From IMG/VR virus record IMGVR_UViG_3300045988_107529, positions 1 to 64,000 of that record: a stretch of DNA of 64,000 nucleotides, one strand, 5' to 3'. A program made the position numbers and the translations under genes. Under the pieces are notes generated by a model, which saw nothing but the letters and a program-made list of their open reading frames with translations, ran no database searches and was not told where the DNA came from. Below are positions 1 to 64,000 of this stretch, piece after piece. The DNA is from a virus. Position 1 is the stretch's first letter. Each line of letters starts with the position of its first letter.

Positions 1-423
1 ATTGGAATTGCTGGAATTATTAAAGCTGGCGTTGAATACATCAAAGAGCAAGTTAATTGGGAAGATGATAAGGCAACCAATACCGGAAATTATTCAGCAG
101 CAACCAATACCGGATATCATTCAGCGGCAACCAATACCGGAAATTATTCAGCAGCAACCAATACCGGATATCATTCAGCGGCAACCAATACAGGAGATCG
201 GTCAGCAGCAATTGTAGAAGGAAAAGAAAGTATTGCGTTAGCTACGGGAATTAAATCAAAAGCCAAAGGGAAAATTGGATGTTTTATTGTTCTGGCTGAA
301 TGGAAAGAAATTAATTGCGAATATCATCTTATAGATGTTAAATCAGCAAAAGTAGATGGCGAAAACATTAAAGAAGATACTTTCTATATGTTGAAAGAAG
401 GAAAATTTGTAGAAGTAGATTAA
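1..423 (+). CDS. Repeat-containing protein, C-terminal part (5' end outside window); Hep_Hag/YadA-head-like nonapeptide repeats
   Basis: Frame 1 is open from nt 1 to TAA 421-423: ..NWEDDK-(ATNTGNYSA/ATNTGYHSA)x2-ATNTGDRSA-AIVEGKESIALATGIKSKAKGKIGCFIVLAEW..EGKFVEVD*. It has no in-window start, so it is absent from the ORF track. Track ORF 2..217 is the off-frame reading of the same repeats. Confidence 0.7.
   Translation: MGIAGIIKAGVEYIKEQVNWEDDKATNTGNYSAATNTGYHSAATNTGNYSAATNTGYHSAATNTGDRSAAIVEGKESIALATGIKSKAKGKIGCFIVLAEWKEINCEYHLIDVKSAKVDGENIKEDTFYMLKEGKFVEVD
73..207 (+). repeat. Five tandem 27-nt coding repeats (two exact 54-nt double units plus a diverged fifth copy)
   Basis: gcaaccaataccggaaattattca / gcagcaaccaataccggatatcattca alternate at 73, 100, 127, 154 and 181. 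Confidence 0.9.
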
Positions 424-551
424 GTTGCCCTGGAAGGTGCGGTAACACCAACCAGGACGGTATCTAACTAAGAACGAGTTAGTTAAATACAGGATTATTA
501 TAACACAACCTCCTGTATTTGACAAACAAAAATATAACAGGAGGACTTTTT

Positions 552-686
552 ATGCAAAAAAATGGCGAAAATCAGCCGCTTTCCAGTGAAATCATTGCTG
601 ATCTGGAAGAAAAGCTGATGGCAAGAAATGTAATTATCGTTATTCTGGCAACTGCACTTGCAGTAACCACATCCAGAAGAAAGTGA
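552..686 (+). CDS. Small hydrophobic protein (44 aa)
   Basis: ATG 552 follows SD-like AGGAGGA. Protein MQKNGENQ..VIIVILATALAVTTSRRK*. Below the track size cut-off. Confidence 0.35.
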   Translation: MQKNGENQPLSSEIIADLEEKLMARNVIIVILATALAVTTSRRK

Positions 687-693
687 GGACAAA

Positions 694-870
694 ATGAAAG
701 AGGTGGTAAAGACAATAGGAGAAATATTTGTAGGAATAGGGATGTTTACAGTAATCTTCTCAATCACATGGATGTTTACATCATTTGATGCTATCGGGGT
801 GTTCTTTGTATCAACAGTCTTATTCTCAATGGTGTTTCTTCCTATTATATTAGAAATGGAGGAAAAGTAA
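694..870 (+). CDS. Small membrane protein (58 aa, two hydrophobic segments)
   Basis: ATG 694; IFVGIGMFTVIFSITWMF and VFFVSTVLFSMVFLPIIL; stop TAA 868-870 abuts ATG 871. Confidence 0.4.
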   Translation: MKEVVKTIGEIFVGIGMFTVIFSITWMFTSFDAIGVFFVSTVLFSMVFLPIILEMEEK

Positions 871-1488
871 ATGCAAAGATTAAATAAAGTAAGATTATCC
901 GGAAGAGCCGGGGAAATAGTATTCAGCCACGAGCATTACGGAAGATACTATTACAAATTCATGCTGACAGTCATTCGCAAAAGTGGTGCAGTAGATATGT
1001 TCCCAATCGTTATAGAAGATTCCATTGTACGTGATAACGATTATAACGGAAAAGAAGTTGCGGTAACAGGAGCAATCAGAAGCATGGACACTTCTAAAAA
1101 TCCAAATAAGCACCACAATGTTAATTATATCGCAGCTGATGAAGTAGAAATCCTGGATGAACAGGTTCCAGATGGCGATATAAACAAAGTAGAGTTTATT
1201 GCCAGAAGTTGCACGAAAGAGCCATATGCAAAACTTACATCAGTAACGCACAGAAAAGTTTCAAATCTTTTTGTAGCAATTCCAAGAGAGTATTCAGAAA
1301 GAGCGGATTTTATTCGCTGTACTTTATGGGGAAAAGGTGCTGATCTGGCGGTAGAGGTTAAAAGAAATGATTACATTAAAGTATCTGGCAGATTAATGAG
1401 CCGTGATGTTTATGTTAATGGGGAAGAAACGGAAACAGTATATGAGATTTCCGTAAAAGAAATGGAGAAATTGGAGGATGAAGAATAA
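871..1488 (+). CDS. SSB-like protein with two OB-fold-like halves
   Basis: 205 aa. N-half NKVRLSGRAGEIVFSHEHYGRYYYKFMLTVIRKSGAVDMFPIVI. C-half has the SSB-type motif ADFIRCTLWGKGADLAVEVKRNDYIKVSGRL. Acidic tail EDEE. Confidence 0.6.
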   Translation: MQRLNKVRLSGRAGEIVFSHEHYGRYYYKFMLTVIRKSGAVDMFPIVIEDSIVRDNDYNGKEVAVTGAIRSMDTSKNPNKHHNVNYIAADEVEILDEQVPDGDINKVEFIARSCTKEPYAKLTSVTHRKVSNLFVAIPREYSERADFIRCTLWGKGADLAVEVKRNDYIKVSGRLMSRDVYVNGEETETVYEISVKEMEKLEDEE

Positions 1489-2140
1489 TAAGAATGAAGT
1501 TCAGATATTTGGCGTAATAATGGATATTCAGCCAGGAACGTTTTTCAAGGACGGAGAAAAATTCGTAAGATTCTATATTGGTGCAAAGCGTACCAGCGGG
1601 AACGTAGATTTACTTCCGGTAATTGTTGAAGAAAAGCAGACGGAGGGCTTAAAGATTGGAAAATACGTCTACGTTGAAGGGAGATACAGTTCTTCAAACA
1701 AACATGAAAGTGGAAAGTCACATTTGATTCTTGAAATCAAAGCGGAAACAATCTGGTGTGGAGAAGGTGATGGGAGCACAGAAGGTGAAAACAAAATCAT
1801 TCTGGAAGGTTATCTTTGCAAACCGCCTGTGTACCGCAGAACACCAATAGGAAAAGAAATCTGTGATTTGATGATTGCTTGCAATGAATATGACTTGCGA
1901 AGAACAGATTATATCCCATGTATAGCATGGTGGAAAGAAGCCAGAGAAGCTGCTGATTTCAAGGTTGGAGATTTCGTAAAAATAATCGGAAGAATCCAGA
2001 GCCGAATTTATCGGAAAAAATTATCTGGTGATGAAATAGAGCTTAGAACTGCATACGAGGTATCAATAGGGAGGATAATCGAGCATGAAGGTGGAAGTGA
2101 AAAAGATTTCGTTGGAGAATTACAAGAAGTTTCCGAGTAA
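1478..2140 (+). CDS. SSB-like double-OB protein, paralog of 871..1488
   Basis: 220 aa with the same layout (..FYIGAKRTSGNVDLLPVIVEEK.. / TDYIPCIAWWKEAREAADFKVGDFVKIIGRIQSR). ATG overlaps the previous stop, SD GGAGG. Confidence 0.6.
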   Translation: MKNNKNEVQIFGVIMDIQPGTFFKDGEKFVRFYIGAKRTSGNVDLLPVIVEEKQTEGLKIGKYVYVEGRYSSSNKHESGKSHLILEIKAETIWCGEGDGSTEGENKIILEGYLCKPPVYRRTPIGKEICDLMIACNEYDLRRTDYIPCIAWWKEAREAADFKVGDFVKIIGRIQSRIYRKKLSGDEIELRTAYEVSIGRIIEHEGGSEKDFVGELQEVSE

Positions 2141-4106
2141 GTCTGTAGATTTGTTTCCAAGAACAGAGATTTCCGGCAGAAACAGAGAAGGAAAGTCCAC
2201 ATTGCAGGATGCATATTTGGACGTTTTGACAGGAAAGATGGCAAATGGTACAGAACCGACTTCTATTCGCAGAAAAGAAAATGGCGTGGAAGTGCCAAAG
2301 GTTGATGTTGTAAGAGAACTTACACTTGCGATTGATGGGAAAGAAAAAATGATCCGCAAAATCACAAAGCAGAAGTGGAGAAAACCAAGAGGACAGTCAG
2401 AAGAGGTATTCGATGGAAATGAAACTTCTTATGAAATTGACGGATTCCCGGCTAAATCAAAAGATTATACCGAGTTCATCCAGTCAATAGCAGAACCTTC
2501 AACGCTTCTGATGTGCAGTAATTCAAAAACTTTTCTTGATATTTTACAGAAATCCACTTCGGAAGCCAGAAAAAAGCTTGGGGAGATGGCAGGATTTGAC
2601 GTAAATAAATTTATTTTAGACAATCCTCAATATGTTTCTTTAAGCGAAATAACAAAAGGAAATTCTATAGAAAACACTCTGAAAAAATTAAGAAAAGATT
2701 TAAGAGATCAGAAAAAGAAATGCGATGAAAAAGACACGGAAATCAAGTATGAAACCAATAGAAGTGTTGAAGCGGAAGACACTTCCTCCCTAGAATCCAA
2801 AAAACAGGAGCTTAATGCGGAGCTTTCTAAACTGGAAGAACAGGAACAGATTCTTGAAGATTCGGCAAAAGGCTATGACAGCCTTTCATATGAAATCCGA
2901 GGACTGAAATCTTCCAGGGATGGACTTGTTAGCAAGGCGAATGAATGGTTAAGAGCCAGACAAAAATTCATTTCTGATACATTTTCCGAACTTAAGTTAA
3001 AAAAATCAGAAAAGGAATCAAGCATTCGTATTATTGGAATGGAACTGGATAACCACATAAGAGCTGGACAACAGGCAAAAGCCGACTTGGATAGAGCCAG
3101 ACAGGACTATCCAAGAATAAAAGAAATGGAGTGGGATGATTCTGGACTGAAAGCTATTGAAGTCGAAACATTCAATGATTCTGATACTATTTGCCCGACC
3201 TGTGGACAGGAACTGCCAGATGAACAGATTGCCGAATTGAGAGCTTCCTTTGAAGAAAAGAAGAAGACTAGAATTGAATCACAGTTGAAAGTAAAAGAAT
3301 CCTTTGAATTGGAGAAGCAGGAAAAGCTTAAATATGTCTGCGACCTTGGAAATACTTCCGCTGCAAAATTAAAGAAAACTAACGAGGAAATCAACAAATT
3401 ACAGTCGGAAATTAGCGTAGCACAGGATGAAGTTGCTGAACTCACTAAGCAGATTGAGGAAGAGCAGTCCAAATTTATGGAGCTTCCAGAATCTGTAGAT
3501 ATGACAAATGATGAAGAATATCTTGCGGTTACAGCGAGAATTGCAGAACTTGAAGAGAAACTGAAATCATTTGATGATGTTCCTGGAAAGAAACAGGAAT
3601 TAAGAATGCAGATCAGCAATGTTATGAAACAGATTTCCAATGTGGATGCAGACATTAAGATTGCACAGGCAGCAGTCACAGAGAAAGAAAAGCGAGTAGC
3701 CGAACTGAATAAGGAACTGAAAAGCATTGGACAGGTACAAGCTGATATTGAAAAGAACATTGATACCGTTCTTAACTTCTCAATTCAGAAAAACAAGGCA
3801 CTGGCAGAGAAAATCAATCCATACTTTAAGCATTTCCAGTTCAGTTTCCTTGATTACACGATTGATGGAAATCCAGTGGAAACTTGCAAGATGATCTGTA
3901 ATGGAATCGACTACAACAGCGGATTGAATCATTCCGACAAAATTCTTTGCGAGGTTGATTTACTGAATGGATTACAGGAAATGAATGGGCTAAATCTGCC
4001 GATTTGGATTGATGATTCGGAGAGCATTGACAAAAGTAGAATCCCTATGTTAGACAGGCAGATGATTGTGCTAAGAGTGACAGATGGAGATTTGAAAGTA
4101 ATTTGA
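2085..4106 (+). CDS. SMC/Rad50/RecF-like AAA ATPase with coiled coil
   Basis: 673 aa. Walker A GRNREGKST. Long Glu/Lys-rich coiled-coil middle with the zinc-hook-like CPTCGQELP. C-terminal LPIWIDDSESID (Walker B/D-loop like). Confidence 0.7.
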   Translation: MKVEVKKISLENYKKFPSKSVDLFPRTEISGRNREGKSTLQDAYLDVLTGKMANGTEPTSIRRKENGVEVPKVDVVRELTLAIDGKEKMIRKITKQKWRKPRGQSEEVFDGNETSYEIDGFPAKSKDYTEFIQSIAEPSTLLMCSNSKTFLDILQKSTSEARKKLGEMAGFDVNKFILDNPQYVSLSEITKGNSIENTLKKLRKDLRDQKKKCDEKDTEIKYETNRSVEAEDTSSLESKKQELNAELSKLEEQEQILEDSAKGYDSLSYEIRGLKSSRDGLVSKANEWLRARQKFISDTFSELKLKKSEKESSIRIIGMELDNHIRAGQQAKADLDRARQDYPRIKEMEWDDSGLKAIEVETFNDSDTICPTCGQELPDEQIAELRASFEEKKKTRIESQLKVKESFELEKQEKLKYVCDLGNTSAAKLKKTNEEINKLQSEISVAQDEVAELTKQIEEEQSKFMELPESVDMTNDEEYLAVTARIAELEEKLKSFDDVPGKKQELRMQISNVMKQISNVDADIKIAQAAVTEKEKRVAELNKELKSIGQVQADIEKNIDTVLNFSIQKNKALAEKINPYFKHFQFSFLDYTIDGNPVETCKMICNGIDYNSGLNHSDKILCEVDLLNGLQEMNGLNLPIWIDDSESIDKSRIPMLDRQMIVLRVTDGDLKVI

Positions 4107-4122
4107 TAAACAGGAGGGGAAA

Positions 4123-4569
4123 ATGCTAACAGCAACATGGGGAAAACATTTTTTCAAAGCGGATGCTACAAAATGTGCTTCTGAAATCATGGAAATTTGC
4201 GATCAGATGGAATCTGCTACACCACAGCAGATTCTTGAGAAAGCAAGGGACGAAAGTACAGAATTACATAAGTGCTTCACATGGGATGATTCCATAGCAG
4301 CTGAAAAATACAGAATCCACGAAGCCAGACAGATTGTTTGTCAGTTAAAAATCGTGGAACAGGATATTGACAACAAGTCAAAGCCGACAGCAATTCGAGT
4401 GTTTTACAAGACAGATGGCAAAAGCGGATATAAGCCAACACAGCTTATTTTGAAGCAGCCAGATGAATACGAAGCACTTTTAGAGCGTTGTCGGAATGAA
4501 CTTCTGTCAGTGAAACAGAAATACCAGAATATTTCCGAATACGAAGAAGTTTGGGAACTGATTAATTAA
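4123..4569 (+). CDS. Hypothetical protein (148 aa)
   Basis: SD GGAGGGG upstream of ATG 4123; motif CFTWDDSIAAEKYRIHEARQIV; family not recognised. Confidence 0.6.
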   Translation: MLTATWGKHFFKADATKCASEIMEICDQMESATPQQILEKARDESTELHKCFTWDDSIAAEKYRIHEARQIVCQLKIVEQDIDNKSKPTAIRVFYKTDGKSGYKPTQLILKQPDEYEALLERCRNELLSVKQKYQNISEYEEVWELIN

Positions 4570-4577
4570 ACATGAAT

Positions 4578-5489
4578 GCCGTTACTGTGCTGATATGCCT
4601 GCAAGAGTGGGAACATAATGCAGAACATGACATAACAGGGCACTACAGAACAAGACAGAAAAGAACGTTACACCTTATTCTTGCGGGCTTATGAGTGCAG
4701 TAGCGGCGAAATTCCTATGTTGATATGCCTGTAAAATCGACAGGAAAAATAAGATATAACATCAAAGTAAAGTACAGTACATCATAATTACCCATTTTAC
4801 AGGTTTATGAGCGTAGGAAACCACAGCATTTATCAGTCTGCATAAGCAGAAAGACAGGATAACTCACAACACAACAAAATAAAACAATTCAGTATAGTGC
4901 AGTACCTCTTTCCCTTGTGCAGAGTGATAAGTGTTGTGAACACTTACTATAGGATAAAAATTCTTACAACAGGAAATAATAGCACAGAATAATACACACA
5001 GCACTTAACGGATGGGCTGTTTTGTAGGCGGTATAAATCGTCAGGACAGAACACTACAGTACAACACAATACAAAACACAACATATGACTTTTATATCGT
5101 CTATAAAGCAGTCCTCCGAAATTGAATATTGGGTAGGTGACATGAAAAAATGTCGCAAAATATTAAAGCGCAGAAAAATATAACATAGAACAGAGTAGAA
5201 TAGCACAGCACAGCACAATTCATGTTGCCTACCGAGTGTTCAACTCAACCAGATGTATTTAGTTGGCAGTAGAAACTGTCATAATAGGAAACCATAAAAT
5301 CTTATATGTGAGAACAAAATAATACAGTAAACAATAGCACAACACAAGACAAGCTTTCTACTGCTTGCTAAGTACATTTGGAGTTTGTATGAAGATTCAA
5401 GCGGATTAGTTTCGCAAAACATTACAATATACGATATGACAAAATAGCATAAGACAGTATAAAACAAAACTAGCGTTACTAACCTGCTT
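4578..5489 (+). ncRNA. Array A: eight tandem long imperfect hairpins (candidate structured RNA family, + strand)
   Basis: Units 4578-4707, 4712-4819, 4822-4938, ~4961-5028, 5030-5098, 5132-5233, 5234-5398, 5399-5489. The closing helices differ in sequence but stay paired. Example: 5249-5275 with 5355-5381 gives 22 WC, 4 G.U and 1 mismatch. Loops are A/C-rich and share ATAGCAC-type motifs. No credible ORF. Confidence 0.6.
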
Positions 5490-5493
5490 GAAT

Positions 5494-5505
5494 GTTTGTA
5501 CAAAC
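5494..5505. promoter_or_regulatory. Perfect palindrome GTTTGTACAAAC between array A and gene 5547
   Basis: 12-nt palindrome followed by an A-rich tract and SD TAGGAGGA. Operator or small hairpin; function unknown. Confidence 0.3.
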
Positions 5506-5546
5506 AAAAATAATAAAAAATCATTTTATTTTAGGAGGAACGCAAC

Positions 5547-6224
5547 ATGGCAAAAAACATCACTATCGAACCTTTAAAGGAAACCACATTAAGAGTTGAG
5601 TTAATCGGGGACACAGACCTCATTCTTCACAAGAGAAGCCGTTACTATGAACAGGCTGAATGCTTCAAGCAGTCCAAGGACAAGGGCTTCAAAATGCCAG
5701 CTATTTACAATCAGCCAAAGAATGTTTGGGAGGGCTTAATTACTGGTATTCACTGGGAGAAACCTATTAATTTCCATGATGAAGATATTTCCCTTTACAC
5801 AGAGGAAGAGTGGAAAGATTACATGGAAAACAACAGACCTTGCATTCTTACACAGGCATTCAAGAAATCATTCACAGAAACATTTATTACTTTCTTCAAG
5901 GATTCCACAGGAAAGAAAGGAACAGATATCAAGCGTTCTCTTTCAATCGAAGGTTCTATTTGCCCGGTAAATTTTGAATCTGTTGAGGTGGTAAATAAGA
6001 TCGTTCCGACTTCTGGAATCAGTGCAAGCCCGGTTCTTTGTAGTAGTAACGTTTTCCATAACTGGAGAACCACTATTGAGGTATCTTGCCCGGACATTGT
6101 ATTTCCATATGAGACAGTATTGCAGCTGATTGAAACCAGTGGAAAGTACATCGGAATCGGAACACAGAGAGCAAACGGAAACGGCAGATATCACATCAAC
6201 CCGGACAATGTGACTATCATTTAA
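5547..6224 (+). CDS. Orphan protein (225 aa) flanked on both sides by the hairpin arrays
   Basis: Strong SD. No family recognised. Gly-rich C-terminal motif GKYIGIGTQRANGNGRYHI. Confidence 0.7.
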   Translation: MAKNITIEPLKETTLRVELIGDTDLILHKRSRYYEQAECFKQSKDKGFKMPAIYNQPKNVWEGLITGIHWEKPINFHDEDISLYTEEEWKDYMENNRPCILTQAFKKSFTETFITFFKDSTGKKGTDIKRSLSIEGSICPVNFESVEVVNKIVPTSGISASPVLCSSNVFHNWRTTIEVSCPDIVFPYETVLQLIETSGKYIGIGTQRANGNGRYHINPDNVTII

Positions 6225-6234
6225 TTTGGTAACT

Positions 6235-6603
6235 ATCGGTGGTATATGAATCCGGGTGAATGCCCGGAAAGTACAGTAAGAAAAATAACAGAATATCATA
6301 GCACGTGACACGACATTAAATTCATTCTGTTTCGTATGCCACCGATCATAACTCTTTGGTGCATTCACGGTGGATTGAAAATTTACAAATTATGTAAGCC
6401 AGAAGATAGAAAATAAAACAGAAGGGCAAAACATGATAGCCAAAAACATATTTTCAATCTACTGCGCGTGCACCCAAGAAAATAAATAAAACCTTAGGTG
6501 TATTCACGATGGGATAATATGACACATCGAAAATAGGACAGCACATATCATTATAGGAAACTACAGAACATTACATATTATCTCATTTTGAATGCACCTA
6601 AGG
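6235..6603 (+). ncRNA. Array B: three further hairpin units of the same family
   Basis: Units 6235-6346 (16-bp helix, 2 G.U), 6354-6478 (~28-bp helix) and 6492-6603 (30-bp helix: 26 WC, 3 G.U, 1 mismatch). Loops are A/C-rich with ATAGCAC/ATAGGAC motifs. Confidence 0.6.
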
Positions 6604-6626
6604 CAAAAAAGAAAAGGAGAATTAAT

Positions 6627-7736
6627 ATGGCAGAAACAACACAGGTAGCAAATTTTAACACACAGCTTTCCTACTACACAAATCGTTATGTCGATTTAAT
6701 GGAAAGAGATTTAACTTCAAGAGGAATGGAATTTGATTCCTACTCAAAGGATTGCGTAGTGGCAGCAATGGGATCTATTTTCCAGATGGTGCATGAGAGT
6801 GGAGTGAGTTTTGAAGCAATCAATGGTTCTAACCTTAAATTCATTCTGAGCAAAGTAGCAGCATTGAAGCTGAACGCAAATGCGCAGCCGAGAGAATGTT
6901 ATTTCCAGATCAGAAACGTAAATATAGCGGCGAAAGGGCAGAAACCTCAGTGGGAGAAGAAAATCGAATTTGCGATTGAGGGCGATGGAAATGACGCTCT
7001 TGTAAGTAGATATGGTGTCGATGTAGCTAAAGTATTCCCGTACTGGAAAGTCAGAGAAGGTGATAAGTATATCCCACCAAGACATAAAGGTGTGGAAATC
7101 ACACCGCCAGAATGGGAAGAATCTGGTGTAGGTAAGGTAGTCCGTATCGTATATCCGATTCAGTATAAGGACGGACATATTGAATATCTTTCTTGTGAAA
7201 GAGCAGATGTACTGAAGAATCTTGCAGCACACATCAAGAATAATCTCCAGAATGAAACATTTGGAATTTGTGCAGACAGATATAAAGCTACAGATGTGCA
7301 GAAAGCTCAAATTGAAGCAAAGAAAAAAGAAATCATGAAAAAGGTCGCTGACATTGGAGAAATGGAAGCAATCATTGACTGTGAGGAATTAAGACCGTAT
7401 ATTTCACCGTCTTATTATGAAACACAATCCAGAGAATCAATGATTATTCGTAAGATGCGAAACAACATTATGAAGTCTATTCCTAAGAGATGGGACAATC
7501 CAGTGCAGGCTTACGAATACAACATGATGGATGCCACATACAGAGAAGTACAGGAAGAAATCGAGCAGAACGCCAATTCAGAAGAATTTATCCCAGACGA
7601 GCCAGCGGAAATCGAAGAACAGCCTAAACATCCAACAGTCGCAGAAGTTGTAAAGACCGCCGAGAAAGAACAAGTTCCGGCAGCAGAGCCAGTGGAAACA
7701 GAAATTCCGTCATTTATGAGCCAGGAGGAAATGTAG
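6627..7736 (+). CDS. RecT-like single-strand annealing protein
   Basis: 369 aa from ATG 6627 (SD AAAGGAGA). The track start 6588 lies inside hairpin unit 11. Core ILSKVAALKLNANAQPRECYFQIRN .. IEGDGNDALVSRYG resembles RecT-family motifs. Acidic C-terminal tail. Confidence 0.55.
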   Translation: MAETTQVANFNTQLSYYTNRYVDLMERDLTSRGMEFDSYSKDCVVAAMGSIFQMVHESGVSFEAINGSNLKFILSKVAALKLNANAQPRECYFQIRNVNIAAKGQKPQWEKKIEFAIEGDGNDALVSRYGVDVAKVFPYWKVREGDKYIPPRHKGVEITPPEWEESGVGKVVRIVYPIQYKDGHIEYLSCERADVLKNLAAHIKNNLQNETFGICADRYKATDVQKAQIEAKKKEIMKKVADIGEMEAIIDCEELRPYISPSYYETQSRESMIIRKMRNNIMKSIPKRWDNPVQAYEYNMMDATYREVQEEIEQNANSEEFIPDEPAEIEEQPKHPTVAEVVKTAEKEQVPAAEPVETEIPSFMSQEEM

Positions 7737-7737
7737 G

Positions 7738-7899
7738 ATGGCAGCTCACACAATTGTGCTTATTATTTTACTTTCAATAGCACTTTTGGGATGGATAGTA
7801 ACTTTTATTCGAAAAAATGAATACAATCGAACCAATTTAATTATTCTTTTAAATGTTATTACATATGTGGTACTCATTATAATCCGACTTACAATGTAA
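7738..7899 (+). CDS. Small membrane protein (53 aa)
   Basis: ATG 7738 directly after the RecT-like stop. MAAHTIVLIILLSIALLGWIVTFI..LIILLNVITYVVLIIIRLTM*. Confidence 0.45.
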   Translation: MAAHTIVLIILLSIALLGWIVTFIRKNEYNRTNLIILLNVITYVVLIIIRLTM

Positions 7900-7912
7900 A
7901 AGGAGAGCCAAA

Positions 7913-8197
7913 ATGAAGCATAAATGTATTAAGACAGCAGTATTAATCACAGGGGTTACAGCAATCACAATGTTTAGCGGTTGTTCTTCCTGTAGTAGAT
8001 CATTGAAATCACTATCCAGTGATATTGACGGTGGTTTGAATCGTACCGTAACTGTTTACGATTACAACGGTGGTAAAATCAAGTCCTGGTCTGGAAAGTT
8101 TGATGTTTCCGAATCCGAGAACGAAGTTTACTTTGATGATTCGGACGGAAAGAGAGTTATTATCCACGGCGGTATTGTAGTGAATGAGGAAAACTGA
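7913..8197 (+). CDS. Lipoprotein (94 aa)
   Basis: Signal peptide plus lipobox ..AITMFSGC; SD AAGGAGAG. Confidence 0.7.
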   Translation: MKHKCIKTAVLITGVTAITMFSGCSSCSRSLKSLSSDIDGGLNRTVTVYDYNGGKIKSWSGKFDVSESENEVYFDDSDGKRVIIHGGIVVNEEN

Positions 8198-8232
8198 TTT
8201 AAAGGAATATTCGGAAAGCGAGGTGATGAAAA

Positions 8233-9003
8233 ATGTTCATGAGAGTAGTAAACACAGGGAGTACCAATGGAAACTGCTATGTTTTGAAATCCAACAGCGA
8301 AGAAATGCTTCTTCTGGACTGCGGATGCAGATACAAAGACATTCTGAAAGCTATTGATTATAGAACAAGTGATGTTTCTGGCGTATTGCTTAGTCATGAG
8401 CATGGAGATCACATCAAATCATTTCGGGAACTGATGAATGCTGGTATTCAGATTTACACCAATGATGAAACCGTGGAACATCTGCAAATAATCACTGGCG
8501 AATTGATGAAAGGAGTTCCAGAGAAAAGACCGTTCCGGGTTGGCTCGTTCACTGTAATACCATTTTATTTGCCACATACCACAAGAGATAAGGACACAGG
8601 GCAACTTATTCCTTGTTTCAATTATGGGTATATTGTAGAGCATGAAGAAATGGGAAAACTGTTGTACATGACTGACTTTGAATACTGCAAGTACAACTTC
8701 AAGGCAATGCGATTGAATCACTTGGTTATTGAGTGCAACTATTGTGGAGAATTGGTTGACAAAACAGCCGAAAATTACACGCACAGGCTTAAAGGGCATT
8801 GTTCCTTAGATACTTGCAAAAGCCTAGTAAATACAAACCATACGGCGGCATTACGGACGGTAACATTGGTGCATTTGAGTAATGAAGCAGCTGACCCGGA
8901 ACAGATTTTGAAAGAGATTAAAGAAGCGGTGGTTTGGGATGATGCGCTGGTTCAGATTGCAAGACCTGGACTGGAAATTAACTTGGACTTATGTCCGTTT
9001 TGA
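8233..9003 (+). CDS. Metallo-beta-lactamase-fold hydrolase (possible nuclease)
   Basis: 256 aa; HxHxDH motif LLSHEHGDHIKS. Confidence 0.75.
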   Translation: MFMRVVNTGSTNGNCYVLKSNSEEMLLLDCGCRYKDILKAIDYRTSDVSGVLLSHEHGDHIKSFRELMNAGIQIYTNDETVEHLQIITGELMKGVPEKRPFRVGSFTVIPFYLPHTTRDKDTGQLIPCFNYGYIVEHEEMGKLLYMTDFEYCKYNFKAMRLNHLVIECNYCGELVDKTAENYTHRLKGHCSLDTCKSLVNTNHTAALRTVTLVHLSNEAADPEQILKEIKEAVVWDDALVQIARPGLEINLDLCPF

Positions 9004-9016
9004 AAGGAGAAACTTA

Positions 9017-9352
9017 ATGAAACTGTATTTTTACATTCTGGGTACAGACAGAAAAACAGGAAAATGGAATCTTCGTCTTGAAGAATGTGAAGTAATAGAA
9101 AAGCCGAAGACATACAAACCAGTAACTAAATTCCCTGACGGAATCTACGGTTCGTTTATAAAAAAAGAATCAATAGGCAATTTCATTAGCGAATACGGCA
9201 AAGTGGTTGTACTAGATTCACCTGATTATGAAAAAGCAAAGGAAGTATTTTTTAAAAAATACGATAATGAATTAAACACGCTAAGAAAAAGAATTAATTT
9301 CTATGAGGAACTTAAATCTGCGGTTGAAGCAGGAGAGGAGAACTGTAAATGA
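9017..9352 (+). CDS. Hypothetical protein (111 aa)
   Basis: ATG 9017 after SD AAAGGAGA. The track ORF 8939 start lies inside the previous gene. Confidence 0.6.
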   Translation: MKLYFYILGTDRKTGKWNLRLEECEVIEKPKTYKPVTKFPDGIYGSFIKKESIGNFISEYGKVVVLDSPDYEKAKEVFFKKYDNELNTLRKRINFYEELKSAVEAGEENCK

Positions 9353-9672
9353 GCGTATTCAGTGTACCAGTAACAATTGGCATTAACGAGGAAGAAATTG
9401 CAAATGAAATCCGTAAAAATGTTGAGGACAGGGTAGTTGAGAAAATCACCAAGGAAATTAAAGAAGTTATCTACGAAAAATCTACATACGGTAGTAGAGA
9501 TACCAATGAGCCGTTGTGTAGGATGATACATTCTCATATTTCCGAGATACTAGAAGAGAATAAAAGCGTGATCGTACAGGAAGCGGCAAAAGCCTTGGCA
9601 GATAAGATGATTAAAACTAAGGCTGTGAAAGAAGCAATAAAAGAAACTGTCGAGAAAGTTAAGGAGGACTAG
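9349..9672 (+). CDS. Hypothetical protein (107 aa), Glu/Lys-rich
   Basis: ATGA overlap with the previous gene. Confidence 0.6.
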   Translation: MSVFSVPVTIGINEEEIANEIRKNVEDRVVEKITKEIKEVIYEKSTYGSRDTNEPLCRMIHSHISEILEENKSVIVQEAAKALADKMIKTKAVKEAIKETVEKVKED

Positions 9673-9674
9673 CT

Positions 9675-10106
9675 ATGGGAAACATGATGAGTTTAAATAT
9701 CAGTGACGATGTAATAAAAGCAGCAATACAGGAAGAAGTTCATGCTGGAATTGTAAAGGCATTAGGTGACCCATCCGTTATTGTTCGTGATGCGATAAAA
9801 GCAATGACGAATAGGTATGTTAATAAAGATGGAAAATTTTGTGAAAAAGGGAGTTGGAACGCAAAACCATATTTTGACTGGCTCGCAGAAGATATTGTAA
9901 AAACCACAGTAAAGGAGGAAATTGAAAAATATGTAAATGAAAACCGTGAGGAATTTGCGGAAGAGATACGAAAACAGTTAAAGAGTGCAGATTTCAGAAA
10001 GAGTATTTCCGCTTCTTTTTTACAGTCTATTGTTAAATGCACAGAATCAGACTGGAAAATGCCGATTAGTATTTCATTTGAAAAGCCAAAGGAGGATATT
10101 TATTAA
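9675..10106 (+). CDS. Hypothetical protein (143 aa)
   Basis: SD AAGGAGGA upstream of ATG 9675. Confidence 0.6.
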   Translation: MGNMMSLNISDDVIKAAIQEEVHAGIVKALGDPSVIVRDAIKAMTNRYVNKDGKFCEKGSWNAKPYFDWLAEDIVKTTVKEEIEKYVNENREEFAEEIRKQLKSADFRKSISASFLQSIVKCTESDWKMPISISFEKPKEDIY

Positions 10107-10462
10107 TGAAAATCTTCTTAAAAACACTTGACAAACTGAAAAAGCCAGAACCTTCCGAACAGGAATGCAAGTACGATAAAGGATGGAATGACGCAATCAA
10201 GAAAGTTGAAGAATTGATTTGTTCCTACAGTCCTGCGGATATGTGGTTTCCAACAGAAGTGAAGTTACCGCCAGAGCCAGATGTGAGAGAAAGCCCAGAA
10301 GATAAGATAAAATACAACGTTACCATAAAAGACGCCGAGTTACCAACAACCCTTACATATTTAGGCGGTGGAAGATGGGGCATGGTAGAAGAACACGGAA
10401 TTGCATATTACCCAGTCATTGCATGGCAACCAATGCCACCAGTATACAAACCAGGGAGGTAA
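10106..10462 (+). CDS. Hypothetical protein (118 aa)
   Basis: ATG overlaps the previous stop (TAATG). Confidence 0.6.
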   Translation: MKIFLKTLDKLKKPEPSEQECKYDKGWNDAIKKVEELICSYSPADMWFPTEVKLPPEPDVRESPEDKIKYNVTIKDAELPTTLTYLGGGRWGMVEEHGIAYYPVIAWQPMPPVYKPGR

Positions 10463-10467
10463 CACCA

Positions 10468-10656
10468 TTGGAAATAACAATCGGAATCGGCACAGATGAA
10501 ATTAAAGAAATCATCATGGAGCATATCAAAACAAAAGGATTCAACGTAACAGAAGATGATATTTCCTTTGTTATCGGGAAAGAAGAAACTGTAACAGGAA
10601 ATACAAAGAAAATCAAACACGCACTTATTAGATGCGACATTCAGATTGAGAGGTGA
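10468..10656 (+). CDS. Hypothetical protein (62 aa, TTG start)
   Basis: TTG 10468 lies 8 nt after GGGAGG. The upstream part of track ORF 10375 overlaps the previous gene. Confidence 0.4.
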   Translation: MEITIGIGTDEIKEIIMEHIKTKGFNVTEDDISFVIGKEETVTGNTKKIKHALIRCDIQIER

Positions 10657-10660
10657 TTGT

Positions 10661-11091
10661 ATGGGATTTAATGTAGTTGTATTATCCGGGCGGCTGACAG
10701 CTGACCCGGAAATACGAATGGGAACTAACGACACTAAGATTGCCAGATACACATTGGCGGTTGATAGAGAAAAAAGAAAGAACACAGAGCGTAAAGCCGA
10801 CTTTATACCATGCGTAGCACTTGGAAGAATGCAGAATTTGTTGAGAAATTTCTGAAAAAAGGAATGAAAATTAATATTAGAGGGAAATGGCAGACTGGAA
10901 GTTATACGAACCAAAATGGTGAAAAAATATACACAAATGACTGTTTTGTGGAATCACATGATTTTGCAGAAAACAAAGGTCAGACAGAGAATCCACAGAA
11001 ACCAGATACACGACCAGTACCGCCGCCGGAACCTAGTTTCATGGATGTGCCAGATTTAGGCAGTATGGAAGATGAATTTCCGTTTAGTTAG
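10661..11091 (+). pseudogene. ssb: Single-stranded DNA-binding protein, reading frame broken near 10820
   Basis: N-part MGFNVVVLSGRLTADPEIR..KADFIPCVA (frame of 10661) continues as WKNAEFVEKFLKKGMKINIRGKWQTGSY..MEDEFPFS (frame of 10810). The OB fold plus the acidic xFPF tail make a classical SSB. Two extra nt (ct, 10820-10821) separate the frames. Confidence 0.7.
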
Positions 11092-11101
11092 GAGTGATGA
11101 A

Positions 11102-11518
11102 ATGGTACAAACAGGACAGATTATTTATTTTAGCAATCAGAAAATGATGTGCTTTGATGTTGAATCCATTGAGGATATTACTGAACCACCAGAACAAATA
11201 GAAACTACATCGGTTTATGGCGAGACAAGAACGTATGCGCCGGCAATAATGAATCCAACAACTCTTTACGTTACTGGAAAGGAAATTGTAAAACTTGACC
11301 CAACAACCATGAAACGTATTGCCAGATACAATCTTGAAGAAGAGAATAAATCTCTTTTAGAAGAAATCGCAGAAAGAAAAAAGGTTATTGATGATCTTGA
11401 ACAGAAAGAACAGGTTTTGCGTGACAGGTTCAGAAAGGCAATAGCTGCATTCAAAGAAATCATGGAAAATGGTTACTATGATGAGGGCGAAGATGAATAC
11501 GAGAGTGAATGGGAGTGA
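11102..11518 (+). CDS. Hypothetical protein (138 aa)
   Basis: ATG 11102 after SD AGGAGTG; coiled-coil C-half. Confidence 0.6.
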   Translation: MVQTGQIIYFSNQKMMCFDVESIEDITEPPEQIETTSVYGETRTYAPAIMNPTTLYVTGKEIVKLDPTTMKRIARYNLEEENKSLLEEIAERKKVIDDLEQKEQVLRDRFRKAIAAFKEIMENGYYDEGEDEYESEWE

Positions 11519-11522
11519 TTAA

Positions 11523-11948
11523 ATGAAACCAGTTTTAGAAACAAAGTCTACATACAAAGGTTATCCATATGTGGTTCTGTTTATGCCAGGAGCATACAGA
11601 TGCGGATATGTTGGTATACCTTACAGCCATAAGTTAGCAAAGAAAAGTGTTGATGATTTAGGTTATCTTGACTGTCATGGTGGAGTTACTTATTCAGAAC
11701 CATTTCTACACGATTGTGACGATGATGATACATGGTGGATTGGATTTGACTGCGCTCATTGTTTCGATGGTTATGATATTGAGATAGCAGAACAGTATTT
11801 CGGGGAAGAACCAGACTTCAAAAAAATGCTTAAAATAATGGGAGATTACTGGCGAGAATTAAACAAAAATCCAGATTGCAAAATTCACTCACTTGCTTAT
11901 GTCAAAGCTGAGTGCAAAAAACTCATTGACCAGATTGAAAAGGAGTGA
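11523..11948 (+). CDS. Hypothetical protein (141 aa)
   Basis: Intact ORF; motif WWIGFDCAHCFDGYD. Confidence 0.6.
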   Translation: MKPVLETKSTYKGYPYVVLFMPGAYRCGYVGIPYSHKLAKKSVDDLGYLDCHGGVTYSEPFLHDCDDDDTWWIGFDCAHCFDGYDIEIAEQYFGEEPDFKKMLKIMGDYWRELNKNPDCKIHSLAYVKAECKKLIDQIEKE

Positions 11949-11954
11949 TTCTGG

Positions 11955-12545
11955 GTGGATTATAAAAAGCTTAGACAGGCAAAAGCTATTGAAACAACGA
12001 ATCGAAAAAGACTCATGAAGATCAATCCAAAGCTTGATGATGGGAGCGGAATATATTTTTTAACCAGAACTGATGAAAACGAAATCTCATACTTTTATAT
12101 AGGTCAGGCAGTACATATAATTCAGAGGATGTGCTCACACCTTACTGGGTATCAGCACATAGACCTATCAATTAAGAAAAGAGGATTTTACAGTGAAGAA
12201 AATCCTTTTGGGTGGAAAATAAATTTTATCCATTATCCTGTCGAACAGCTTGATAAAATGGAACAATACTGGATATTAGAGTATACCAAAAAAGGATATC
12301 AATGCAGATATAATAAAACCTCTGGGAGCCAAGGAGAAGGAAAAGAAAAAATCAATGAATTTCGCCCAGCAAAAGGTTATAGAGATGGACTTCAACAAGG
12401 CAAGAAAACCCTTGCAAGAGAATTAAAACACATCATTGATACTCACTTAAATGTATCAATCAGACCAGAAAAAGCAAATAACAAAGTATCTATTAAGGCG
12501 TTGGAAAAATTCAACGACTTACTCAATGAAGAAAACTATCACTGA
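11955..12545 (+). CDS. GIY-YIG domain nuclease
   Basis: GTG start after AAGGAGTG. GIYFLTR..YFYIGQAVHIIQRMCSH..W.ILEY. Confidence 0.6.
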   Translation: MDYKKLRQAKAIETTNRKRLMKINPKLDDGSGIYFLTRTDENEISYFYIGQAVHIIQRMCSHLTGYQHIDLSIKKRGFYSEENPFGWKINFIHYPVEQLDKMEQYWILEYTKKGYQCRYNKTSGSQGEGKEKINEFRPAKGYRDGLQQGKKTLARELKHIIDTHLNVSIRPEKANNKVSIKALEKFNDLLNEENYH

Positions 12546-12652
12546 TTCTAACACACCAGTAGTTCTACTGGCTAAATTCCAAAGATAAAAAATAAAAAAT
12601 GAAAGGAGCTTGCCTTCAGCTGACGTAAGGGTGCACCGGGCTTCTTTTAAAA

Positions 12653-14020
12653 ATGAATTATGAAGATTTTTTAAAGAGCAAACGATTTGTTCTTGAAAGC
12701 AGTGGGTTTGATATTGATAAATCGGAATTAAATCCAATGTTGTATGAATTTCAAAAAGACATTGTGAGATGGGCTTTAAAGAAAGGAAAAGCCTGCATAT
12801 TTGCTGATTGCGGTTTAGGAAAAACACCAATGCAACTTTCGTGGGCACATCAAGTTTGCACACACGCTGGTGGAATGGTTCTTATTCTTGCACCGTTGGC
12901 TGTGGCGGATCAAACGAAGCGTGAAGCTGAAAAATTTGGTTATACTGCAAAAGTTGTGGAAAGCCAATCTGAATGTATCAGCGGTATTAATATTACCAAT
13001 TATGAAAAAATGGATAAATTTGTTGCAAATGAATTTGTGGGAGTTGTACTTGACGAAAGTAGTATTCTTAAATCTTATTCTGGAAAAGTCAGAACAGCAA
13101 TTATTCAGAATTTTCATTCAGTTCCTTATAAGTTGGCTTGTACTGCAACACCAGCCCCCAATGACTATATGGAAATAGGAAATCACAGCGAATTTTGCGG
13201 CGTTATGACACGGTCGGAAATGTTATCAATGTTCTTTGTGCATGACGGTGGACAAACATCTAAATGGAGATTAAAGGGGCATGCAACAGATGTATTCTGG
13301 CAATGGCTGGCAACATTCAGTGTATTTGTAGATAACCCAGCAAATATCGGGTATCAAGTATCTGGCTACGATCTTCCGAAACTTAACATTAACGAAATTA
13401 TTGTAGACGGAAATGAGCCGATAAAAGAATCATTAACACTTACAGAACGAAGAGAAGCCAGAAAGGAAAGTCTTGAACTTAGATGTAAAAAAGCTGCGAA
13501 ACTTGTAAATAGTTCAAATGAGAAATGGCTTGTATGGTGTGATTTAAATGACGAATCAGCAAGATTAAGCGAACTGATATCTGAATCCGTGGAAGTAAAA
13601 GGCTCTGATAAATCAGAATATAAAAGCAACTCTATGTTGGCGTTTTCTGATGGAACGGTCAAATGCCTTATCACAAAGCCCAAAATTGCAGGGTTCGGCA
13701 TGAACTGGCAGAATTGCCACAATATGATATTTACTGGACTTTCAGATAGCTATGAGCAGTATTACCAAGCAGTCAGACGGTGTTGGCGGTTCGGGCAAGA
13801 GAAGCCTGTGAATGTTTACATTATTATTTCCGCGAAGGAAGGCTGCGTAAAGGAAAATATTGAAAGGAAGCAATGTGATTTCCAGAAAATGCAGTCTGAA
13901 ATGACAGAATTAACAAAGGAAATAACAAAAAAAGAGCTTAAAAGCACTTGCCGTATAAGTACGCCTTATGAGCCAACAAAAGAAATGAAATTGCCAGATT
14001 GGGAGGAATTTACAGCATGA
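12653..14020 (+). CDS. SNF2/DEAD-like helicase
   Basis: 455 aa. Motif I ADCGLGKTPMQL, motif II VVLDESSILK, C-terminal helicase motifs (..QAVRRCWRFGQ). Confidence 0.75.
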   Translation: MNYEDFLKSKRFVLESSGFDIDKSELNPMLYEFQKDIVRWALKKGKACIFADCGLGKTPMQLSWAHQVCTHAGGMVLILAPLAVADQTKREAEKFGYTAKVVESQSECISGINITNYEKMDKFVANEFVGVVLDESSILKSYSGKVRTAIIQNFHSVPYKLACTATPAPNDYMEIGNHSEFCGVMTRSEMLSMFFVHDGGQTSKWRLKGHATDVFWQWLATFSVFVDNPANIGYQVSGYDLPKLNINEIIVDGNEPIKESLTLTERREARKESLELRCKKAAKLVNSSNEKWLVWCDLNDESARLSELISESVEVKGSDKSEYKSNSMLAFSDGTVKCLITKPKIAGFGMNWQNCHNMIFTGLSDSYEQYYQAVRRCWRFGQEKPVNVYIIISAKEGCVKENIERKQCDFQKMQSEMTELTKEITKKELKSTCRISTPYEPTKEMKLPDWEEFTA

Positions 14021-14922
14021 ATGTTTTAGACCAGGTTGTTAAAGAAAAATACGCAATATACAACGGCGATTCTTGCGAAATCACAAAAGAAATCCCGGAC
14101 GAAAGTATTCATTATACAGTATTTTCACCACCATTTTCTAGCTTGTATACATACAGTAACAGTGACCGGGATATGGGGAATAGTAAGGGAGATGATGAAT
14201 TTTACAACCATTTTATCTATCTGGCAAAAGAACTGTATCGAATAACAATGCCCGGAAGATTACTTAGTTTTCATTGTATGGACTTGCCGCTTATGAAAGA
14301 GCGTGACGGCGTGATTGGCTTGAAAGACTTTCCAGCAATCATGCGACAGATTTTTGAAGATTGCGGATTTATTTACCATAGTAAGGTTACCATCTGGAAA
14401 AATCCAGTAACTGAAATGCAAAGAACAAAAGCATTGGGACTGCTGCATAAGCAGATTAGAAAAGATAGTGCAATGAACAGGCAGGGAATCCCGGATTATA
14501 TTGTCACAATGAGAAAGCCAGGAGAAAATCCAGAACGAATTTCGCATACACACGAGACTTTTCCTGTTGATGTGTGGCAAAACTACGCAAGTCCAGTATG
14601 GATGGACATTAGGCAGAGCGATACATTACAGAAAAAATCTGCACGAGAAGATAAGGACGAACGTCATATTTGCCCTTTGCAGCTGGAAGTTATTCAGCGC
14701 TGCATTGAATTATGGAGCAATCCAGGAGATATAATTTTTGACCCATTCGGTGGTATCGGTTCCACCCCATTTGTGTCTTTAACACTTGGAAGAAGAGCAA
14801 TCTCATGTGAACTTAAAGAAAGCTATTTTAAACAAATGAAAGCAAATGTAGAAGAAGCACTGAATGGAAATGTAATGGATTGCCCGGTAGGACAAATGAG
14901 TATTGAGGATTTTTTATCGTAA
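14017..14922 (+). CDS. DNA methyltransferase (N6-adenine/N4-cytosine type)
   Basis: ATGA overlap with the helicase. Catalytic SPPF then AdoMet motif DPFGGIGST. The track TTG 13999 extension is not needed. Confidence 0.75.
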   Translation: MNVLDQVVKEKYAIYNGDSCEITKEIPDESIHYTVFSPPFSSLYTYSNSDRDMGNSKGDDEFYNHFIYLAKELYRITMPGRLLSFHCMDLPLMKERDGVIGLKDFPAIMRQIFEDCGFIYHSKVTIWKNPVTEMQRTKALGLLHKQIRKDSAMNRQGIPDYIVTMRKPGENPERISHTHETFPVDVWQNYASPVWMDIRQSDTLQKKSAREDKDERHICPLQLEVIQRCIELWSNPGDIIFDPFGGIGSTPFVSLTLGRRAISCELKESYFKQMKANVEEALNGNVMDCPVGQMSIEDFLS

Positions 14923-14976
14923 AACAATGTTATCAGCAAATATCAATCTTTGATTATTTAAAAGGAGAGTGATTAC

Positions 14977-15270
14977 ATGGCAGAGAATACCAATGAATGT
15001 GTTATTGAGTGGATTCCCGGAAGAGATTATGTAGGGCTTACTGCCAAGAATGGAAGTGCCTGGAAGAACAGATGCGAGGAATTAGAAAAGGAATTTCCAG
15101 AAGATGTGAAAATTATTGCCAGAAATAACGATGGATCTATTTTCGCCCACTTGCCTTATTCCTACATTAAAATCAATCCACCAAGAAAATATTCCGACGA
15201 AACGAAAAAGAAAGCTGCGGAAAGATTAAATAAAATGCGTGAAGAGAAAAGTAATACTGCGGCAGAATAG
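14977..15270 (+). CDS. Hypothetical protein (97 aa)
   Basis: SD AAGGAGAG. Confidence 0.6.
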   Translation: MAENTNECVIEWIPGRDYVGLTAKNGSAWKNRCEELEKEFPEDVKIIARNNDGSIFAHLPYSYIKINPPRKYSDETKKKAAERLNKMREEKSNTAAE

Positions 15271-15281
15271 CCGTTTTGCGT

Positions 15282-15575
15282 ATGAATTACCGTCAGAGAA
15301 AATATAATGAGGGACAATCTGCCAGAAACGATATTTACAGATTTCTGGTGGAGTATTTTGAGAAACACGGATATATGCCTTCTTATGAAGAAATTATGGA
15401 TGGAACAGACCTTACAAAGTGTACCGTCCAGAGACATATGCGGCAATTGGAGATGGATTCTCTGATTGCCACAGAACATCCGGGAATATCGAGAGCATAC
15501 CGTTTGACGGAATACAGATACGAAAGGAAGAAACATGGGAAGCAAATTAAAGATGAAAGCGCCAAAGAAAAATAG
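15282..15575 (+). CDS. LexA-N-terminal-like winged-helix DNA-binding protein
   Basis: IYRFLVEYFEKHGYMPSYEEIMDGTDLTKCTVQRHMRQLE resembles the LexA DNA-binding domain. Confidence 0.5.
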   Translation: MNYRQRKYNEGQSARNDIYRFLVEYFEKHGYMPSYEEIMDGTDLTKCTVQRHMRQLEMDSLIATEHPGISRAYRLTEYRYERKKHGKQIKDESAKEK

Positions 15576-15921
15576 GGTGCTGGAATGCGATAATCAAATG
15601 TCACAGGCATTCGCCAGAGCCATGCAGAATTCACGTAAAGAGCTGGAAGTCATGCAAGATCAGGCTTACAACGATGGATTCAGCACTGGCGACGACTGGG
15701 CGAATACAATTAACACGGTAACAACCATGCTGGCATTACGGAAATTGCATGGCTTTTCCACTAAAAGACTTTTGGACGTAATTAATTGTGCAAATGAGTT
15801 TGTAGGCCAAGCGAACCGTGGAGAAAGAAGTTTTATGAGCATGGTTGAAGAGTTGGAATCCAAAACAGATGTACGGATTCTAGATTTGAATAAAGAATTG
15901 GTCAGAAGATTTGGAGCGTAA
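15535..15921 (+). CDS. Hypothetical protein (128 aa)
   Basis: Intact ORF overlapping the previous gene end. Confidence 0.55.
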   Translation: MGSKLKMKAPKKNRVLECDNQMSQAFARAMQNSRKELEVMQDQAYNDGFSTGDDWANTINTVTTMLALRKLHGFSTKRLLDVINCANEFVGQANRGERSFMSMVEELESKTDVRILDLNKELVRRFGA

Positions 15922-15926
15922 ATATT

Positions 15927-16403
15927 ATGGATTTAGAGCAAAAAGCAATTGAAAGAATCCGGCTTGCGTCTGATCTCTCGTTGAAACATTATAACAAACC
16001 ACTTGTATGTGAGTATTCCGGCGGAAAGGATTCAGATGTGCTTCTTGAACTATTCAGAATGTCTGGAATTCCGTTTGAAGTACATAACTCACATACCACT
16101 GTTGATGCACCGCAGACAGTAAGGCATATCAAGAATACGTTTTCTGAATTGACGGACAAAGGCATCAAATGCGAGATTGATTATCATGTGCAGGAAAACG
16201 GCAACCGTCTTACAATGTGGAATCTTATTCCAAGAAAACTAATGCCACCTACCAGAATTGTTCGGTATTGCTGTTCAGAACTGAAAGAAGGTGGGAATCC
16301 TAACAGAATGATTGCAACAGGCGTTAGATGGTCTGAAAGTAGCAAGAGAAGTAATAGAAGCCCATTTGAAGTATTAGGACAGACAGCAAGCAAATGTACA
16401 TGA
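15927..16403 (+). CDS. PAPS-reductase/PP-loop family protein, short (158 aa)
   Basis: PP-loop EYSGGKDS; RYCCSELKEGG; ends at TGA 16401-16403. Confidence 0.6.
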   Translation: MDLEQKAIERIRLASDLSLKHYNKPLVCEYSGGKDSDVLLELFRMSGIPFEVHNSHTTVDAPQTVRHIKNTFSELTDKGIKCEIDYHVQENGNRLTMWNLIPRKLMPPTRIVRYCCSELKEGGNPNRMIATGVRWSESSKRSNRSPFEVLGQTASKCT

Positions 16404-16472
16404 TTTCTGATGAGAAAATCAATGGATGGATTGAGAAAAAACAAGCGAGAGAAGCAGAAAGGATGGAAAAGA

Positions 16473-17594
16473 ATGAATAAGAAAGAAATCGCAGAAATTA
16501 AGAAGCAGTTTACACCGGCAAATTGTGCAATCACACGCATTTGCGGTTGTTATGTGGATGCAGAAAAGAACAAGAAAACTAAAATTAAAGAAGCATTCCT
16601 GTCTCTTCCAGAGGAAGAAATGTTTAAGTATTTTGACATTTTCAAGAAAACCATGTCTGGCAGACTTGGAAAAAATCTTATGAACCTTGAATTCCCATTA
16701 GCACAGGAAAAAGAGGGCGGAACACAGGAATTTCTTATGCGGATCAGAGCAAGTAAGCTTAAAAATGATGAGCTTTTGGACGAGTTCTACGACAAAGTGA
16801 TTGAAAATTACGATTATCACGAAAATTACTACATAGTCCTCATTCATGCAGTATATGACATTCCTGGAAAGGCTTCTGATGGAACCGAAATGCACGATGC
16901 TTCAGAAGAAATCTATGAACACATTCTGTGCAGCATTTGTCCGGTAAATCTTTCAAAGGCTGGGCTTAGCTATGATGTGGCTGAAAATAACATCAAAGGC
17001 AGAATTCGTGATTGGGTAGTCTCAAGACCAGAAACAGGATTCTTATTCCCTGTATTCAATGACAGAAGTACTGATATTCATGGAACTTTGTATTTCAACA
17101 AAAACATAAAGAATATTCATCCAGACTTCATCGAAAACGTTCTTGGCACACCAATTCCACGTATACCCGGCAATGAGATCAATGTCTTTTCAGATTTTAT
17201 CATGGACAATTTCGAAGGAAATACAACATTCAATTTCACTGAAAGCCTAATTGAATCTTTGCAGGAAGTAAGAGAACAGAAGAAAGACAGCCCGGAGATG
17301 ATAACTGTATCATGTGACGAAATGGAACAGATTTTTGAATATTGCGGAGTTCCAGGCGAGAAGTTATCAGATTTCAAGGAAAACTGGGAAACGTATTTCA
17401 GTAATGAGCCTGCTGCACTTGACAATATCCACAATTCAAAAACTGCAAAAATTGTAACACCAGATGCAACAATCTGCATCCAGCCGGATAAAATTGCTCT
17501 GATTGAATTGAAAGAAATAAACGGCGTTCCATCTCTTGTAATTCCGGTAAATGGAGAGCTGAAAATCAATGGAATTGAAGTTGAATTGAGATAA
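16473..17594 (+). CDS. DUF4317-like protein (373 aa)
   Basis: N-terminus MNKKEIAEIKKQFTPANCAITRICGCYVD matches my memory of DUF4317 proteins of Clostridia. The track ATG 16410 is an upstream in-frame extension. Confidence 0.55.
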   Translation: MNKKEIAEIKKQFTPANCAITRICGCYVDAEKNKKTKIKEAFLSLPEEEMFKYFDIFKKTMSGRLGKNLMNLEFPLAQEKEGGTQEFLMRIRASKLKNDELLDEFYDKVIENYDYHENYYIVLIHAVYDIPGKASDGTEMHDASEEIYEHILCSICPVNLSKAGLSYDVAENNIKGRIRDWVVSRPETGFLFPVFNDRSTDIHGTLYFNKNIKNIHPDFIENVLGTPIPRIPGNEINVFSDFIMDNFEGNTTFNFTESLIESLQEVREQKKDSPEMITVSCDEMEQIFEYCGVPGEKLSDFKENWETYFSNEPAALDNIHNSKTAKIVTPDATICIQPDKIALIELKEINGVPSLVIPVNGELKINGIEVELR

Positions 17595-17637
17595 ACACTT
17601 TTGAAAAATCCAGGAATTGGAGGAGGCAATTACATTA

Positions 17638-18546
17638 ATGGCTAAAGTAAGCTGGATTAAAATAGAGATTGAAATGTTTAGTAACCGAAAAATTAAGCAA
17701 ATAAGGAAAATGCCAGAGGGAAACAATATTGTTCTTATTTGGGTAATGCTTTTGACAATGGCTGGCAGATGCAATTCAAACGGAATTATTTTCCTCACTG
17801 AAAATATTCCATACACAACAAAAATGCTTGCAGATGAATTGGATTTTGAGGAAAGCATTATTCAATTAGCACTAACAGTTCTGGAAAAGTTCGGGATGAT
17901 TACCAGAGATTCTGAATTACTTTCTATTCCCGGCTGGGAAGAGCATCAAAGTGCAGACGAATTGGAGAAAATACGAGATCAAAACAGAAAAAGGGTCGCA
18001 GAATATCGTGAACGTCAAAAAAATAAGGCCGCATTGCTTTGCAAGAAAGACGATGTAACGTTACAGAAACGTTACAGTAACATTACTGTAACGGAACAGA
18101 ATAAGAATAAAGATAAAGATTTAGAATTAGATTTAGATACAGAATTAGATAAAGATAAAGAAAAAGATATAAATGATTTAATAGTATCTAAAGATACTAT
18201 TCGTCAGACTGACGTCCAACGAACCATTGATGAATGGAATACTCTGGAAGAATTCGGTATTACTCCTGTAAAAAGAATGACACCAAAACGAGAACAGGCA
18301 GTAAAAGCTAGAATCCGTCAGAACTGTGTTGAAGATATTCTGGAAGCGATTGAAAATATTCGACGCAGCACATTCCTACAAGGGCAAAATAAAAATGGCT
18401 GGATGGTTACGTTTGACTGGTTCTTAAAGCCTGGAAATTTCGCAAAAGTATTTGAAGGGCAATACGCAGACAAGTCTACGAATAGACCGTGCAGCTACAT
18501 GGAGAAAATTCAAAACAGGGTAAGCGAGGTGGATAATTGGGTATGA
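17638..18546 (+). CDS. Phage replisome organiser (N-terminal domain) / DnaD-like
   Basis: MAKVSWIKIEIEMFSNRKIKQIRKMPEGNNIVLIWVMLL.. is typical of the replisome-organiser N-domain; SD GGAGGAGG. Confidence 0.6.
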   Translation: MAKVSWIKIEIEMFSNRKIKQIRKMPEGNNIVLIWVMLLTMAGRCNSNGIIFLTENIPYTTKMLADELDFEESIIQLALTVLEKFGMITRDSELLSIPGWEEHQSADELEKIRDQNRKRVAEYRERQKNKAALLCKKDDVTLQKRYSNITVTEQNKNKDKDLELDLDTELDKDKEKDINDLIVSKDTIRQTDVQRTIDEWNTLEEFGITPVKRMTPKREQAVKARIRQNCVEDILEAIENIRRSTFLQGQNKNGWMVTFDWFLKPGNFAKVFEGQYADKSTNRPCSYMEKIQNRVSEVDNWV

Positions 18547-19097
18547 CAAGAGAAGAATGGGCGGTACTCGTAAAAGCAATGAAAGCTGTGTACACTTCTC
18601 CATCATTTCTGCCAGATCAATATGCTTTTGATACTTGGTATGGACTTTTGAAAGACCTAGATTACAAGCTTTTAAGTTTTGGATTAAAGAAATATATGCA
18701 GACTGAATGGAAAGAGCCATCAATAGCCGCATTAAGGCAATGCGCACAAAACATTGCGCCGCAGAAGGAAGAGTTGAACGAAACAGAAGCATGGGAAAAG
18801 GTATGCAAAGCTATTCAGAACTCTACATATAATGCAGAAGCAGAGTTTGATAAGCTTCCAAAAATCATTCAGAAAGCAGTATCAAGCCCGGCACAACTTA
18901 GAGAATGGGCGGTATCTGAAAATGTGGATGGTACATGGTGGAGTGTGGTTCAATCAAATTTCCAAAGGACATACCGGGCAGAAGTGCAAAGAGAACAAGA
19001 ACGAAGAAAACTAAGTCCAGACCTTTTAAAAATTATAGATACTGCCAGATTGGGAGGTGCGGAAAATTGCCAGATAGAAAACCATGGAGAGAATTAA
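18543..19097 (+). CDS. G39P-like helicase loader/inhibitor family protein
   Basis: ATGA overlap. MTREEWAVLVKAMKAVYTSPSFLPDQYAFDTWYGLLKDLDY pattern. No DnaB-like helicase follows. Confidence 0.45.
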   Translation: MTREEWAVLVKAMKAVYTSPSFLPDQYAFDTWYGLLKDLDYKLLSFGLKKYMQTEWKEPSIAALRQCAQNIAPQKEELNETEAWEKVCKAIQNSTYNAEAEFDKLPKIIQKAVSSPAQLREWAVSENVDGTWWSVVQSNFQRTYRAEVQREQERRKLSPDLLKIIDTARLGGAENCQIENHGEN

Positions 19098-19309
19098 AAA
19101 GCACTGAAATTATAGGCTTAAAGCGGAGACAATGCTCAAAATGCGACTATTACAGCAAGAGCGAAAATGCATGGAGTACAAATGCAACCTGTGATTATAT
19201 CTTGATCGAAGAACATAGCAGAGGATGTGATCCGAGGGATTGTGTTAAAACTGGTATCTTCAAGAAAAAATCGAGAGGAAAATCAAGAGTAAAGCGAGTG
19301 ATTTTATGA
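19067..19309 (+). CDS. Small Cys-rich protein (80 aa, TTG start)
   Basis: TTG 19067 lies 7 nt after GGGAGGTG. CSKCDY..CDY..GCDPRDC. Confidence 0.4.
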   Translation: MPDRKPWRELKSTEIIGLKRRQCSKCDYYSKSENAWSTNATCDYILIEEHSRGCDPRDCVKTGIFKKKSRGKSRVKRVIL

Positions 19310-19518
19310 GGAAGATTAGCGAAATGTATAAGCGGTCTGGCGGTACAGCTTATCAGTATATCTGTTCCGATTGCAGATTCTTCTATGGTGATAAGCATCC
19401 GCGGTGTTTACAATACGAACTGGAAATTGATTGGAACCCAGATTATATAGCTTGCAAATTTTACAATCTGGAAGAATCTCAGATTGATGGACAGGTCAAT
19501 ATATTTGATTTGTTGTGA
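19306..19518 (+). CDS. Small Cys-rich protein (70 aa)
   Basis: ATGA overlap; CSDCRFF..HPRC..ACKF. Confidence 0.55.
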   Translation: MRKISEMYKRSGGTAYQYICSDCRFFYGDKHPRCLQYELEIDWNPDYIACKFYNLEESQIDGQVNIFDLL

Positions 19519-19691
19519 AATATGATAATTGTTTTGACCAAAACGGCTAAAATTAATTTTTATGATATTCGTGAATATTGTTATGGTTAAAACAAAATAA
19601 GCGCTTAAAATCAAAAAAACAGGCTATCAATAGAAAGGAGGAACAGGAACCGCCGGCCGGCAAAAGGAATTCCCGGTTCCTCCTAAATTTT

Positions 19692-20888
19692 ATGGATGAA
19701 ATATTGAAATATGCTATTGAGAATGGTATTATAAATCCTGCACATGTACTTGAAGAAATACAAATGAAGAAAAATGAAGAAATATTAAAAAAATATAAAA
19801 TATGGCAGGGAAAAAACAATAATTGGTATACTTATATTTATACAGAAAAAAATTCTAGAAAGCTAGTGAAAAGAAGTAGCCGAAAGGGAATTGAAGATTA
19901 TATTATTGCTTTCGAGAAAGAAAAAACAGAAAAACCTAAAACATTTATGGATGTTTACGAGCATTGGATAGAAATTCAAAAAGAATTTGTGACGGATAAC
20001 ACTTTGTATAAGTATTCTACAGATAGAACACGTTATTTTGAAAAAAAAGAATTTACGGAAAAAGAAATTGAGAAAATGACAGAAGAAGATATAAAGGTAT
20101 TCATTGTCAGAACTGTAAAAGATCAAAAACTTTGCAAAAAAGCGTGTAAAACTTTGTTTGGATATATCAAAAACACAATAGATAGTGCAAGGTCACAACA
20201 TTTATTGAATTATGATCCTATGGAATTTCTTTCACCTAAAATATTTTATAAATACTGCACGGAGATAGAAAAGCCTTCAAGTCATAATACAATATCAGAC
20301 CATGAACTTAAACTAATTATTAATCGCTGCAAAAAGGATTTTGATGAACAGCCAGAATACATTCCCTCATACGCAGTATATTTTGCAAGTCTCACAGGGA
20401 TGAGAGTTGGAGAAATTTCGGCTTTAAAATGGGAAGATATAAATGAAAATTATATATCTATTAATAAATCAGAAAAATACAATAGAAATACAAAAGAATA
20501 CTATATAGGAAAAACAAAAAATCAAATGAACAGATGGTTTCCTATGACTGGCGAAATTCGAAAACTTTTAATGAAATTAAAATCAGCAGAAATCAGCAAT
20601 GGGTATATTAGTGAATGGTTGTTTTCAAACGAAAATGGAAGGGTTCATGCTCCTGTAATATCGTCATGCTTAAAAAACAAATGCAGGCAGGAAGGAATAG
20701 AAGAAAGAGGAATTCATGCATTTAGAAGAACAATAAATTCTAAACTAAGGTGCAATGGAGTATCTGCCACTGTTGCTGCATCGCTACTCGGGCATACCGA
20801 AGAAGTTAATGAAAAATATTATACATTTGATGTTAGCTCTTTGGAAGAAAAAAATAAAATTGTGTCAAAAGTGCAAAGGATTGGATGA
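19692..20888 (+). CDS. Tyrosine recombinase / phage integrase
   Basis: 398 aa from ATG 19692 (MDEILKYAIENGIINPAHVLEEIQMKK..KIWQGKNNNWYTY). C-terminal HAFRRT .. LLGH .. Y catalytic signature. Confidence 0.8.
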   Translation: MDEILKYAIENGIINPAHVLEEIQMKKNEEILKKYKIWQGKNNNWYTYIYTEKNSRKLVKRSSRKGIEDYIIAFEKEKTEKPKTFMDVYEHWIEIQKEFVTDNTLYKYSTDRTRYFEKKEFTEKEIEKMTEEDIKVFIVRTVKDQKLCKKACKTLFGYIKNTIDSARSQHLLNYDPMEFLSPKIFYKYCTEIEKPSSHNTISDHELKLIINRCKKDFDEQPEYIPSYAVYFASLTGMRVGEISALKWEDINENYISINKSEKYNRNTKEYYIGKTKNQMNRWFPMTGEIRKLLMKLKSAEISNGYISEWLFSNENGRVHAPVISSCLKNKCRQEGIEERGIHAFRRTINSKLRCNGVSATVAASLLGHTEEVNEKYYTFDVSSLEEKNKIVSKVQRIG

Positions 20889-20902
20889 ATAAGAACATAG
20901 GT

Positions 20903-21090
20903 TCTGATTACCTTTTTGGTTACCTTTGATTACCTCAAGTCTGGAAAGCCTTTAAAATCAAGGGTTTACGGATTAAAACGCGAGCCGTGAGGTCGCAGGT
21001 TCAAATCCTGTTGCCCCGATTTATGCAGTAAAATCAAGGGTTTGCGGACTTGGTATGAACGAGTGTTCTGATTACCTTTGATTACCTTTT
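20903..21090 (+). mobile_element. attP-like region: tRNA 3' fragment flanked by direct repeats and arm-type sites
   Basis: ~20973-21019 is a variable loop, T-arm (gcagg-ttcaaat-cctgt) and 3' acceptor strand tgccccg-a, with no matching 5' half. 19-nt direct repeats aaaatcaagggtttRcgga sit at 20954 and 21030. Five same-orientation G(A/G)TTACCT copies sit at 20906, 20918, 20928, 21070 and 21080. Confidence 0.6.
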
Positions 21091-21136
21091 ACAAAAAGTA
21101 CATATGAAAGGGAAAAGTACATGTGCAAAATAATAA

Positions 21137-21163
21137 AATCGCAGAGATGCGATTATTTTTTTT
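21137..21163 (+). terminator. Rho-independent terminator
   Basis: aatcgca-gaga-tgcgatt followed by a T8 run. Confidence 0.6.
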
Positions 21164-21211
21164 GCCTTTTTTCTGAAATTGTGTTATGTTCAAGAAAATG
21201 GAGGGCGAAAT

Positions 21212-21880
21212 ATGCAGATACACACAGCCTATGATGTAATGAAGGAGTTTCTAATAACTGATGCAGACCTTGAAGGCAAGTACGGAATCCCGAAAATTCC
21301 AAAGACTTTTATTCATCCAGGGAAAGATACTGTAGACTTTTCGGAGAGCTTCAGCAGAAAGATTAAGAACCATCGGGAACTTGATGTAAATTTCTATGTG
21401 GATGATGTACAGTTTCAAAGATTATGGAATCAGCCAGACAAGTATATGGAGCATTTAAAATGTTTTCATGCAGTCATTATGCCAGATTTCAGCATATCGG
21501 TTGGCAAGAATGGAATGCCGTTAGCTATGTGCCTGTGGAATAAATACCGCAATCATGCATTGTCTCACTACATGATCTTGAATGATATTCCAGTAATTCC
21601 GAACGTAAACATATTACCAGAATACTGTTGGGACTGGTGCTTTGATGGGCTACCAGAGGGAAGCACAGTTGCCTGTTGCACCAATGGAAGAGTAAAGAGC
21701 AAGGCAGCACGGTTGGAGTTTTGCGTTGGTTTCAAGGAAATGGAACGCAGATTGAAGCCGCTGCGAGTTATCATTGTTGGAAGAATCCCGGAAGAATTGG
21801 AAACAGACACGGAAATTATAAACTTTGAAACCAGGAATCAGAAGATTAACAAGGAGTGCGTGAATGGGAACAACGACTGA
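21212..21880 (+). CDS. DUF4417-like protein
   Basis: 222 aa from ATG 21212 (SD GGAGGG). ..VNFYVDDVQFQRLWNQPDKY..AVIMPDFS.. is as I recall for DUF4417. Confidence 0.5.
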   Translation: MQIHTAYDVMKEFLITDADLEGKYGIPKIPKTFIHPGKDTVDFSESFSRKIKNHRELDVNFYVDDVQFQRLWNQPDKYMEHLKCFHAVIMPDFSISVGKNGMPLAMCLWNKYRNHALSHYMILNDIPVIPNVNILPEYCWDWCFDGLPEGSTVACCTNGRVKSKAARLEFCVGFKEMERRLKPLRVIIVGRIPEELETDTEIINFETRNQKINKECVNGNND

Positions 21881-21998
21881 TAATTACCAGAGAAAGAAGA
21901 AACTTTCCAAGTCCCAAATGAAGAGGACGGAACGTTTAGAGAAATCATCCTACAGAAGATATGGAACACGGAAGAAAGAAGGATTAAACAAATTGTGA
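21864..21998 (+). CDS. Small basic protein (44 aa)
   Basis: ATG 7 nt after AAGGAG. MGTTTDNYQRKKKLSKSQMKRTERLEKSSYRRYGTRKKEGLNKL*. Confidence 0.4.
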   Translation: MGTTTDNYQRKKKLSKSQMKRTERLEKSSYRRYGTRKKEGLNKL

Positions 21999-22054
21999 AT
22001 TTTGAATTATTTGGAACTTTACGCTATAGAAATATTTGTGCAAAATTAAAATTT

Positions 22055-22102
22055 AAGTGGTAACTAGAAAATGCGAGATTTTTTCTGGTTGCCACTTTTT
22101 TC
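22055..22102 (+). terminator. Rho-independent terminator (17-bp stem with 2 G.U)
   Basis: aagtggtaactagaaaa / ttttctggttgccactt followed by a T-run. Confidence 0.7.
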
Positions 22103-22831
22103 TGGATTTCCTTGATTTTTTGTTGCCAAAATAATGTTAGAATTTAGGAATCATCCACAAGTTAGTTGCACTATTGAAGTTTTGAACAACTGCGGTTTTC
22201 CATTGCCACAAAATCAACCAGGGGCAGCACCGGGAGCCGATACCGCGCCAAGCTGATGAAGCCGTGACGATTCCGGGAATGATTGAATATCAACAAAGAC
22301 GACAGCCAGCCGTAGACCTGGCAGACCAGAACCAACCGCCCACAGATAATAGGCCATAGCAACAAGTAACATATAACGTGGCGTTAAAATACAATAATAC
22401 TCTTGCAAAATAAGCCTTAAATAGCTTGTAACGTATTTAGCCTATACTTTATTGACTACGATTATAAAACGCCTTAAAATGGCAAATACAGCGCCATACA
22501 ACAATAATTGATATATAGCCCGGACAGCTGCGACAGATCACCGGGAAGCCTGGACAAGTCACGCACATAAGCGGACAAAATGCACCAATTTACACGGTAC
22601 GCAAATAAAGCATAGCCGCACATAGCTATACAAGGCTATTATATACCTATAGCCGCAGACAGTCAATAAACCATGCAAGACAATAAAAAGCGTTTTAAAG
22701 GCTTATAAGCGGCTTAAAATGTAAATGCTGAAAAATCCCCATTAACAGAATAAAAAACGATTTACGGATAAAATAGCGCGTTAATTGATTGACTTATTAT
22801 ATTAACTTTGCAAGGTGCATCTGGCAGAATG
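22103..22831. other. Orphan non-coding tract bounded by convergent terminators; A/C-rich on + strand, iteron-like repeats
   Basis: Only short ORFs with no SD. GC(G/C)TTAAAAT-type motif at ~22380, 22413, 22470, 22690 and 22710. ATAGCCGCA x2 (22611, 22650). GGACA x3 (22521-22575). One DnaA-box-like TCATCCACA at 22151. Confidence 0.5.
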
Positions 22832-22887
22832 CCAAAAACCGCTTGCACGCCGTGAACGTGCCGCCGGACTGGAAACCGGGAAGCGGT
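22832..22887 (-). terminator. Branched terminator of the minus-strand operon
   Basis: On the - strand: accgctt..(gcacg/cgtgc and ccgg/ccgg sub-hairpins)..aagcggt followed by TTTTT. Confidence 0.55.
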
Positions 22888-22894
22888 GAAAAAA

Positions 22895-23098
22895 TCATTC
22901 GTTTATAACAATGTTGAAATCATCATCAATATAACCAATAAATTTTATATTATCCTGGTTATATTCGTTTTTATATGTTTTATATATGCGTACATGCTTA
23001 AAATTTCCATCATACCAAACATCTAAGCCCATAGCATGTATTTTTTCATTTACTTCAAGTTGCTTTCTTACATTTTCCTTAAAAGTTGAATTTTTCAT
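22895..23098 (-). CDS. Hypothetical protein (67 aa)
   Basis: Intact ORF, last gene of the minus-strand operon. Confidence 0.5.
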   Translation of the reverse strand: MKNSTFKENVRKQLEVNEKIHAMGLDVWYDGNFKHVRIYKTYKNEYNQDNIKFIGYIDDDFNIVINE

Positions 23099-23155
23099 GC
23101 TTTTATCTTTCTTCCCTTCACCCTGGGAGCCAGGATATAAAAAGACGCGCCCTTA

Positions 23156-23533
23156 TTATTTTAAAGTCATTTTTGTAACAGCCGGAAGACTGCGGAAAAA
23201 TTCCCGGCGGTCGTAATCATCATTAATTTTAAATTGTTTGTCACTTGTGGGGATGATCTCGCCGCCGATAAGCTCCATACAGGAGAGTTGCAAACAGTTC
23301 TCTTTTTTTGTTGATCTGTGCAGCGCATATCGCATCACAGACTTTTTACCATCCCGACGCTTTACCGGGGACATATCCCAATAAGCTAATTTAATAACGC
23401 CACCAGCAACAGCCTTAAAGATTTCCATTGCTTCCTTTTCAGCTTTTCTGTTGATTGTATCAACTGTTAAGAAATCGCCGCTTTTTATGGCGGCGATTGT
23501 CTGCGCTTGCGTGGCTTTCTTGATTGTTATCAT
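23156..23533 (-). CDS. Hypothetical protein (125 aa)
   Basis: ATG (rc 23531-23533) lies 7 nt after GGAGGG. The longer track ORF to 23698 overlaps the upstream gene. Confidence 0.55.
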   Translation of the reverse strand: MITIKKATQAQTIAAIKSGDFLTVDTINRKAEKEAMEIFKAVAGGVIKLAYWDMSPVKRRDGKKSVMRYALHRSTKKENCLQLSCMELIGGEIIPTSDKQFKINDDYDRREFFRSLPAVTKMTLK

Positions 23534-23534
23534 T

Positions 23535-23747
23535 TTAAAACCCTCCATAAGTTTTATTTGTCTTGTAACACTTGTTCCAGAAGTCAACAACGTTTTCAGC
23601 TTCTTTTTTCGTGCTGCAAATATTTGCGGAAGTAATGCCGGGGATTTGCAAAGAAAATAATAAATTGTCAGAGCTAGAGACCCGAAGAACAGACGCAAAG
23701 TTTTTATTGTTTGTGCGTGTTGAAATTGCTATGTAATGATATTTCAT
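23535..23747 (-). CDS. Hypothetical protein (70 aa)
   Basis: Intact ORF tightly packed between its neighbours. Confidence 0.5.
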   Translation of the reverse strand: MKYHYIAISTRTNNKNFASVLRVSSSDNLLFSLQIPGITSANICSTKKEAENVVDFWNKCYKTNKTYGGF

Positions 23748-23750
23748 GCT

Positions 23751-24137
23751 TTAGGCCTCCATTTCTTTATGTGCTTCGTCAAAATCTTCTTCGAGATCGT
23801 CCAGTACTTCAGAAATTGCGATCCCTAATAAGTAACAACGGATTGTTACGTCTGCCCATTCTGCGCCCTTTTCAATAACATTTATGTTATTCTGTCCGAA
23901 CTCGTCAAGGGCTTCTTCGAGCAAGTCCAAGTTGTGCGCTATACTTTCTTCTGCCTTGTAAGAATTGCAATAATAAGAGCCGCTTGCATTGCCTGTTACG
24001 CTGTCTTCTGTCCAAAGTTCATCATTCAATTTTTCTTCCAGTTCTTCCAAGCTGTCAAAGTCTGTGAAATTAATTTCACTATCAATATAATTTTTAACGT
24101 CTTCTTTTACTGCTTCCAGATAATTATATTTTGTCAT
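23751..24137 (-). CDS. Highly acidic protein (128 aa), possible DNA-mimic/anti-restriction type
   Basis: Asp/Glu-rich throughout (..FDSLEELEEKLNDELWTEDS..DDLEEDFDEAHKEMEA). First gene of the minus operon. The function is inference only. Confidence 0.35.
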   Translation of the reverse strand: MTKYNYLEAVKEDVKNYIDSEINFTDFDSLEELEEKLNDELWTEDSVTGNASGSYYCNSYKAEESIAHNLDLLEEALDEFGQNNINVIEKGAEWADVTIRCYLLGIAISEVLDDLEEDFDEAHKEMEA

Positions 24138-24344
24138 TGTTTTTTACCATCGCCCCTGTTATAATGGGGTTGCCTTTCTTTTTAGTTTGGTGCCCGGTTT
24201 GGTTTGGAAGTCGACCGGGCTTTTTTTATTTTGTCCAGGAACTAGAATTTTTCAATTAATCGTGATCCGTTTCTTATGTCCTCATTGTGTTGAGTGGTTC
24301 GGGCGGTTCCGGTTGTTTGTTTCTTTTGTTCCTTTGTTGATATT

Positions 24345-24436
24345 ATAATACCACTAATAATAGTGTATGTCAACACTAAAATTAGTGGTTTTTAAAAATA
24401 TTTTATATTGCTTTTTGGTACTAATCCTATTATAAT
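24345..24436. promoter_or_regulatory. Divergent sigma-A-like promoters sharing a palindromic operator
   Basis: + strand: TTGCTT (24408) - 17 nt - TATAAT (24431). - strand: TTGACA (rc 24368-24373) - 17 nt - TATTAT (rc 24345-24350). Palindrome ccactaat..agtgt..acact..attagtgg spans 24351-24388. Confidence 0.6.
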
Positions 24437-24465
24437 AATGATATAATTATTTGGGAGGTCACAAG

Positions 24466-24693
24466 ATGTTTAAATATAAAATAGATGTTATGAAATCATT
24501 ATCAGATCGCGGCTTTACATCTTCCAGAATGAGAAAAGAAAAGATTCTGAGTGAGGCAACAATGCAAAATTTAAGAAAAGGAAAAGGAATAACGACCGAC
24601 ACATTGAATACAATATGTATTATATTAAGATGTCAGCCGTCGGATGTTCTGGAAATAGTGCCAACAAATGAAGAAAAAATAAAGTATTTTTAA
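24466..24693 (+). CDS. XRE/Cro-type HTH regulator (75 aa)
   Basis: ATG 7 nt after GGGAGG. ..ILSEATMQNLRKGKGITTDTLNTICIILRCQPSDVLE. Confidence 0.65.
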   Translation: MFKYKIDVMKSLSDRGFTSSRMRKEKILSEATMQNLRKGKGITTDTLNTICIILRCQPSDVLEIVPTNEEKIKYF

Positions 24694-24711
24694 ACACTAA
24701 ATTTAGTGTTT
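24692..24711. promoter_or_regulatory. Second operator-like palindrome AAACACTAAATTTAGTGTTT
   Basis: Perfect 20-nt palindrome overlapping the stop codon. It shares the ACACTAAA/TTAGTG core with 24351-24388 and is followed by the extended -10 TGCTATACT (24729-24737). Confidence 0.5.
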
Positions 24712-24769
24712 ACTTATATATGAAAATGTGCTATACTGTAACTATAATCAAGAAAGGAGATATTACAGT

Positions 24770-25249
24770 ATGGCAAATTTAGAAGAGTTTCGTATTCCAC
24801 AATATGAAGGTTGCGGAATATATGCAATAGTTAATTCGAAAAAGATGAGCTGTTATATTGGCTCAAGCAAAAATATTAAGTTAAGAGCAATTAACCATAA
24901 GGCGCATTTGAAGAAAGGGAAACATCACAATAAACTACTACAAAAAGATTTTGAAAACGGAAATTCATTTCGTTTTATTATATTATGTAAATTAGATTCA
25001 AACATAGACAATGATTTGCTAATTGTATACGAAAAAATGTATATGATAGCAGCCATGGATAACTATTTTGAGCTCTATAATTTACTCCCGAAAACGCAAT
25101 GGAATAATCAAAGAAACTGGATAATTCAACACATAATTTATTATTTTATGAATAATTATAAAATATCAGAAAATCTCGTTTCTGCTTTTGAGGGAGAATA
25201 TGAAACTACTCCGGCATATATGCATAATAGAAAACCAGAGAATAGATAA
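24770..25249 (+). CDS. GIY-YIG domain protein (homing-endonuclease-like)
   Basis: GIYAIVN..CYIGSSKNIKLRAINH; SD AAAGGAGA. Confidence 0.6.
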   Translation: MANLEEFRIPQYEGCGIYAIVNSKKMSCYIGSSKNIKLRAINHKAHLKKGKHHNKLLQKDFENGNSFRFIILCKLDSNIDNDLLIVYEKMYMIAAMDNYFELYNLLPKTQWNNQRNWIIQHIIYYFMNNYKISENLVSAFEGEYETTPAYMHNRKPENR

Positions 25250-25331
25250 TTGATTTGTGATTGAATTTAGAAAACCAATACACAAGAAAAAGCCCTAGGA
25301 AATTAACCCGGGGCTTTTAAAATGCTTATTT

Positions 25332-25620
25332 ATGGCGGCTATGGACAGAGTACAGACCGCCGCCGAGCCTGTTAATATTTAAATAACACAGCTTCGCCCA
25401 GGTTGTCAAGAAAAATATTTTTAAAATACCGCTTGACATTTTTCTAAAACTTCTTTAGGCTATCAGATAACGAGAGCTGACGGAACTCAGGAAGGGCAGA
25501 GGCTGAAAGTACACAGAATCGTTAATTAAATAACACGCATAACAAGCCAGATCACGCCGGATAGAAACTCCTGGAAGGTCTGGCTTTTATTATGCAAATC
25601 TACGAAAATGTAGCCGCCAT
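25332..25620. repeat. Inverted repeat pair A (10 bp perfect)
   Basis: atggcggcta at 25332-25341; tagccgccat at 25611-25620. Confidence 0.8.
25433..25590 (+). ncRNA. Candidate sRNA unit 1 (promoter plus ~125-nt transcript plus terminator)
   Basis: TTGACA 25433 - 17 nt - TAGGCT - ATCAG. Terminator aagccaga/tctggctt (25544-25586) followed by a T-run. No ORF. Confidence 0.35.
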
Positions 25621-25660
25621 TATATTATATATAATTATATAATTATTCTCTGCCCTTCCT
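25489..25660. repeat. Inverted repeat pair B (13 bp perfect), interleaved with pair A
   Basis: aggaagggcagag at 25489-25501; ctctgcccttcct at 25648-25660. Confidence 0.8.
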
Positions 25661-25817
25661 AGATTCCTAAAGCTGGAGTTTATTAAAAGATATGCTATAC
25701 AGTACCGTATAATAATATATAAGATATAACTACAAATAAAGATTATAATATAATACCCCAATTATTATTTATTAATTATTAACAAAATAGATGGTTTTAT
25801 TTTATGCAAAATTAAAT

Positions 25818-25956
25818 TTGACAAGATATTAAAAACTGTGCTAAGGTATCAGCAACAAAGAAAACAGAATATTTTATTTTGAGTTTTAGAGAATGTACCC
25901 GAACACCCGGAAGCCTTCCGGGAATAAGCTTTACCCGGTGACATTCTCTTTTTTAT
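25818..25956 (+). ncRNA. Candidate sRNA unit 2 (similar promoter, ~105-nt transcript, branched terminator)
   Basis: TTGACA 25818 - 18 nt - TAAGGT - ATCAG. Stem gagaatgt/acattctc (25889-25949) encloses cccgga/tccggg and is followed by T6. Confidence 0.35.
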
Positions 25957-25989
25957 TTGCAAATTAACGTGTTAAAGTGAGGTGATAAC

Positions 25990-26580
25990 ATGAAAGATAA
26001 TGCAGTAAAAGCACAAGATATAGAAATCTATTTAGATAATATTAATATATATGCTGATGAATATATAAATACTGTATTATGTATATCACCAGATAACGAA
26101 AACTATAAGAAAGAAGTATCAGACAGCTTTGTAGATATGATTTTTTATATTGCAGATCATATACAAAAGCCAAGTAATGACAATATAGAGCTATTAGATA
26201 AAATGTTTAATACTTATGTGAGATTATGCAGTAAATATCATGTATTACCAACCCTAGAAGTATTTAGCTTTTTAGTTGGGATTAATCGTACAACGTTTAC
26301 TGACTGGATGAATGGAGTGTATAGAATAAACTCATCACATGGCGACACGGCTAAAAAATGGTTTGATATTTGCAAAAACTGTGCAATTAATAGACTGCAT
26401 AACCAGACCGGAACAAATGCGAATTTGATATTTGTTGCAAAAGCTGCATACGGCATGGCAGAAACTGCACCAGTGCAAGCCACGCAGCAGTACGGCGTAC
26501 CACAGCAAACCGCGCAGCAGATCGCAGAGAAGCACAAAGCCGCTTTGCAGCTTCCGGAGATGGAAAAGCCGGAGCTATAG
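25990..26580 (+). CDS. Terminase-small-subunit-like HTH protein
   Basis: 196 aa. ..LEVFSFLVGINRTTFTDWMNG.. and ..NANLIFVAKAAYGMAE resemble TerS families, but it lies 11 kb from the large terminase. Confidence 0.4.
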   Translation: MKDNAVKAQDIEIYLDNINIYADEYINTVLCISPDNENYKKEVSDSFVDMIFYIADHIQKPSNDNIELLDKMFNTYVRLCSKYHVLPTLEVFSFLVGINRTTFTDWMNGVYRINSSHGDTAKKWFDICKNCAINRLHNQTGTNANLIFVAKAAYGMAETAPVQATQQYGVPQQTAQQIAEKHKAALQLPEMEKPEL

Positions 26581-26919
26581 CACGGAAAACTATATCTTGC
26601 AGTTTAGCAATAGTACACACAATATATAGTATGTAGTGATGTTTATTTAGGGTACACCCTAAAAACACATTTCATAAAACACTGTTTTTTGTGCAATATT
26701 ACAATAGATTTTGTATAGCATTCCCTTGACCACTGCCGAAGGCCTACAATAAACAGCGACCAGGCAAGGGCAGCGGTTCCCATGGGGCGGCGGGCTGACT
26801 TGCCAGCGTCCGCACTGGATGACCGGGAGGGGGTATATATAAAACCCCATACAGGTTGAATGAGTAACCCGAATAAAGAACCTATTGTATTTTGTCCTAC
26901 ATATATAAGGAATGATGAT

Positions 26920-27075
26920 ATGACAAAAGGAAGGCCAACTACAGACCCAAAGGGAGATTCAATAAGAGTTCGAGTAAATAATGATATGAGAATGCTTCTT
27001 GAAAAGGAATCTCTTCGATCTGGAAAAAGTATTTCACAAATTATTAGAGATTTGATAATGAGTTATTTGATTTAG
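26920..27075 (+). CDS. Ribbon-helix-helix (CopG/Arc-like) protein
   Basis: MTKGRPTTDPKGDSIRVRVNNDMRMLLEKESLRSGKSISQIIRDLI. ATG 26920 after AAGGAA. An alternative upstream ATG exists at 26860. Confidence 0.55.
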   Translation: MTKGRPTTDPKGDSIRVRVNNDMRMLLEKESLRSGKSISQIIRDLIMSYLI

Positions 27076-27127
27076 AAATGGGGTCACACAGATAAGGAGG
27101 ACGTCCTAAACTGCAGCCTCCCATCAA

Positions 27128-27154
27128 AAAAGAGAACCATTAAGGCTCTCTTTT
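27128..27154. terminator. Bidirectional hairpin between convergent genes
   Basis: aaaagagaacc-attaa-ggctctctttt; overlaps the end of the minus-strand gene. Confidence 0.5.
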
Positions 27155-27373
27155 CAGATCATTGCTATTAAATTTTACTATGATATCTGGAAATGCTTCA
27201 ACAGAAATTTGACAACCAAGAAAGTCAAGGATGGCTATAAGCTCATATGCAGAAAGCGTTTCTCTGGAAAACTTGTTAGCTAGTGCTTGTGGTGAAGTTC
27301 CTAGATGTTCAGCAACTTGAATATTTGTAATTTTTTTCATTTTCATTATTTGCTTAATTTTTTGAGATACCAT
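27140..27373 (-). CDS. XRE-family HTH regulator (77 aa)
   Basis: KKITNIQVAEHLGTSPQALANKFSRETLSAYELIAILDFLG. Confidence 0.7.
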   Translation of the reverse strand: MVSQKIKQIMKMKKITNIQVAEHLGTSPQALANKFSRETLSAYELIAILDFLGCQISVEAFPDIIVKFNSNDLKREP

Positions 27374-27451
27374 ATAAACACCTCCTACTTACATAATAAA
27401 CGCAAATGTTATAAAAATCAATTAAAATTCACTTAAACGTGTGATTTACTA

Positions 27452-27480
27452 TTGAAAAAACACACATTATAGTGTATAAT
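27452..27480 (+). promoter_or_regulatory. Sigma-A-like promoter of the serine recombinase operon
   Basis: TTGAAA - 17 nt - TATAAT. Confidence 0.6.
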
Positions 27481-27510
27481 TGTTTTATAAAGAAACAGGA
27501 GTGTGTATAT

Positions 27511-28101
27511 ATGAAAGTAGGATATGTAAGAGTTTCAACAGTAGAACAAAATGAAGCGAGACAGATTGAAGCAATGAAAACAGATGGTGTTGAAAAAATT
27601 TATATGGATAAAAAATCTGGGAAAGACTTCAATCGTCCAGAGTATCAGAGAATGATTTCAGAGCTAACAAAAGACGATATATTGGTAATCCATTCAATTG
27701 ACCGTCTTGGAAGAAACTACAATGAAATTGTTGAACAGTGGAGATGTATCACAAAAGAAATCGGAGCCGATATTATCGTACAGGACATGCCACTTCTTAA
27801 CACATGCCAGGATAAAGACCTAACAGGAACCTTAATTACAGACATTGTATTGCAGCTTTTTTCATATGTAGCCCAAAGAGAGAGAGAAAACACTCGCCAA
27901 CGTCAAAAAGAAGGCATTGAAATAGCAAAGACGCAAGGCAAATATAAAGGCCGCGCCAAAAAAGAGATAGATAAGGAACTTTTCAAAGAAACCAAACGTA
28001 GCTGGCAAAGAGGGGAAATAACAAAGGTACAATTTGCCGAGATTATGGGAGTTTCAAGAAGCACGCTATATAAACTTTTAGAGGGGGATAAAGATGATTG
28101 A
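27511..28101 (+). CDS. Serine recombinase (resolvase/invertase family)
   Basis: MKVGYVRVSTVEQNEARQ..; C-terminal HTH GVSRSTLYKLL; 196 aa. Confidence 0.85.
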   Translation: MKVGYVRVSTVEQNEARQIEAMKTDGVEKIYMDKKSGKDFNRPEYQRMISELTKDDILVIHSIDRLGRNYNEIVEQWRCITKEIGADIIVQDMPLLNTCQDKDLTGTLITDIVLQLFSYVAQRERENTRQRQKEGIEIAKTQGKYKGRAKKEIDKELFKETKRSWQRGEITKVQFAEIMGVSRSTLYKLLEGDKDD

Positions 28102-28561
28102 TTTTACAAACAAATGCATTGTTACAGAAAACAATGTTGAATCAGAACAGTTGCTTAAAAAAGCAATAGCCCAAGGATTTAACTTGCCAAAAGGCGAAAA
28201 AGCAATGGAATCACATAGATACTTTCGTTTTATCGGGAGTCCGTATAAACATGTTGTGGCTCCTGTCCCGGTATGTACGAGTGATCTAAACAATGCAATC
28301 AGATACTCAGAGTTATTCGGTAATGAACTGGAAGAACTTGAAAAAATTACTGATTCAGCTGCACGTTGGTGCCGTACATACGGATATGAACATTTGAATG
28401 TATATGCAAATGAAGAATTCGAAAGTTATACTGGAAAGGCAATTGCAAAAACAGCAGATAACATCATACAGCGTGTTAATATTGAAATAAAGAAGCCACG
28501 TAAACTGACTGTTTCAGAGTTAGAAGCATACTTAGGATATCCAATTGAAATTGTAAGTTGA
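28094..28561 (+). CDS. Hypothetical protein (155 aa)
   Basis: ATG overlaps the recombinase stop; SD GAGGGGGA. Confidence 0.6.
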   Translation: MIDFTNKCIVTENNVESEQLLKKAIAQGFNLPKGEKAMESHRYFRFIGSPYKHVVAPVPVCTSDLNNAIRYSELFGNELEELEKITDSAARWCRTYGYEHLNVYANEEFESYTGKAIAKTADNIIQRVNIEIKKPRKLTVSELEAYLGYPIEIVS

Positions 28562-28572
28562 GGTAAATGCTC

Positions 28573-28728
28573 ATGAAACCAAACTCACAATCCGAATCCA
28601 TCCGCATCCGATTTTCCGAAAAACAGAAAAAAAGACTCCTGGAAGAGAAGAACCGGACGGACAGGAGTGTATCGGATATCGTAAGACAGGCAGTTGATGA
28701 ATATTTTGGTAGGAAAAGACGTGCTTAA
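28573..28728 (+). CDS. Ribbon-helix-helix protein (51 aa)
   Basis: MKPNSQSESIRIRFSEKQKKRLLEEKNRTDRSVSDIVRQAVDEYFGRKRRA*; SD GAGGT. Below the track cut-off. Confidence 0.55.
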   Translation: MKPNSQSESIRIRFSEKQKKRLLEEKNRTDRSVSDIVRQAVDEYFGRKRRA

Positions 28729-29170
28729 ATTTTTCTCAAAAAATAAAAAAGGTGTTTCTGAATCCCAAGGCTTTAGTTCAGAAGAAATAGCGCATGGCGT
28801 GTTCAGAGTTGAAAAGAAAACAAATTATTTTCATAAAAAAGCAATTTGTAAAGATGGAAAGTTATACAACACCGAAACAGCAATAAAAGTTATCGAACTT
28901 GATAAAGAAAAAGTGAATTGGTTTGGTTCATACCAGATGAGAACGTATTTTATAACGGCTAAAGGAAACTGGTTTTCTTGCTACACGCTTGTTGAAGCCG
29001 GAATACGTGAGCATATGAAACAAGTAGGCGACATTGATGTAAAAGTCGTGGAAACAGATGTTTCCTATTTAGATTTGGAATTGGAAAGCATTCAAGAAGT
29101 AAAGGAAAAATTAGGTTTTGCCGATATCGACCTTTACAAGAAATATTTCGGGGAGGTGGAAGAAGGATGA
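28694..29170 (+). CDS. Hypothetical protein (start uncertain, possibly GTG 28721)
   Basis: Track ORF; its 5' end overlaps the RHH gene. Confidence 0.5.
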   Translation: MMNILVGKDVLKFFSKNKKGVSESQGFSSEEIAHGVFRVEKKTNYFHKKAICKDGKLYNTETAIKVIELDKEKVNWFGSYQMRTYFITAKGNWFSCYTLVEAGIREHMKQVGDIDVKVVETDVSYLDLELESIQEVKEKLGFADIDLYKKYFGEVEEG

Positions 29171-29583
29171 ATTGTTTTTTATACATAATTGGGAATGATA
29201 TTTGTAAATGTGAAAAAGAAGAAGATATTCCAAGAGAAGCTATTAGAACACTTAAATTGCAAAACGGAGAATTATTTTCAAATGGAAACGGAGAATGGAA
29301 AAAGTTATTCATGCCGGATGCACCAATAAGTGATAACAAGGATAGTCTTCCCGAATCCCCCATTGATGTAGCCTCTATGCTTATCAATGCCACAGTAACT
29401 TGCGAACTACCAAATGAAGGCATTCCACTTTCCCCACTATTGGAACAAAAAACATGGGAAATTCCAAAATACAACATTCTGCAGTTGGAAGAGATTGCGA
29501 AACACCTTCTTCTCTACTGTGAAACTAAAAGAAAGGGGTACGAAGATGCCGATAGTGAAGATCACAAACCCCAACCCCTATGA
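29167..29583 (+). CDS. Hypothetical protein (138 aa)
   Basis: ATGA overlap. Confidence 0.55.
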   Translation: MNCFLYIIGNDICKCEKEEDIPREAIRTLKLQNGELFSNGNGEWKKLFMPDAPISDNKDSLPESPIDVASMLINATVTCELPNEGIPLSPLLEQKTWEIPKYNILQLEEIAKHLLLYCETKRKGYEDADSEDHKPQPL

Positions 29584-29944
29584 TTGGCGTGGAACAAAAT
29601 GTTTTATTGATGGGAATAAAGTTCCGAATGTACGATCAGTTGATTTCCATGTGGCAGTATATGGAATACCCGTGGTTAAATTTGAAATGATGGAAGTTCC
29701 AGATATTGAAATGGAGTGCCTAGCACAAATTAGTGTCACTTCTCAATCAATTACTGATGCAATTTCAGTTTTAAGGCACGAATTACTACAACATGGAGAA
29801 ATTTACAATGGATTCAAATCAAGCCTAAAATCGGCTTTAGAATCCTACAATTACTGTGGAATGCCATTTGAGCCAGAGGAAGAGATTGCAGAAAAAATTC
29901 TGAACTTCTTAATTGGGGAGGAAAAAGAAAATGAATGCACTTAA
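29546..29944 (+). CDS. Hypothetical protein (132 aa)
   Basis: ATG 29546 after AAAGGGG; MPIVKITNPNPYDWRG... Confidence 0.55.
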   Translation: MPIVKITNPNPYDWRGTKCFIDGNKVPNVRSVDFHVAVYGIPVVKFEMMEVPDIEMECLAQISVTSQSITDAISVLRHELLQHGEIYNGFKSSLKSALESYNYCGMPFEPEEEIAEKILNFLIGEEKENECT

Positions 29945-30107
29945 TGTAATTGGGACAGCTGTAAATCTTGTATTTTTCGTTCTGGTTCTTGCTGGAACTT
30001 TAGCCATACTGGACGAAGAAGGAAAGACAAACGTAATACAGATTTTATTCTGCATTTGTTTAGAAATATGTTTCGCACTTAATATTTTTTTAATCTGCAC
30101 GAGGTGA
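29931..30107 (+). CDS. Small membrane protein (58 aa)
   Basis: ATG after GGGGAGG; two hydrophobic segments. Confidence 0.5.
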   Translation: MNALNVIGTAVNLVFFVLVLAGTLAILDEEGKTNVIQILFCICLEICFALNIFLICTR

Positions 30108-30405
30108 CAAATGTATTTACCGATTCCAATTGGAATTATCCCGATTGAGTTAATCGAAAGGGTTAAATTCATAAAAGCGCCGCTTCGACTTAATCCATGT
30201 AGGTTCGGGAAAGCCTATGAAAGTGATAAGTCGAGGCATCCAGAGTAGCGTAAGCTCTTATTGATGAATACGCCAGGAATTATTGAATATTTAGAAAAAG
30301 AAAATTTCCCTCCTGGAAAAGAGTAATCAGTAAGAGCGGAAAGTTTATATACTTGTTTAGCTTAATATCACGACTTCCCCGGTTTTAATGGTGCGCCGGG
30401 GTTGA

Positions 30406-30478
30406 TGGGCTATCGCCAAACGGTTAAGGCACAGCACTTTGACTGCTATATTTGCTGGTTCGAATCCAGTTAGCCCAG
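30406..30478 (+). tRNA. tRNA-Gln (anticodon UUG)
   Basis: Cloverleaf by hand. Acceptor tgggcta/tagccca (U1-A72), D gcc/ggc, anticodon loop ctTTGac, T-arm gctgg-ttcgaat-ccagt. No encoded CCA. Confidence 0.75.
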
Positions 30479-30628
30479 TTTGCGGTTTTGCTAACGCCGC
30501 AAGTTCATTTTATAACACTCTTTTCTGAAATCTAAAAGCGTTTCAGAAAACCTTTGTTGCGGTTGGTGGTCAAGAACTGCAACAGTGCCGGATTGTTTGT
30601 CATGGCGGTCAAATAATTCGGTATCTTA

Positions 30629-30701
30629 GGAAGCTTAGTTCAGCGGTAAGAGCAACGGCCTCATAAGCCGTAAGTCCTGGGTTCGAATCCCAGAGCTTCC
30701 A
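30629..30701 (+). tRNA. tRNA with CAU anticodon (Met or Ile2)
   Basis: Acceptor ggaagct/agcttcc, anticodon arm acggc-ctCATaa-gccgt, T-arm ctggg-ttcgaat-cccag. Confidence 0.85.
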
Positions 30702-31222
30702 TTTCTTCTAAATGCCATTCATCCGTAATATGGGTGGAAAAAACTTCCAGTTGAGCGTGTGGATTAGGTAAATTTATAGGTGCGATACGGCGTAGCCTAA
30801 ATGGATCTGATTTCCCGGCTGGTATATCTCGGAGTTAAAAACATTAACGCAGCGCACGTTAATAAAAGGAGTTTTCAAGAGATGCCGTTCAAAGACGCAT
30901 AAAAATATCCAGTGAATCTACAGCACTAAAACTTGTAGATAGTGGAAAGCATAACACGATAAACCTATTGCTAACCCGGAAGAACCGGGTTATTCGGAAA
31001 GTGCAAGTAACTGGGAACGGGCTAGTCGACTAGGTCTTGATGGTTCGAATCCATCCTTTCCGATTGTTTGGAGACTGAAAGTTTGGTGGTAGGAAAAGCA
31101 CAGAGCAGTGCGTAGGAATGTATAACCGAGTTCCGAATACGTACTGTTTATCGGTGATATAGTGACTTCCTCTAGTAGTCAATAAGTGAACGTGCTGAAA
31201 TGGTTCTTCCAAACATGTACAT
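30702..31222 (+). ncRNA. Densely structured non-coding spacer inside the tRNA cluster (candidate large ornate RNA or processed spacers)
   Basis: Hairpins at 30715-30737, 30843-30863, 30916-30940, 30973-30991 and 31106-31146. Possible long-range pairing tgtttgga (31066) with tccaaaca (31207). No credible ORF. Confidence 0.4.
30995..31063 (+). ncRNA. tRNA-like element 1 (acceptor stem plus T-arm, no canonical D or anticodon arm)
   Basis: Acceptor cggaaag/ctttccg, T-arm gatgg-ttcgaat-ccatc. The centre is the hairpin ctag-tcga-ctag with a 4-nt loop. Only 69 nt. Confidence 0.45.
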
Positions 31223-31294
31223 AGCAGGATAGAGAAGCGGAATCTCGCATGGCTCATATCCATGAAAACGGCGGTTCGAATCCGTCTCCTGCTA
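31223..31294 (+). tRNA. tRNA with CAU anticodon (second copy; Met/Ile2)
   Basis: Acceptor agcagga/tcctgct, D gaga/tctc, anticodon arm catgg-ctCATat-ccatg, T-arm ggcgg-ttcgaat-ccgtc. Confidence 0.8.
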
Positions 31295-31353
31295 TTCCAT
31301 CTACCAAGTGTAGATAGGAAATATGACTTTAGCATAGCTATTGTTGGTTTTTA

Positions 31354-31467
31354 GACGAGGCAGCTCAATTGGACAGAGCAATGAGAATATTAGTCATGTT
31401 TGTGACTATAACAGCAATTTACTCCATTACAAGGCATAGGTTGGTGGTTCGAATCCATCCCTCGTCA
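31354..31467 (+). ncRNA. tRNA-like element 2 (114 nt; canonical acceptor, D and T arms, expanded centre)
   Basis: Acceptor gacgagg/cctcgtc, D-arm gctc-aattggaca-gagc, T-arm ggtgg-ttcgaat-ccatc. About 60 nt of extra sequence includes the hairpin agtca-TGTTTG-tgact. Confidence 0.45.
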
Positions 31468-31468
31468 C

Positions 31469-31559
31469 TGCCCCGGTTATCGGTTACGGAAAACCGATTA
31501 GAACATGTTTGTGTTCTTCACTGCAAATAATTTTATAGGTTCAAATCCTGTCGGGGCAA
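31469..31559 (+). ncRNA. tRNA-like element 3 (91 nt; acceptor plus T-arm, two non-canonical hairpins)
   Basis: Acceptor tgccccg/cggggca, T-arm atagg-ttcaaat-cctgt, hairpins atcggtt/aaccgat and agaaca-TGTTTG-tgttct. Shares CATGTTTGTG with element 2 (31395 and 31504). Confidence 0.45.
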
Positions 31560-31653
31560 TTATGTGATGCTTACAGCAATCATTTTGGACATAACTGCTA
31601 AATTATGAAACCCAAAAGCATCATGAAATTTATGGGACGCTTACAGCAACTCA
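31560..31653 (+). repeat. Two ~23-nt direct repeats TTATGKGAYGCTTACAGCAAYYCA upstream of the vWA gene
   Basis: 31560-31582 and 31630-31653, 70 nt apart; followed by an AT-rich -10-like region. Confidence 0.6.
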
Positions 31654-31712
31654 CTTAAATAAAATCTAATTCGTATATTTTATATTTTTTGTGTCCTGAA
31701 AGGAGAAGAAAC

Positions 31713-33164
31713 ATGGATTTTGCAAATGCAATGAAGGAAGAAAGCAAGTTTACAAGAACTGAAAACGGAGCAGTTGCGCTGAATACTACAAGTGATGCAA
31801 GACTTGACCTGTTCGGAACTATTGGTGCATTGAGAGAAGCTGATGAAAATAGAATCACCACTTTATTCTCAGAAGCATTTGCACAGGATAAACTTTTTGC
31901 CACAAAGATTGCTTTTTATGCAAGAGATATTCGTTGTGGGCTTGGAGAGAGAAAAACTTTCCGAACCATTATCCGCTACATGGCTGAACATCATCCAGAA
32001 GCACTCAGACCGAATCTTGATTTAATTGGAGTATTCGGGAGATACGATGATCTGTATGAACTGATTGAAACACCACTTGAAGATGACATGTGGAAATCTA
32101 TGAAGAAACAATTTGAGGAAGATTTGAAAAATCTCAATGATGGAAAAGCAATTTCTTTACTTGCTAAATGGATTAAGACTGCTGATGCAAGTAGCAGAGA
32201 AACTAGGAAGTTAGGAATCTTGACTGCACAGAAGTTGGGTTATCCAGTCTACAACTTTAAGAGAATTGTTCGTAGCATGAGAAAACAGATCGGTGTTGTT
32301 GAAAGCCTTATGTCTGCCGGTAAATGGAATGAGATTAAATATCCAGAAGTTCCGAGCCGTGCAATGATGATTTATCGCAAGGCCTTTGCAAAACATGATC
32401 CAGATGGATTTAATGATTTTATTAATAAGGCTGATAAAGGAGAAGTTAAAATCAACGCTTCAACTTTGTATCCTTATGACATCGTGGAAAAAATCCTTTA
32501 CGGAAGAGAAAACAACAAAGTTCTTGAAGCACAGTGGAAAGCACTTCCAGATTATGTTGAACAGGGAACAAACGCACTCATAATGGCGGACGTATCTGGC
32601 TCAATGTATGGAAGACCAATGGCAACATCAATTGGACTAGCTATATATTTTGCCGAGAGAAACACAGGCGCATATCATAATCTTTTTATGACTTTCTCGG
32701 CAAATCCACAGATTGTTACTTTGAAAGGAGAAACACTTTTTCAAAAGGTGAGAAATGTTAATAAGGCAGACTGGGGAATGAATACAAACCTCAAAGCAGC
32801 ATTCGAGAAAGTTCTTGATATTGCTGAAAAGAACAATATTTCACAAGAACAAATGCCAAAAGCTATCGTTGTAATTTCCGATATGGAAATTGATCGTTGC
32901 GGAAATAAGGACTGGTCTTTTTATGACAAAATGGAAAGTAAGTTTCGCAAAGCCGGATATGTTATTCCAAACATTATTTTCTGGAATGTCGAAAGCAGAC
33001 ATGATGTATTCCACGCGGACTCTACAAGGAAAGGCGTACAGCTTGCAAGTGGTCAGTCGGTGACAGTGTTCAAACAGGTGTTACAGAATCTTGGATACAA
33101 TCCAATTGAAGCTATGGAGAACACGATCAATTCGGAAAGATACAATTGTATTACTGTCGAATGA
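31713..33164 (+). CDS. DUF2828-like helical domain plus vWA/MIDAS domain protein (Ro60-like architecture)
   Basis: 483 aa from ATG 31713 (SD AAAGGAG). N-terminal FTRTENGAVALNTTSDARLDLF resembles the DUF2828 start as I recall it. C-terminal IMADVSGSM .. VVISDMEID is MIDAS-like. Confidence 0.55.
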   Translation: MDFANAMKEESKFTRTENGAVALNTTSDARLDLFGTIGALREADENRITTLFSEAFAQDKLFATKIAFYARDIRCGLGERKTFRTIIRYMAEHHPEALRPNLDLIGVFGRYDDLYELIETPLEDDMWKSMKKQFEEDLKNLNDGKAISLLAKWIKTADASSRETRKLGILTAQKLGYPVYNFKRIVRSMRKQIGVVESLMSAGKWNEIKYPEVPSRAMMIYRKAFAKHDPDGFNDFINKADKGEVKINASTLYPYDIVEKILYGRENNKVLEAQWKALPDYVEQGTNALIMADVSGSMYGRPMATSIGLAIYFAERNTGAYHNLFMTFSANPQIVTLKGETLFQKVRNVNKADWGMNTNLKAAFEKVLDIAEKNNISQEQMPKAIVVISDMEIDRCGNKDWSFYDKMESKFRKAGYVIPNIIFWNVESRHDVFHADSTRKGVQLASGQSVTVFKQVLQNLGYNPIEAMENTINSERYNCITVE

Positions 33165-33224
33165 AACAAAAGTGAAAACCATCTCAGTTCCTTTGAAAAG
33201 AACTGTCCGTGACAGGCGGCAATA

Positions 33225-33296
33225 TGAAACATAGCTCAGTGGTAGAGCAATGATACTCAATATCATGTGACACAGGTTCGATTCCTGTTGTTTCTA
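33225..33296 (+). tRNA. tRNA with UCA anticodon (opal-suppressor/Trp-UGA type), atypical C33 and U1.U72
   Basis: Acceptor tgaaaca/tgtttct, D gctc-agtggta-gagc, anticodon arm atgat-acTCAat-atcat, T-arm acagg-ttcgatt-cctgt. Confidence 0.55.
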
Positions 33297-33414
33297 TCTG
33301 GCAAATTGCCATTGCCAGAAGTTGCATTTTCCCCCTTAAAGTTCCAGTGTTTCTCGTTGGGAGATTCATGCCGTTCAAGTCGGCACACTGGATTTTTCTA
33401 AATCGAGGTAATTT

Positions 33415-33564
33415 ATGAAAGAAAAATGTTGCAAGAATTGCAGAAGACATGATGACTTCACATGGGTTTGTTTCAATGGTGATAGCGAATATTGCGCAGA
33501 CTTTACGGAGCCAGAGTGTTATTGTGAGTTTTGGGAGAGAAAAGAAGATGGAGATATGTGGTAA
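33415..33564 (+). CDS. Small Cys-rich protein (49 aa)
   Basis: ATG after GAGGT. MKEKCCKNCRRHDDFTWVCFNGDSEYCADFTEPECYCEFWERKEDGDMW*. Preferred over the overlapping 5' part of track ORF 33449. Confidence 0.5.
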   Translation: MKEKCCKNCRRHDDFTWVCFNGDSEYCADFTEPECYCEFWERKEDGDMW

Positions 33565-33715
33565 AGAAATAAAAGACGAATGTTCAAACTGCGGAAATAT
33601 CCTTGAATGCGAATTGTTCCGTCAAGGGCATGGAATAAAACAGGAACGTGAAAACATAGCTAAAATGATTGCCTGTCAGATGAAGCACAGGGAGAGAAGG
33701 GAATTTGAATGCTAA
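33548..33715 (+). CDS. Small Cys-rich protein (55 aa)
   Basis: MEICGKEIKDECSNCGNILECELF... Confidence 0.45.
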   Translation: MEICGKEIKDECSNCGNILECELFRQGHGIKQERENIAKMIACQMKHRERREFEC

Positions 33716-33984
33716 ATTTACTTGATAAACGCAATTGCCCTGTTTGCGGTGGAATATTGAAATGTGAAAATGCCGATTTCACAAACCCTTTTATAGAAAA
33801 AGGACTCTTTTTAAATGTGACATGGCAATGCACCAATTGCGGCGCTGAATATACTGCAAAACTTGAATTAACCCCAAACGGATATGAGTTGCAAGACCGT
33901 GAAGCACATATTGATGTAGAGGATAATTTTTCAGCCGAAAAATTTATGCTTGGAAGAGACAATTTTCGAAGACAGAGGTGGTAA
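33709..33984 (+). CDS. Zinc-ribbon protein (91 aa)
   Basis: CPVCGG ... CTNCG. Confidence 0.55.
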   Translation: MLNLLDKRNCPVCGGILKCENADFTNPFIEKGLFLNVTWQCTNCGAEYTAKLELTPNGYELQDREAHIDVEDNFSAEKFMLGRDNFRRQRW

Positions 33985-33986
33985 AT

Positions 33987-34310
33987 ATGAAATTTGAGGA
34001 TATGGCAAACTGGACAGAGGAACAGCTAAAAAAAGAGGTTGTGAGACTATCTGAAGAATGTGAGAAGAAGCAGCATATAATCCTGGACTATGAAGCTTTA
34101 TCGGAGACAATTAACCAAAAGCTTCTTGAAAATGATAACTGGAAGATTCCGATTGATGGAATTGAAAATGTAGATACTGGTCATCCATCTATAGAATGGT
34201 ATGAACAACGCCACCAGGATGACTGTATTAGAATCAACGAGTTAACTGTTACTGTTGACACTCTGGTTGACCGATATGCTAATTTAAGGAAAAATAAAGG
34301 AATGTGCTGA
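33987..34310 (+). CDS. Hypothetical protein (107 aa)
   Basis: ATG after GAGGTGG. Confidence 0.55.
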   Translation: MKFEDMANWTEEQLKKEVVRLSEECEKKQHIILDYEALSETINQKLLENDNWKIPIDGIENVDTGHPSIEWYEQRHQDDCIRINELTVTVDTLVDRYANLRKNKGMC

Positions 34311-34311
34311 T

Positions 34312-34608
34312 ATGGGTGAAAAGGACAAGTTAAGACGCTTATTTATAGGAGATGGGGAAACAGCCATATCGGGAATACCAGAATTTCCAGGAGATTTAAT
34401 TGCTTATGCATTACAGACTTTTGAGACACAAGATAATTCTGTTATCTTCGCAGGAAAATCACTTGAATTTGAAACCGAATTTAAACTCACTAAAGAAAAC
34501 GCTTTGCTCTTTGCTTTTCCAGAACGAATAAATCAGAATAATTTCCGAAAAATGCATGGCATTCCAAAGCGGAGGAAAATTAATGGTACCAGGAAACGCA
34601 GATTATGA
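34312..34608 (+). CDS. Hypothetical protein (98 aa)
   Basis: Intact ORF. Confidence 0.55.
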   Translation: MGEKDKLRRLFIGDGETAISGIPEFPGDLIAYALQTFETQDNSVIFAGKSLEFETEFKLTKENALLFAFPERINQNNFRKMHGIPKRRKINGTRKRRL

Positions 34609-34834
34609 CCTTGACGGAGCTTTATTGCGTGATGAAGCCGTATATCTAAAGAAACTACATTCAGAGTATCTAGTATGCGATGATTTAAAGATTGGAAATA
34701 TTGAACCAATATCAAAAGAAGTGTTGAACAATATAGAAATCACACAAAACAAAAAGATTGTTTATGGAACTTTTGGAACATTTTCCATTAATGATTTGCC
34801 AAAGCAATTGAGGGAGAAAATTAATGAGTATTAA
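34583..34834 (+). CDS. Hypothetical protein (83 aa)
   Basis: ATG after GGAGGAAAA. Confidence 0.5.
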   Translation: MVPGNADYDLDGALLRDEAVYLKKLHSEYLVCDDLKIGNIEPISKEVLNNIEITQNKKIVYGTFGTFSINDLPKQLREKINEY

Positions 34835-35057
34835 GTCAGCATTAGAATCCGAAGGAATAGATTTTTCTGAATACATGAACCCACCAGAACCATGGAATGG
34901 ACAGGCATTAATACGGAATATCAATGGAACGAAATACGCCTGTTGTCCTTTTTGCCAGAAGAAAGCGCTTCTGATTAGCCCAAACACGAAGATTCAGCAC
35001 TTGAAACTGAAATGTAAGGGTAGTAATTGCAAGAAAGAGTTTGAGGTGAATGTATGA
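34824..35057 (+). CDS. Zinc-ribbon protein (77 aa)
   Basis: CCPFC ... CKGSNC. Confidence 0.55.
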   Translation: MSIKSALESEGIDFSEYMNPPEPWNGQALIRNINGTKYACCPFCQKKALLISPNTKIQHLKLKCKGSNCKKEFEVNV

Positions 35058-35233
35058 ACACAAAACGGATTAAATGTATTTTGACAGGTGGATGCAAGTT
35101 CAAAAGTTCGGATACAGAATCGAAATGCAATGATAAAGAAAAGACTTGCACCATTACAGAAACTTGCTACAAATGTGGGAAGAAGTACACTGCCGTATTT
35201 ACCTACAAACAATTAGGGATTCCAGTGAGGTGA
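35054..35233 (+). CDS. Small Cys-rich protein (59 aa)
   Basis: ATGA overlap; SD GAGGTG. Junction GAGGTGAATGTATGAA is repeated at the next gene start. Below the track cut-off. Confidence 0.5.
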   Translation: MNTKRIKCILTGGCKFKSSDTESKCNDKEKTCTITETCYKCGKKYTAVFTYKQLGIPVR

Positions 35234-35237
35234 ATGT

Positions 35238-35519
35238 ATGAATTGGTTTAAAGAAAAATGTTCCCACCTATATGAGGAAATTGGGAAATGCTATGACAGA
35301 ATAGATTACGGAAATGGTACTCATATAAATGCTTATATTGTAAAAAAATGCAAAATATGCGGAAATATTACAGCCAAGACTGTATATTCAAATGAATTTA
35401 CAAAGTATACATCTCCTGTAAGAGTTGATGATTGTGTAAAAAAACTGATAGCTAAAGGATATGTTGACAAGGTTGATTTCTTTTTGGAACACGAAAATGA
35501 TAATATACCGTGGAAATAA
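35238..35519 (+). CDS. Hypothetical protein (93 aa) with CKICG motif
   Basis: Same GAGGTGAATGTATGAA junction. Confidence 0.55.
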   Translation: MNWFKEKCSHLYEEIGKCYDRIDYGNGTHINAYIVKKCKICGNITAKTVYSNEFTKYTSPVRVDDCVKKLIAKGYVDKVDFFLEHENDNIPWK

Positions 35520-35534
35520 ATGGAGGTCTATTGA

Positions 35535-35729
35535 GTGAAGAAGGCAAGAAAAATATGTTGGATAATTGCGAATTTCATAATATTCAAATGGGCAGCAGAT
35601 TATTTGATAGCCACAATTCAAATGATGGTTGAAAATAATTGGGGATTTTCGGCAGTACCATTACTGTTTATGGCAGTATTCGCAGAATGGAAAGTAATTG
35701 AAAATATTTTTACGGAATTAAGAAGATGA
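35535..35729 (+). CDS. Small membrane protein (64 aa, GTG start)
   Basis: SD GGAGG; two hydrophobic segments. Confidence 0.5.
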   Translation: MKKARKICWIIANFIIFKWAADYLIATIQMMVENNWGFSAVPLLFMAVFAEWKVIENIFTELRR

Positions 35730-35750
35730 TTTTATCAAGAAAGGATATGT

Positions 35751-35954
35751 ATGACAAAACAAGAAGCCGTAGTAGTTGAAACCTACACAGGAATTTGTAT
35801 GCTTGTAGGAGATGATCGCCGACTTGCATATGAATATGCAGAAAAACTTTTAGGTCATCCGATATATACGCATGAATTCCCAAAGTATGTCGACGAGTTA
35901 AAAAAACTTAGCAAGCCAGATTTTATTGAAATTTGCAAAAAGTTAAGCGATTAA
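35751..35954 (+). CDS. Hypothetical protein (67 aa)
   Basis: Intact ORF. Confidence 0.55.
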   Translation: MTKQEAVVVETYTGICMLVGDDRRLAYEYAEKLLGHPIYTHEFPKYVDELKKLSKPDFIEICKKLSD

Positions 35955-36116
35955 ATGGTATGGTGCGAATTAAGAAACATTCCGTGCATACATCCAGAAC
36001 CAGATGGATTAGAAAATTGCAGATATTGTGAAAAATATAGTTTTGAAAAATATTTAGAATACAAAAAATCAAAAAGAAAAGTCAAGAGAGCCAAAAAGGA
36101 GCGCCATTATGAGTGA
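35955..36116 (+). CDS. Small Cys-rich basic protein (53 aa), tentative
   Basis: MVWCELRNIPCIHPEPDGLENCRYCEKY..; weak SD; overlaps the rtcB start. Confidence 0.3.
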   Translation: MVWCELRNIPCIHPEPDGLENCRYCEKYSFEKYLEYKKSKRKVKRAKKERHYE

Positions 36117-37311
36117 TTTGAAGATATTTACAGAAAAAATCGAGCAAGAAGCATTAAATCAAATTTATACACTAATAAAACAGCCTGCATTTTCTGAATG
36201 TAAAGTACGAATCATGCCAGATGTTCACGCAGGGGCAGGATGTGTAATTGGCTTTACAGCTGATCTTGGAGATAAAGTAATTCCGAACATTGTTGGAGTA
36301 GACATTGGATGCGGAATGCTCACAACACAAATTCCTACTGATGTGGGAACAATAGATTTTAAAATCCTTGACGAAGTGATAAGAAATAATGTTCCGGCAG
36401 GAAGAAATGTACGTGACGAAATCATAAATTTTAAAGAATTAGAAGAACTTCACTGCTTTTCACTGCTTAAAAATGTTGAATGGATTCGCAGGAGTCTTGG
36501 TACACTTGGGGGAGGAAATCATTTTATTGAAGTTGACACCGATTCAAAAGGCATAAACTACCTTGTAATTCACACTGGAAGTCGTAACCTTGGAAAACAG
36601 GTAGCTGAAATATATCAAAAAATTGCCATAGAAGATATGCAGGGTACAGATAAGCTCGAAACTGAAATACAGAAATTAGTAAAAGAATACAAGTGCTCTG
36701 GCAGGCATAAGGAAATTCAAAATAGTATTGATGAATTAAAACGAAAATGGAAGCCAGACAAACTTGGAATTCCGAAAGAACTATGTTATTTGACAGGTGA
36801 GCATAGAAGACAATATCTGCATGATATGAAAATCTGTCAAGAATTTGCAAGAATAAACAGAAGATGCATACAGTCAGCTATATTCTACACTATGAATTGG
36901 ACACTTCAAAGAAACACATGGTTTGACACAATTCATAATTATATTGACCACGATACAAATATTGTTCGGAAAGGTGCGATATCAGCTAAACATGGTGAAA
37001 AAGTTCTTATCCCTATGAATATGCGAGATGGATGTATTATTGCAATTGGAAAAGGAAATGAGGATTGGAACTGTTCAGCCCCGCATGGCGCAGGGCGTAT
37101 TATGAGCCGATCAAAAGCAAAAGAAAACATTTCGTTAGAAGAATTTAAGGAGTCTATGAATGGGATATATACAACATCCGTTCAGAAATCTACAATTGAC
37201 GAAAGCCCTATGGCTTACAAACCGCCGCAAGAAATTATTGATAAAATCAAAGATACCGTAGATATAGTTGATATTATTAAACCTGTATATAATTTCAAAG
37301 CAAGTGAATAA
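36109..37311 (+). CDS. rtcB: RtcB RNA 3'-phosphate ligase
   Basis: 400 aa with the RtcB signatures PDVHAGAG, DIGCGM, GGGNHFIEVD, HTGSRNLG and APHGAGR. Confidence 0.9.
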   Translation: MSDLKIFTEKIEQEALNQIYTLIKQPAFSECKVRIMPDVHAGAGCVIGFTADLGDKVIPNIVGVDIGCGMLTTQIPTDVGTIDFKILDEVIRNNVPAGRNVRDEIINFKELEELHCFSLLKNVEWIRRSLGTLGGGNHFIEVDTDSKGINYLVIHTGSRNLGKQVAEIYQKIAIEDMQGTDKLETEIQKLVKEYKCSGRHKEIQNSIDELKRKWKPDKLGIPKELCYLTGEHRRQYLHDMKICQEFARINRRCIQSAIFYTMNWTLQRNTWFDTIHNYIDHDTNIVRKGAISAKHGEKVLIPMNMRDGCIIAIGKGNEDWNCSAPHGAGRIMSRSKAKENISLEEFKESMNGIYTTSVQKSTIDESPMAYKPPQEIIDKIKDTVDIVDIIKPVYNFKASE

Positions 37312-37331
37312 TCAGTCAAGAGAGCCACATG

Positions 37332-37378
37332 AGAGCCAGACTAAATCCTAAAAAGAAAGGAGGTCTGGCTCTATTTTT
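37332..37378 (+). terminator. Hairpin plus T-run between rtcB and the large terminase; SD sits in its loop
   Basis: agagccagac / gtctggctct (10 bp), 21-nt loop ending in AAGGAGG, then ATTTTT-ATG (37379). Confidence 0.5.
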
Positions 37379-39130
37379 ATGTCAAAAATTACAGAAGGTT
37401 CGCTCGAATGGTATCGGGCAGTGCTGAATCAAATTATCAGTAGTGATATGACAATCTATCAGAACCAAAAAGATTGCCTTGATTTGCTCTTGAACATGAA
37501 TATTGACCTTCCTTTCGACAAGAACCAAGAAGCACGGAAAATGGCCATGAAAGTAAGCCAATACTCACATAACATAGCAGAGAAGTGTGCTGCATTAACT
37601 GGCAGTGGCGATTTTGATGATATCTACTGGCAGTATTTGTTACTGGAAGCACCACATTTGCTGGATTCCTATGCCATGTATATAGAAAAAGATAGAAAAC
37701 CAGAAGAACGGTTCTATTTGCCAAGACGCAGAACATTGAAAAAAGTAGTAGATAAATTACAAGCACTTGAAGAAGATGAACTTGACGAATTGTTTCTGCA
37801 TCAGCCAGCCAGAACTGGTAAATCACAAATTATTACTGTCGGAACCGCATGGCATTGTGCAAGAAATTCAGAGATAAGCAACCTCTATGTTACATATAAA
37901 GAAGGACTTGGCGGTGCATTCCTAGATGGAGTTACGGAAATATGGACTGACCCAACATATTGCCATGAAGATGTATTTCATTCAAAAATAGCCAGAACAG
38001 ATGCAAAGAACCACAAAGTAGACCTTGAAAGAAAGAAAAAATATGCGACATTATCTGGAAAAGGTTTGGAATCTGGTTTGAACGGTGAGTATGACGCATA
38101 TGGTTGGCTGATTCTCGATGATATCCTGGAAGGTATTCAAGATGTATTAAATCCAGATATTCTCAGAAGAAAGCAAATTGTGTTTGACAACAATGTAATG
38201 TCACGAAAGAAAGAACAATGTAAATTGATTCTAAATGGTACTATCTGGTCATTGCATGATTTGTATATGGACAGACTATCATTTCTTCAGAATAATCCAG
38301 AAGCAAAACACATTAGATATGATGTTCTTAAAATTCCAGCTCTTGACCCGGAAACTGATGAGAGTAATTTTGACTACGATTACGGAGTTGGATTCAGTAC
38401 AAAATATTATCGCACTATTCGTTCTAAATTTGAAGAAAACGATGATATGGCAGGATGGTTAGCCCAGTATCAGCAGGAACCTATTGAAAGAGATGGTGCT
38501 TTATTTAATGCGCAACATATGAACTTTTATAATGGACAATTGCCAGATGAAGAACCATTGAAAGTAGTTTCAGCTTGCGATGTGGCTCTTGGCGGTAGTG
38601 ATTATCTTGCAATGCCAGTAGCATATGTATATGAAGATGGTTCCGTATATATACACGAAGTAGTATTTGATAATTCTGAAAAGAAATTTACTATGCCAAA
38701 AGTCGTATCAGCAATTGTCAATAATAAAGTTACGAATGCTTTTTTTGAAGCCAATGCAGGCGGCGAAGGGTATAAAGATGAAGTAGAAGGAAAGTTAAAG
38801 GAGCAAGGGTATCAAACTAATCTTACTTCTAAATATGCGCAACAAATGATTTTGAATAATGGTGGACACGCACCTAAATCGGCAGTGAGAAAAGAACAGA
38901 GAATTTGGGATAATGCTGAAAACATTAGAAAATTTTATTTTCTTGATACTGGATATCAAAACGCAGAGTATAGAAAATTTATGAATAATGTCTATTCATT
39001 CACAATGACAGGAAAAAATAAGCACGATGACGCACCGGATTCACTCGCTAGTTTAGCAGTATTCTTAAAAAATGGAAGCGGAGTTGGAACCGCAACAGCA
39101 ACACAGAATCCACTTTGGGGAAGGAGATAG
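37379..39130 (+). CDS. Terminase large subunit
   Basis: 583 aa. Walker A-like QPARTGKS, Walker B-like WLILDD. Position immediately before the portal. Confidence 0.8.
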   Translation: MSKITEGSLEWYRAVLNQIISSDMTIYQNQKDCLDLLLNMNIDLPFDKNQEARKMAMKVSQYSHNIAEKCAALTGSGDFDDIYWQYLLLEAPHLLDSYAMYIEKDRKPEERFYLPRRRTLKKVVDKLQALEEDELDELFLHQPARTGKSQIITVGTAWHCARNSEISNLYVTYKEGLGGAFLDGVTEIWTDPTYCHEDVFHSKIARTDAKNHKVDLERKKKYATLSGKGLESGLNGEYDAYGWLILDDILEGIQDVLNPDILRRKQIVFDNNVMSRKKEQCKLILNGTIWSLHDLYMDRLSFLQNNPEAKHIRYDVLKIPALDPETDESNFDYDYGVGFSTKYYRTIRSKFEENDDMAGWLAQYQQEPIERDGALFNAQHMNFYNGQLPDEEPLKVVSACDVALGGSDYLAMPVAYVYEDGSVYIHEVVFDNSEKKFTMPKVVSAIVNNKVTNAFFEANAGGEGYKDEVEGKLKEQGYQTNLTSKYAQQMILNNGGHAPKSAVRKEQRIWDNAENIRKFYFLDTGYQNAEYRKFMNNVYSFTMTGKNKHDDAPDSLASLAVFLKNGSGVGTATATQNPLWGRR

Positions 39131-39133
39131 AAT

Positions 39134-39556
39134 ATGATGACTGCAACTCAATATTTACGCCAGATTGAAAATTATGATAACAGAATCAAAAATAAGCTTA
39201 TTGAAGAAGAACAGCTCAGTTCTCTTTCCACAAGCGTATCTGCAATTCCTGTTGGAGAAAAGGTACAAACTTCTGTGAAACGTGATCCGATGGGAGATAT
39301 GATTGCGAAGATATTTGACCTGCGAGAAGAGATTTCAGAAATGATATCTGAATTTTTACAAAAAAGACAAGAAATAGTCCGAACTATAGAACAGGTTGAA
39401 GATCCATTACTATATGACATATTATTTAAGCACTATGTTGAGTACAAATCTTTGGTTCGCATTGCAGATGAGATGGGTTATTCAGAGATTCACATTAAAA
39501 AAAAGCATTTAAAAGCCATAGCAGAAATAAAAAAGATAAAAGGTTTTGAAAGATGA
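39134..39556 (+). CDS. Sigma-70 region-4-like / RinA-ArpU-type late regulator (140 aa)
   Basis: YLRQIENYDNRIKNKLIEEEQL .. YKSLVRIADEMGYSEIHIKKKHLKAIAEI (C-terminal HTH). Family assignment is from memory only. Confidence 0.45.
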   Translation: MMTATQYLRQIENYDNRIKNKLIEEEQLSSLSTSVSAIPVGEKVQTSVKRDPMGDMIAKIFDLREEISEMISEFLQKRQEIVRTIEQVEDPLLYDILFKHYVEYKSLVRIADEMGYSEIHIKKKHLKAIAEIKKIKGFER

Positions 39557-39579
39557 TACCGAAGTATACTGAATGATAC
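39549..39579 (+). promoter_or_regulatory. Conserved 31-nt promoter-like motif, copy 1
   Basis: AAAGATGATACCGAAGTATACTGAATGATAC: GATAC(C) half-sites 20 nt apart around the -10-like TATACT. 26/31 identical to 52574-52604. Confidence 0.5.
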
Positions 39580-39606
39580 CGCCAATATGTGTAAAATATA
39601 AAGTAG

Positions 39607-39641
39607 AGCATTGGATTAAAATATCCAGTGCTTTTTATTTT
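39607..39641 (+). terminator. Rho-independent terminator ~30 nt downstream of motif copy 1
   Basis: agcattggat-taaaat-atccagtgct followed by TTTTATTTT. Confidence 0.7.
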
Positions 39642-39674
39642 GCAGAAAGGATGGTTCGACTTGTGAGAAATACA

Positions 39675-41147
39675 ATGAATTTTGTAGATTTATGCCGAGG
39701 TGAGTTCGGGCGAAAAGTAGCCTACACAGGCGTTGACCGAATCACTCCACAAAATGTAGTAAAAGTAGTTTCAGATACAATTGGCATACATAATAGAAAC
39801 CGAACATTGATTGATTACTTGTATCGGTACATGAAAGGCGATCAGCCGATATTATACCGAAACAAAATAGTCCGTCCAGAAGTTAATAACAGAGTGGTTG
39901 AAAATCACGCATTTGAAACTGTAAAATTTAAAGCTGGACAGATTTGTGGGGAACCAATCCAATATGTATGCAAAAAGAAAAAAGCAGATAAAAAAATAAA
40001 TGAGCAAGTTGACCTTCTGAATGATTATCTGGATGAAGCCAATGCAGATGCAAGAAACATCCAAAGGGCAATATACCAAAGTGCAACAGGAACTTCTTAT
40101 AAGGCTATTCTGAAAGAAGAGGACTGGACAAAAAACGGAGATTTACCACCGTTTAGAATCTTCATTCCGTATCCAGGTGATTGTTACATTGTATACTCAC
40201 AGAGAAATGGGAAACCAATGCTTTCCGTGCAGATTTTAAAAGATGAAGATGAACAGCAATATTATTTATGTTATTCAAAGAACCAGTTTTTTGAAATCAA
40301 GAATGGAAAAGTAACTAACTACGGCATCAATGGTTTTGGCGGGATTCCAATTGTTGAATGTCCAAATAATCACGACAGACTTTCAGATGTTGAAATTGCA
40401 ATCACCTTATTTGATGCAATTAACAAATACCAGTCCGATAGATTAAATGGCGTGGAACAGTTTGTGCAAGCCTTTATGAAGTTTAAGAACTGTGAGGTAG
40501 ACGAAAACGAGTTTTTGAAAATGGTAAAACTTGGTGCTATCTCTGTTAAAGATACTGGAAATGGCTGTCAGTCGGATGTTGAACTGATGACCGCTGAACT
40601 GAATCAATCAGAGAGCCAGGTTGCAAAGGATGATATCTACAATAATATGCTGATTGTGGAAGCAATGCCAAACCGCCAAAGCAATAGCGGAGGTGATACA
40701 GGAAATGCCGTATACCTTCGTAATGGATGGGACTTCGCAGAAAGAGATGCGAAATTGGTAGAAGCATTCACCAAGGAAGCCGAAAAGGAATCTGCTAGAA
40801 TTATTCTGAATATTATCCGTGGCACGTCAAATGATGTTAATATCTCAACCCGAGATTTTGATGTAAAGATAACCAGAAACCCAACAGACAATATGCTTGT
40901 AAAAGCACAGGCACTTGATTATCTGTTTAAAAATAAAATTCATCCGCTTATTGCATTGATTACTTGTGGGCTTTTCAGTGATCCGCAGAAAGTCTACGAA
41001 ATGAGTTTACCGTATCTGGGAACTATTTACCCGGAACTGGCAGACCCGGAAGCGGAAATGCAGAAAGCACAGCAATTACTTGACGGAAAGTTTCAAAATC
41101 CGTCCAAAACAGAACCAATGGCAAATTCTCCATCTAACGAAGAATGA
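39675..41147 (+). CDS. Portal protein (SPP1 gp6-like)
   Basis: About 490 aa. Follows the terminase. ..DYLYRYMKGDQPILYR.. N-terminal pattern. Start uncertain (39651, GTG 39663 or 39675). Confidence 0.7.
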   Translation: MNFVDLCRGEFGRKVAYTGVDRITPQNVVKVVSDTIGIHNRNRTLIDYLYRYMKGDQPILYRNKIVRPEVNNRVVENHAFETVKFKAGQICGEPIQYVCKKKKADKKINEQVDLLNDYLDEANADARNIQRAIYQSATGTSYKAILKEEDWTKNGDLPPFRIFIPYPGDCYIVYSQRNGKPMLSVQILKDEDEQQYYLCYSKNQFFEIKNGKVTNYGINGFGGIPIVECPNNHDRLSDVEIAITLFDAINKYQSDRLNGVEQFVQAFMKFKNCEVDENEFLKMVKLGAISVKDTGNGCQSDVELMTAELNQSESQVAKDDIYNNMLIVEAMPNRQSNSGGDTGNAVYLRNGWDFAERDAKLVEAFTKEAEKESARIILNIIRGTSNDVNISTRDFDVKITRNPTDNMLVKAQALDYLFKNKIHPLIALITCGLFSDPQKVYEMSLPYLGTIYPELADPEAEMQKAQQLLDGKFQNPSKTEPMANSPSNEE

Positions 41148-41312
41148 ACCAAATTTCGATTATTTAAGGAGTTTTAGAGAAATCTAAGGCTTCTTTTTTA
41201 ATACCCAAAATCAAATAAATTGCAACAGCCCGTGAGCGTAAATCGGGTACAGATCATGTGCGGAGCGAACCGTGTTGAAAAAGCGTATTGGACTGGAAGA
41301 AAGGAGATTTCA

Positions 41313-41960
41313 ATGACAAGAGAACAGGCAAAACAGGCACTTATCGGTATGGGAGTTGCAGAACCTTCCGAGGAACAGGTTTCTAAGCTTCTTGATTCTA
41401 TTTCTGCTGAAACTAAGAAAGAGAAAGACAAAAATGTTTCTCTGAAGGAAAAAGCTGAAAAAGCAGATTCCCTGGAAAAAGAGTTGGAAGAGTTGAAAAA
41501 GCAGAACATGACCGAAGCAGAACGGCTAGAAGCTGAACGCAAGAAAGAAAAGGAAGCAGTGGATAAGGAGTTAGCTGATTTGAAAGCTGCGCTTGCAGAA
41601 TCCAACAAAAAAGCCCTTACCAGTGAAATTACTTCTATGTTCGCAAATGCAGGGCTTTCAACCGAAACATACGCGAGTGCTATTAAAGCATACGCATCTG
41701 CACCGTATGAGAAACCAGAAGATGCAATGAAAGAAGTCGAAACTTTTGTTAAGGGAGTTTCCGAAGCAAATAAAACAGCACTTGATACCGCAAAAGCAGC
41801 TTGGGAGAAGGAAGCATTGGAAAACACTCCGAATCCGGGCGGCGGTAGTGGCAGCAAAGCTACAGTAAAAAGCGATGCTGCTGAATTTGCAAAAGCTTAC
41901 TCAGCAAAAATGAACCAGGAAACTAAATCAGCGGACGATAACGCCCCTGTAAATATTTAA
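41313..41960 (+). CDS. Scaffolding protein
   Basis: 215 aa, Glu/Lys/Ala-rich coiled coil, between portal and capsid. ATG after AAAGGAG. Confidence 0.65.
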   Translation: MTREQAKQALIGMGVAEPSEEQVSKLLDSISAETKKEKDKNVSLKEKAEKADSLEKELEELKKQNMTEAERLEAERKKEKEAVDKELADLKAALAESNKKALTSEITSMFANAGLSTETYASAIKAYASAPYEKPEDAMKEVETFVKGVSEANKTALDTAKAAWEKEALENTPNPGGGSGSKATVKSDAAEFAKAYSAKMNQETKSADDNAPVNI

Positions 41961-41977
41961 GTAAAGGAGATATAAAA

Positions 41978-42322
41978 ATGGCTTTTATGAAAACAGAGCA
42001 GTATGAGTCCACTCCAAATATTCTCGAATCCGAGGTTGGACTTGTACTTAAAACCTACACAGCAGACCAGACAAATGCTGAAACAGTTGGAACTAAGAAA
42101 ATTATCAAAGCAGGTTCCGTATATCCAACAAATGCGACAGGTGCAATCGGCATTGTATTTGAAGATGTTGATATGACAGATGATACCAAGAGACCAATTT
42201 CCGTGATTGTCGCAGGACGTGTTCTCGAAAAGAGACTTCCAGTAACAGTTGACACTACTGCAAAAACAGAGCTTGAAAAAGCAGGAATTGTTTTTGTAGT
42301 CACAGAAGACCCAGTATTTTAA
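41978..42322 (+). CDS. Head decoration-like protein
   Basis: 114 aa directly upstream of the capsid gene. ..AIGIVFEDVDMTDD..VIVAGRV pattern. Confidence 0.45.
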   Translation: MAFMKTEQYESTPNILESEVGLVLKTYTADQTNAETVGTKKIIKAGSVYPTNATGAIGIVFEDVDMTDDTKRPISVIVAGRVLEKRLPVTVDTTAKTELEKAGIVFVVTEDPVF

Positions 42323-42335
42323 GGAGGTATGACAA

Positions 42336-43373
42336 ATGCCATTTAATGTATTAGAAACAATCACAGAGGAAGAGAGACTTAATTTCTCCCAGAGTTTTGA
42401 TGTAAAAAGACCTGGCATCCTCGGCACCATTTTCCCGGATACAAAGACCCAGTATCTGAAAGCAGAGTATTACAGACTTATGGCTGGACAGCGACTGCCA
42501 GAGGTAGCTTTTGTCCATGCACTTGATACCGAAGCAGAAATCGGTTCCAGACCTGGTTTCGAAAAGGTACTGACCGAGAAACTTTTCATCAAGAGAAAAA
42601 TCAATCAGTCTGAGCGATTACAGCAAGCAATCGAAAATGGTGTTCCAGATGACAATAATCTCAAAAAATTTGTATTTGACGATGCGGCCAATCTTTTCGA
42701 GGGTGTAGTCGCAAGGGCGAATGTAATGAAAGGCCAGTTCCTTTCCACTGGTATTGTAAAAATTAAGGAAAATCATGTGGATATGAGCATTGATTACGGC
42801 GTTACATCTGATGCAAAAGTAACACTTACAGATTGGTCTAAGCCAGACGCAGATATCATGGGCGATATCTCAAAAATGGTAGCCATTGCAGAAGATAACG
42901 GATATGTGATAAACAAAGCTCTTAGTTCTCTCAAGATGATTAATTACATGCGGAACAATACTGCAATGCAGACCGCAGTTCTTGGATCTGCAAACAAACG
43001 TCTTCTGACAAAACAGGAGCTTACAAATCTGCTTATGCAGGAGTACGGATTCACAATTGATCGTTGTGATGAAAAATATCGTTACAGAAAAGCAGACGGA
43101 ACTCTGAAAACAGGAAGATACTTCAAAGAAGATGTGTTTACTCTGTATGAAGCAAATGCGAATGGCTCATTTGGCTCTGGCCTTTGGGGTGTAACACCGG
43201 AAGAGCTTGAATACAGACAGTTCATTCAGGAAGAGAACCGTTCTTTCGTAACCCTTTCCATGTGGGCTACACAGGATCCAGTTGCAGTATGGACAAAAGC
43301 ATCCGGTATGTTCGTCCCGGTTGTACCCAAAGCCAACGGCGGTATCGTGATCGGTACCAAGGCGGGGGAATAA
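42336..43373 (+). CDS. Major capsid protein (lambda gpE-like family)
   Basis: 345 aa. Position, size and N-terminal pattern ..LGTIFPDTKTQYLKAEYYR... Confidence 0.7.
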   Translation: MPFNVLETITEEERLNFSQSFDVKRPGILGTIFPDTKTQYLKAEYYRLMAGQRLPEVAFVHALDTEAEIGSRPGFEKVLTEKLFIKRKINQSERLQQAIENGVPDDNNLKKFVFDDAANLFEGVVARANVMKGQFLSTGIVKIKENHVDMSIDYGVTSDAKVTLTDWSKPDADIMGDISKMVAIAEDNGYVINKALSSLKMINYMRNNTAMQTAVLGSANKRLLTKQELTNLLMQEYGFTIDRCDEKYRYRKADGTLKTGRYFKEDVFTLYEANANGSFGSGLWGVTPEELEYRQFIQEENRSFVTLSMWATQDPVAVWTKASGMFVPVVPKANGGIVIGTKAGE

Positions 43374-43468
43374 CCGGGCATAGTCTCGATGAAAACAGCC
43401 AGTCACCATCTGTAGCAAGTGATTATGATGAATCAAAACATAAGCATACAGAAAGCGAGTTGTCTAAT

Positions 43469-43573
43469 ATGACTGTATCTCAGTTAAGACAACTTGCAAG
43501 TGATAACGGCTATGCCCTGGCAGCAACTAATAAGGCTGGAATAATATCAGAGATTTTATCTCAGCAAAGGTAG
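43469..43573 (+). CDS. HeH/SAP-like mini-ORF (34 aa) or -1-frame extension of the capsid gene
   Basis: MTVSQLRQLASDNGYALAATNKAGIISEILSQQR*. The frame is open back to 43262, overlapping the capsid 3' end. Confidence 0.3.
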   Translation: MTVSQLRQLASDNGYALAATNKAGIISEILSQQR

Positions 43574-43581
43574 GTGATTAA

Positions 43582-43902
43582 ATGGACGAACAGCTTATAG
43601 AGGACTTGACAAATTATCTTGAAGATGATGAAGAAACTGCGAGGATGATTCCTCTTTCGGCAAAGAGGGCTATTCGTTCATTTAAGAAGAAAAGGAATTA
43701 TCCTTCATCTTACAGCGATGAGAAAATAAATTCCGATATGGAAAATTGCTATGATTGCATATTTGATTTGGCTCTTTTCTTTCTGGTGAAACAAGGAGCT
43801 GAATTCCAAGGATCACATTCTGAATCTTCTGTAAACAGAAATTGGAATTCCGAAACTGAAATCTATGTAAATCATGGCGTTTTTCCATATATCGGATTCT
43901 AA
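43582..43902 (+). CDS. Head-tail connector (gp6-like) protein
   Basis: 106 aa; position after the capsid; acidic N-terminus. Confidence 0.45.
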   Translation: MDEQLIEDLTNYLEDDEETARMIPLSAKRAIRSFKKKRNYPSSYSDEKINSDMENCYDCIFDLALFFLVKQGAEFQGSHSESSVNRNWNSETEIYVNHGVFPYIGF

Positions 43903-44010
43903 GATGGTGTGTGCGTGATGCGTCAATCCTCCCACGTATCGCAGGGGTGCTTCAAATTAGGTGGGTAGAAGCAATATCTTAAAAAATGGGAGTGATGGAA
44001 AGGAATAGCG

Positions 44011-44322
44011 ATGGGATGTGAGCACGAGTGTATTAACGAACACCGCTTGAAAGAATTGGAAAGCGCCGTCCATGAGATGAAAGAAAAGCATTCCAAAAGG
44101 GATGGAGTTTTTTTCGATCGTATCAATGCGCTGGAACAGAAAATTGCTTTATACAACAATGACTTGGGACACATTAAGGATACAGTTGACGAAATGAACG
44201 ACAATTTAAAATCACTCATGGAAAAGCCAGGAAAGTTACAGGACAAAATAATTGCTTATGTCATAACTGGCATAATTGGTATTGTTTTAGGCTTTGCCCT
44301 AAAAGGCATTTTCCCGGTGTAA
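44011..44322 (+). CDS. XhlA-like coiled-coil membrane protein
   Basis: 103 aa: coiled coil plus C-terminal TM IIAYVITGIIGIVLGFALKGIF. Confidence 0.45.
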   Translation: MGCEHECINEHRLKELESAVHEMKEKHSKRDGVFFDRINALEQKIALYNNDLGHIKDTVDEMNDNLKSLMEKPGKLQDKIIAYVITGIIGIVLGFALKGIFPV

Positions 44323-44353
44323 ATATTGATTCCACTACAGGGAGGACAGTGGA

Positions 44354-44593
44354 ATGGATGATTATAAAGACTTTTCGGAAGATGAAAGAATCTTCTATTT
44401 GCGTGAAGCTGGATTTGATTCCAGAGAAAAGGAGTTATTCCGATTGCGTGTTTATGAAGAAAAAACGCTTGCAGAAGCTTCAGAAATCATGGGCTACAGC
44501 ACGAGAACCGTAGACCGCATAAACAGAAAATTAAAGAAGAAAATTATGAAAGTTGCCCCGATGTATTGTCGGGGCTTTTCTTTGTATTCATAA
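44354..44593 (+). CDS. Small sigma-70 region-4-type HTH protein (79 aa)
   Basis: ..EKTLAEASEIMGYSTRTVDRINRKLKKKI. Confidence 0.55.
   Translation: MDDYKDFSEDERIFYLREAGFDSREKELFRLRVYEEKTLAEASEIMGYSTRTVDRINRKLKKKIMKVAPMYCRGFSLYS
44555..44584 (+). terminator. Rho-independent terminator overlapping the gene end
   Basis: gccccga-tgtattg-tcggggc followed by TTTTCTTT. Confidence 0.65.
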
Positions 44594-44597
44594 AATG

Positions 44598-44625
44598 TGG
44601 CGTATTTATGGCGTTATCATGGCGT
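44598..44625 (+). promoter_or_regulatory. Three TGGCGT repeats at exact 11-nt spacing upstream of the moron-like cluster
   Basis: 44598, 44609 and 44620; followed by the -10-like TATAGT (44653). Confidence 0.45.
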
Positions 44626-44683
44626 GTTAATCAACCTCTTATTATTGTAAAATATAGTTATAAAAACAAGGGAGGTTTGAGAT

Positions 44684-45181
44684 ATGCAGTATGGTAATCC
44701 GTATTTTGCGCAACCATTTCAACAAATACAGCCGTATCAAGATAGATTAGCACAATTGCAGAATAGTTATCAGCAGGCAATGCCATACGGACAGGCACAG
44801 ATTCAGCAACCAATACAACAAATGCCACAAGTACCACAAATCCCCATGTTGCAAGGACAGATGGTTGATGGCATTGATACTGTAAAGGCAAAAGATGTAG
44901 ATATGTCCGGTAATCCTGTTTATTATCCAAAAACAGATGGAACAGAAATATATAGAAAACAATTACAGGCAGATGGAAGAAGTAGAATTTTTGTTTATCG
45001 ACTTATAAATCCGGAAGAACAACAGCAACCAAAGGCAGAAGAAAAACCGATTGACATAGAAGCTATGTTTAATCAGCTTCGGAACGATGTTTGTTCTGAG
45101 ATTTCCGAAATAAAGAGTATGTTCCCGACATTTATATCGGGAACACCGGAGCCCAAGCAGAATGGAGGTAAACAGAGATGA
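44684..45181 (+). CDS. Gln/Pro-rich protein (165 aa)
   Basis: SD GGGAGG; MQYGNPYFAQPFQQIQPYQ..QQPIQQMPQVPQIPMLQGQ. Confidence 0.6.
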   Translation: MQYGNPYFAQPFQQIQPYQDRLAQLQNSYQQAMPYGQAQIQQPIQQMPQVPQIPMLQGQMVDGIDTVKAKDVDMSGNPVYYPKTDGTEIYRKQLQADGRSRIFVYRLINPEEQQQPKAEEKPIDIEAMFNQLRNDVCSEISEIKSMFPTFISGTPEPKQNGGKQR

Positions 45182-45417
45182 TGAATCCAATGCAACTTAT
45201 GCAGATGATACGTGGTGGAGGGAATCCTCAACAAGCCATAATCAATATGATGAAACAACAGTCTGGAAATAATCCTGTAATTGACAATGCAATTAACATG
45301 ATGGAAAAAGGTGATAATGCAGGAATTGAAAAACTTGCAAGAAATCTTTGTAAAGAAAGAAATATTAATCCAGACGATATACTGTCGCAGGTTAAGAACC
45401 AGTTTGGAATAAAATAA
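45178..45417 (+). CDS. Hypothetical protein (79 aa), Met/Asn/Gln-rich
   Basis: ATGA overlap. Confidence 0.55.
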   Translation: MMNPMQLMQMIRGGGNPQQAIINMMKQQSGNNPVIDNAINMMEKGDNAGIEKLARNLCKERNINPDDILSQVKNQFGIK

Positions 45418-45494
45418 ATTCGCTACAATAATTAAAAGAGCCGCGGTCTTTTGATTTTGTATAAATTACAAAAATCAATAAGGAGGTAATCGCT

Positions 45495-46295
45495 ATGATG
45501 AATGGTGGATTATCAGCAAGCGATGTCGCTGTATTAAGCGGCTCTAATAACCGTGCAGATGAAGGCTATGGCTTTGGCGGTGGCTGGGCATGGTGGATTA
45601 TAATATTGCTTATCTTTGGCTGGGGCGGTTTCGGCGGCTTTGGCGGCTGGGGTGGCAATGGTGGAAACGGTACAAATGGTGCAGGTTTCCAAGGATGGGC
45701 TACCCGTTCAGATATTAATGAGGAATTCGCCCTTAATGATATTCAGAATGGTATCAGAGGTATTCAGCAGGGTATCTGTGACAGCACATATTCTCTTAAC
45801 AATACCATGCAGAGTGGCTTTAATGGTATGAATGTCGGAATGCTTCAAGGCTTCAACGGCGTTCAGCAGGCAATCAATGCTGATACTGTAGCCGGTATGC
45901 AGAATACCAACGCATTACAGTCTCAGTTAGCAAACTGTTGCTGTGAAACAAGAGAAGCAATCCAAGGTATCAACTACAACCTTGCTACCAACACTTGTGC
46001 TCTCCAGAACACAATGAATAACAACACCAGAGACCTTCTGGAAAACCAGAACAGCAACACAAGAGCAATCCTTGACTTCCTGACTAACGATAAGATTGCA
46101 ACATTACAGGCAGAGAACTCTGATCTGAAACGTGCTGCATCCCAGGATCGCCAGTCTGCATTGCTTACAACAGAGATGTACGCACAGGCTCAGAGATTAA
46201 TCAATGCAATCAACCCGGCTCCGATTCCTGCATTCCAGGTTCCAGCTCCATATGCATACGCAGGATGTAATACATATGGTAACGGTTGTTGCTAA
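45495..46295 (+). CDS. Gly/Trp-rich membrane-anchored protein with Asn/Gln-rich repeats and Cys-rich C-terminus
   Basis: 266 aa; GFGGGWAWWIIILLIFGWGGFGGFGGWGGNGGNG; ends ..YGNGCC; SD AAGGAGG. Confidence 0.6.
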   Translation: MMNGGLSASDVAVLSGSNNRADEGYGFGGGWAWWIIILLIFGWGGFGGFGGWGGNGGNGTNGAGFQGWATRSDINEEFALNDIQNGIRGIQQGICDSTYSLNNTMQSGFNGMNVGMLQGFNGVQQAINADTVAGMQNTNALQSQLANCCCETREAIQGINYNLATNTCALQNTMNNNTRDLLENQNSNTRAILDFLTNDKIATLQAENSDLKRAASQDRQSALLTTEMYAQAQRLINAINPAPIPAFQVPAPYAYAGCNTYGNGCC

Positions 46296-46325
46296 GTAAC
46301 TCACCCTTAGAGGTTGACTAAATTC

Positions 46326-46358
46326 TAAGAGGTGGGTTGCGGCTCACCTCTTATTTTG
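46326..46358 (+). terminator. Rho-independent terminator
   Basis: taagaggtg / cacctctta followed by TTTT. Confidence 0.65.
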
Positions 46359-46374
46359 ATTGAGAGGTAGAAAT

Positions 46375-46800
46375 ATGAGTTGTAAAAATGTTTGTAAGCT
46401 CTGCAACCGTCTTGTAATAAGCCAAGCTGTTGCGTTTACAGGAGGTAATCTTGTAATCACGCTCCCAGAAGGCAGTTACAACAATGGAGAGAAATATTGT
46501 ATTGTTGTTGCACAAAGTATACCAGAAGCCACTACAATTACTGCTCCGGTAATGATTCAGATAGGAACAGGAACAACTTTGTATCCGCTAGAAAATCGTT
46601 GCTGTGCACAGATTACGGCTTGTGGAATAAGAACCAGAACGAAGTACGCAACCAGAGTAGCTACAAGTGCAACTGGCGGAGTATTCAAGATGTTAGGAAA
46701 TCCGGCTTGTAGTCCGAGCAACAACTTGAAAGCAATTAATGGTACAGCCCCAACGACAGAAGCACCTGTTACGCAGGCTGTTAGAAAGGGGGCACTGTAA
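46375..46800 (+). CDS. Cys-rich beta-rich protein (141 aa)
   Basis: MSCKNVCKLCNRLVISQAVAFTGGNLVITLPEGSY..CCAQITACGIRTRTKY. Family seen in Clostridia but unnamed from memory. Confidence 0.55.
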   Translation: MSCKNVCKLCNRLVISQAVAFTGGNLVITLPEGSYNNGEKYCIVVAQSIPEATTITAPVMIQIGTGTTLYPLENRCCAQITACGIRTRTKYATRVATSATGGVFKMLGNPACSPSNNLKAINGTAPTTEAPVTQAVRKGAL

Positions 46801-47432
46801 TGCATAAAGTTGCAATGGAAATGGGAAAATGGGCTATGGAAAAAGCCAAAACACATGGCTTTGATAATCTTAGTGCTCAAGACTGGGACGATTTGAAAGA
46901 CTGCATGGAAGCAGTAAAATGTGCGATTTGCGCTGATAAAGATTATCGTATTGTGGAAGCTATGGATGAATGCGAACAGGAAGAAAAGTATCTTGGACGC
47001 ATGGGATATGACCGTTACCGCTATTCAAATGGGCGTTTCGCTCCAAAAGGTAGGGGAACCAGAAAAGGCTATAGACCGTATCTGTATATGCAGGATGATG
47101 ACTGGATGGATGAGTATTTAAACAATCCAGAATTTGAGCGCAATATGTACCGCATGGGATATCATCCAGATCGTAGTGATATGGAAAATGATGGTATGAA
47201 TATGAATTGGAAGAAGTCCAGATACGGAGAATCTTATGATAAATACGATGAGAATCGTAGGCACTATCATGATTCCAAAGACACGGAATCTAAAAGAAAA
47301 ATGGATGATTCCATGAAGGAGTACACATCTGATATTATCCGTAATCTCACGGAAATGTGGTCTGATGCAGATGCAACGCTCAGACAGTCAATGAAAACTG
47401 ACCTGACCAGACTTGTACAGCAGATGAACTAG
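46800..47432 (+). CDS. Hypothetical charged Tyr/Arg/Asp/Met-rich protein (210 aa)
   Basis: ATG overlaps the previous stop. Confidence 0.55.
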   Translation: MHKVAMEMGKWAMEKAKTHGFDNLSAQDWDDLKDCMEAVKCAICADKDYRIVEAMDECEQEEKYLGRMGYDRYRYSNGRFAPKGRGTRKGYRPYLYMQDDDWMDEYLNNPEFERNMYRMGYHPDRSDMENDGMNMNWKKSRYGESYDKYDENRRHYHDSKDTESKRKMDDSMKEYTSDIIRNLTEMWSDADATLRQSMKTDLTRLVQQMN

Positions 47433-47447
47433 AGCAATAAATGAATT

Positions 47448-47485
47448 AAGCCCTTGTCGCAAATTAATGCGGCAGGGGCTTTTTC
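47448..47485 (+). terminator. Rho-independent terminator (13-bp stem, 2 G.U)
   Basis: aagcccttgtcgc / gcggcaggggctt followed by TTT. Confidence 0.65.
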
Positions 47486-47507
47486 GTAGAAAGGATGGTG
47501 ATAAACC

Positions 47508-47891
47508 ATGCTACGACAATTCTACATGAATGGAGATATATGGAGAGTGCAGTTTGTTCCATCACAAGATGATGTTTTAATTGACCGCACAGGAAACAGA
47601 ACACTTGGAGTATCGGATTATTCCACCCATATTATTTCGATTGCGAACAACCTACATGGAGAACTTTTGAACCGTGTATTTATCCATGAATTAGGACATT
47701 GCGTAATGTTCAGCTATGGTTTACTGTCAGAGCTTCACCGTATGGTTAAGAAACGATATTGGGTGGATGCAGAGGAATGGTGTTGCAATTTCATCTCAGA
47801 TTATTCTGGAATAATCATAGTTACATCAAAAGATATTTTGGGAAATAGTTTTTCCCTAGTCATGCCACGAACTTTTGAATTAATTGCATGA
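47508..47891 (+). CDS. Zn-metalloprotease-like protein (HExxH; ImmA/IrrE- or SprT-like)
   Basis: 127 aa; FIHELGHCVMF. Confidence 0.55.
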   Translation: MLRQFYMNGDIWRVQFVPSQDDVLIDRTGNRTLGVSDYSTHIISIANNLHGELLNRVFIHELGHCVMFSYGLLSELHRMVKKRYWVDAEEWCCNFISDYSGIIIVTSKDILGNSFSLVMPRTFELIA

Positions 47892-48095
47892 TTTTTCCTT
47901 GAATACAATCTGATATCCAATAATATCCAGAATTTCCTCTACTTCATTATAAGTAAAAGTTTCCTTCCTGAAACGATTACTAAAATTTTGAAAAGACAAA
48001 TTTGTTCCATGTCTGCGGTTTAATTCGTTATTGACTTGACTCATAGTAAACCCTTGTGCAACTATAAGCCCCTTTAATTTATATTTAAAGCTCAT
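47880..48095 (-). CDS. XRE-type HTH protein (71 aa)
   Basis: ..GFTMSQVNNELNRRHGTNLSFQNFSNRF..; convergent with the metalloprotease gene, 12-nt overlap. Confidence 0.6.
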   Translation of the reverse strand: MSFKYKLKGLIVAQGFTMSQVNNELNRRHGTNLSFQNFSNRFRKETFTYNEVEEILDIIGYQIVFKEKSCN

Positions 48096-48238
48096 TGTTT
48101 AATGCTCCTTTATTTATAAATAAATTATATCATTTTAATCGTAAACTGTAAAGTTTAAATATATGTTGAAAAATATAACAAATAAATGTATAATTAAATT
48201 ATAAGATTTAATTCATGTGATTAACGGAGGCAATGAAA

Positions 48239-49066
48239 ATGAATTTAGAAGGGCAACGTTTTGGTAAACTTGTTGTTATAAAAAAGGGAGAAACGCGTGT
48301 AACTAAAGGCGGGTGCAAGACAAGAACTTGGATATGCCGGTGCGATTGCGGAAGAGAGTTAATCATTCCCACAGGACATTTGAGATCAGGAAATACAAAA
48401 AGTTGTGGATGTTTGAGAGGAATAGATATTACAGGACAAAAATTTGGAAAGCTTACGGCAATAAAGAGAACTAAAAAAAGGGACAAAACTGGAAATATAT
48501 ATTGGTATTGCGAATGCGAATGCGGAGGAAATATCATAACGCAAGGCAGAAATCTTAGAAAAGGACTTGTTTCTTCTTGCGGTTGCGTTCAAAAAGAAAA
48601 TGCAAGAAAAATGAATTTTAAACATGGCATGTCGAGGGGAAGAATATATGAAATTTTATGTGCTATGAAATCGAGATGCTATTGTAAAAATGACGAGAAT
48701 TATAAAAGATACGGAGAAAGAGGAATTGAAATATGTGATGAATGGAGAAATGAAAATGGATTTAAAAATTTTTACGAATGGTCAATAGCAAATGGGTATC
48801 AGAATAATTTAACTATTGATAGAATAGATGTAGACGGTAATTATTGCCCAGAAAATTGCCGATGGGTAACACAGAAACAGCAAATGCAAAACACAAGGAG
48901 AAACAGATACATAAATTATGAAGGAAAAATATATTCTATTTCAGAGCTTTCTGAGAAACTAAATCTGACTTATATGCAAACATGGCACAAATTTAGAAAT
49001 GTAAGTTTTGGAATGGATGAATTAAGTGAGAAAGAAAGAAGAAATCATGCAAAAGATAATAAATAA
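48239..49066 (+). CDS. Zinc-ribbon-repeat DNA-binding / homing-endonuclease-like protein
   Basis: Two G(Q)(R/K)FGKL..W.C.C.CG...SCGC repeats and TIDRIDVDGNYCPENCRWVTQKQQ. ATG 48239 has better SD spacing than 48233. Confidence 0.5.
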   Translation: MNLEGQRFGKLVVIKKGETRVTKGGCKTRTWICRCDCGRELIIPTGHLRSGNTKSCGCLRGIDITGQKFGKLTAIKRTKKRDKTGNIYWYCECECGGNIITQGRNLRKGLVSSCGCVQKENARKMNFKHGMSRGRIYEILCAMKSRCYCKNDENYKRYGERGIEICDEWRNENGFKNFYEWSIANGYQNNLTIDRIDVDGNYCPENCRWVTQKQQMQNTRRNRYINYEGKIYSISELSEKLNLTYMQTWHKFRNVSFGMDELSEKERRNHAKDNK

Positions 49067-49102
49067 ATATGTAGCCCCTGTTGGAGCAGAAAGGATGATT
49101 GC

Positions 49103-49420
49103 ATGAGAGTATTAAGATTTATTGTAAATAATCAAAGAATTTATCCAGATCCCAAGTGTGATTTCTCTGGGCTGGTAAAGGGCACGACTGGATATCTTAA
49201 AGCATTGTTTATCTTTTCTCAAGAGTGGAACGGATGTAAAATAGCTGCTTCATTTTGGAGAATGGAAAAAGAATACCCAGTAATACTAAAAAACAATCAA
49301 TGTGAAATTCCGAAGGAAGCCTTAACTTGGGATTATTTTTCTGTATCTGCGACTGGCGTAAAAGATAACGGAAAATACATTATAACTACTGGTAAAACTA
49401 AAGTATCACAGAGGGGGTAG
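49103..49420 (+). CDS. Hypothetical virion-associated protein (105 aa)
   Basis: Precedes the fibre-like gene. Confidence 0.5.
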   Translation: MRVLRFIVNNQRIYPDPKCDFSGLVKGTTGYLKALFIFSQEWNGCKIAASFWRMEKEYPVILKNNQCEIPKEALTWDYFSVSATGVKDNGKYIITTGKTKVSQRG

Positions 49421-49423
49421 AAC

Positions 49424-51622
49424 ATGGCAACAGCACTTGATTTACTTATGAGCACAAAAGAAGATGTTAATTTGCTTTCTGAAGAATCCGATATATGCAC
49501 AATTGACGCTAAGACAAGGGCTATTTTCGTGCCCTCTACAATCGTAGTTGGTGGGGTACAATCTGACAAGAATGCAGAACGTATTAAATTTTCATGTCCC
49601 AAAATTGTAGGAGATAATCTTGATTTATCCAAATTTTCAGTCAGAATTAACTTTGAAAACGTAAGCAGTGTGGATTTTAATGTTTCTATCAAAGACCAAT
49701 ACATTTGTGATGATGTAGCTGTAGATGGCGAAAATGTAACTTTTTCTTGGTTGATTGGAAGAAATGCAGCAAGGTATATGGGAACGGTACGTTTTATTGT
49801 TTGTGCTGTTAAAACGGATTCCGATTCAAATATTAGTGTTGAATGGAATACCGCAATAGCGGAAGTACCAGTGCTAGAGGGTATCGAGATTGATCAACCA
49901 CAGATAGGCGAGCAAGAAAAAGATATTATAAATCAGCTTTTGGAGCTTACTAAAAACACATCTGCGGAAGCTGTTCAAAATGTAAATTCCGCAAAAGAAC
50001 AAGCTATTAAGGACATCCAGAGTGTATCACAGCCAGACACTACATTGACTATAGAAGGTGGGCTTGCAGAAGCAAAAGCAACGGGAGACGCTATTGGTTC
50101 GCTAAAGGAAGATTTAAGTGATTACTCAGTAGACGTTATAGGTGCAGAAAACAATATTATTCCTTATCCATATAAAAGTACAATAGTATCAGAATCTATT
50201 CTCATTCAATCAAGTGGTAGAAATATCACTGCGGTAGGAACAGCAACTAGAAAGTCTACTTTTACTATATTTGGCTCATGGGGAAACACCACAGATATGT
50301 TTTGCGTTGCTGGAGAAACCTATATGGTATGCGGTATTGATATATTTACACGAATTGTATTCTTTAACGCATCAGGAAACGAAGTTTTAACGGTAATAGG
50401 AAATGGTGAACCACAAATATTTACAGTTCCACAAAGTGCGGTTGGATGTAATATGTATTGGCAAGCTAATATCAATGTTAAAACAGAGTATGATGAATCA
50501 ATAAGACCAAGAATATATAATATCAATGAAACAATTCTAAAAAAATTTGAAACTTTACACTCTACTATTACATCTGAACAAAAAACAATAACTGACACTA
50601 TCAACAGCTATGTGAAGAATAGAGTTGTCGGCAATATTGAACTTGGTACAGTAGCAAACATAGACACATCAAATAAAACTATACAGTTTGGTGCGTTATC
50701 ATATTTATGCGTTGGAAGTACAAGATATAATATTTCAAGCAAAACTTATGACCTAACAGGTTTGTTTGGTGCATTTTGTTTTTATGACCCATCAAATGAT
50801 AAATTTGTTGGTTCTTTTTCAAGCGGTTTTGTTTATATGGGTGCTATGTGGACGGATGCTTATATCACAGATTGGCACATTCCAAAAGAAAAGCTTACCA
50901 TTAACGGAATGCCATATTTGCTTGCAAATCATAAAGGGGAAAAAATAAACTGTATTGGAGATTCAATGACATTTGGAGTAAATGCATCGAAACCATATTA
51001 TTCATGGTTTAAGCAGTTTTTTAATTTCGCAACTGTAAATGTATATGGAGTAAGTGGTTCAAGTATTGCACCTAAAGTAGACACATATCCAGAATGGGAA
51101 CAAGGAATACAATCATTTTATGAAAGATATTCTGCTATGAATAATGATGCAGACTACATTACCATCTTCGGTGGAGTTAATGATTGGGTTACTGGTAGAG
51201 AATTAGGAACACTTACAGATAGAGTATCAACAACATTCTGTGGCGCATTCAGATTGATGATTGAGGGATTGATTGCAAAATACCCACATCAGAGGATTTT
51301 TGTATTTACAAGTCCTCAGAATGACTATATCAACAGACCAGCAAATATGAACGGAAGTAATCCATATTACGGCAATACAGAAGGTAAAAACAGACTTGGA
51401 TATACACAGAAACAGTATATGGACGCAATGATTTCTATATGCAAGGATTACGCAATTACTTGCTATGATATGTACAGTAATCTTATTTACGGATTAAGTG
51501 GTGTTCTTGGAGATAATCATGGAACAAGTGGCTTGTATGGCTCTGACGGACTTCACCCGAATAACGAACTTCATAAGAGAATTGCAAAGATTATGGCTGA
51601 AACTATTATTGCAAACAGTTAA
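49424..51622 (+). CDS. Fibre/receptor-binding-type protein with BppU-like N-domain and C-terminal SGNH/GDSL esterase
   Basis: 732 aa; GDS block INCIGDSMTFG; GGxND block FGGVNDW; DxxH block SDGLHPN. Confidence 0.6.
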   Translation: MATALDLLMSTKEDVNLLSEESDICTIDAKTRAIFVPSTIVVGGVQSDKNAERIKFSCPKIVGDNLDLSKFSVRINFENVSSVDFNVSIKDQYICDDVAVDGENVTFSWLIGRNAARYMGTVRFIVCAVKTDSDSNISVEWNTAIAEVPVLEGIEIDQPQIGEQEKDIINQLLELTKNTSAEAVQNVNSAKEQAIKDIQSVSQPDTTLTIEGGLAEAKATGDAIGSLKEDLSDYSVDVIGAENNIIPYPYKSTIVSESILIQSSGRNITAVGTATRKSTFTIFGSWGNTTDMFCVAGETYMVCGIDIFTRIVFFNASGNEVLTVIGNGEPQIFTVPQSAVGCNMYWQANINVKTEYDESIRPRIYNINETILKKFETLHSTITSEQKTITDTINSYVKNRVVGNIELGTVANIDTSNKTIQFGALSYLCVGSTRYNISSKTYDLTGLFGAFCFYDPSNDKFVGSFSSGFVYMGAMWTDAYITDWHIPKEKLTINGMPYLLANHKGEKINCIGDSMTFGVNASKPYYSWFKQFFNFATVNVYGVSGSSIAPKVDTYPEWEQGIQSFYERYSAMNNDADYITIFGGVNDWVTGRELGTLTDRVSTTFCGAFRLMIEGLIAKYPHQRIFVFTSPQNDYINRPANMNGSNPYYGNTEGKNRLGYTQKQYMDAMISICKDYAITCYDMYSNLIYGLSGVLGDNHGTSGLYGSDGLHPNNELHKRIAKIMAETIIANS

Positions 51623-51670
51623 CTAAAGAGGGCTTTAGTTAAGCAACCAAATTTAAGAAAGAGAGGAAAT

Positions 51671-52063
51671 ATGAGAGGATTAGTCCGTCAAAAGCAAAAA
51701 GTATATTGGTCACGAATAACAGAAAAAACAGAAGGATTAGACCGTATTAAAGTTTATGAGAAACCAGTTCTGTTCTCTTTTTCTGTATCATCTACAGCCG
51801 GAACGCCAGAAGAAATCGCAGCCGGAATAGTGCCAGATTATGATAGGTACATTACAAGCTTTAATCGAAATTTTCATCCACAGGAAGCGGACATATTTTG
51901 GGTAGACAGAATCCCACAAATAAGCGAGGATGGAAGCCTTATTTTGGACGAAAATGGAGAACCCACAGTATTGCCAGACTACACACTAAAGAAGATTTTA
52001 GACACACAAAAAGGCAATATTGCCACATACGGAATTTCTAAAAGAGGAAACGAAGATGGGTAA
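51671..52063 (+). CDS. Head-tail joining-type protein (130 aa)
   Basis: Position only. Confidence 0.4.
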   Translation: MRGLVRQKQKVYWSRITEKTEGLDRIKVYEKPVLFSFSVSSTAGTPEEIAAGIVPDYDRYITSFNRNFHPQEADIFWVDRIPQISEDGSLILDENGEPTVLPDYTLKKILDTQKGNIATYGISKRGNEDG

Positions 52064-52574
52064 GACAATAAAATGCGACTTATCCACGAAATCTATTCAA
52101 AATGCCATCAACAAATTAAAAGTTTACCAAAATGAGCTACAGAGGAAAAATGAGATTTTTGTAAAACGATTGGCTGAAATCGGGTTGGATGTTATTCAAA
52201 CGACCATGGAGTCAATCCCGGATGAAGAAAAAGGTTCTTACTATACAGAAATCATCAACGATCAAAACGGAAATATCGTCGGGGCTTCTGTTAGACTATC
52301 TGGTGAAAAAGTGTTGTTCATTGAATTTTCAGCAGGAATAACATACGGTACAAATGATTATCCTTTATCTAGTGGAAATTCTTACGGAATGGGAACATAT
52401 CCTTCCAAAAAAGAAAAATCAGACTGGGACAATCCAAACGGATGGTGGTACACAGATGAAAGTGGACGTCCGCACCATTCATATGGAAATAGAGCGTATA
52501 TGCCTATGTATCACGCAGAACAAGCCATTATTATTGCCGTTCGTAAAATTGCCAAAGAGGTGTTCTCTTCTTAA
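52056..52574 (+). CDS. HK97 gp10-like tail-component protein
   Basis: 172 aa from ATG 52056 (MGKTIKCDLSTKSIQNAINKL..). Family assignment is by pattern memory. Confidence 0.45.
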   Translation: MGKTIKCDLSTKSIQNAINKLKVYQNELQRKNEIFVKRLAEIGLDVIQTTMESIPDEEKGSYYTEIINDQNGNIVGASVRLSGEKVLFIEFSAGITYGTNDYPLSSGNSYGMGTYPSKKEKSDWDNPNGWWYTDESGRPHHSYGNRAYMPMYHAEQAIIIAVRKIAKEVFSS

Positions 52575-52604
52575 AGAAGATACCATAATATACTGAATGA
52601 TACT
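52574..52604 (+). promoter_or_regulatory. Conserved 31-nt promoter-like motif, copy 2
   Basis: AAAGAAGATACCATAATATACTGAATGATAC; starts at the stop codon of the upstream gene, like copy 1. Confidence 0.5.
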
Positions 52605-52650
52605 AAACAATTATGTTATCATTACAGTGTTAAATTGTAGCATAACATGC

Positions 52651-52686
52651 AATGCGTTCACTATAAAGGTGAGTGCATTTTTTTAT
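52651..52686 (+). terminator. Rho-independent terminator downstream of motif copy 2
   Basis: aatgcgttcac-tataaag-gtgagtgcatt (2 G.U) followed by T7. Confidence 0.7.
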
Positions 52687-52701
52687 TGTGAGGTGACAGA
52701 T

Positions 52702-53106
52702 ATGCCAGACACAATAGAATCTCCTGTATTAGAAGTTTTTTCAAGATGGGGAGCGGCTGTTTCTAAGATTACTGGCGCAGACAATTATTCCATGGATGGC
52801 AGTGAAACAAATGCTTCCGGTAAAAAAGCATATGCACAGCTTTATATGCTCGGGAATCCAATTACAAGAGGTGACCTTGAAGGGGATGAATGCGCAACAA
52901 TGCCATCATTTCAAGTAAATTGCTTCACCTCTGGGAGCAAAGCACTAACCAGAGTGTATGAATTAGATAAGATAAGTCACAAAGCTATGGTGAGCATGGG
53001 GTTCCATCGCACATACGGACCGGAGCCTATGTTTTTTGGTGACAGTGGAATCAAAAAGCTTGTGAGCCGATACAGCCGAATATATACAGGAACTTTATTA
53101 GATTAG
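52702..53106 (+). CDS. Tail-completion-type protein (134 aa)
   Basis: ATG after GAGGTG. The track start 52597 lies in the leader. Confidence 0.45.
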   Translation: MPDTIESPVLEVFSRWGAAVSKITGADNYSMDGSETNASGKKAYAQLYMLGNPITRGDLEGDECATMPSFQVNCFTSGSKALTRVYELDKISHKAMVSMGFHRTYGPEPMFFGDSGIKKLVSRYSRIYTGTLLD

Positions 53107-53158
53107 GAGCAGAAATGCTTCTATTTTTTTATCCAAAAATATGAAAGGAGAATGCCGA

Positions 53159-53371
53159 ATGAAAGCAGATAAATTACTTTGGCTGAAAGCAGCAGGAATT
53201 AGAGCTGTAAAAACAGTCGCACAAACAGCAATAGCAACCATCGGAACCGCAACTGTAATTGGCAGTGTTGACTGGAAAATGGTTTTATCCGCGTCTTTAC
53301 TTTCCGGCTTTTTATCACTGCTTACATCTGTAGCAGGATTACCAGAACTGAAAACAGACAAAGAAGAGTAG
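53159..53371 (+). CDS. Holin-like small membrane protein (70 aa)
   Basis: ATG after AAGGAG; ..IRAVKTVAQTAIATIGTATVIGSVDWKMVLSASLLSGFLSLLTSVAG. Confidence 0.45.
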   Translation: MKADKLLWLKAAGIRAVKTVAQTAIATIGTATVIGSVDWKMVLSASLLSGFLSLLTSVAGLPELKTDKEE

Positions 53372-53446
53372 AAAGGCGGTGATCCGCTATCTCCCGGCAC
53401 AGGGTTACGTGCATAAAACTTGAATTAAAGAAAGGAGCCTATCAAA

Positions 53447-53977
53447 ATGGCAGATTTAACAACACTTGGCGTAACTTTTCATTACGGTGTTGAAACCGCT
53501 AAAGGAACAAAGCCAACTGCATTTACCTGGTTAAAAAGATGTAGTTCCATTGGTGGAATTTCCCTTGACACAGAGCAGATTGACGTATCAGCTCTTGAAG
53601 ACTTCATTGCACAGTATGCGTCCGGTAGACAGGATACTGGTGGTACTTGGGATGTAACCTTCAATCTTAACGCTGATGTTATCACAGCATTAAAGAAGCT
53701 TATGACTGATGCGGCAACAGGAAAGCCAAAAGGATTTAGAGTTTGGTTTGAAGTTGTATTTCCAGACCTCGCTGATGCATTTTTTGTTATCGCAGACCCT
53801 GGAAAAAATATTCCATTGTCTGATATTGGACAGAATGAAGCAGCAACAATTCCGCTGTCTCTCATTATTCAGGAATATAAAGGTCTTGATACAAAAGTTG
53901 TTTCCGAAGAGCTTACACAGGCTTTAGACACCGCAAAAGCAGTAGCAGATTCCACAGGCGCAATGGCACTTAGCTAA
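53447..53977 (+). CDS. Major tail protein
   Basis: 176 aa; position upstream of the chaperone pair and the tape measure. Confidence 0.6.
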   Translation: MADLTTLGVTFHYGVETAKGTKPTAFTWLKRCSSIGGISLDTEQIDVSALEDFIAQYASGRQDTGGTWDVTFNLNADVITALKKLMTDAATGKPKGFRVWFEVVFPDLADAFFVIADPGKNIPLSDIGQNEAATIPLSLIIQEYKGLDTKVVSEELTQALDTAKAVADSTGAMALS

Positions 53978-54002
53978 CAAAATATATCGGGAGGATTATA
54001 AA

Positions 54003-54431
54003 ATGGTAACTTTCAATGTACATGGAAAAGAGTATAAGGTTGTATTTGGATATGGACTTCTTACAAAAACAGATGTGCTGGACAAGGTACAGGGGATTAC
54101 AGATGGAAAAGAGAGAAGCCTTCAGAAGATGATTTCTCTTCTCCCGGAACTGCTTCTTGCCGGACTTCAAAAGAAACACAAGGAAGAGTTTGGGTATGAA
54201 AGTGATTCTGAAAAAGAAGCTGTTCTTAATAAAGTCTGTGACCTTTTGGATGATTACGAAGATGAAGGGACTGAGGAAAATCCGAAAAGCGGATTTGATT
54301 TATACCAACTTCTCGACAAAGAATTGGAGAAAAATGGTTTTTTATCCGGTCTGCTGAATGCAGTAGCAGAAGCACAGGCAGTGGAGAAGAATGCAACGAA
54401 GCTTCCACAGGATCACAAAAAGAAAAATTAA
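54003..54431 (+). CDS. Tail assembly chaperone (G-like)
   Basis: 142 aa, acidic; followed by an overlapping -1 frame. Confidence 0.65.
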   Translation: MVTFNVHGKEYKVVFGYGLLTKTDVLDKVQGITDGKERSLQKMISLLPELLLAGLQKKHKEEFGYESDSEKEAVLNKVCDLLDDYEDEGTEENPKSGFDLYQLLDKELEKNGFLSGLLNAVAEAQAVEKNATKLPQDHKKKN

Positions 54432-54826
54432 CTTTTCGAGAAGTTGTTTACCAAGAGATTCTTCCTTTATACCTCTCTATCGGTGTATCTAAAGAAGAAT
54501 TTATGGATTCTACTCCGGCTGAGTTAAAACCTTATCTCGAAGCTGAAAAGATACGGCAAAAGAGAAAAGACACTGAGCTTTGGCAAGCGGGCATTTATGA
54601 AACATCAGCCACATTCACAGCTGTTGCAAATGCTTTAATTGGAAAAAAATCCAAGGCAGAGTATTTGAAGAAACCTTTGCTCGAATCAGCAGAGGAAGAA
54701 AAGCGTAAACAGGAAGGTATATTTTCCGAAGAAGAAAAGAAAAAACAGAGAAACGCACTTTTGGCAAGCTTGCAACTCATGCAGGCGAACTTTGAACTTA
54801 ACCATGAAAAGGGCAGGCAGGATTAA
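54003..54826 (+). CDS. Tail assembly chaperone G-T-like fusion via -1 frameshift
   Basis: The -1 frame is open from before 54401 through 54826. Shift at C-AAA-AAG (54416-54422) gives ..PQDHK/KEKLTFREVVYQE.. Confidence 0.5.
54416..54428 (+). promoter_or_regulatory. Candidate -1 slippery site CAAAAAGAAAAAT
   Basis: Lys codons AAA-AAG in the zero frame, immediately before stop 54429-54431. Confidence 0.5.
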
Positions 54827-54852
54827 CACTCTTGTCTGCCCTTTATTTTTTT
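54809..54852 (+). terminator. Hairpin plus T7 between the chaperone and tape-measure genes
   Basis: aagggcaggc / gtctgccctt followed by TATTTTTTT. Confidence 0.55.
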
Positions 54853-54875
54853 GTAAAAAAGGAGGGACAAATAAA

Positions 54876-57800
54876 ATGGCTGACAATACCATTGATACCC
54901 TTGATATACAAATTAGCAGTAGTACAGAAAAAGCAGTACGCGCGCTGACTAATCTTTCAAACAAACTCACAGAAGTTAATTCCGCATTAAGCGGAGTTAA
55001 TACAAATGGGCTACGTAGTTGTGTAAGGGAACTTGGAAAACTAAAAGAACTTGATATAGGGAAAATGACAAGCATTGCTGATGGAATTGGAAAATTCTCA
55101 AATTCCATAAAGACAATGGGTGAAGTAGATTATAAAGGTTCTGGACTGAATGCAGTTATCAACTCAATCAACAGACTTAGCCAGGTTGATGCTAGTGGAT
55201 TTGATTCTGGAAAACTTGGAGAAATAATCCATCAATTAAGCAATTTGACAGAGATTCCAGATGTATCTACCAGTGTTAATCGTTTTGTCAATTCAATGGC
55301 TAGATTAGCCAATTCCGGTGAATATATTGCAAATGTATCCGCTGAATTACCTGGGCTTGGAAGAAATCTTAAATCAATCGTAGAGAGCTTTACGAGCGTT
55401 GGCGATATATCTGAACCTGTAAATAGGTTAGTTCAGTCTATTGCACAATTGGCAAGTTCTGGAAATAGAATCGGACAAACGTCAAGCCAGCTTGGAACAC
55501 TAGCAAAGGAAGTATTGTCTTTCTTCGATGTAATGAAAACTGCACCTAAAATCAGTGAGAACACCATCCGCATGACGGAAGCACTGGCAAAGTTGGCTAA
55601 TGCAGGGGGAAAGGTAAATTCCGCTACAAATTCTATATCCAGTGCGTTTTCTAAATTATCATCTGCAACATCTAGCCTTGGTAATATTGTTAGTAAAACT
55701 TCTTCTATAATTGGAACCGGGGTAAAAGGCATTATTGGATGGTTTCAACGCCTTGGAAATGGTAGCTCTGGAATTAAAACTGCTTCTTTTAATCTCGGAA
55801 ATTTGCTTAAAACTGCTATCGGTTTTAAGGCTATTCGTGGTCTGGCAAATTTAGGAAAAAGTGCAATTGGTTTTGGCTCTGCTATTACAGAAATCGAAAA
55901 TGTTGTAGATGTTTCCTTTGGAAGCATGGCAGATGAAGCCTACAAATTTGCTTCTACGGCTAAAGAACAATTTGGATTATCCGAATTGGCAGCAAAGCAA
56001 TATTCTGGAACCATGATGGCAATGATGAAATCATCTGGTGTTGCGCAAGATGCAGCTTCTAAAATGTCAATTTCTCTTGCTGGATTAGCCGGGGATATTG
56101 CATCATTTTACAACATTGATACCGATACTGCTTTTCAGAAAATACGCGCTGGAATTTCCGGGGAAATTGAGCCTTTAAGACAATTGGGTATTAATTTATC
56201 CGTTGCAAACATGGAAGCTTACGCCCTTTCAAGGGGAATTACAACATCTTATAATGCAATGTCCCAAGCTGAAAAAGTTGCTCTTCGATACAACTATTTA
56301 ATGTCAGTTACAGGAGATGTGCAAGGGGATTTCGCCAGGACAAGCGGCACCTGGGCGAACCAGGTTCGTTTACTCACTCTGAACTTCCAGTCACTTTCCG
56401 CAGTAATCGGGCAAGGTTTGATTGCTGGCATTCTTCCTGCTATTCAAGCTCTCAATGCGCTTATGTCAAAACTTATGCAAGCTGCGAATGTGTTCCGTAA
56501 CTTCATGTATGTATTGATGGGAAAGAAGCTGAAAGGATCACAGGGTGGAGTTAGCGATATTGTATCTAACTTAGGGGGTATAGAAACAGCCGGTGATGAT
56601 GCTTCTTCCGGGCTTGATGACGCTACATCATCTGCAAAGAAGCTGAAAAAGGCACTTTCTGTATTACCATTCGACCAATTAAATCAGCTTGCTGATAACT
56701 CAAACGATTCCGGGACTGCATCTAAAAGCCTTGGTTCTGGACTTGGCGATTTGGCTGATAGCTTTGCAGGAATACAAGATTCCTTGGACGAAGTTTTGAC
56801 TGTCGATGAAACACCTATTAACAAATGGGCTTCCAAAATTAGAAAAGCATTCCTGGCGAAAGACTGGGAGGGTGTAGGAACTACTATTGCCGATATGCTT
56901 AATCTCGGAATGAGCAAGGTGTATGAGGTTATTAACTGGAAAAATGTTGCCCCGAAAATAACTGAGTTTACAGACGCATTTACAAGAGCATTCAATTCAT
57001 TAAATACCAGACTTGATTTTGACTTGCTTGGAAGAACTATCGGGACGGGAATCAACACAGCTGTAAATACTCTTAATCAGCTTATTGGTGATGGCGGTAT
57101 TGATTTTGGATTAATCGGCAGAAATATTGGTGATGGGTTAATCGGCGCACTGGATGAAATCAACTGGACTAATCTGGGTGAATTGCTTGGAAATAAGTTT
57201 ATGATTTCCTGGAAAATGCTATCTGGATTTGTAAAACGTATGTCAGAAGAGGACGGTGCTGGTGTAACTGGTTGGGATAAGCTTGGTAGTTCACTTGGAA
57301 AAGCTTTAAATGGCGCTGTGTCCAAAATTTCCATGAAGGATATTGCAGATTCTTTATCTGGAATTTTAAATGGAGCGTTTAGAAGCTTGGCTGCGTTTAC
57401 CAAAACTGTAAACTGGGATGAACTTACTAATAATATCACAGAGGGAATTTCTACTTTCTTGAAAAAAACAAACTGGAAAGAAAATGGACAAGCACTTGGA
57501 GATTTCATATCTCACCTGTGTACGGCGTTGAAAAATACGCTTACAAAAGACACTTTCTATGAATTTGGACAAGGAGTTGGAACATTCCTTGGTGAATTAC
57601 CATGGGGTGAAATCCTTAGTACCGCAGCTGATCTGCTATTAACTGGTCTTACCAGTGCATTAAACGGATTATTCGATGGATTAGAGGAAAAGCACCCGAT
57701 AGCCGGACATATTGCAGAATGGCTTACAAAAGCATTTATTGCAGTAAAAATAGCAAATATTACAGGTATTGGAACTCTTGTTGGTTCACTTGTGGGACAT

Positions 57801-59540
57801 ATTGCAGGAAAAATAGCTGAAAAGAAAAATGCAGAACTAATTGCAGATAAACTTGCAACTGTTTTAGGAGATGGAACAAGTGGAGCAAAAGAAGCAATAA
57901 AAGATTTAGGGGATGAAGCAGAAGCAGCAGGAAATGGCGGGTTTACTACACTTGCAGAAAAGATAAAAAATCTCGGTGATGTCGCACAAACAGCTGGTGG
58001 ACAATTCCAAGGATTTTGGGGATACGCAACCAATTTGGGTGCGACTGCATTTGTCGTGGAAGGTCTTGGACAGGTAAAAAAAGCTATGGACTTTAAAGAT
58101 TCCACAGCTGACGCATTCAACGATTTTGAAGTTGTTAGAAAAGCATTGAAAATCATCGAAGACCAAACTGGAATCTCTGGTGATAAACTTATCGGACTTG
58201 GCGGTGATTTAAAAAATGTGAAAGACAATGCATTTGATTTTGATGGACAGCTCCAAACTGTAGAAACATCACTTGAAAATCTCGGAATTTCTTCTGATAC
58301 ATTTAAGCAAGCATTAAAACAAGCAATGGAGGAATCTGATACCTCTACAAATTCTCATGTAAGCAATATTAATGAATATATCGGTACGATGGGGACAGAA
58401 TTTGATAATGCGAAATCTGCACTGGAAAGACTTTCAGATCAAGCAGTAATCACTCCAACGCAGTTTGATGAATTAAGTACTGTCCTTCAACAGCAAGAAT
58501 CATCTGGTGCAACAGCTAGAGCTGCATTCCAAGCATTGATGGATAAAATGGCAGAGATGGGAATTGACACAAGAAAAGTTATAAAAGCTTTTTCAGAAGA
58601 TGTTCCGAAAGCTTCATCAACAATGAGCAAATCAGTTGCAACAGCATCCGAATCCGTATCATCCAAGACAAAAACTGGCTTTGGTCTCGCCAATACCGCC
58701 GTAAGTACGGCAATGGCTGGGATGAAAAAAAGCACAGAAAGCACAATGCCTTCTATTTGGTCGAAGATAAAGAACACGAATGATGATGTTGAAACCAACT
58801 CTAAAACCAACTGGGAAAATTCTGCAAGTGCTGTATCGACAGCCCTCGGAACCATGGACACCGATACAAAAGATGTAATGGGTAAAGTTATGACAACCAT
58901 CCAAAGTTATTGGTCTTCCGTTCTTATCAATACAAACCAGATTTGGGAAAAGGCTTCTGGAAAAGTTGACACGGAAACTGGAAAAATGAAAACCTACACA
59001 GAATCTAATTTGTCGGGGATTTCGGATAAAATTAAAAGACTATTTAATGTTAATCTTACATCAATTGGTCGGGAAACGGCTCAATCATTTGCCGATGGCA
59101 TGAAACAAGTGCACTTGCCAACTCTGACTTATTATATTTCAGAGTGGAGAAAACATGATCTTGGTGGTGGAAGAACCAGTTCTACACCAGTTTACAAGCC
59201 TAATTGGTACGCCAAAGGTGGTCTTTTCAACGGCGCACAGGTAATCGGTATCGGTGAAGCCGGTTCCGAAGCCGTTCTTCCTCTGGAAAATCCACGAACC
59301 ATGAAGAAGATCGCAGACAGCATTGTTTCTAGTTCGGACGGAAGCATGGGACTTACAAAAGAAGAAATGGCAAAAGCAGTAGCACAGGGCGTTGCAATGG
59401 CAATGAGTATGAACAGCGGAAATAACAATCCGCAGTACATTATGAATAGCATTATTCTGGACGGAAGCGAGATTGCAAAAGCAGTAACAAAAGCCCAAAA
59501 TGATACAGATAGCCGTTTCAAACCGTCCCCGGCATATTGA
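54876..59540 (+). CDS. Tail tape measure protein
   Basis: 1554 aa from ATG 54876 (SD GGAGGG). Long Ala/Gly/Ser/Leu-rich helical protein after the chaperones. Confidence 0.85.
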   Translation: MADNTIDTLDIQISSSTEKAVRALTNLSNKLTEVNSALSGVNTNGLRSCVRELGKLKELDIGKMTSIADGIGKFSNSIKTMGEVDYKGSGLNAVINSINRLSQVDASGFDSGKLGEIIHQLSNLTEIPDVSTSVNRFVNSMARLANSGEYIANVSAELPGLGRNLKSIVESFTSVGDISEPVNRLVQSIAQLASSGNRIGQTSSQLGTLAKEVLSFFDVMKTAPKISENTIRMTEALAKLANAGGKVNSATNSISSAFSKLSSATSSLGNIVSKTSSIIGTGVKGIIGWFQRLGNGSSGIKTASFNLGNLLKTAIGFKAIRGLANLGKSAIGFGSAITEIENVVDVSFGSMADEAYKFASTAKEQFGLSELAAKQYSGTMMAMMKSSGVAQDAASKMSISLAGLAGDIASFYNIDTDTAFQKIRAGISGEIEPLRQLGINLSVANMEAYALSRGITTSYNAMSQAEKVALRYNYLMSVTGDVQGDFARTSGTWANQVRLLTLNFQSLSAVIGQGLIAGILPAIQALNALMSKLMQAANVFRNFMYVLMGKKLKGSQGGVSDIVSNLGGIETAGDDASSGLDDATSSAKKLKKALSVLPFDQLNQLADNSNDSGTASKSLGSGLGDLADSFAGIQDSLDEVLTVDETPINKWASKIRKAFLAKDWEGVGTTIADMLNLGMSKVYEVINWKNVAPKITEFTDAFTRAFNSLNTRLDFDLLGRTIGTGINTAVNTLNQLIGDGGIDFGLIGRNIGDGLIGALDEINWTNLGELLGNKFMISWKMLSGFVKRMSEEDGAGVTGWDKLGSSLGKALNGAVSKISMKDIADSLSGILNGAFRSLAAFTKTVNWDELTNNITEGISTFLKKTNWKENGQALGDFISHLCTALKNTLTKDTFYEFGQGVGTFLGELPWGEILSTAADLLLTGLTSALNGLFDGLEEKHPIAGHIAEWLTKAFIAVKIANITGIGTLVGSLVGHIAGKIAEKKNAELIADKLATVLGDGTSGAKEAIKDLGDEAEAAGNGGFTTLAEKIKNLGDVAQTAGGQFQGFWGYATNLGATAFVVEGLGQVKKAMDFKDSTADAFNDFEVVRKALKIIEDQTGISGDKLIGLGGDLKNVKDNAFDFDGQLQTVETSLENLGISSDTFKQALKQAMEESDTSTNSHVSNINEYIGTMGTEFDNAKSALERLSDQAVITPTQFDELSTVLQQQESSGATARAAFQALMDKMAEMGIDTRKVIKAFSEDVPKASSTMSKSVATASESVSSKTKTGFGLANTAVSTAMAGMKKSTESTMPSIWSKIKNTNDDVETNSKTNWENSASAVSTALGTMDTDTKDVMGKVMTTIQSYWSSVLINTNQIWEKASGKVDTETGKMKTYTESNLSGISDKIKRLFNVNLTSIGRETAQSFADGMKQVHLPTLTYYISEWRKHDLGGGRTSSTPVYKPNWYAKGGLFNGAQVIGIGEAGSEAVLPLENPRTMKKIADSIVSSSDGSMGLTKEEMAKAVAQGVAMAMSMNSGNNNPQYIMNSIILDGSEIAKAVTKAQNDTDSRFKPSPAY

Positions 59541-59801
59541 TTTTTGACTGATTGTGTGGTATGATTTCTTTAATGAAGAAGTACACACGGTTTTGATTTT
59601 TGAGCCGCTAAGAAGAAATTAATATTTCTCGATTTTGAGGAATTTTTATCTTACTTGGCGGCTCTTTTTTATTTTAACCGTTAATTTTGGTAAAACCAAC
59701 AGGCTAGACCGATCATCGAAAAGCGGAAATGCCTTGCCGCCTGCCTGTTGATTTACATACAGTTCAAGGCACTCTTTTATACGAAAGGCAGGTATCAATC
59801 T

Positions 59802-60170
59802 ATGGCAAAGAGTTTTAATTATCGGAAGTATTACAAAGAATACTATGGAATTGAGTTTGACAGCAGTTATGTAATTCACCATATAGACTTTGATAGAAGC
59901 AATAATGACATAAATAACTTGCTGCTGCTTCCAGGAAAACTGCATAGCAGATATCATTTTTTACTAAATGGATTTGATCTCGGAAAAGAACAAAAGAAAG
60001 GAACTGTAAGCCTAGATTTCAAAATCGTTTCTGAATGCGGGCATATTCCTATGTTTGGAATTAATATGATGAAAAATCTTTGCGAAACAATGGAAGAGAT
60101 TGATAAATGGGTAAGAATAAAATCCGACATGGATAGGGCAAAATACAATAAAGAAGTATATGGTATTTAA
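59802..60170 (+). CDS. HNH endonuclease
   Basis: VIHHIDFDRSNNDINNLLLLPGKLHSRYH. Confidence 0.7.
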   Translation: MAKSFNYRKYYKEYYGIEFDSSYVIHHIDFDRSNNDINNLLLLPGKLHSRYHFLLNGFDLGKEQKKGTVSLDFKIVSECGHIPMFGINMMKNLCETMEEIDKWVRIKSDMDRAKYNKEVYGI

Positions 60171-60282
60171 TAATTGGTAAAATCAGTGGGCTAGGGTAGC
60201 TCCCGAAAGTCTCACCTCCGAGAGATTGCCTACTGTTTTTATATTATCGGAGAAGTTTTTAGATATACGGAGGTTATCTAGC

Positions 60283-61359
60283 ATGAGAAAAGAACAGTTT
60301 GTTTCCGAAAGAAGAGAAAGAGATTTCACGGGGGTATTTATACCGTCAAAATTATATCTTACAAATAAATTCAGCCCAAGAGAAAAATTTTTATTAGTGG
60401 AAATACATAGTCTTCGCAAAAGAGATAAAAGCGGTGATTGTTTTGCGAGCAATCGGCATTTTGCTGATTTTATTGGTGTGTCCGAACGTACTATTCAGTC
60501 AATGCTAAATGGGTTAAAACAGAATGGTTATATAACTTCATGGTATGAATATGAAAAAGATAATCCAAAAGTAATAAAGCATAGACACCTTATTCTCACA
60601 GAAAAATTTTATGAAGAATTTATAAATGAGCATGAGCAAAAAGATCAGCCCGAACGTGGTGAGAAAAAACGCATGGGGGATGGTGAGAAAAACTGCACCT
60701 TCCGTGGTGAGGAAAACTGCGTGGATAAGTATAACAGTGAAATAAGTATAACAGATATAGATAAGAAAACAGAACCAGACTTTATTGATAATAAAGAAAA
60801 AAAGACTTTATCTTATACAGATAAAGATAATCAGACTTCTGCTCCTAATAATTATAATAAATTAAATATATATAATATACCTCCTAGAACCAAGGAGCAG
60901 AAAGCCAACCGCTATAATTCAAGGAACCAATCATCTATCTTAGATTATAAAGACGAAGATGTTGAGAAATTGGTAACTGAAATATACGAAAGCATTTACG
61001 GAACAAAAGAGAATATTTTTGAAGACCATGACATTTGCTTATCTATATTCTTGATTACAGAGTTTTTCAAGAAATATCAAAAATACCGTGAAAAGAAACA
61101 TCCGATGGTTACGCCAAACCAAGCCGAAAATATTCTGAAAATGGTACGCAATCCAGACACAGATATGGCAAAAGATGATTTGGTTGACGATAAAGAGGAA
61201 CCACTGTTCTATCTTGACATGATGGAGGAACATTTTAAGACAAAGTGGGGAAAAAGAAATGGCGGAGATTTTGATTATAGAATCATGTTATTTTTTAAGG
61301 ACACCACACAAAATATGCTATATCAAAGAGTGAAACAAAAAAGGGAGGACACACTATGA
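60283..61359 (+). CDS. Winged-helix/HTH protein (replication-initiator- or DnaD-like N-domain)
   Basis: 358 aa from ATG 60283 (SD GGAGG). ..REKFLLVEIHSL..CFASNRHFADFIGVSERTIQSMLNGLKQNGYI. Confidence 0.5.
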   Translation: MRKEQFVSERRERDFTGVFIPSKLYLTNKFSPREKFLLVEIHSLRKRDKSGDCFASNRHFADFIGVSERTIQSMLNGLKQNGYITSWYEYEKDNPKVIKHRHLILTEKFYEEFINEHEQKDQPERGEKKRMGDGEKNCTFRGEENCVDKYNSEISITDIDKKTEPDFIDNKEKKTLSYTDKDNQTSAPNNYNKLNIYNIPPRTKEQKANRYNSRNQSSILDYKDEDVEKLVTEIYESIYGTKENIFEDHDICLSIFLITEFFKKYQKYREKKHPMVTPNQAENILKMVRNPDTDMAKDDLVDDKEEPLFYLDMMEEHFKTKWGKRNGGDFDYRIMLFFKDTTQNMLYQRVKQKREDTL

Positions 61360-61988
61360 AAAGAATCAAAGCACTACTGGCAACTATTATCTGTATCTGC
61401 ACTATCACATGGCTAACAGGCTGTGCAGCGAATGACGATTACATGAATGACGTGAAAGGAAATCTTTCTGGAAACAGCTACACAATCTATACCTACGATA
61501 ACTACGGCAAAAAGGTTATGACCACCACTGGGGACAAGATTAATATTTCCGGGAATAAAACGAAATCTAAGGGCTACGATAGCGAGGGTAACGAAACAAC
61601 CAGCTATGATGTATCTTCCGTCATTACAATTCTGATAGACGGTAAAGAAATTGAAAGTTGTGGTGATACTTGTATTTTTGAGCAAAAAGGATTGAAGCCG
61701 GAGGTTGATTTTACCCAGGAAGATATTACCAGCCATTCAACCGGGAAGATTTCAGAGAATGCATACATAGCCGGGATTGTGAATTATTATAAAAATTATT
61801 TTGGGAAATCTAGGGTTGTAGTAATTAAATCCCAACTTGGACAACCAATAGCCGCATATTCTGGTGACGAGGTGTTCTGGAAAATCCCGGACGATCTACC
61901 TAAAATGACAAAGTTAATGATTGACGGAAAAGCTCTTTATATCCACAGGGCAAATTTCCAGATTATTGATAAAGAATTACTGAGATAA
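61356..61988 (+). CDS. Lipoprotein (210 aa)
   Basis: Signal peptide plus lipobox WLTGC. Confidence 0.7.
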   Translation: MKRIKALLATIICICTITWLTGCAANDDYMNDVKGNLSGNSYTIYTYDNYGKKVMTTTGDKINISGNKTKSKGYDSEGNETTSYDVSSVITILIDGKEIESCGDTCIFEQKGLKPEVDFTQEDITSHSTGKISENAYIAGIVNYYKNYFGKSRVVVIKSQLGQPIAAYSGDEVFWKIPDDLPKMTKLMIDGKALYIHRANFQIIDKELLR

Positions 61989-62095
61989 AATAATCAAATC
62001 CGTTTCAAAATCTCTCACCAGATAAAATATAGGAATAAGCCAAGAAAATTGAAATTTGAACAAAGAAATTAATTAATTGTGGAGAATTAAAACAT

Positions 62096-62428
62096 ATGAG
62101 TCAAATAGGAACAGAACTTCCGACAGAATATTCAGACCGTTTCGATGAATTACGCCAGAATAGGGTTGAGGTAAGTTTTTACAAATATGGTACAGCAAAG
62201 GATAACTTCGGGGAGAAGTTGGTAAACGCCTTGGAATCCCACGATATGTGCATCAAAAAGTATCGTGAGACAGGAAACACAGAATATCTTTGCGATGCAG
62301 CTAATTATTTGATGTTTGAGTTTATGTATCCTCAAATTCCGGGTGCATACTTCAAGACAACAGACAGCGGAGAAAGTGCCGGAGTTGCCGGAACACCGAT
62401 TAATCAGCTGAAAGAGAAGTGGTATTAA
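62096..62428 (+). CDS. Hypothetical protein (110 aa)
   Basis: Intact ORF; ..NTEYLCDAANYLMFEF... Confidence 0.55.
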   Translation: MSQIGTELPTEYSDRFDELRQNRVEVSFYKYGTAKDNFGEKLVNALESHDMCIKKYRETGNTEYLCDAANYLMFEFMYPQIPGAYFKTTDSGESAGVAGTPINQLKEKWY

Positions 62429-62451
62429 CGAAAAGGAGATATGAAAACATA

Positions 62452-62739
62452 ATGAACAGACCATTATTTGAGCCAGGAGACATTGTACAGCACTTTAAGA
62501 GAGAAACCATCAAGGAGCCACGCAACAACGAGTATTTGTATAAGTTTATCGGATATGCCAGACATACAGAAACAGGGGAAGATTTGGTAGTATACAGAGC
62601 TTTGTATGGCGGTAAGGAACTATTTGCCAGGCCAACAAAGATGTTTTATAGCAAGGTAGATTGGAACAAATACCCAGAAATAAAGCAAGAGCATAGGTTC
62701 GAGAAATATCATGGGGTTCTTTACGCTGATGGACTTTAA
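62452..62739 (+). CDS. DUF1653-like protein
   Basis: ..YKFIGYARHTETGEDLVVYRALYG..LFARPTKMF. Confidence 0.55.
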   Translation: MNRPLFEPGDIVQHFKRETIKEPRNNEYLYKFIGYARHTETGEDLVVYRALYGGKELFARPTKMFYSKVDWNKYPEIKQEHRFEKYHGVLYADGL

Positions 62740-62944
62740 ACAGACTTACTTTTCCATCTGGCAAGATATATGGAATCTCCACAAGAAGTATGCTTTTATC
62801 TCAAAAGACGATATTCCACAGTGGGAAAATCTCACCATGGAAGCAAAGCAGATTCACGATAAATACACTGATTCGGTTGGTGCGAAATTTGCCGAAGCTC
62901 TTTTGTTTGCCGTAACTGCGGAAATTGATAGAAAAGCGAAATAG
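62711..62944 (+). CDS. Hypothetical protein (77 aa)
   Basis: Intact ORF overlapping the previous gene end. Confidence 0.5.
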   Translation: MGFFTLMDFKQTYFSIWQDIWNLHKKYAFISKDDIPQWENLTMEAKQIHDKYTDSVGAKFAEALLFAVTAEIDRKAK

Positions 62945-63007
62945 GACTTCCAGAATACGTCCCAAGGTGGTAAAATATGGGTATCAAATATTGGGAGGTA
63001 CGTATGT

Positions 63008-64000
63008 ATGAAGAAAGCGAAAAAGTTACTATCAGTTTTGGCAGTCATGCTATTGATTGTCTGTATGGCAGTTCCAGTATCGGCAGAAAAATATTACAAT
63101 ACTGGCTATACTCAATATGGCGATTTTGTAGTCGGGAATGGAAGCCTACAGGAATTTAGCGGAAGAACAGTTGATGGAAACCTGTACGTTGTAAATGGTG
63201 GTTCTTATACGTTTTATGGAACCCTTACCGTAAATGGCAACATATATGTTTTTGGAGATTTCTACAACCATGGAACTATTAATGTTAGCGGAACTCTGTT
63301 TTGCTTAAATTATTACTACGGAGGAATACTTTTAAACTCTGCAACAAAAACAGAGAATGGTGTTACAACAGGATTTTCTTACGGAAATTTCTGGAATAAC
63401 GGAAAAATTAATGGAAATTTAAAAGTTGATGCGCAAATAAATAATATTGAACCACCAGCGGTTCACGTTCATACACCTGGCGCAGAGCCTACTTGCACAC
63501 AAGACCAAGTTTGTACGACTTGCGGAGCTGTCCTAAAGAAAGCAACAGGGCACACCCCAGGAGCATATGCGACATGTACAATGCCACAGAAATGTACTAA
63601 GTGTGGAATTATACTAAGAAACGCCAAAGGACATGTACCTGGCGCAGAAGCCACTTGCACAAAAGAACAGACCTGTACGGTTTGTGGTGCAGTATTGTCA
63701 AGCAAGACACCACATACACCAGGCCCAAAGGCAACATGTGTTGATGACCAAATTTGCGTAGAATGTGGTGCAGTGATTAAAAATGCATTAGGTCACAGCC
63801 CTGGTAAACCTGCAACATGTACTGAATCACAATATTGTACAAGGTGCGGAAAAGTTCTTGCAGAACCAACAGGTCATAATTGGTCTGAATGGAAAGAAGA
63901 GAAAGCAGCCACATATTATAGTTCATCTGAAATTGTTAGAAGATGTTCTAAATGTGGAGAAAAGGAAATGAGGTATGGTGACGCTGTTCGCCCGACCGGA
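63008..64000 (+). CDS. Secreted protein with beta-helix-like N-region and tandem Cys-rich repeats (3' end outside window)
   Basis: ATG 63008 lies 9 nt after GGGAGG. Signal peptide MKKAKKLLSVLAVMLLIVCMAVPVSA. Five H-x-PG-x-x-ATC-x-x-x-Q-x-C-x-x-CG repeats from ~63470. Open to the window end, so absent from the ORF track. Confidence 0.75.
   Translation, partial: MKKAKKLLSVLAVMLLIVCMAVPVSAEKYYNTGYTQYGDFVVGNGSLQEFSGRTVDGNLYVVNGGSYTFYGTLTVNGNIYVFGDFYNHGTINVSGTLFCLNYYYGGILLNSATKTENGVTTGFSYGNFWNNGKINGNLKVDAQINNIEPPAVHVHTPGAEPTCTQDQVCTTCGAVLKKATGHTPGAYATCTMPQKCTKCGIILRNAKGHVPGAEATCTKEQTCTVCGAVLSSKTPHTPGPKATCVDDQICVECGAVIKNALGHSPGKPATCTESQYCTRCGKVLAEPTGHNWSEWKEEKAATYYSSSEIVRRCSKCGEKEMRYGDAVRPTG

What the first reader, a model, noticed from the sequence alone, without database searches (positions are those of the whole stretch)
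30406..37311. Linked tRNA/tRNA-like RNAs, a DUF2828-vWA (Ro60-like architecture) protein and RtcB: candidate phage RNA-repair or RNA-surveillance module
RtcB (36109-37311, all signature motifs present) seals 2',3'-cyclic-phosphate/5'-OH RNA breaks such as those made by anticodon nucleases. It is encoded 3-6 kb downstream of the tRNA and tRNA-like cluster. Between them lies a 483-aa protein with a helical N-domain and a MIDAS-type vWA domain, the same two-part layout as Ro60/Rsr. In Salmonella, rsr, the tRNA-like YrlA/YrlB Y RNAs and rtcBA form one operon. The association here of non-canonical tRNA-like RNAs, a vWA protein and RtcB is a striking parallel. It may represent a counter-defence against tRNA-cleaving host systems.
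Basis: partly seen in the sequence, partly recalled or inferred. Interest (0 to 1): 0.65.

Follow-up and report, generated by a model that had tools for sequence, protein, structure and literature searches.

The report
Phage Ro60-like protein with ACAGCAA RNAs
A gut phage encodes a Ro60-shaped protein next to odd tRNA-like RNAs that all carry the short motif ACAGCAA; this protein-RNA pairing recurs in many unrelated phages and I found no description of it, whereas the nearby RNA ligase RtcB is only an occasional neighbour.

Summary
Every feature is present as described: four tRNAs, several non-canonical tRNA-like RNAs, a 483-aa DUF2828+vWA protein and an intact RtcB. A confident AlphaFold2 model of the protein (pLDDT 95) has Ro60 structures as its 11 best PDB matches, all full length. 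No sequence method links it to TROVE, so it is a Ro60-fold paralogue. Some databases already call it "Ro-like".

The new result concerns RNA. In 31 of 36 divergent lineages of this gene, the 7-mer ACAGCAA lies on the coding strand within 400 nt of the gene. That is 59 copies against 1 on the opposite strand, and 11 times the density found more than 2 kb away. A helix almost always sits just 5' of the motif. In the window it occurs in a tRNA-Val(UAC) gene with a 40-nt insert in its anticodon stem, in a stem-enclosed unit, and in the gene's own 5'UTR. A fourth, tRNA-like element carries the variant ACTGCAA. No Rfam family matches these RNAs.

RtcB is facultative: 7 of 13 close relatives and 3 of 36 lineages have it.

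Best reading: a Ro60/Y-RNA-like RNP acting on phage tRNA transcripts, with RtcB as an optional add-on. The counter-defence role remains speculative.

The parts
30406..30478 (+). tRNA-Gln(UUG)
   Evidence: ARAGORN; Rfam tRNA 58.2 bits
30629..30701 (+). tRNA-Met(CAU)
   Evidence: ARAGORN; Rfam tRNA 71.5 bits
30995..31063 (+). Sub-threshold tRNA-like element: acceptor stem and T arm are good, the anticodon region is aberrant
   Evidence: Rfam tRNA 27.1 bits against a gathering score of 29; model R1 18.9 bits
31222..31295 (+). tRNA-Met(CAU)
   Evidence: ARAGORN; Rfam tRNA 60.7 bits
31354..31467 (+). tRNA-Val(UAC)-like gene with a ~40-nt insert (31384-31423) in the 5' strand of the anticodon stem. 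The insert holds a hairpin (31392-31407) followed by ACAGCAA (31411-31417).
   Evidence: Model R1, built from other lineages only, scores it 88.3 bits, E 2.8e-18, about 45 bits above any canonical tRNA. Covariation is shown. ARAGORN calls tRNA-Val(UAC) only after the insert is removed in silico.
31470..31558 (+). tRNA-like RNA with acceptor stem, T arm and two hairpins. The second hairpin (AGAACAT-GTTT-GTGTTCT) is followed by the motif variant ACTGCAA.
   Evidence: Fold z-score -3.67; R1 30.7 bits; conserved with compensatory changes in L007, L015, L028 and L034
31565..31623 (+). Stem-enclosed ACAGCAA unit: stem 31565-31572 pairs with 31616-31623, motif at 31573-31579
   Evidence: Sequence; predicted fold; motif positions; same architecture in Listeria and Campylobacter phages
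31634..31697 (+). ACAGCAA unit in the 5'UTR of the Ro-like gene: stem 31634-31640 pairs with 31691-31697, motif at 31643-31649. It ends 3 nt before the AAGGAG ribosome-binding site. Candidate autoregulatory site.
   Evidence: By my count from the position lists, 20 of 36 lineages have a copy about 26-130 nt upstream of the start codon.
31713..33164 (+). 483-aa DUF2828 + DUF7788/vWA protein with the Ro60 fold (helical repeat domain plus MIDAS vWA domain)
   Evidence: Pfam; PHROG 850 'RNA-binding protein'; AlphaFold2 pLDDT 95.3; Foldseek top 11 PDB hits are Ro60
33225..33296 (+). tRNA with anticodon UCA (opal-suppressor type, with C at position 33) 60 nt after the stop codon
   Evidence: ARAGORN; Rfam 57.7 bits; the same scaffold carries anticodon UGA in relatives L005 and L010
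33344..33392 (+). tRNA-like element without an anticodon arm: acceptor stem, mini D arm and T arm
   Evidence: Sequence; compensatory changes in relatives
36109..37311 (+). RtcB RNA 3'-phosphate/2',3'-cyclic-phosphate ligase, an accessory cassette directly upstream of the large terminase gene
   Evidence: Pfam 1.2e-62; catalytic motifs intact; present in 7 of 13 close relatives

Best explanation
The locus encodes a Ro60/Y-RNA-type ribonucleoprotein system built from a different protein family and a different RNA signature.

The protein. The DUF2828-vWA protein has a Ro60-like helical domain plus a MIDAS vWA domain.

The RNA element (binding is inferred). I infer that the protein binds an RNA element made of a helix end followed by single-stranded ACAGCAA.

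Where the element occurs:
- Inside otherwise complete tRNA genes, as a roughly 40-nt side arm in the 5' strand of the anticodon stem. The window copy is tRNA-Val(UAC), 31354-31467.
- In reduced tRNA-like or stem-enclosed RNAs (31470-31558, which carries the variant ACTGCAA, and 31565-31623).
- In the gene's own 5'UTR just before the ribosome-binding site (31634-31697), where binding would give feedback control.

Genomic setting. The system usually sits inside phage tRNA arrays.

Likely job (inferred). It probably chaperones, surveys, matures or protects phage tRNA and tRNA-like transcripts, or tethers them to a partner through the vWA domain, as Y RNAs tether Ro60 to PNPase.

RtcB. It is a functional RNA ligase gene, but it is a facultative neighbour acquired by some lineages, not a core part.

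Shown: the fold, the motif-gene association, the RNA structures and their covariation, and RtcB's patchy presence. Inferred: direct protein-RNA binding, autoregulation, and the biological role.
For: Fold:
- The AlphaFold2 model has pLDDT 95.3 and pTM 0.93.
- Foldseek against PDB ranks Ro60/TROVE entries 1-11 (9kop, 9l5y, 1yvr, 1yvp, 2i91, 9nfa, 9nf8, 9nep). E-values run from 2e-7 to 8e-5 over about 500-580 aligned columns, with TM up to 0.59. vWA-only hits follow at E > 2e-3.
- A TROVE protein from a crAss-like phage is also hit in BFVD, E 1.8e-8.
- MIDAS residues and many Arg, Lys and aromatic residues are invariant.

Motif and gene:
- 31 of 36 lineages below 70% identity have ACAGCAA on the coding strand within 400 nt. 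There are 59 copies against 1 on the opposite strand.
- Density is 2.07 per kb near the gene against 0.19 per kb beyond 2 kb, Poisson P 7e-40.
- 51 of 59 copies have a helix strand of at least 7 bp ending 0-4 nt 5' of the motif, against 34% of control positions, P 5e-15.
- The lineages include cultured phages of Enterobacteria (wV8), Mycobacterium (Faith1), Listeria (AG20), Campylobacter (CP30A) and Vibrio (K567), which have the motif within 400 nt, and Bacillus phage Chewbecca, whose nearest copy lies about 530 nt upstream.
- 5 of the 7 lineages with no canonical tRNA in the fetched flanks still carry the motif.
- The tRNA array of phage T5, which lacks the gene, shows no enrichment.

RNA class:
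- The pattern ACAGCRA followed by a T loop occurs 137 times on the + strand and 4 on the - strand.
- In the structure count, 95.3% of cells are paired, against 63% in shuffles and 39-47% when partners are slid. All 7 pairs of the insert hairpin show changes on both sides.
- A model built without the window's lineage finds the window copy at E 2.8e-18.
- In a search starting from the RNA pattern, 52 of 80 hits have the gene within 1.3 kb on the same strand. Nearly all the other hits were chance matches inside coding sequence.

tRNA arrays: a canonical tRNA lies within 1 kb in 20 of 36 lineages, against 9% of control positions.
Against: - No experiment shows that the protein binds RNA or this motif.
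- No HMMER-level link to TROVE exists, so homology rests on a predicted structure with moderate global TM (0.46-0.59).
- The motif is only 7 nt long. It lies in two different secondary-structure contexts, which a single binding mode must accommodate.
- Insert-bearing tRNAs often keep canonical anticodon loops with anticodons not otherwise present in the fetched locus: 29 of the 43 sequences that pass a simple anticodon-loop filter, out of 71 analysed. This fits a precursor or intron reading as well as a Y-RNA reading.
- 5 of 36 lineages lack the exact motif within 400 nt.
- My literature access is limited, so prior description cannot be excluded.
Confidence: 0.6

Rival explanations
1. tRNA-intron model. 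The ACAGCAA module is an intervening sequence in phage pre-tRNAs. It is cut out and the exons are rejoined by RtcB (phage or host). The Ro-like protein recognises the intron or scaffolds the reaction.
For: - The module interrupts otherwise complete cloverleaves of many isoacceptor types.
- The split anticodon stem covaries: ATG...CAT in the window against GTA...TAC in L008.
- 43 of 71 sequences keep a canonical 7-nt anticodon loop, and 29 of those carry an anticodon not otherwise found in the fetched locus.
- None of the 71 is called a tRNA as it stands, and 69 are called after one contiguous deletion. That test is permissive.
- RtcB is present in the window, in L067 and in Listeria phages.
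Against: - The same motif occurs outside tRNAs: in the 5'UTR and in stem-enclosed units of Listeria, Campylobacter and Vibrio phages.
- No endonuclease candidate was found among the neighbouring ORFs.
- RtcB is absent from 6 of 13 close relatives that keep the insert-bearing tRNA and from 33 of 36 lineages.
- 28 of 71 sequences have aberrant anticodon loops.
- The insert lies in the stem (about position 29/30), not at the canonical 37/38 site, and no bulge-helix-bulge motif was looked for.
Confidence: 0.2
2. The tRNA-like RNAs, the Ro-like protein and RtcB form one obligate RNA-repair operon, equivalent to Salmonella rsr-yrlBA-rtcBA, that reseals tRNAs cut by host anticodon nucleases.
For: - The protein has the Ro60 fold.
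- RtcB is intact.
- All the genes are on the same strand.
- The pairing recurs independently in Listeria A511-like phages, with an HD phosphohydrolase in between, and in L067.
- In cultured Listeria phages the two genes have similar record counts, 54 and 58.
Against: - RtcB comes and goes among phages whose Ro-like proteins are 89-94% identical to the window's. When present it is tied to the terminase gene, not to the Ro-like gene.
- Only 3 of 36 lineages have it nearby.
- The large Felix O1-like group appears to carry the Ro-like gene without RtcB, judging from the organism tallies of the two searches.
- The RNAs are not YrlA.
Confidence: 0.12
3. ACAGCAA plus its helix is a transcript-processing or transcription signal of phage tRNA operons. 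It would be read by a nuclease or polymerase factor other than the DUF2828 protein, and the gene merely resides in the same operon.
For: The motif lies between tRNAs and in leaders, where processing sites are expected. Most copies sit at the start of a stem-enclosed loop.
Against: - The motif is identical in phages of Actinobacteria, Firmicutes, Proteobacteria, Campylobacter and gut bacteria. To my knowledge these hosts differ in RNases and promoters, which favours a phage-encoded reader.
- The motif tracks the gene even where no canonical tRNA is nearby (5 of 7 such lineages).
- It is absent from the T5 tRNA array.
Confidence: 0.08

Closest known systems
Bacterial Ro60 (Rsr) with tRNA-like Y RNAs (YrlA/YrlB), and the Salmonella rsr-yrlBA-rtcBA operon (Chen et al. 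2014, PMC4201824; PMC7790460)
   Same: - Ring-type helical domain plus MIDAS vWA protein.
- Non-coding RNAs encoded next to the gene.
- RNAs that are modular and imitate tRNA.
- A short conserved single-stranded motif beside a stem.
- RtcB sometimes linked.
   Different: - The protein belongs to the DUF2828/DUF7788 sequence families and does not match the TROVE model.
- The motif is ACAGCAA, not GNCGAA.
- The RNAs include complete tRNA cloverleaves with open acceptor ends and a side arm in the anticodon stem, whereas YrlA replaces the anticodon arm with the Ro-binding stem.
- The locus is embedded in phage tRNA arrays.
- No RtcR or RtcA was found among the ORFs scanned between the Ro-like gene and the portal gene.
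- RtcB is facultative.
Thermus phage phiLo Ro60 with Yrl1/Yrl2 (PMC12135203; PDB 9KOP, 9L5Y)
   Same: - Phage-encoded.
- Best structural match to the window protein.
- Partner RNAs lie just upstream of the gene.
   Different: - phiLo Ro60 is reported as a Ro60 homologue, and its PDB entry 9KOP is titled "Trove domain".
- Its RNAs are stem-bulge Y-like RNAs with a CGAA motif, and the paper does not describe them as tRNA genes.
- The paper mentions no RtcB.
'Ro-like RNA binding protein' (SEA-PHAGES annotation, e.g. Faith1 gp55) and PHROG 850 'RNA-binding protein'
   Same: Same protein family: 34% identity to Faith1 gp55 over the full length, and PHROG 850 at 2.7e-138.
   Different: These are database labels only. 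I found no description of partner RNAs, of the ACAGCAA motif or of the placement in tRNA arrays.
Archaeal and eukaryal intron-containing pre-tRNAs spliced by an endonuclease plus RtcB
   Same: An intervening sequence in the anticodon arm, and an RtcB-type ligase in some of the loci.
   Different: - The insert lies in the stem 5' strand rather than at 37/38.
- No splicing endonuclease was found.
- The motif also occurs outside tRNAs.
- The host is bacterial.

Membership tests
Ro60 / TROVE (Pfam PF05731) | Sequence match to the TROVE domain model | tested here: not met
   Pfam scans of the window protein and of 72 homologues at E<=1 gave no TROVE hit. phmmer and a profile search against PDB found only vWA domains.
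Ro60 / TROVE (Pfam PF05731) | Helical-repeat ring domain followed by a C-terminal vWA domain (Ro60 fold) | tested here: met
   The AlphaFold2 model (pLDDT 95.3) has Ro60 entries as Foldseek ranks 1-11, with probability 1.0, about 500-580 aligned columns and TM 0.46-0.59. Whether the ring is closed could not be inspected.
Ro60 / TROVE (Pfam PF05731) | MIDAS metal site in the vWA domain (DxSxS...T...D) | tested here: met
   D293, S295, S297, T358 and D390 are invariant in 72 sequences.
Ro60 / TROVE (Pfam PF05731) | An adjacent Y RNA of the known type (YrlA, GNCGAA motif) | tested here: not met
   No Rfam family other than tRNA matched at E<=10 in window 30000-33600 or at E<=0.05 in five cultured-phage loci. 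A different motif, ACAGCAA, takes its place.
Ro60 / TROVE (Pfam PF05731) | Binds structured or misfolded RNA | not testable with these tools
   This needs EMSA, RIP or a structure of the complex.
DUF2828 / DUF7788 (UCP015417 vWA proteins) | Pfam PF11443 plus PF25043 above their gathering scores | tested here: met
   141.7 and 147.4 bits. All 72 homologues match both models.
RtcB RNA ligase | Pfam PF01139 match and catalytic Cys/His motifs | tested here: met
   213 bits. The alignment to P. horikoshii RtcB conserves MPDxHxG, DIxCG, GxGNHF, HTGSR and HGAGR.
rsr-yrl-rtcBA type RNA-repair operon | Ro60 and RtcB conserved together as one unit | tested here: not met
   RtcB is present in 7 of 13 close relatives, always next to the terminase gene, and in 3 of 36 lineages.
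Canonical tRNA | Rfam RF00005 at or above its gathering score | tested here: met
   Four genes meet it. The element at 31354-31467 is not detected by Rfam or ARAGORN as it stands.
Intron-containing pre-tRNA (bulge-helix-bulge type) | Intron at position 37/38 or flanked by a bulge-helix-bulge motif, together with a splicing endonuclease | tested here: inconclusive
   The insert maps to about position 29/30 of the anticodon-stem 5' strand. No endonuclease was found among the neighbours. The bulge-helix-bulge motif was not searched for.

The most novel reading that the evidence does not exclude
Phages of bacteria carry a protein-guided tRNA splicing or maturation system. A conserved ~40-nt ACAGCAA module interrupts the anticodon stem of phage tRNA genes. 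A Ro60-fold protein encoded next door recognises it. The module is then removed and the tRNA resealed by RtcB (phage or host). This would gate phage tRNA supply, or hide the anticodon arm from host nucleases until it is needed.
Probability: 0.15. Interest if true: 0.9.

Novelty: new variant of a known kind. Interest (0 to 1): 0.72.

Why it matters
Ro60/Y-RNA particles are a long-studied but functionally murky class of RNP.

- **A second branch.** This points to a second, sequence-distinct branch that is common in phages. It occurs in 711 cultured phage genomes, including Felix O1-like, Listeria A511-like, cluster L mycobacteriophages and Campylobacter phages, and in thousands of protein clusters from genomes and metagenomes.
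- **A testable RNA signature.** The branch has its own simple RNA signature (helix + ACAGCAA), which can be tested directly.
- **Hidden tRNA-like genes.** It also reveals a class of tRNA genes that standard finders miss, because they carry a side arm in the anticodon stem. This bears on how phage tRNA arrays are used and protected.
- **Tractable models.** Because model phages carry the system, binding, knockout and RNA-seq experiments are immediately feasible.

Tried and rejected
- **Sequence link to Ro60.** phmmer and a profile search against PDB, and Pfam scans of 72 members, gave only vWA hits. The link to Ro60 is therefore structural only.
- **Rfam.** Nothing other than tRNA matched the ACAGCAA RNAs.
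- **Promoter and terminator scan.** Counts equalled those of shuffled sequence, so the scan says nothing about transcription units.
- **Near-identical DNA in cultured phages.** Only three short faecal contigs matched.
- **Burroughs and Aravind 2016 RNA-repair paper.** It is not held in the library.
- **Literature searches.** Searches for DUF2828, for Ro-like together with tRNA-like, and for phage tRNA introns found no description of this RNA motif.
- **Small ORFs between the Ro-like gene and RtcB.** No RNA-repair domain was found. The only hits were a sub-threshold Lar-like zinc finger and DUF7736.
- **In-silico insert removal.** ARAGORN calls a tRNA in 69 of 71 sequences after removal. The test tries many deletions and ARAGORN is permissive, so it carries little weight.
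- **Chance or composition as the cause of the motif cluster.** Rejected on the 59:1 strand asymmetry, the 11-fold enrichment near the gene and the T5 control.

Full report
**1. What is in the window**

The window is a human-gut tailed phage with nearly all genes on the + strand. Identical or near-identical proteins occur on about 77-80 kb contigs.

Between a block of small early-type ORFs and the packaging genes lies a 1.5-kb non-coding stretch (30172-31712). The packaging genes are TerL 37379-39130 and portal 39573-41147.

ARAGORN and Rfam agree on four canonical tRNAs:
- Gln-UUG, 30406-30478
- Met-CAU, 30629-30701
- Met-CAU, 31222-31295
- a UCA-anticodon tRNA, 33225-33296

The 483-aa ORF 31713-33164 matches DUF2828, DUF7788 and VWA_2 and PHROG 850 "RNA-binding protein".

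RtcB (36109-37311) matches Pfam at 1.2e-62 and keeps every catalytic motif when aligned to P. horikoshii RtcB.

**2. Is the protein Ro60-like?**

Sequence methods do not connect it to Ro60:
- phmmer and a 72-sequence profile against all PDB sequences hit only vWA domains.
- None of the 72 homologues touches the TROVE model.

Structure does connect it:
- An AlphaFold2 model built on a diverse alignment (38-58% identity) is very confident: pLDDT 95.3, pTM 0.93.
- Its 11 best Foldseek matches in PDB are all Ro60. They are the Thermus phage phiLo Ro60 (9kop, 9l5y), Xenopus Ro60 (1yvr, 1yvp, 2i91) and human Ro60 (9nfa, 9nf8, 9nep).
- These matches align over about 500-580 columns with probability 1.0 and TM up to 0.59.
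- The next hits are isolated vWA domains with E-values about 30-fold or more weaker.
- In BFVD the model matches DUF2828 and DUF7788 proteins of phages and giant viruses, and also a TROVE protein of a crAss-like phage.
- The MIDAS residues are invariant.

I conclude that this is a Ro60-fold paralogue family, not a TROVE member by sequence.

This much is already implicit in databases. Cluster L mycobacteriophage homologues are annotated "Ro-like RNA binding protein", and Listeria and Vibrio phage homologues "RNA-binding protein".

The family is large: 6,714 clusters at 50% identity and 711 cultured phage records.

**3. The RNA partner**

Eighty IMG/VR loci carrying homologues at 40-94% identity were fetched. 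In most of them the gene sits inside or at the edge of a tRNA array. By lineage, a canonical tRNA lies within 1 kb in 20 of 36, against 9% of control positions at least 4 kb away in the same loci.

The loci also hold many well-formed T arms that ARAGORN does not assign to any tRNA, and these cluster beside the gene. Reading them showed a recurrent ~114-124-nt RNA:
- a complete tRNA cloverleaf, interrupted in the 5' strand of the anticodon stem;
- the interruption is a ~40-nt module made of an A-rich/U-rich closing stem, a hairpin of variable sequence, and the invariant heptamer ACAGCAA.

Support for this RNA class:
- The pattern "ACAGCRA ... T loop" occurs 137 times on the coding strand and 4 times on the other strand in 1.56 Mb.
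- In an alignment of 41 non-redundant copies, the acceptor, D, insert-hairpin and T helices all covary.
- In that alignment, 95.3% of cells are paired, against 63% in column shuffles and 39-47% for slid partners.
- All 7 pairs of the insert hairpin show changes on both sides. The acceptor stem was a selection criterion, but the insert hairpin and the D stem were not.
- A covariance model built only from lineages below 70% protein identity to the window finds window 31354-31467 at 88.3 bits, E 2.8e-18. That is about 45 bits above any canonical tRNA.
- The same model also picks up 31470-31558, Faith1 7465-7594 and wV8 8311-8441.

**4. The motif tracks the gene, not tRNAs as such**

- After collapsing the loci to 36 lineages (below 70% amino-acid identity), 31 have an exact ACAGCAA on the coding strand within 400 nt of the gene. 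There are 59 copies against 1 on the opposite strand.
- Density is 2.07 per kb there and 0.19 per kb on the same strand beyond 2 kb, Poisson P about 7e-40.
- 51 of 59 copies have a helix strand of at least 7 bp ending 0-4 nt upstream of the motif, against 34% of control positions.
- The helix is either a local hairpin, as in the window's tRNA insert, or the 5' strand of a stem that encloses about 40-50 nt. The second form is seen in Listeria AG20, Campylobacter CP30A, Bacillus Chewbecca and window 31565-31623.
- By my count from the position lists, 20 of 36 lineages have a copy about 26-130 nt upstream of the start codon.
- In the window this leader copy is 31634-31697, ending 3 nt before the ribosome-binding site.
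- 5 of the 7 lineages with no canonical tRNA in the fetched flanks still have the motif.
- The T5 tRNA array, which has no such gene, shows no enrichment.
- Starting from the RNA pattern instead, 52 of 80 IMG/VR hits had the gene within 1.3 kb, always on the same strand. Nearly all the remaining hits were chance matches inside coding sequence.
- No Rfam family covers these RNAs.
- I found nothing on them in the literature available to me.

**5. RtcB**

Within the window's own clade (Ro-like protein 89-94% identical), RtcB is present in 7 of 13 genomes. It is always 69-70 nt upstream of TerL and 2.5-5.3 kb from the Ro-like gene, across a mosaic of small ORFs that differ from phage to phage. None of those ORFs has an RNA-repair domain.

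Across lineages RtcB lies within the fetched flanks in 3 of 36. One of these is an independent case: Listeria phage AG20, where RtcB follows the Ro-like gene by 1.2 kb with an HD phosphohydrolase between them.

In cultured phages the two genes have similar overall frequency, 711 and 677 of 50,697 records. They clearly overlap in Listeria phages. They do not appear to overlap in the large Felix O1-like group, judging from the organism tallies.

RtcB is therefore a recurrent but optional neighbour.

**6. Mechanism**

The best-supported reading is a Ro60/Y-RNA-like RNP. The protein would recognise a helix end plus single-stranded ACAGCAA, a geometry like the helix-plus-single-strand ligands of Ro60 (general knowledge of 1YVP and 2I91). 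Its partner RNAs are tRNA-derived, as YrlA is (PMC4201824). The copy in its own leader suggests feedback control.

What the particle does is inferred only. The candidates are quality control, maturation or protection of phage tRNA transcripts, or tethering them to a host factor through the vWA domain. The last would resemble phiLo Ro60 and its Yrl RNAs, which act on PNPase (PMC12135203).

The main rival is that the module is a true intervening sequence. In its favour:
- 43 of 71 insert-bearing genes keep a canonical anticodon loop, and 29 of those supply an anticodon not otherwise seen in the fetched locus.
- The split anticodon stem covaries.
- Removing one segment restores a tRNA that ARAGORN recognises (a permissive test).

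Against it:
- The motif also occurs outside tRNAs.
- No endonuclease was found.
- RtcB is absent from most genomes that carry the inserts.

The two readings share the step "the Ro-like protein binds the module". RNA-seq of infected cells would separate them.

**7. Verdict**

The Ro-like label and the Ro60-Y RNA-RtcB precedent are known. The ACAGCAA RNA signature, the tRNA genes with anticodon-stem side arms, and their tight linkage to the DUF2828 family across phages of very different hosts appear to be undescribed.

I rate this as a new variant of a known kind, with interest 0.72.

Noticed in passing
window 33225-33296: A tRNA with anticodon UCA (opal-suppressor type; ARAGORN labels it 'SeC'), an ordinary short variable region and C at position 33. 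In close relatives L005 and L010 the same scaffold has the loop ATTGAAT (anticodon UGA). Other relatives carry different tRNAs in this slot. Large ORFs in the window read through normally under the standard code, so global UGA recoding is not evident.
   Followed up: partly
window 33344-33392: A ~48-nt tRNA-like element without an anticodon arm: acceptor stem CCAGTGT/ACACTGG, a mini D arm, and a T arm. It is conserved downstream of the Ro-like gene with compensatory changes in relatives. It carries no ACAGCAA.
   Followed up: partly
window 30700-31222: About 500 nt of non-coding sequence between tRNAs. It is conserved at 67-90% in relatives and contains a sub-threshold tRNA-like element (30995-31063) and stable hairpins (30880-31000, fold z-score -3.3). 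No family was assigned.
   Followed up: no
L204 (Listeria phage vB_LmoM_AG20) 1464-2015: A ROOL RNA (RF03087) match of 90.1 bits, E 6e-17, just under the gathering score of 99.1. It lies in the tRNA region about 1 kb upstream of that phage's DUF2828 gene. A possible link between the large ornate ROOL RNAs and this protein family is worth checking.
   Followed up: no
L205 (Campylobacter phage CP30A) 1913-2334: Four tRNAs in a stretch where the GenBank record lists no features, directly upstream of its DUF2828 gene.
   Followed up: no
L208 (phage T5) 8285-12000: The T5 tRNA region carries annotated 'tRNA-like stable RNAs with unknown functions' (RNA1, RNA2, RNA3) but has no DUF2828 gene and no ACAGCAA enrichment. 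Model R1 gives only a weak hit, 16.9 bits, to RNA1.
   Followed up: partly
window 59697-59769: An int-alpA RNA (RF02996) match above its gathering score, 45.4 bits.
   Followed up: no
window 27472-28101: A serine recombinase (resolvase plus HTH_7 domains) upstream of the tRNA region.
   Followed up: no
window 39134-39556: A small protein between TerL and the portal gene, with weak matches to DUF1492, antiterminator Q and sigma-70 region 4.
   Followed up: no
L084 (Escherichia phage wV8) 8311-8441: An insert-bearing tRNA-Thr(GGU)-like RNA with ACAGCAA (R1 37.9 bits). It overlaps the annotated minus-strand hypothetical CDS 48 (8332-8589), which may therefore be a mis-annotation.
   Followed up: partly
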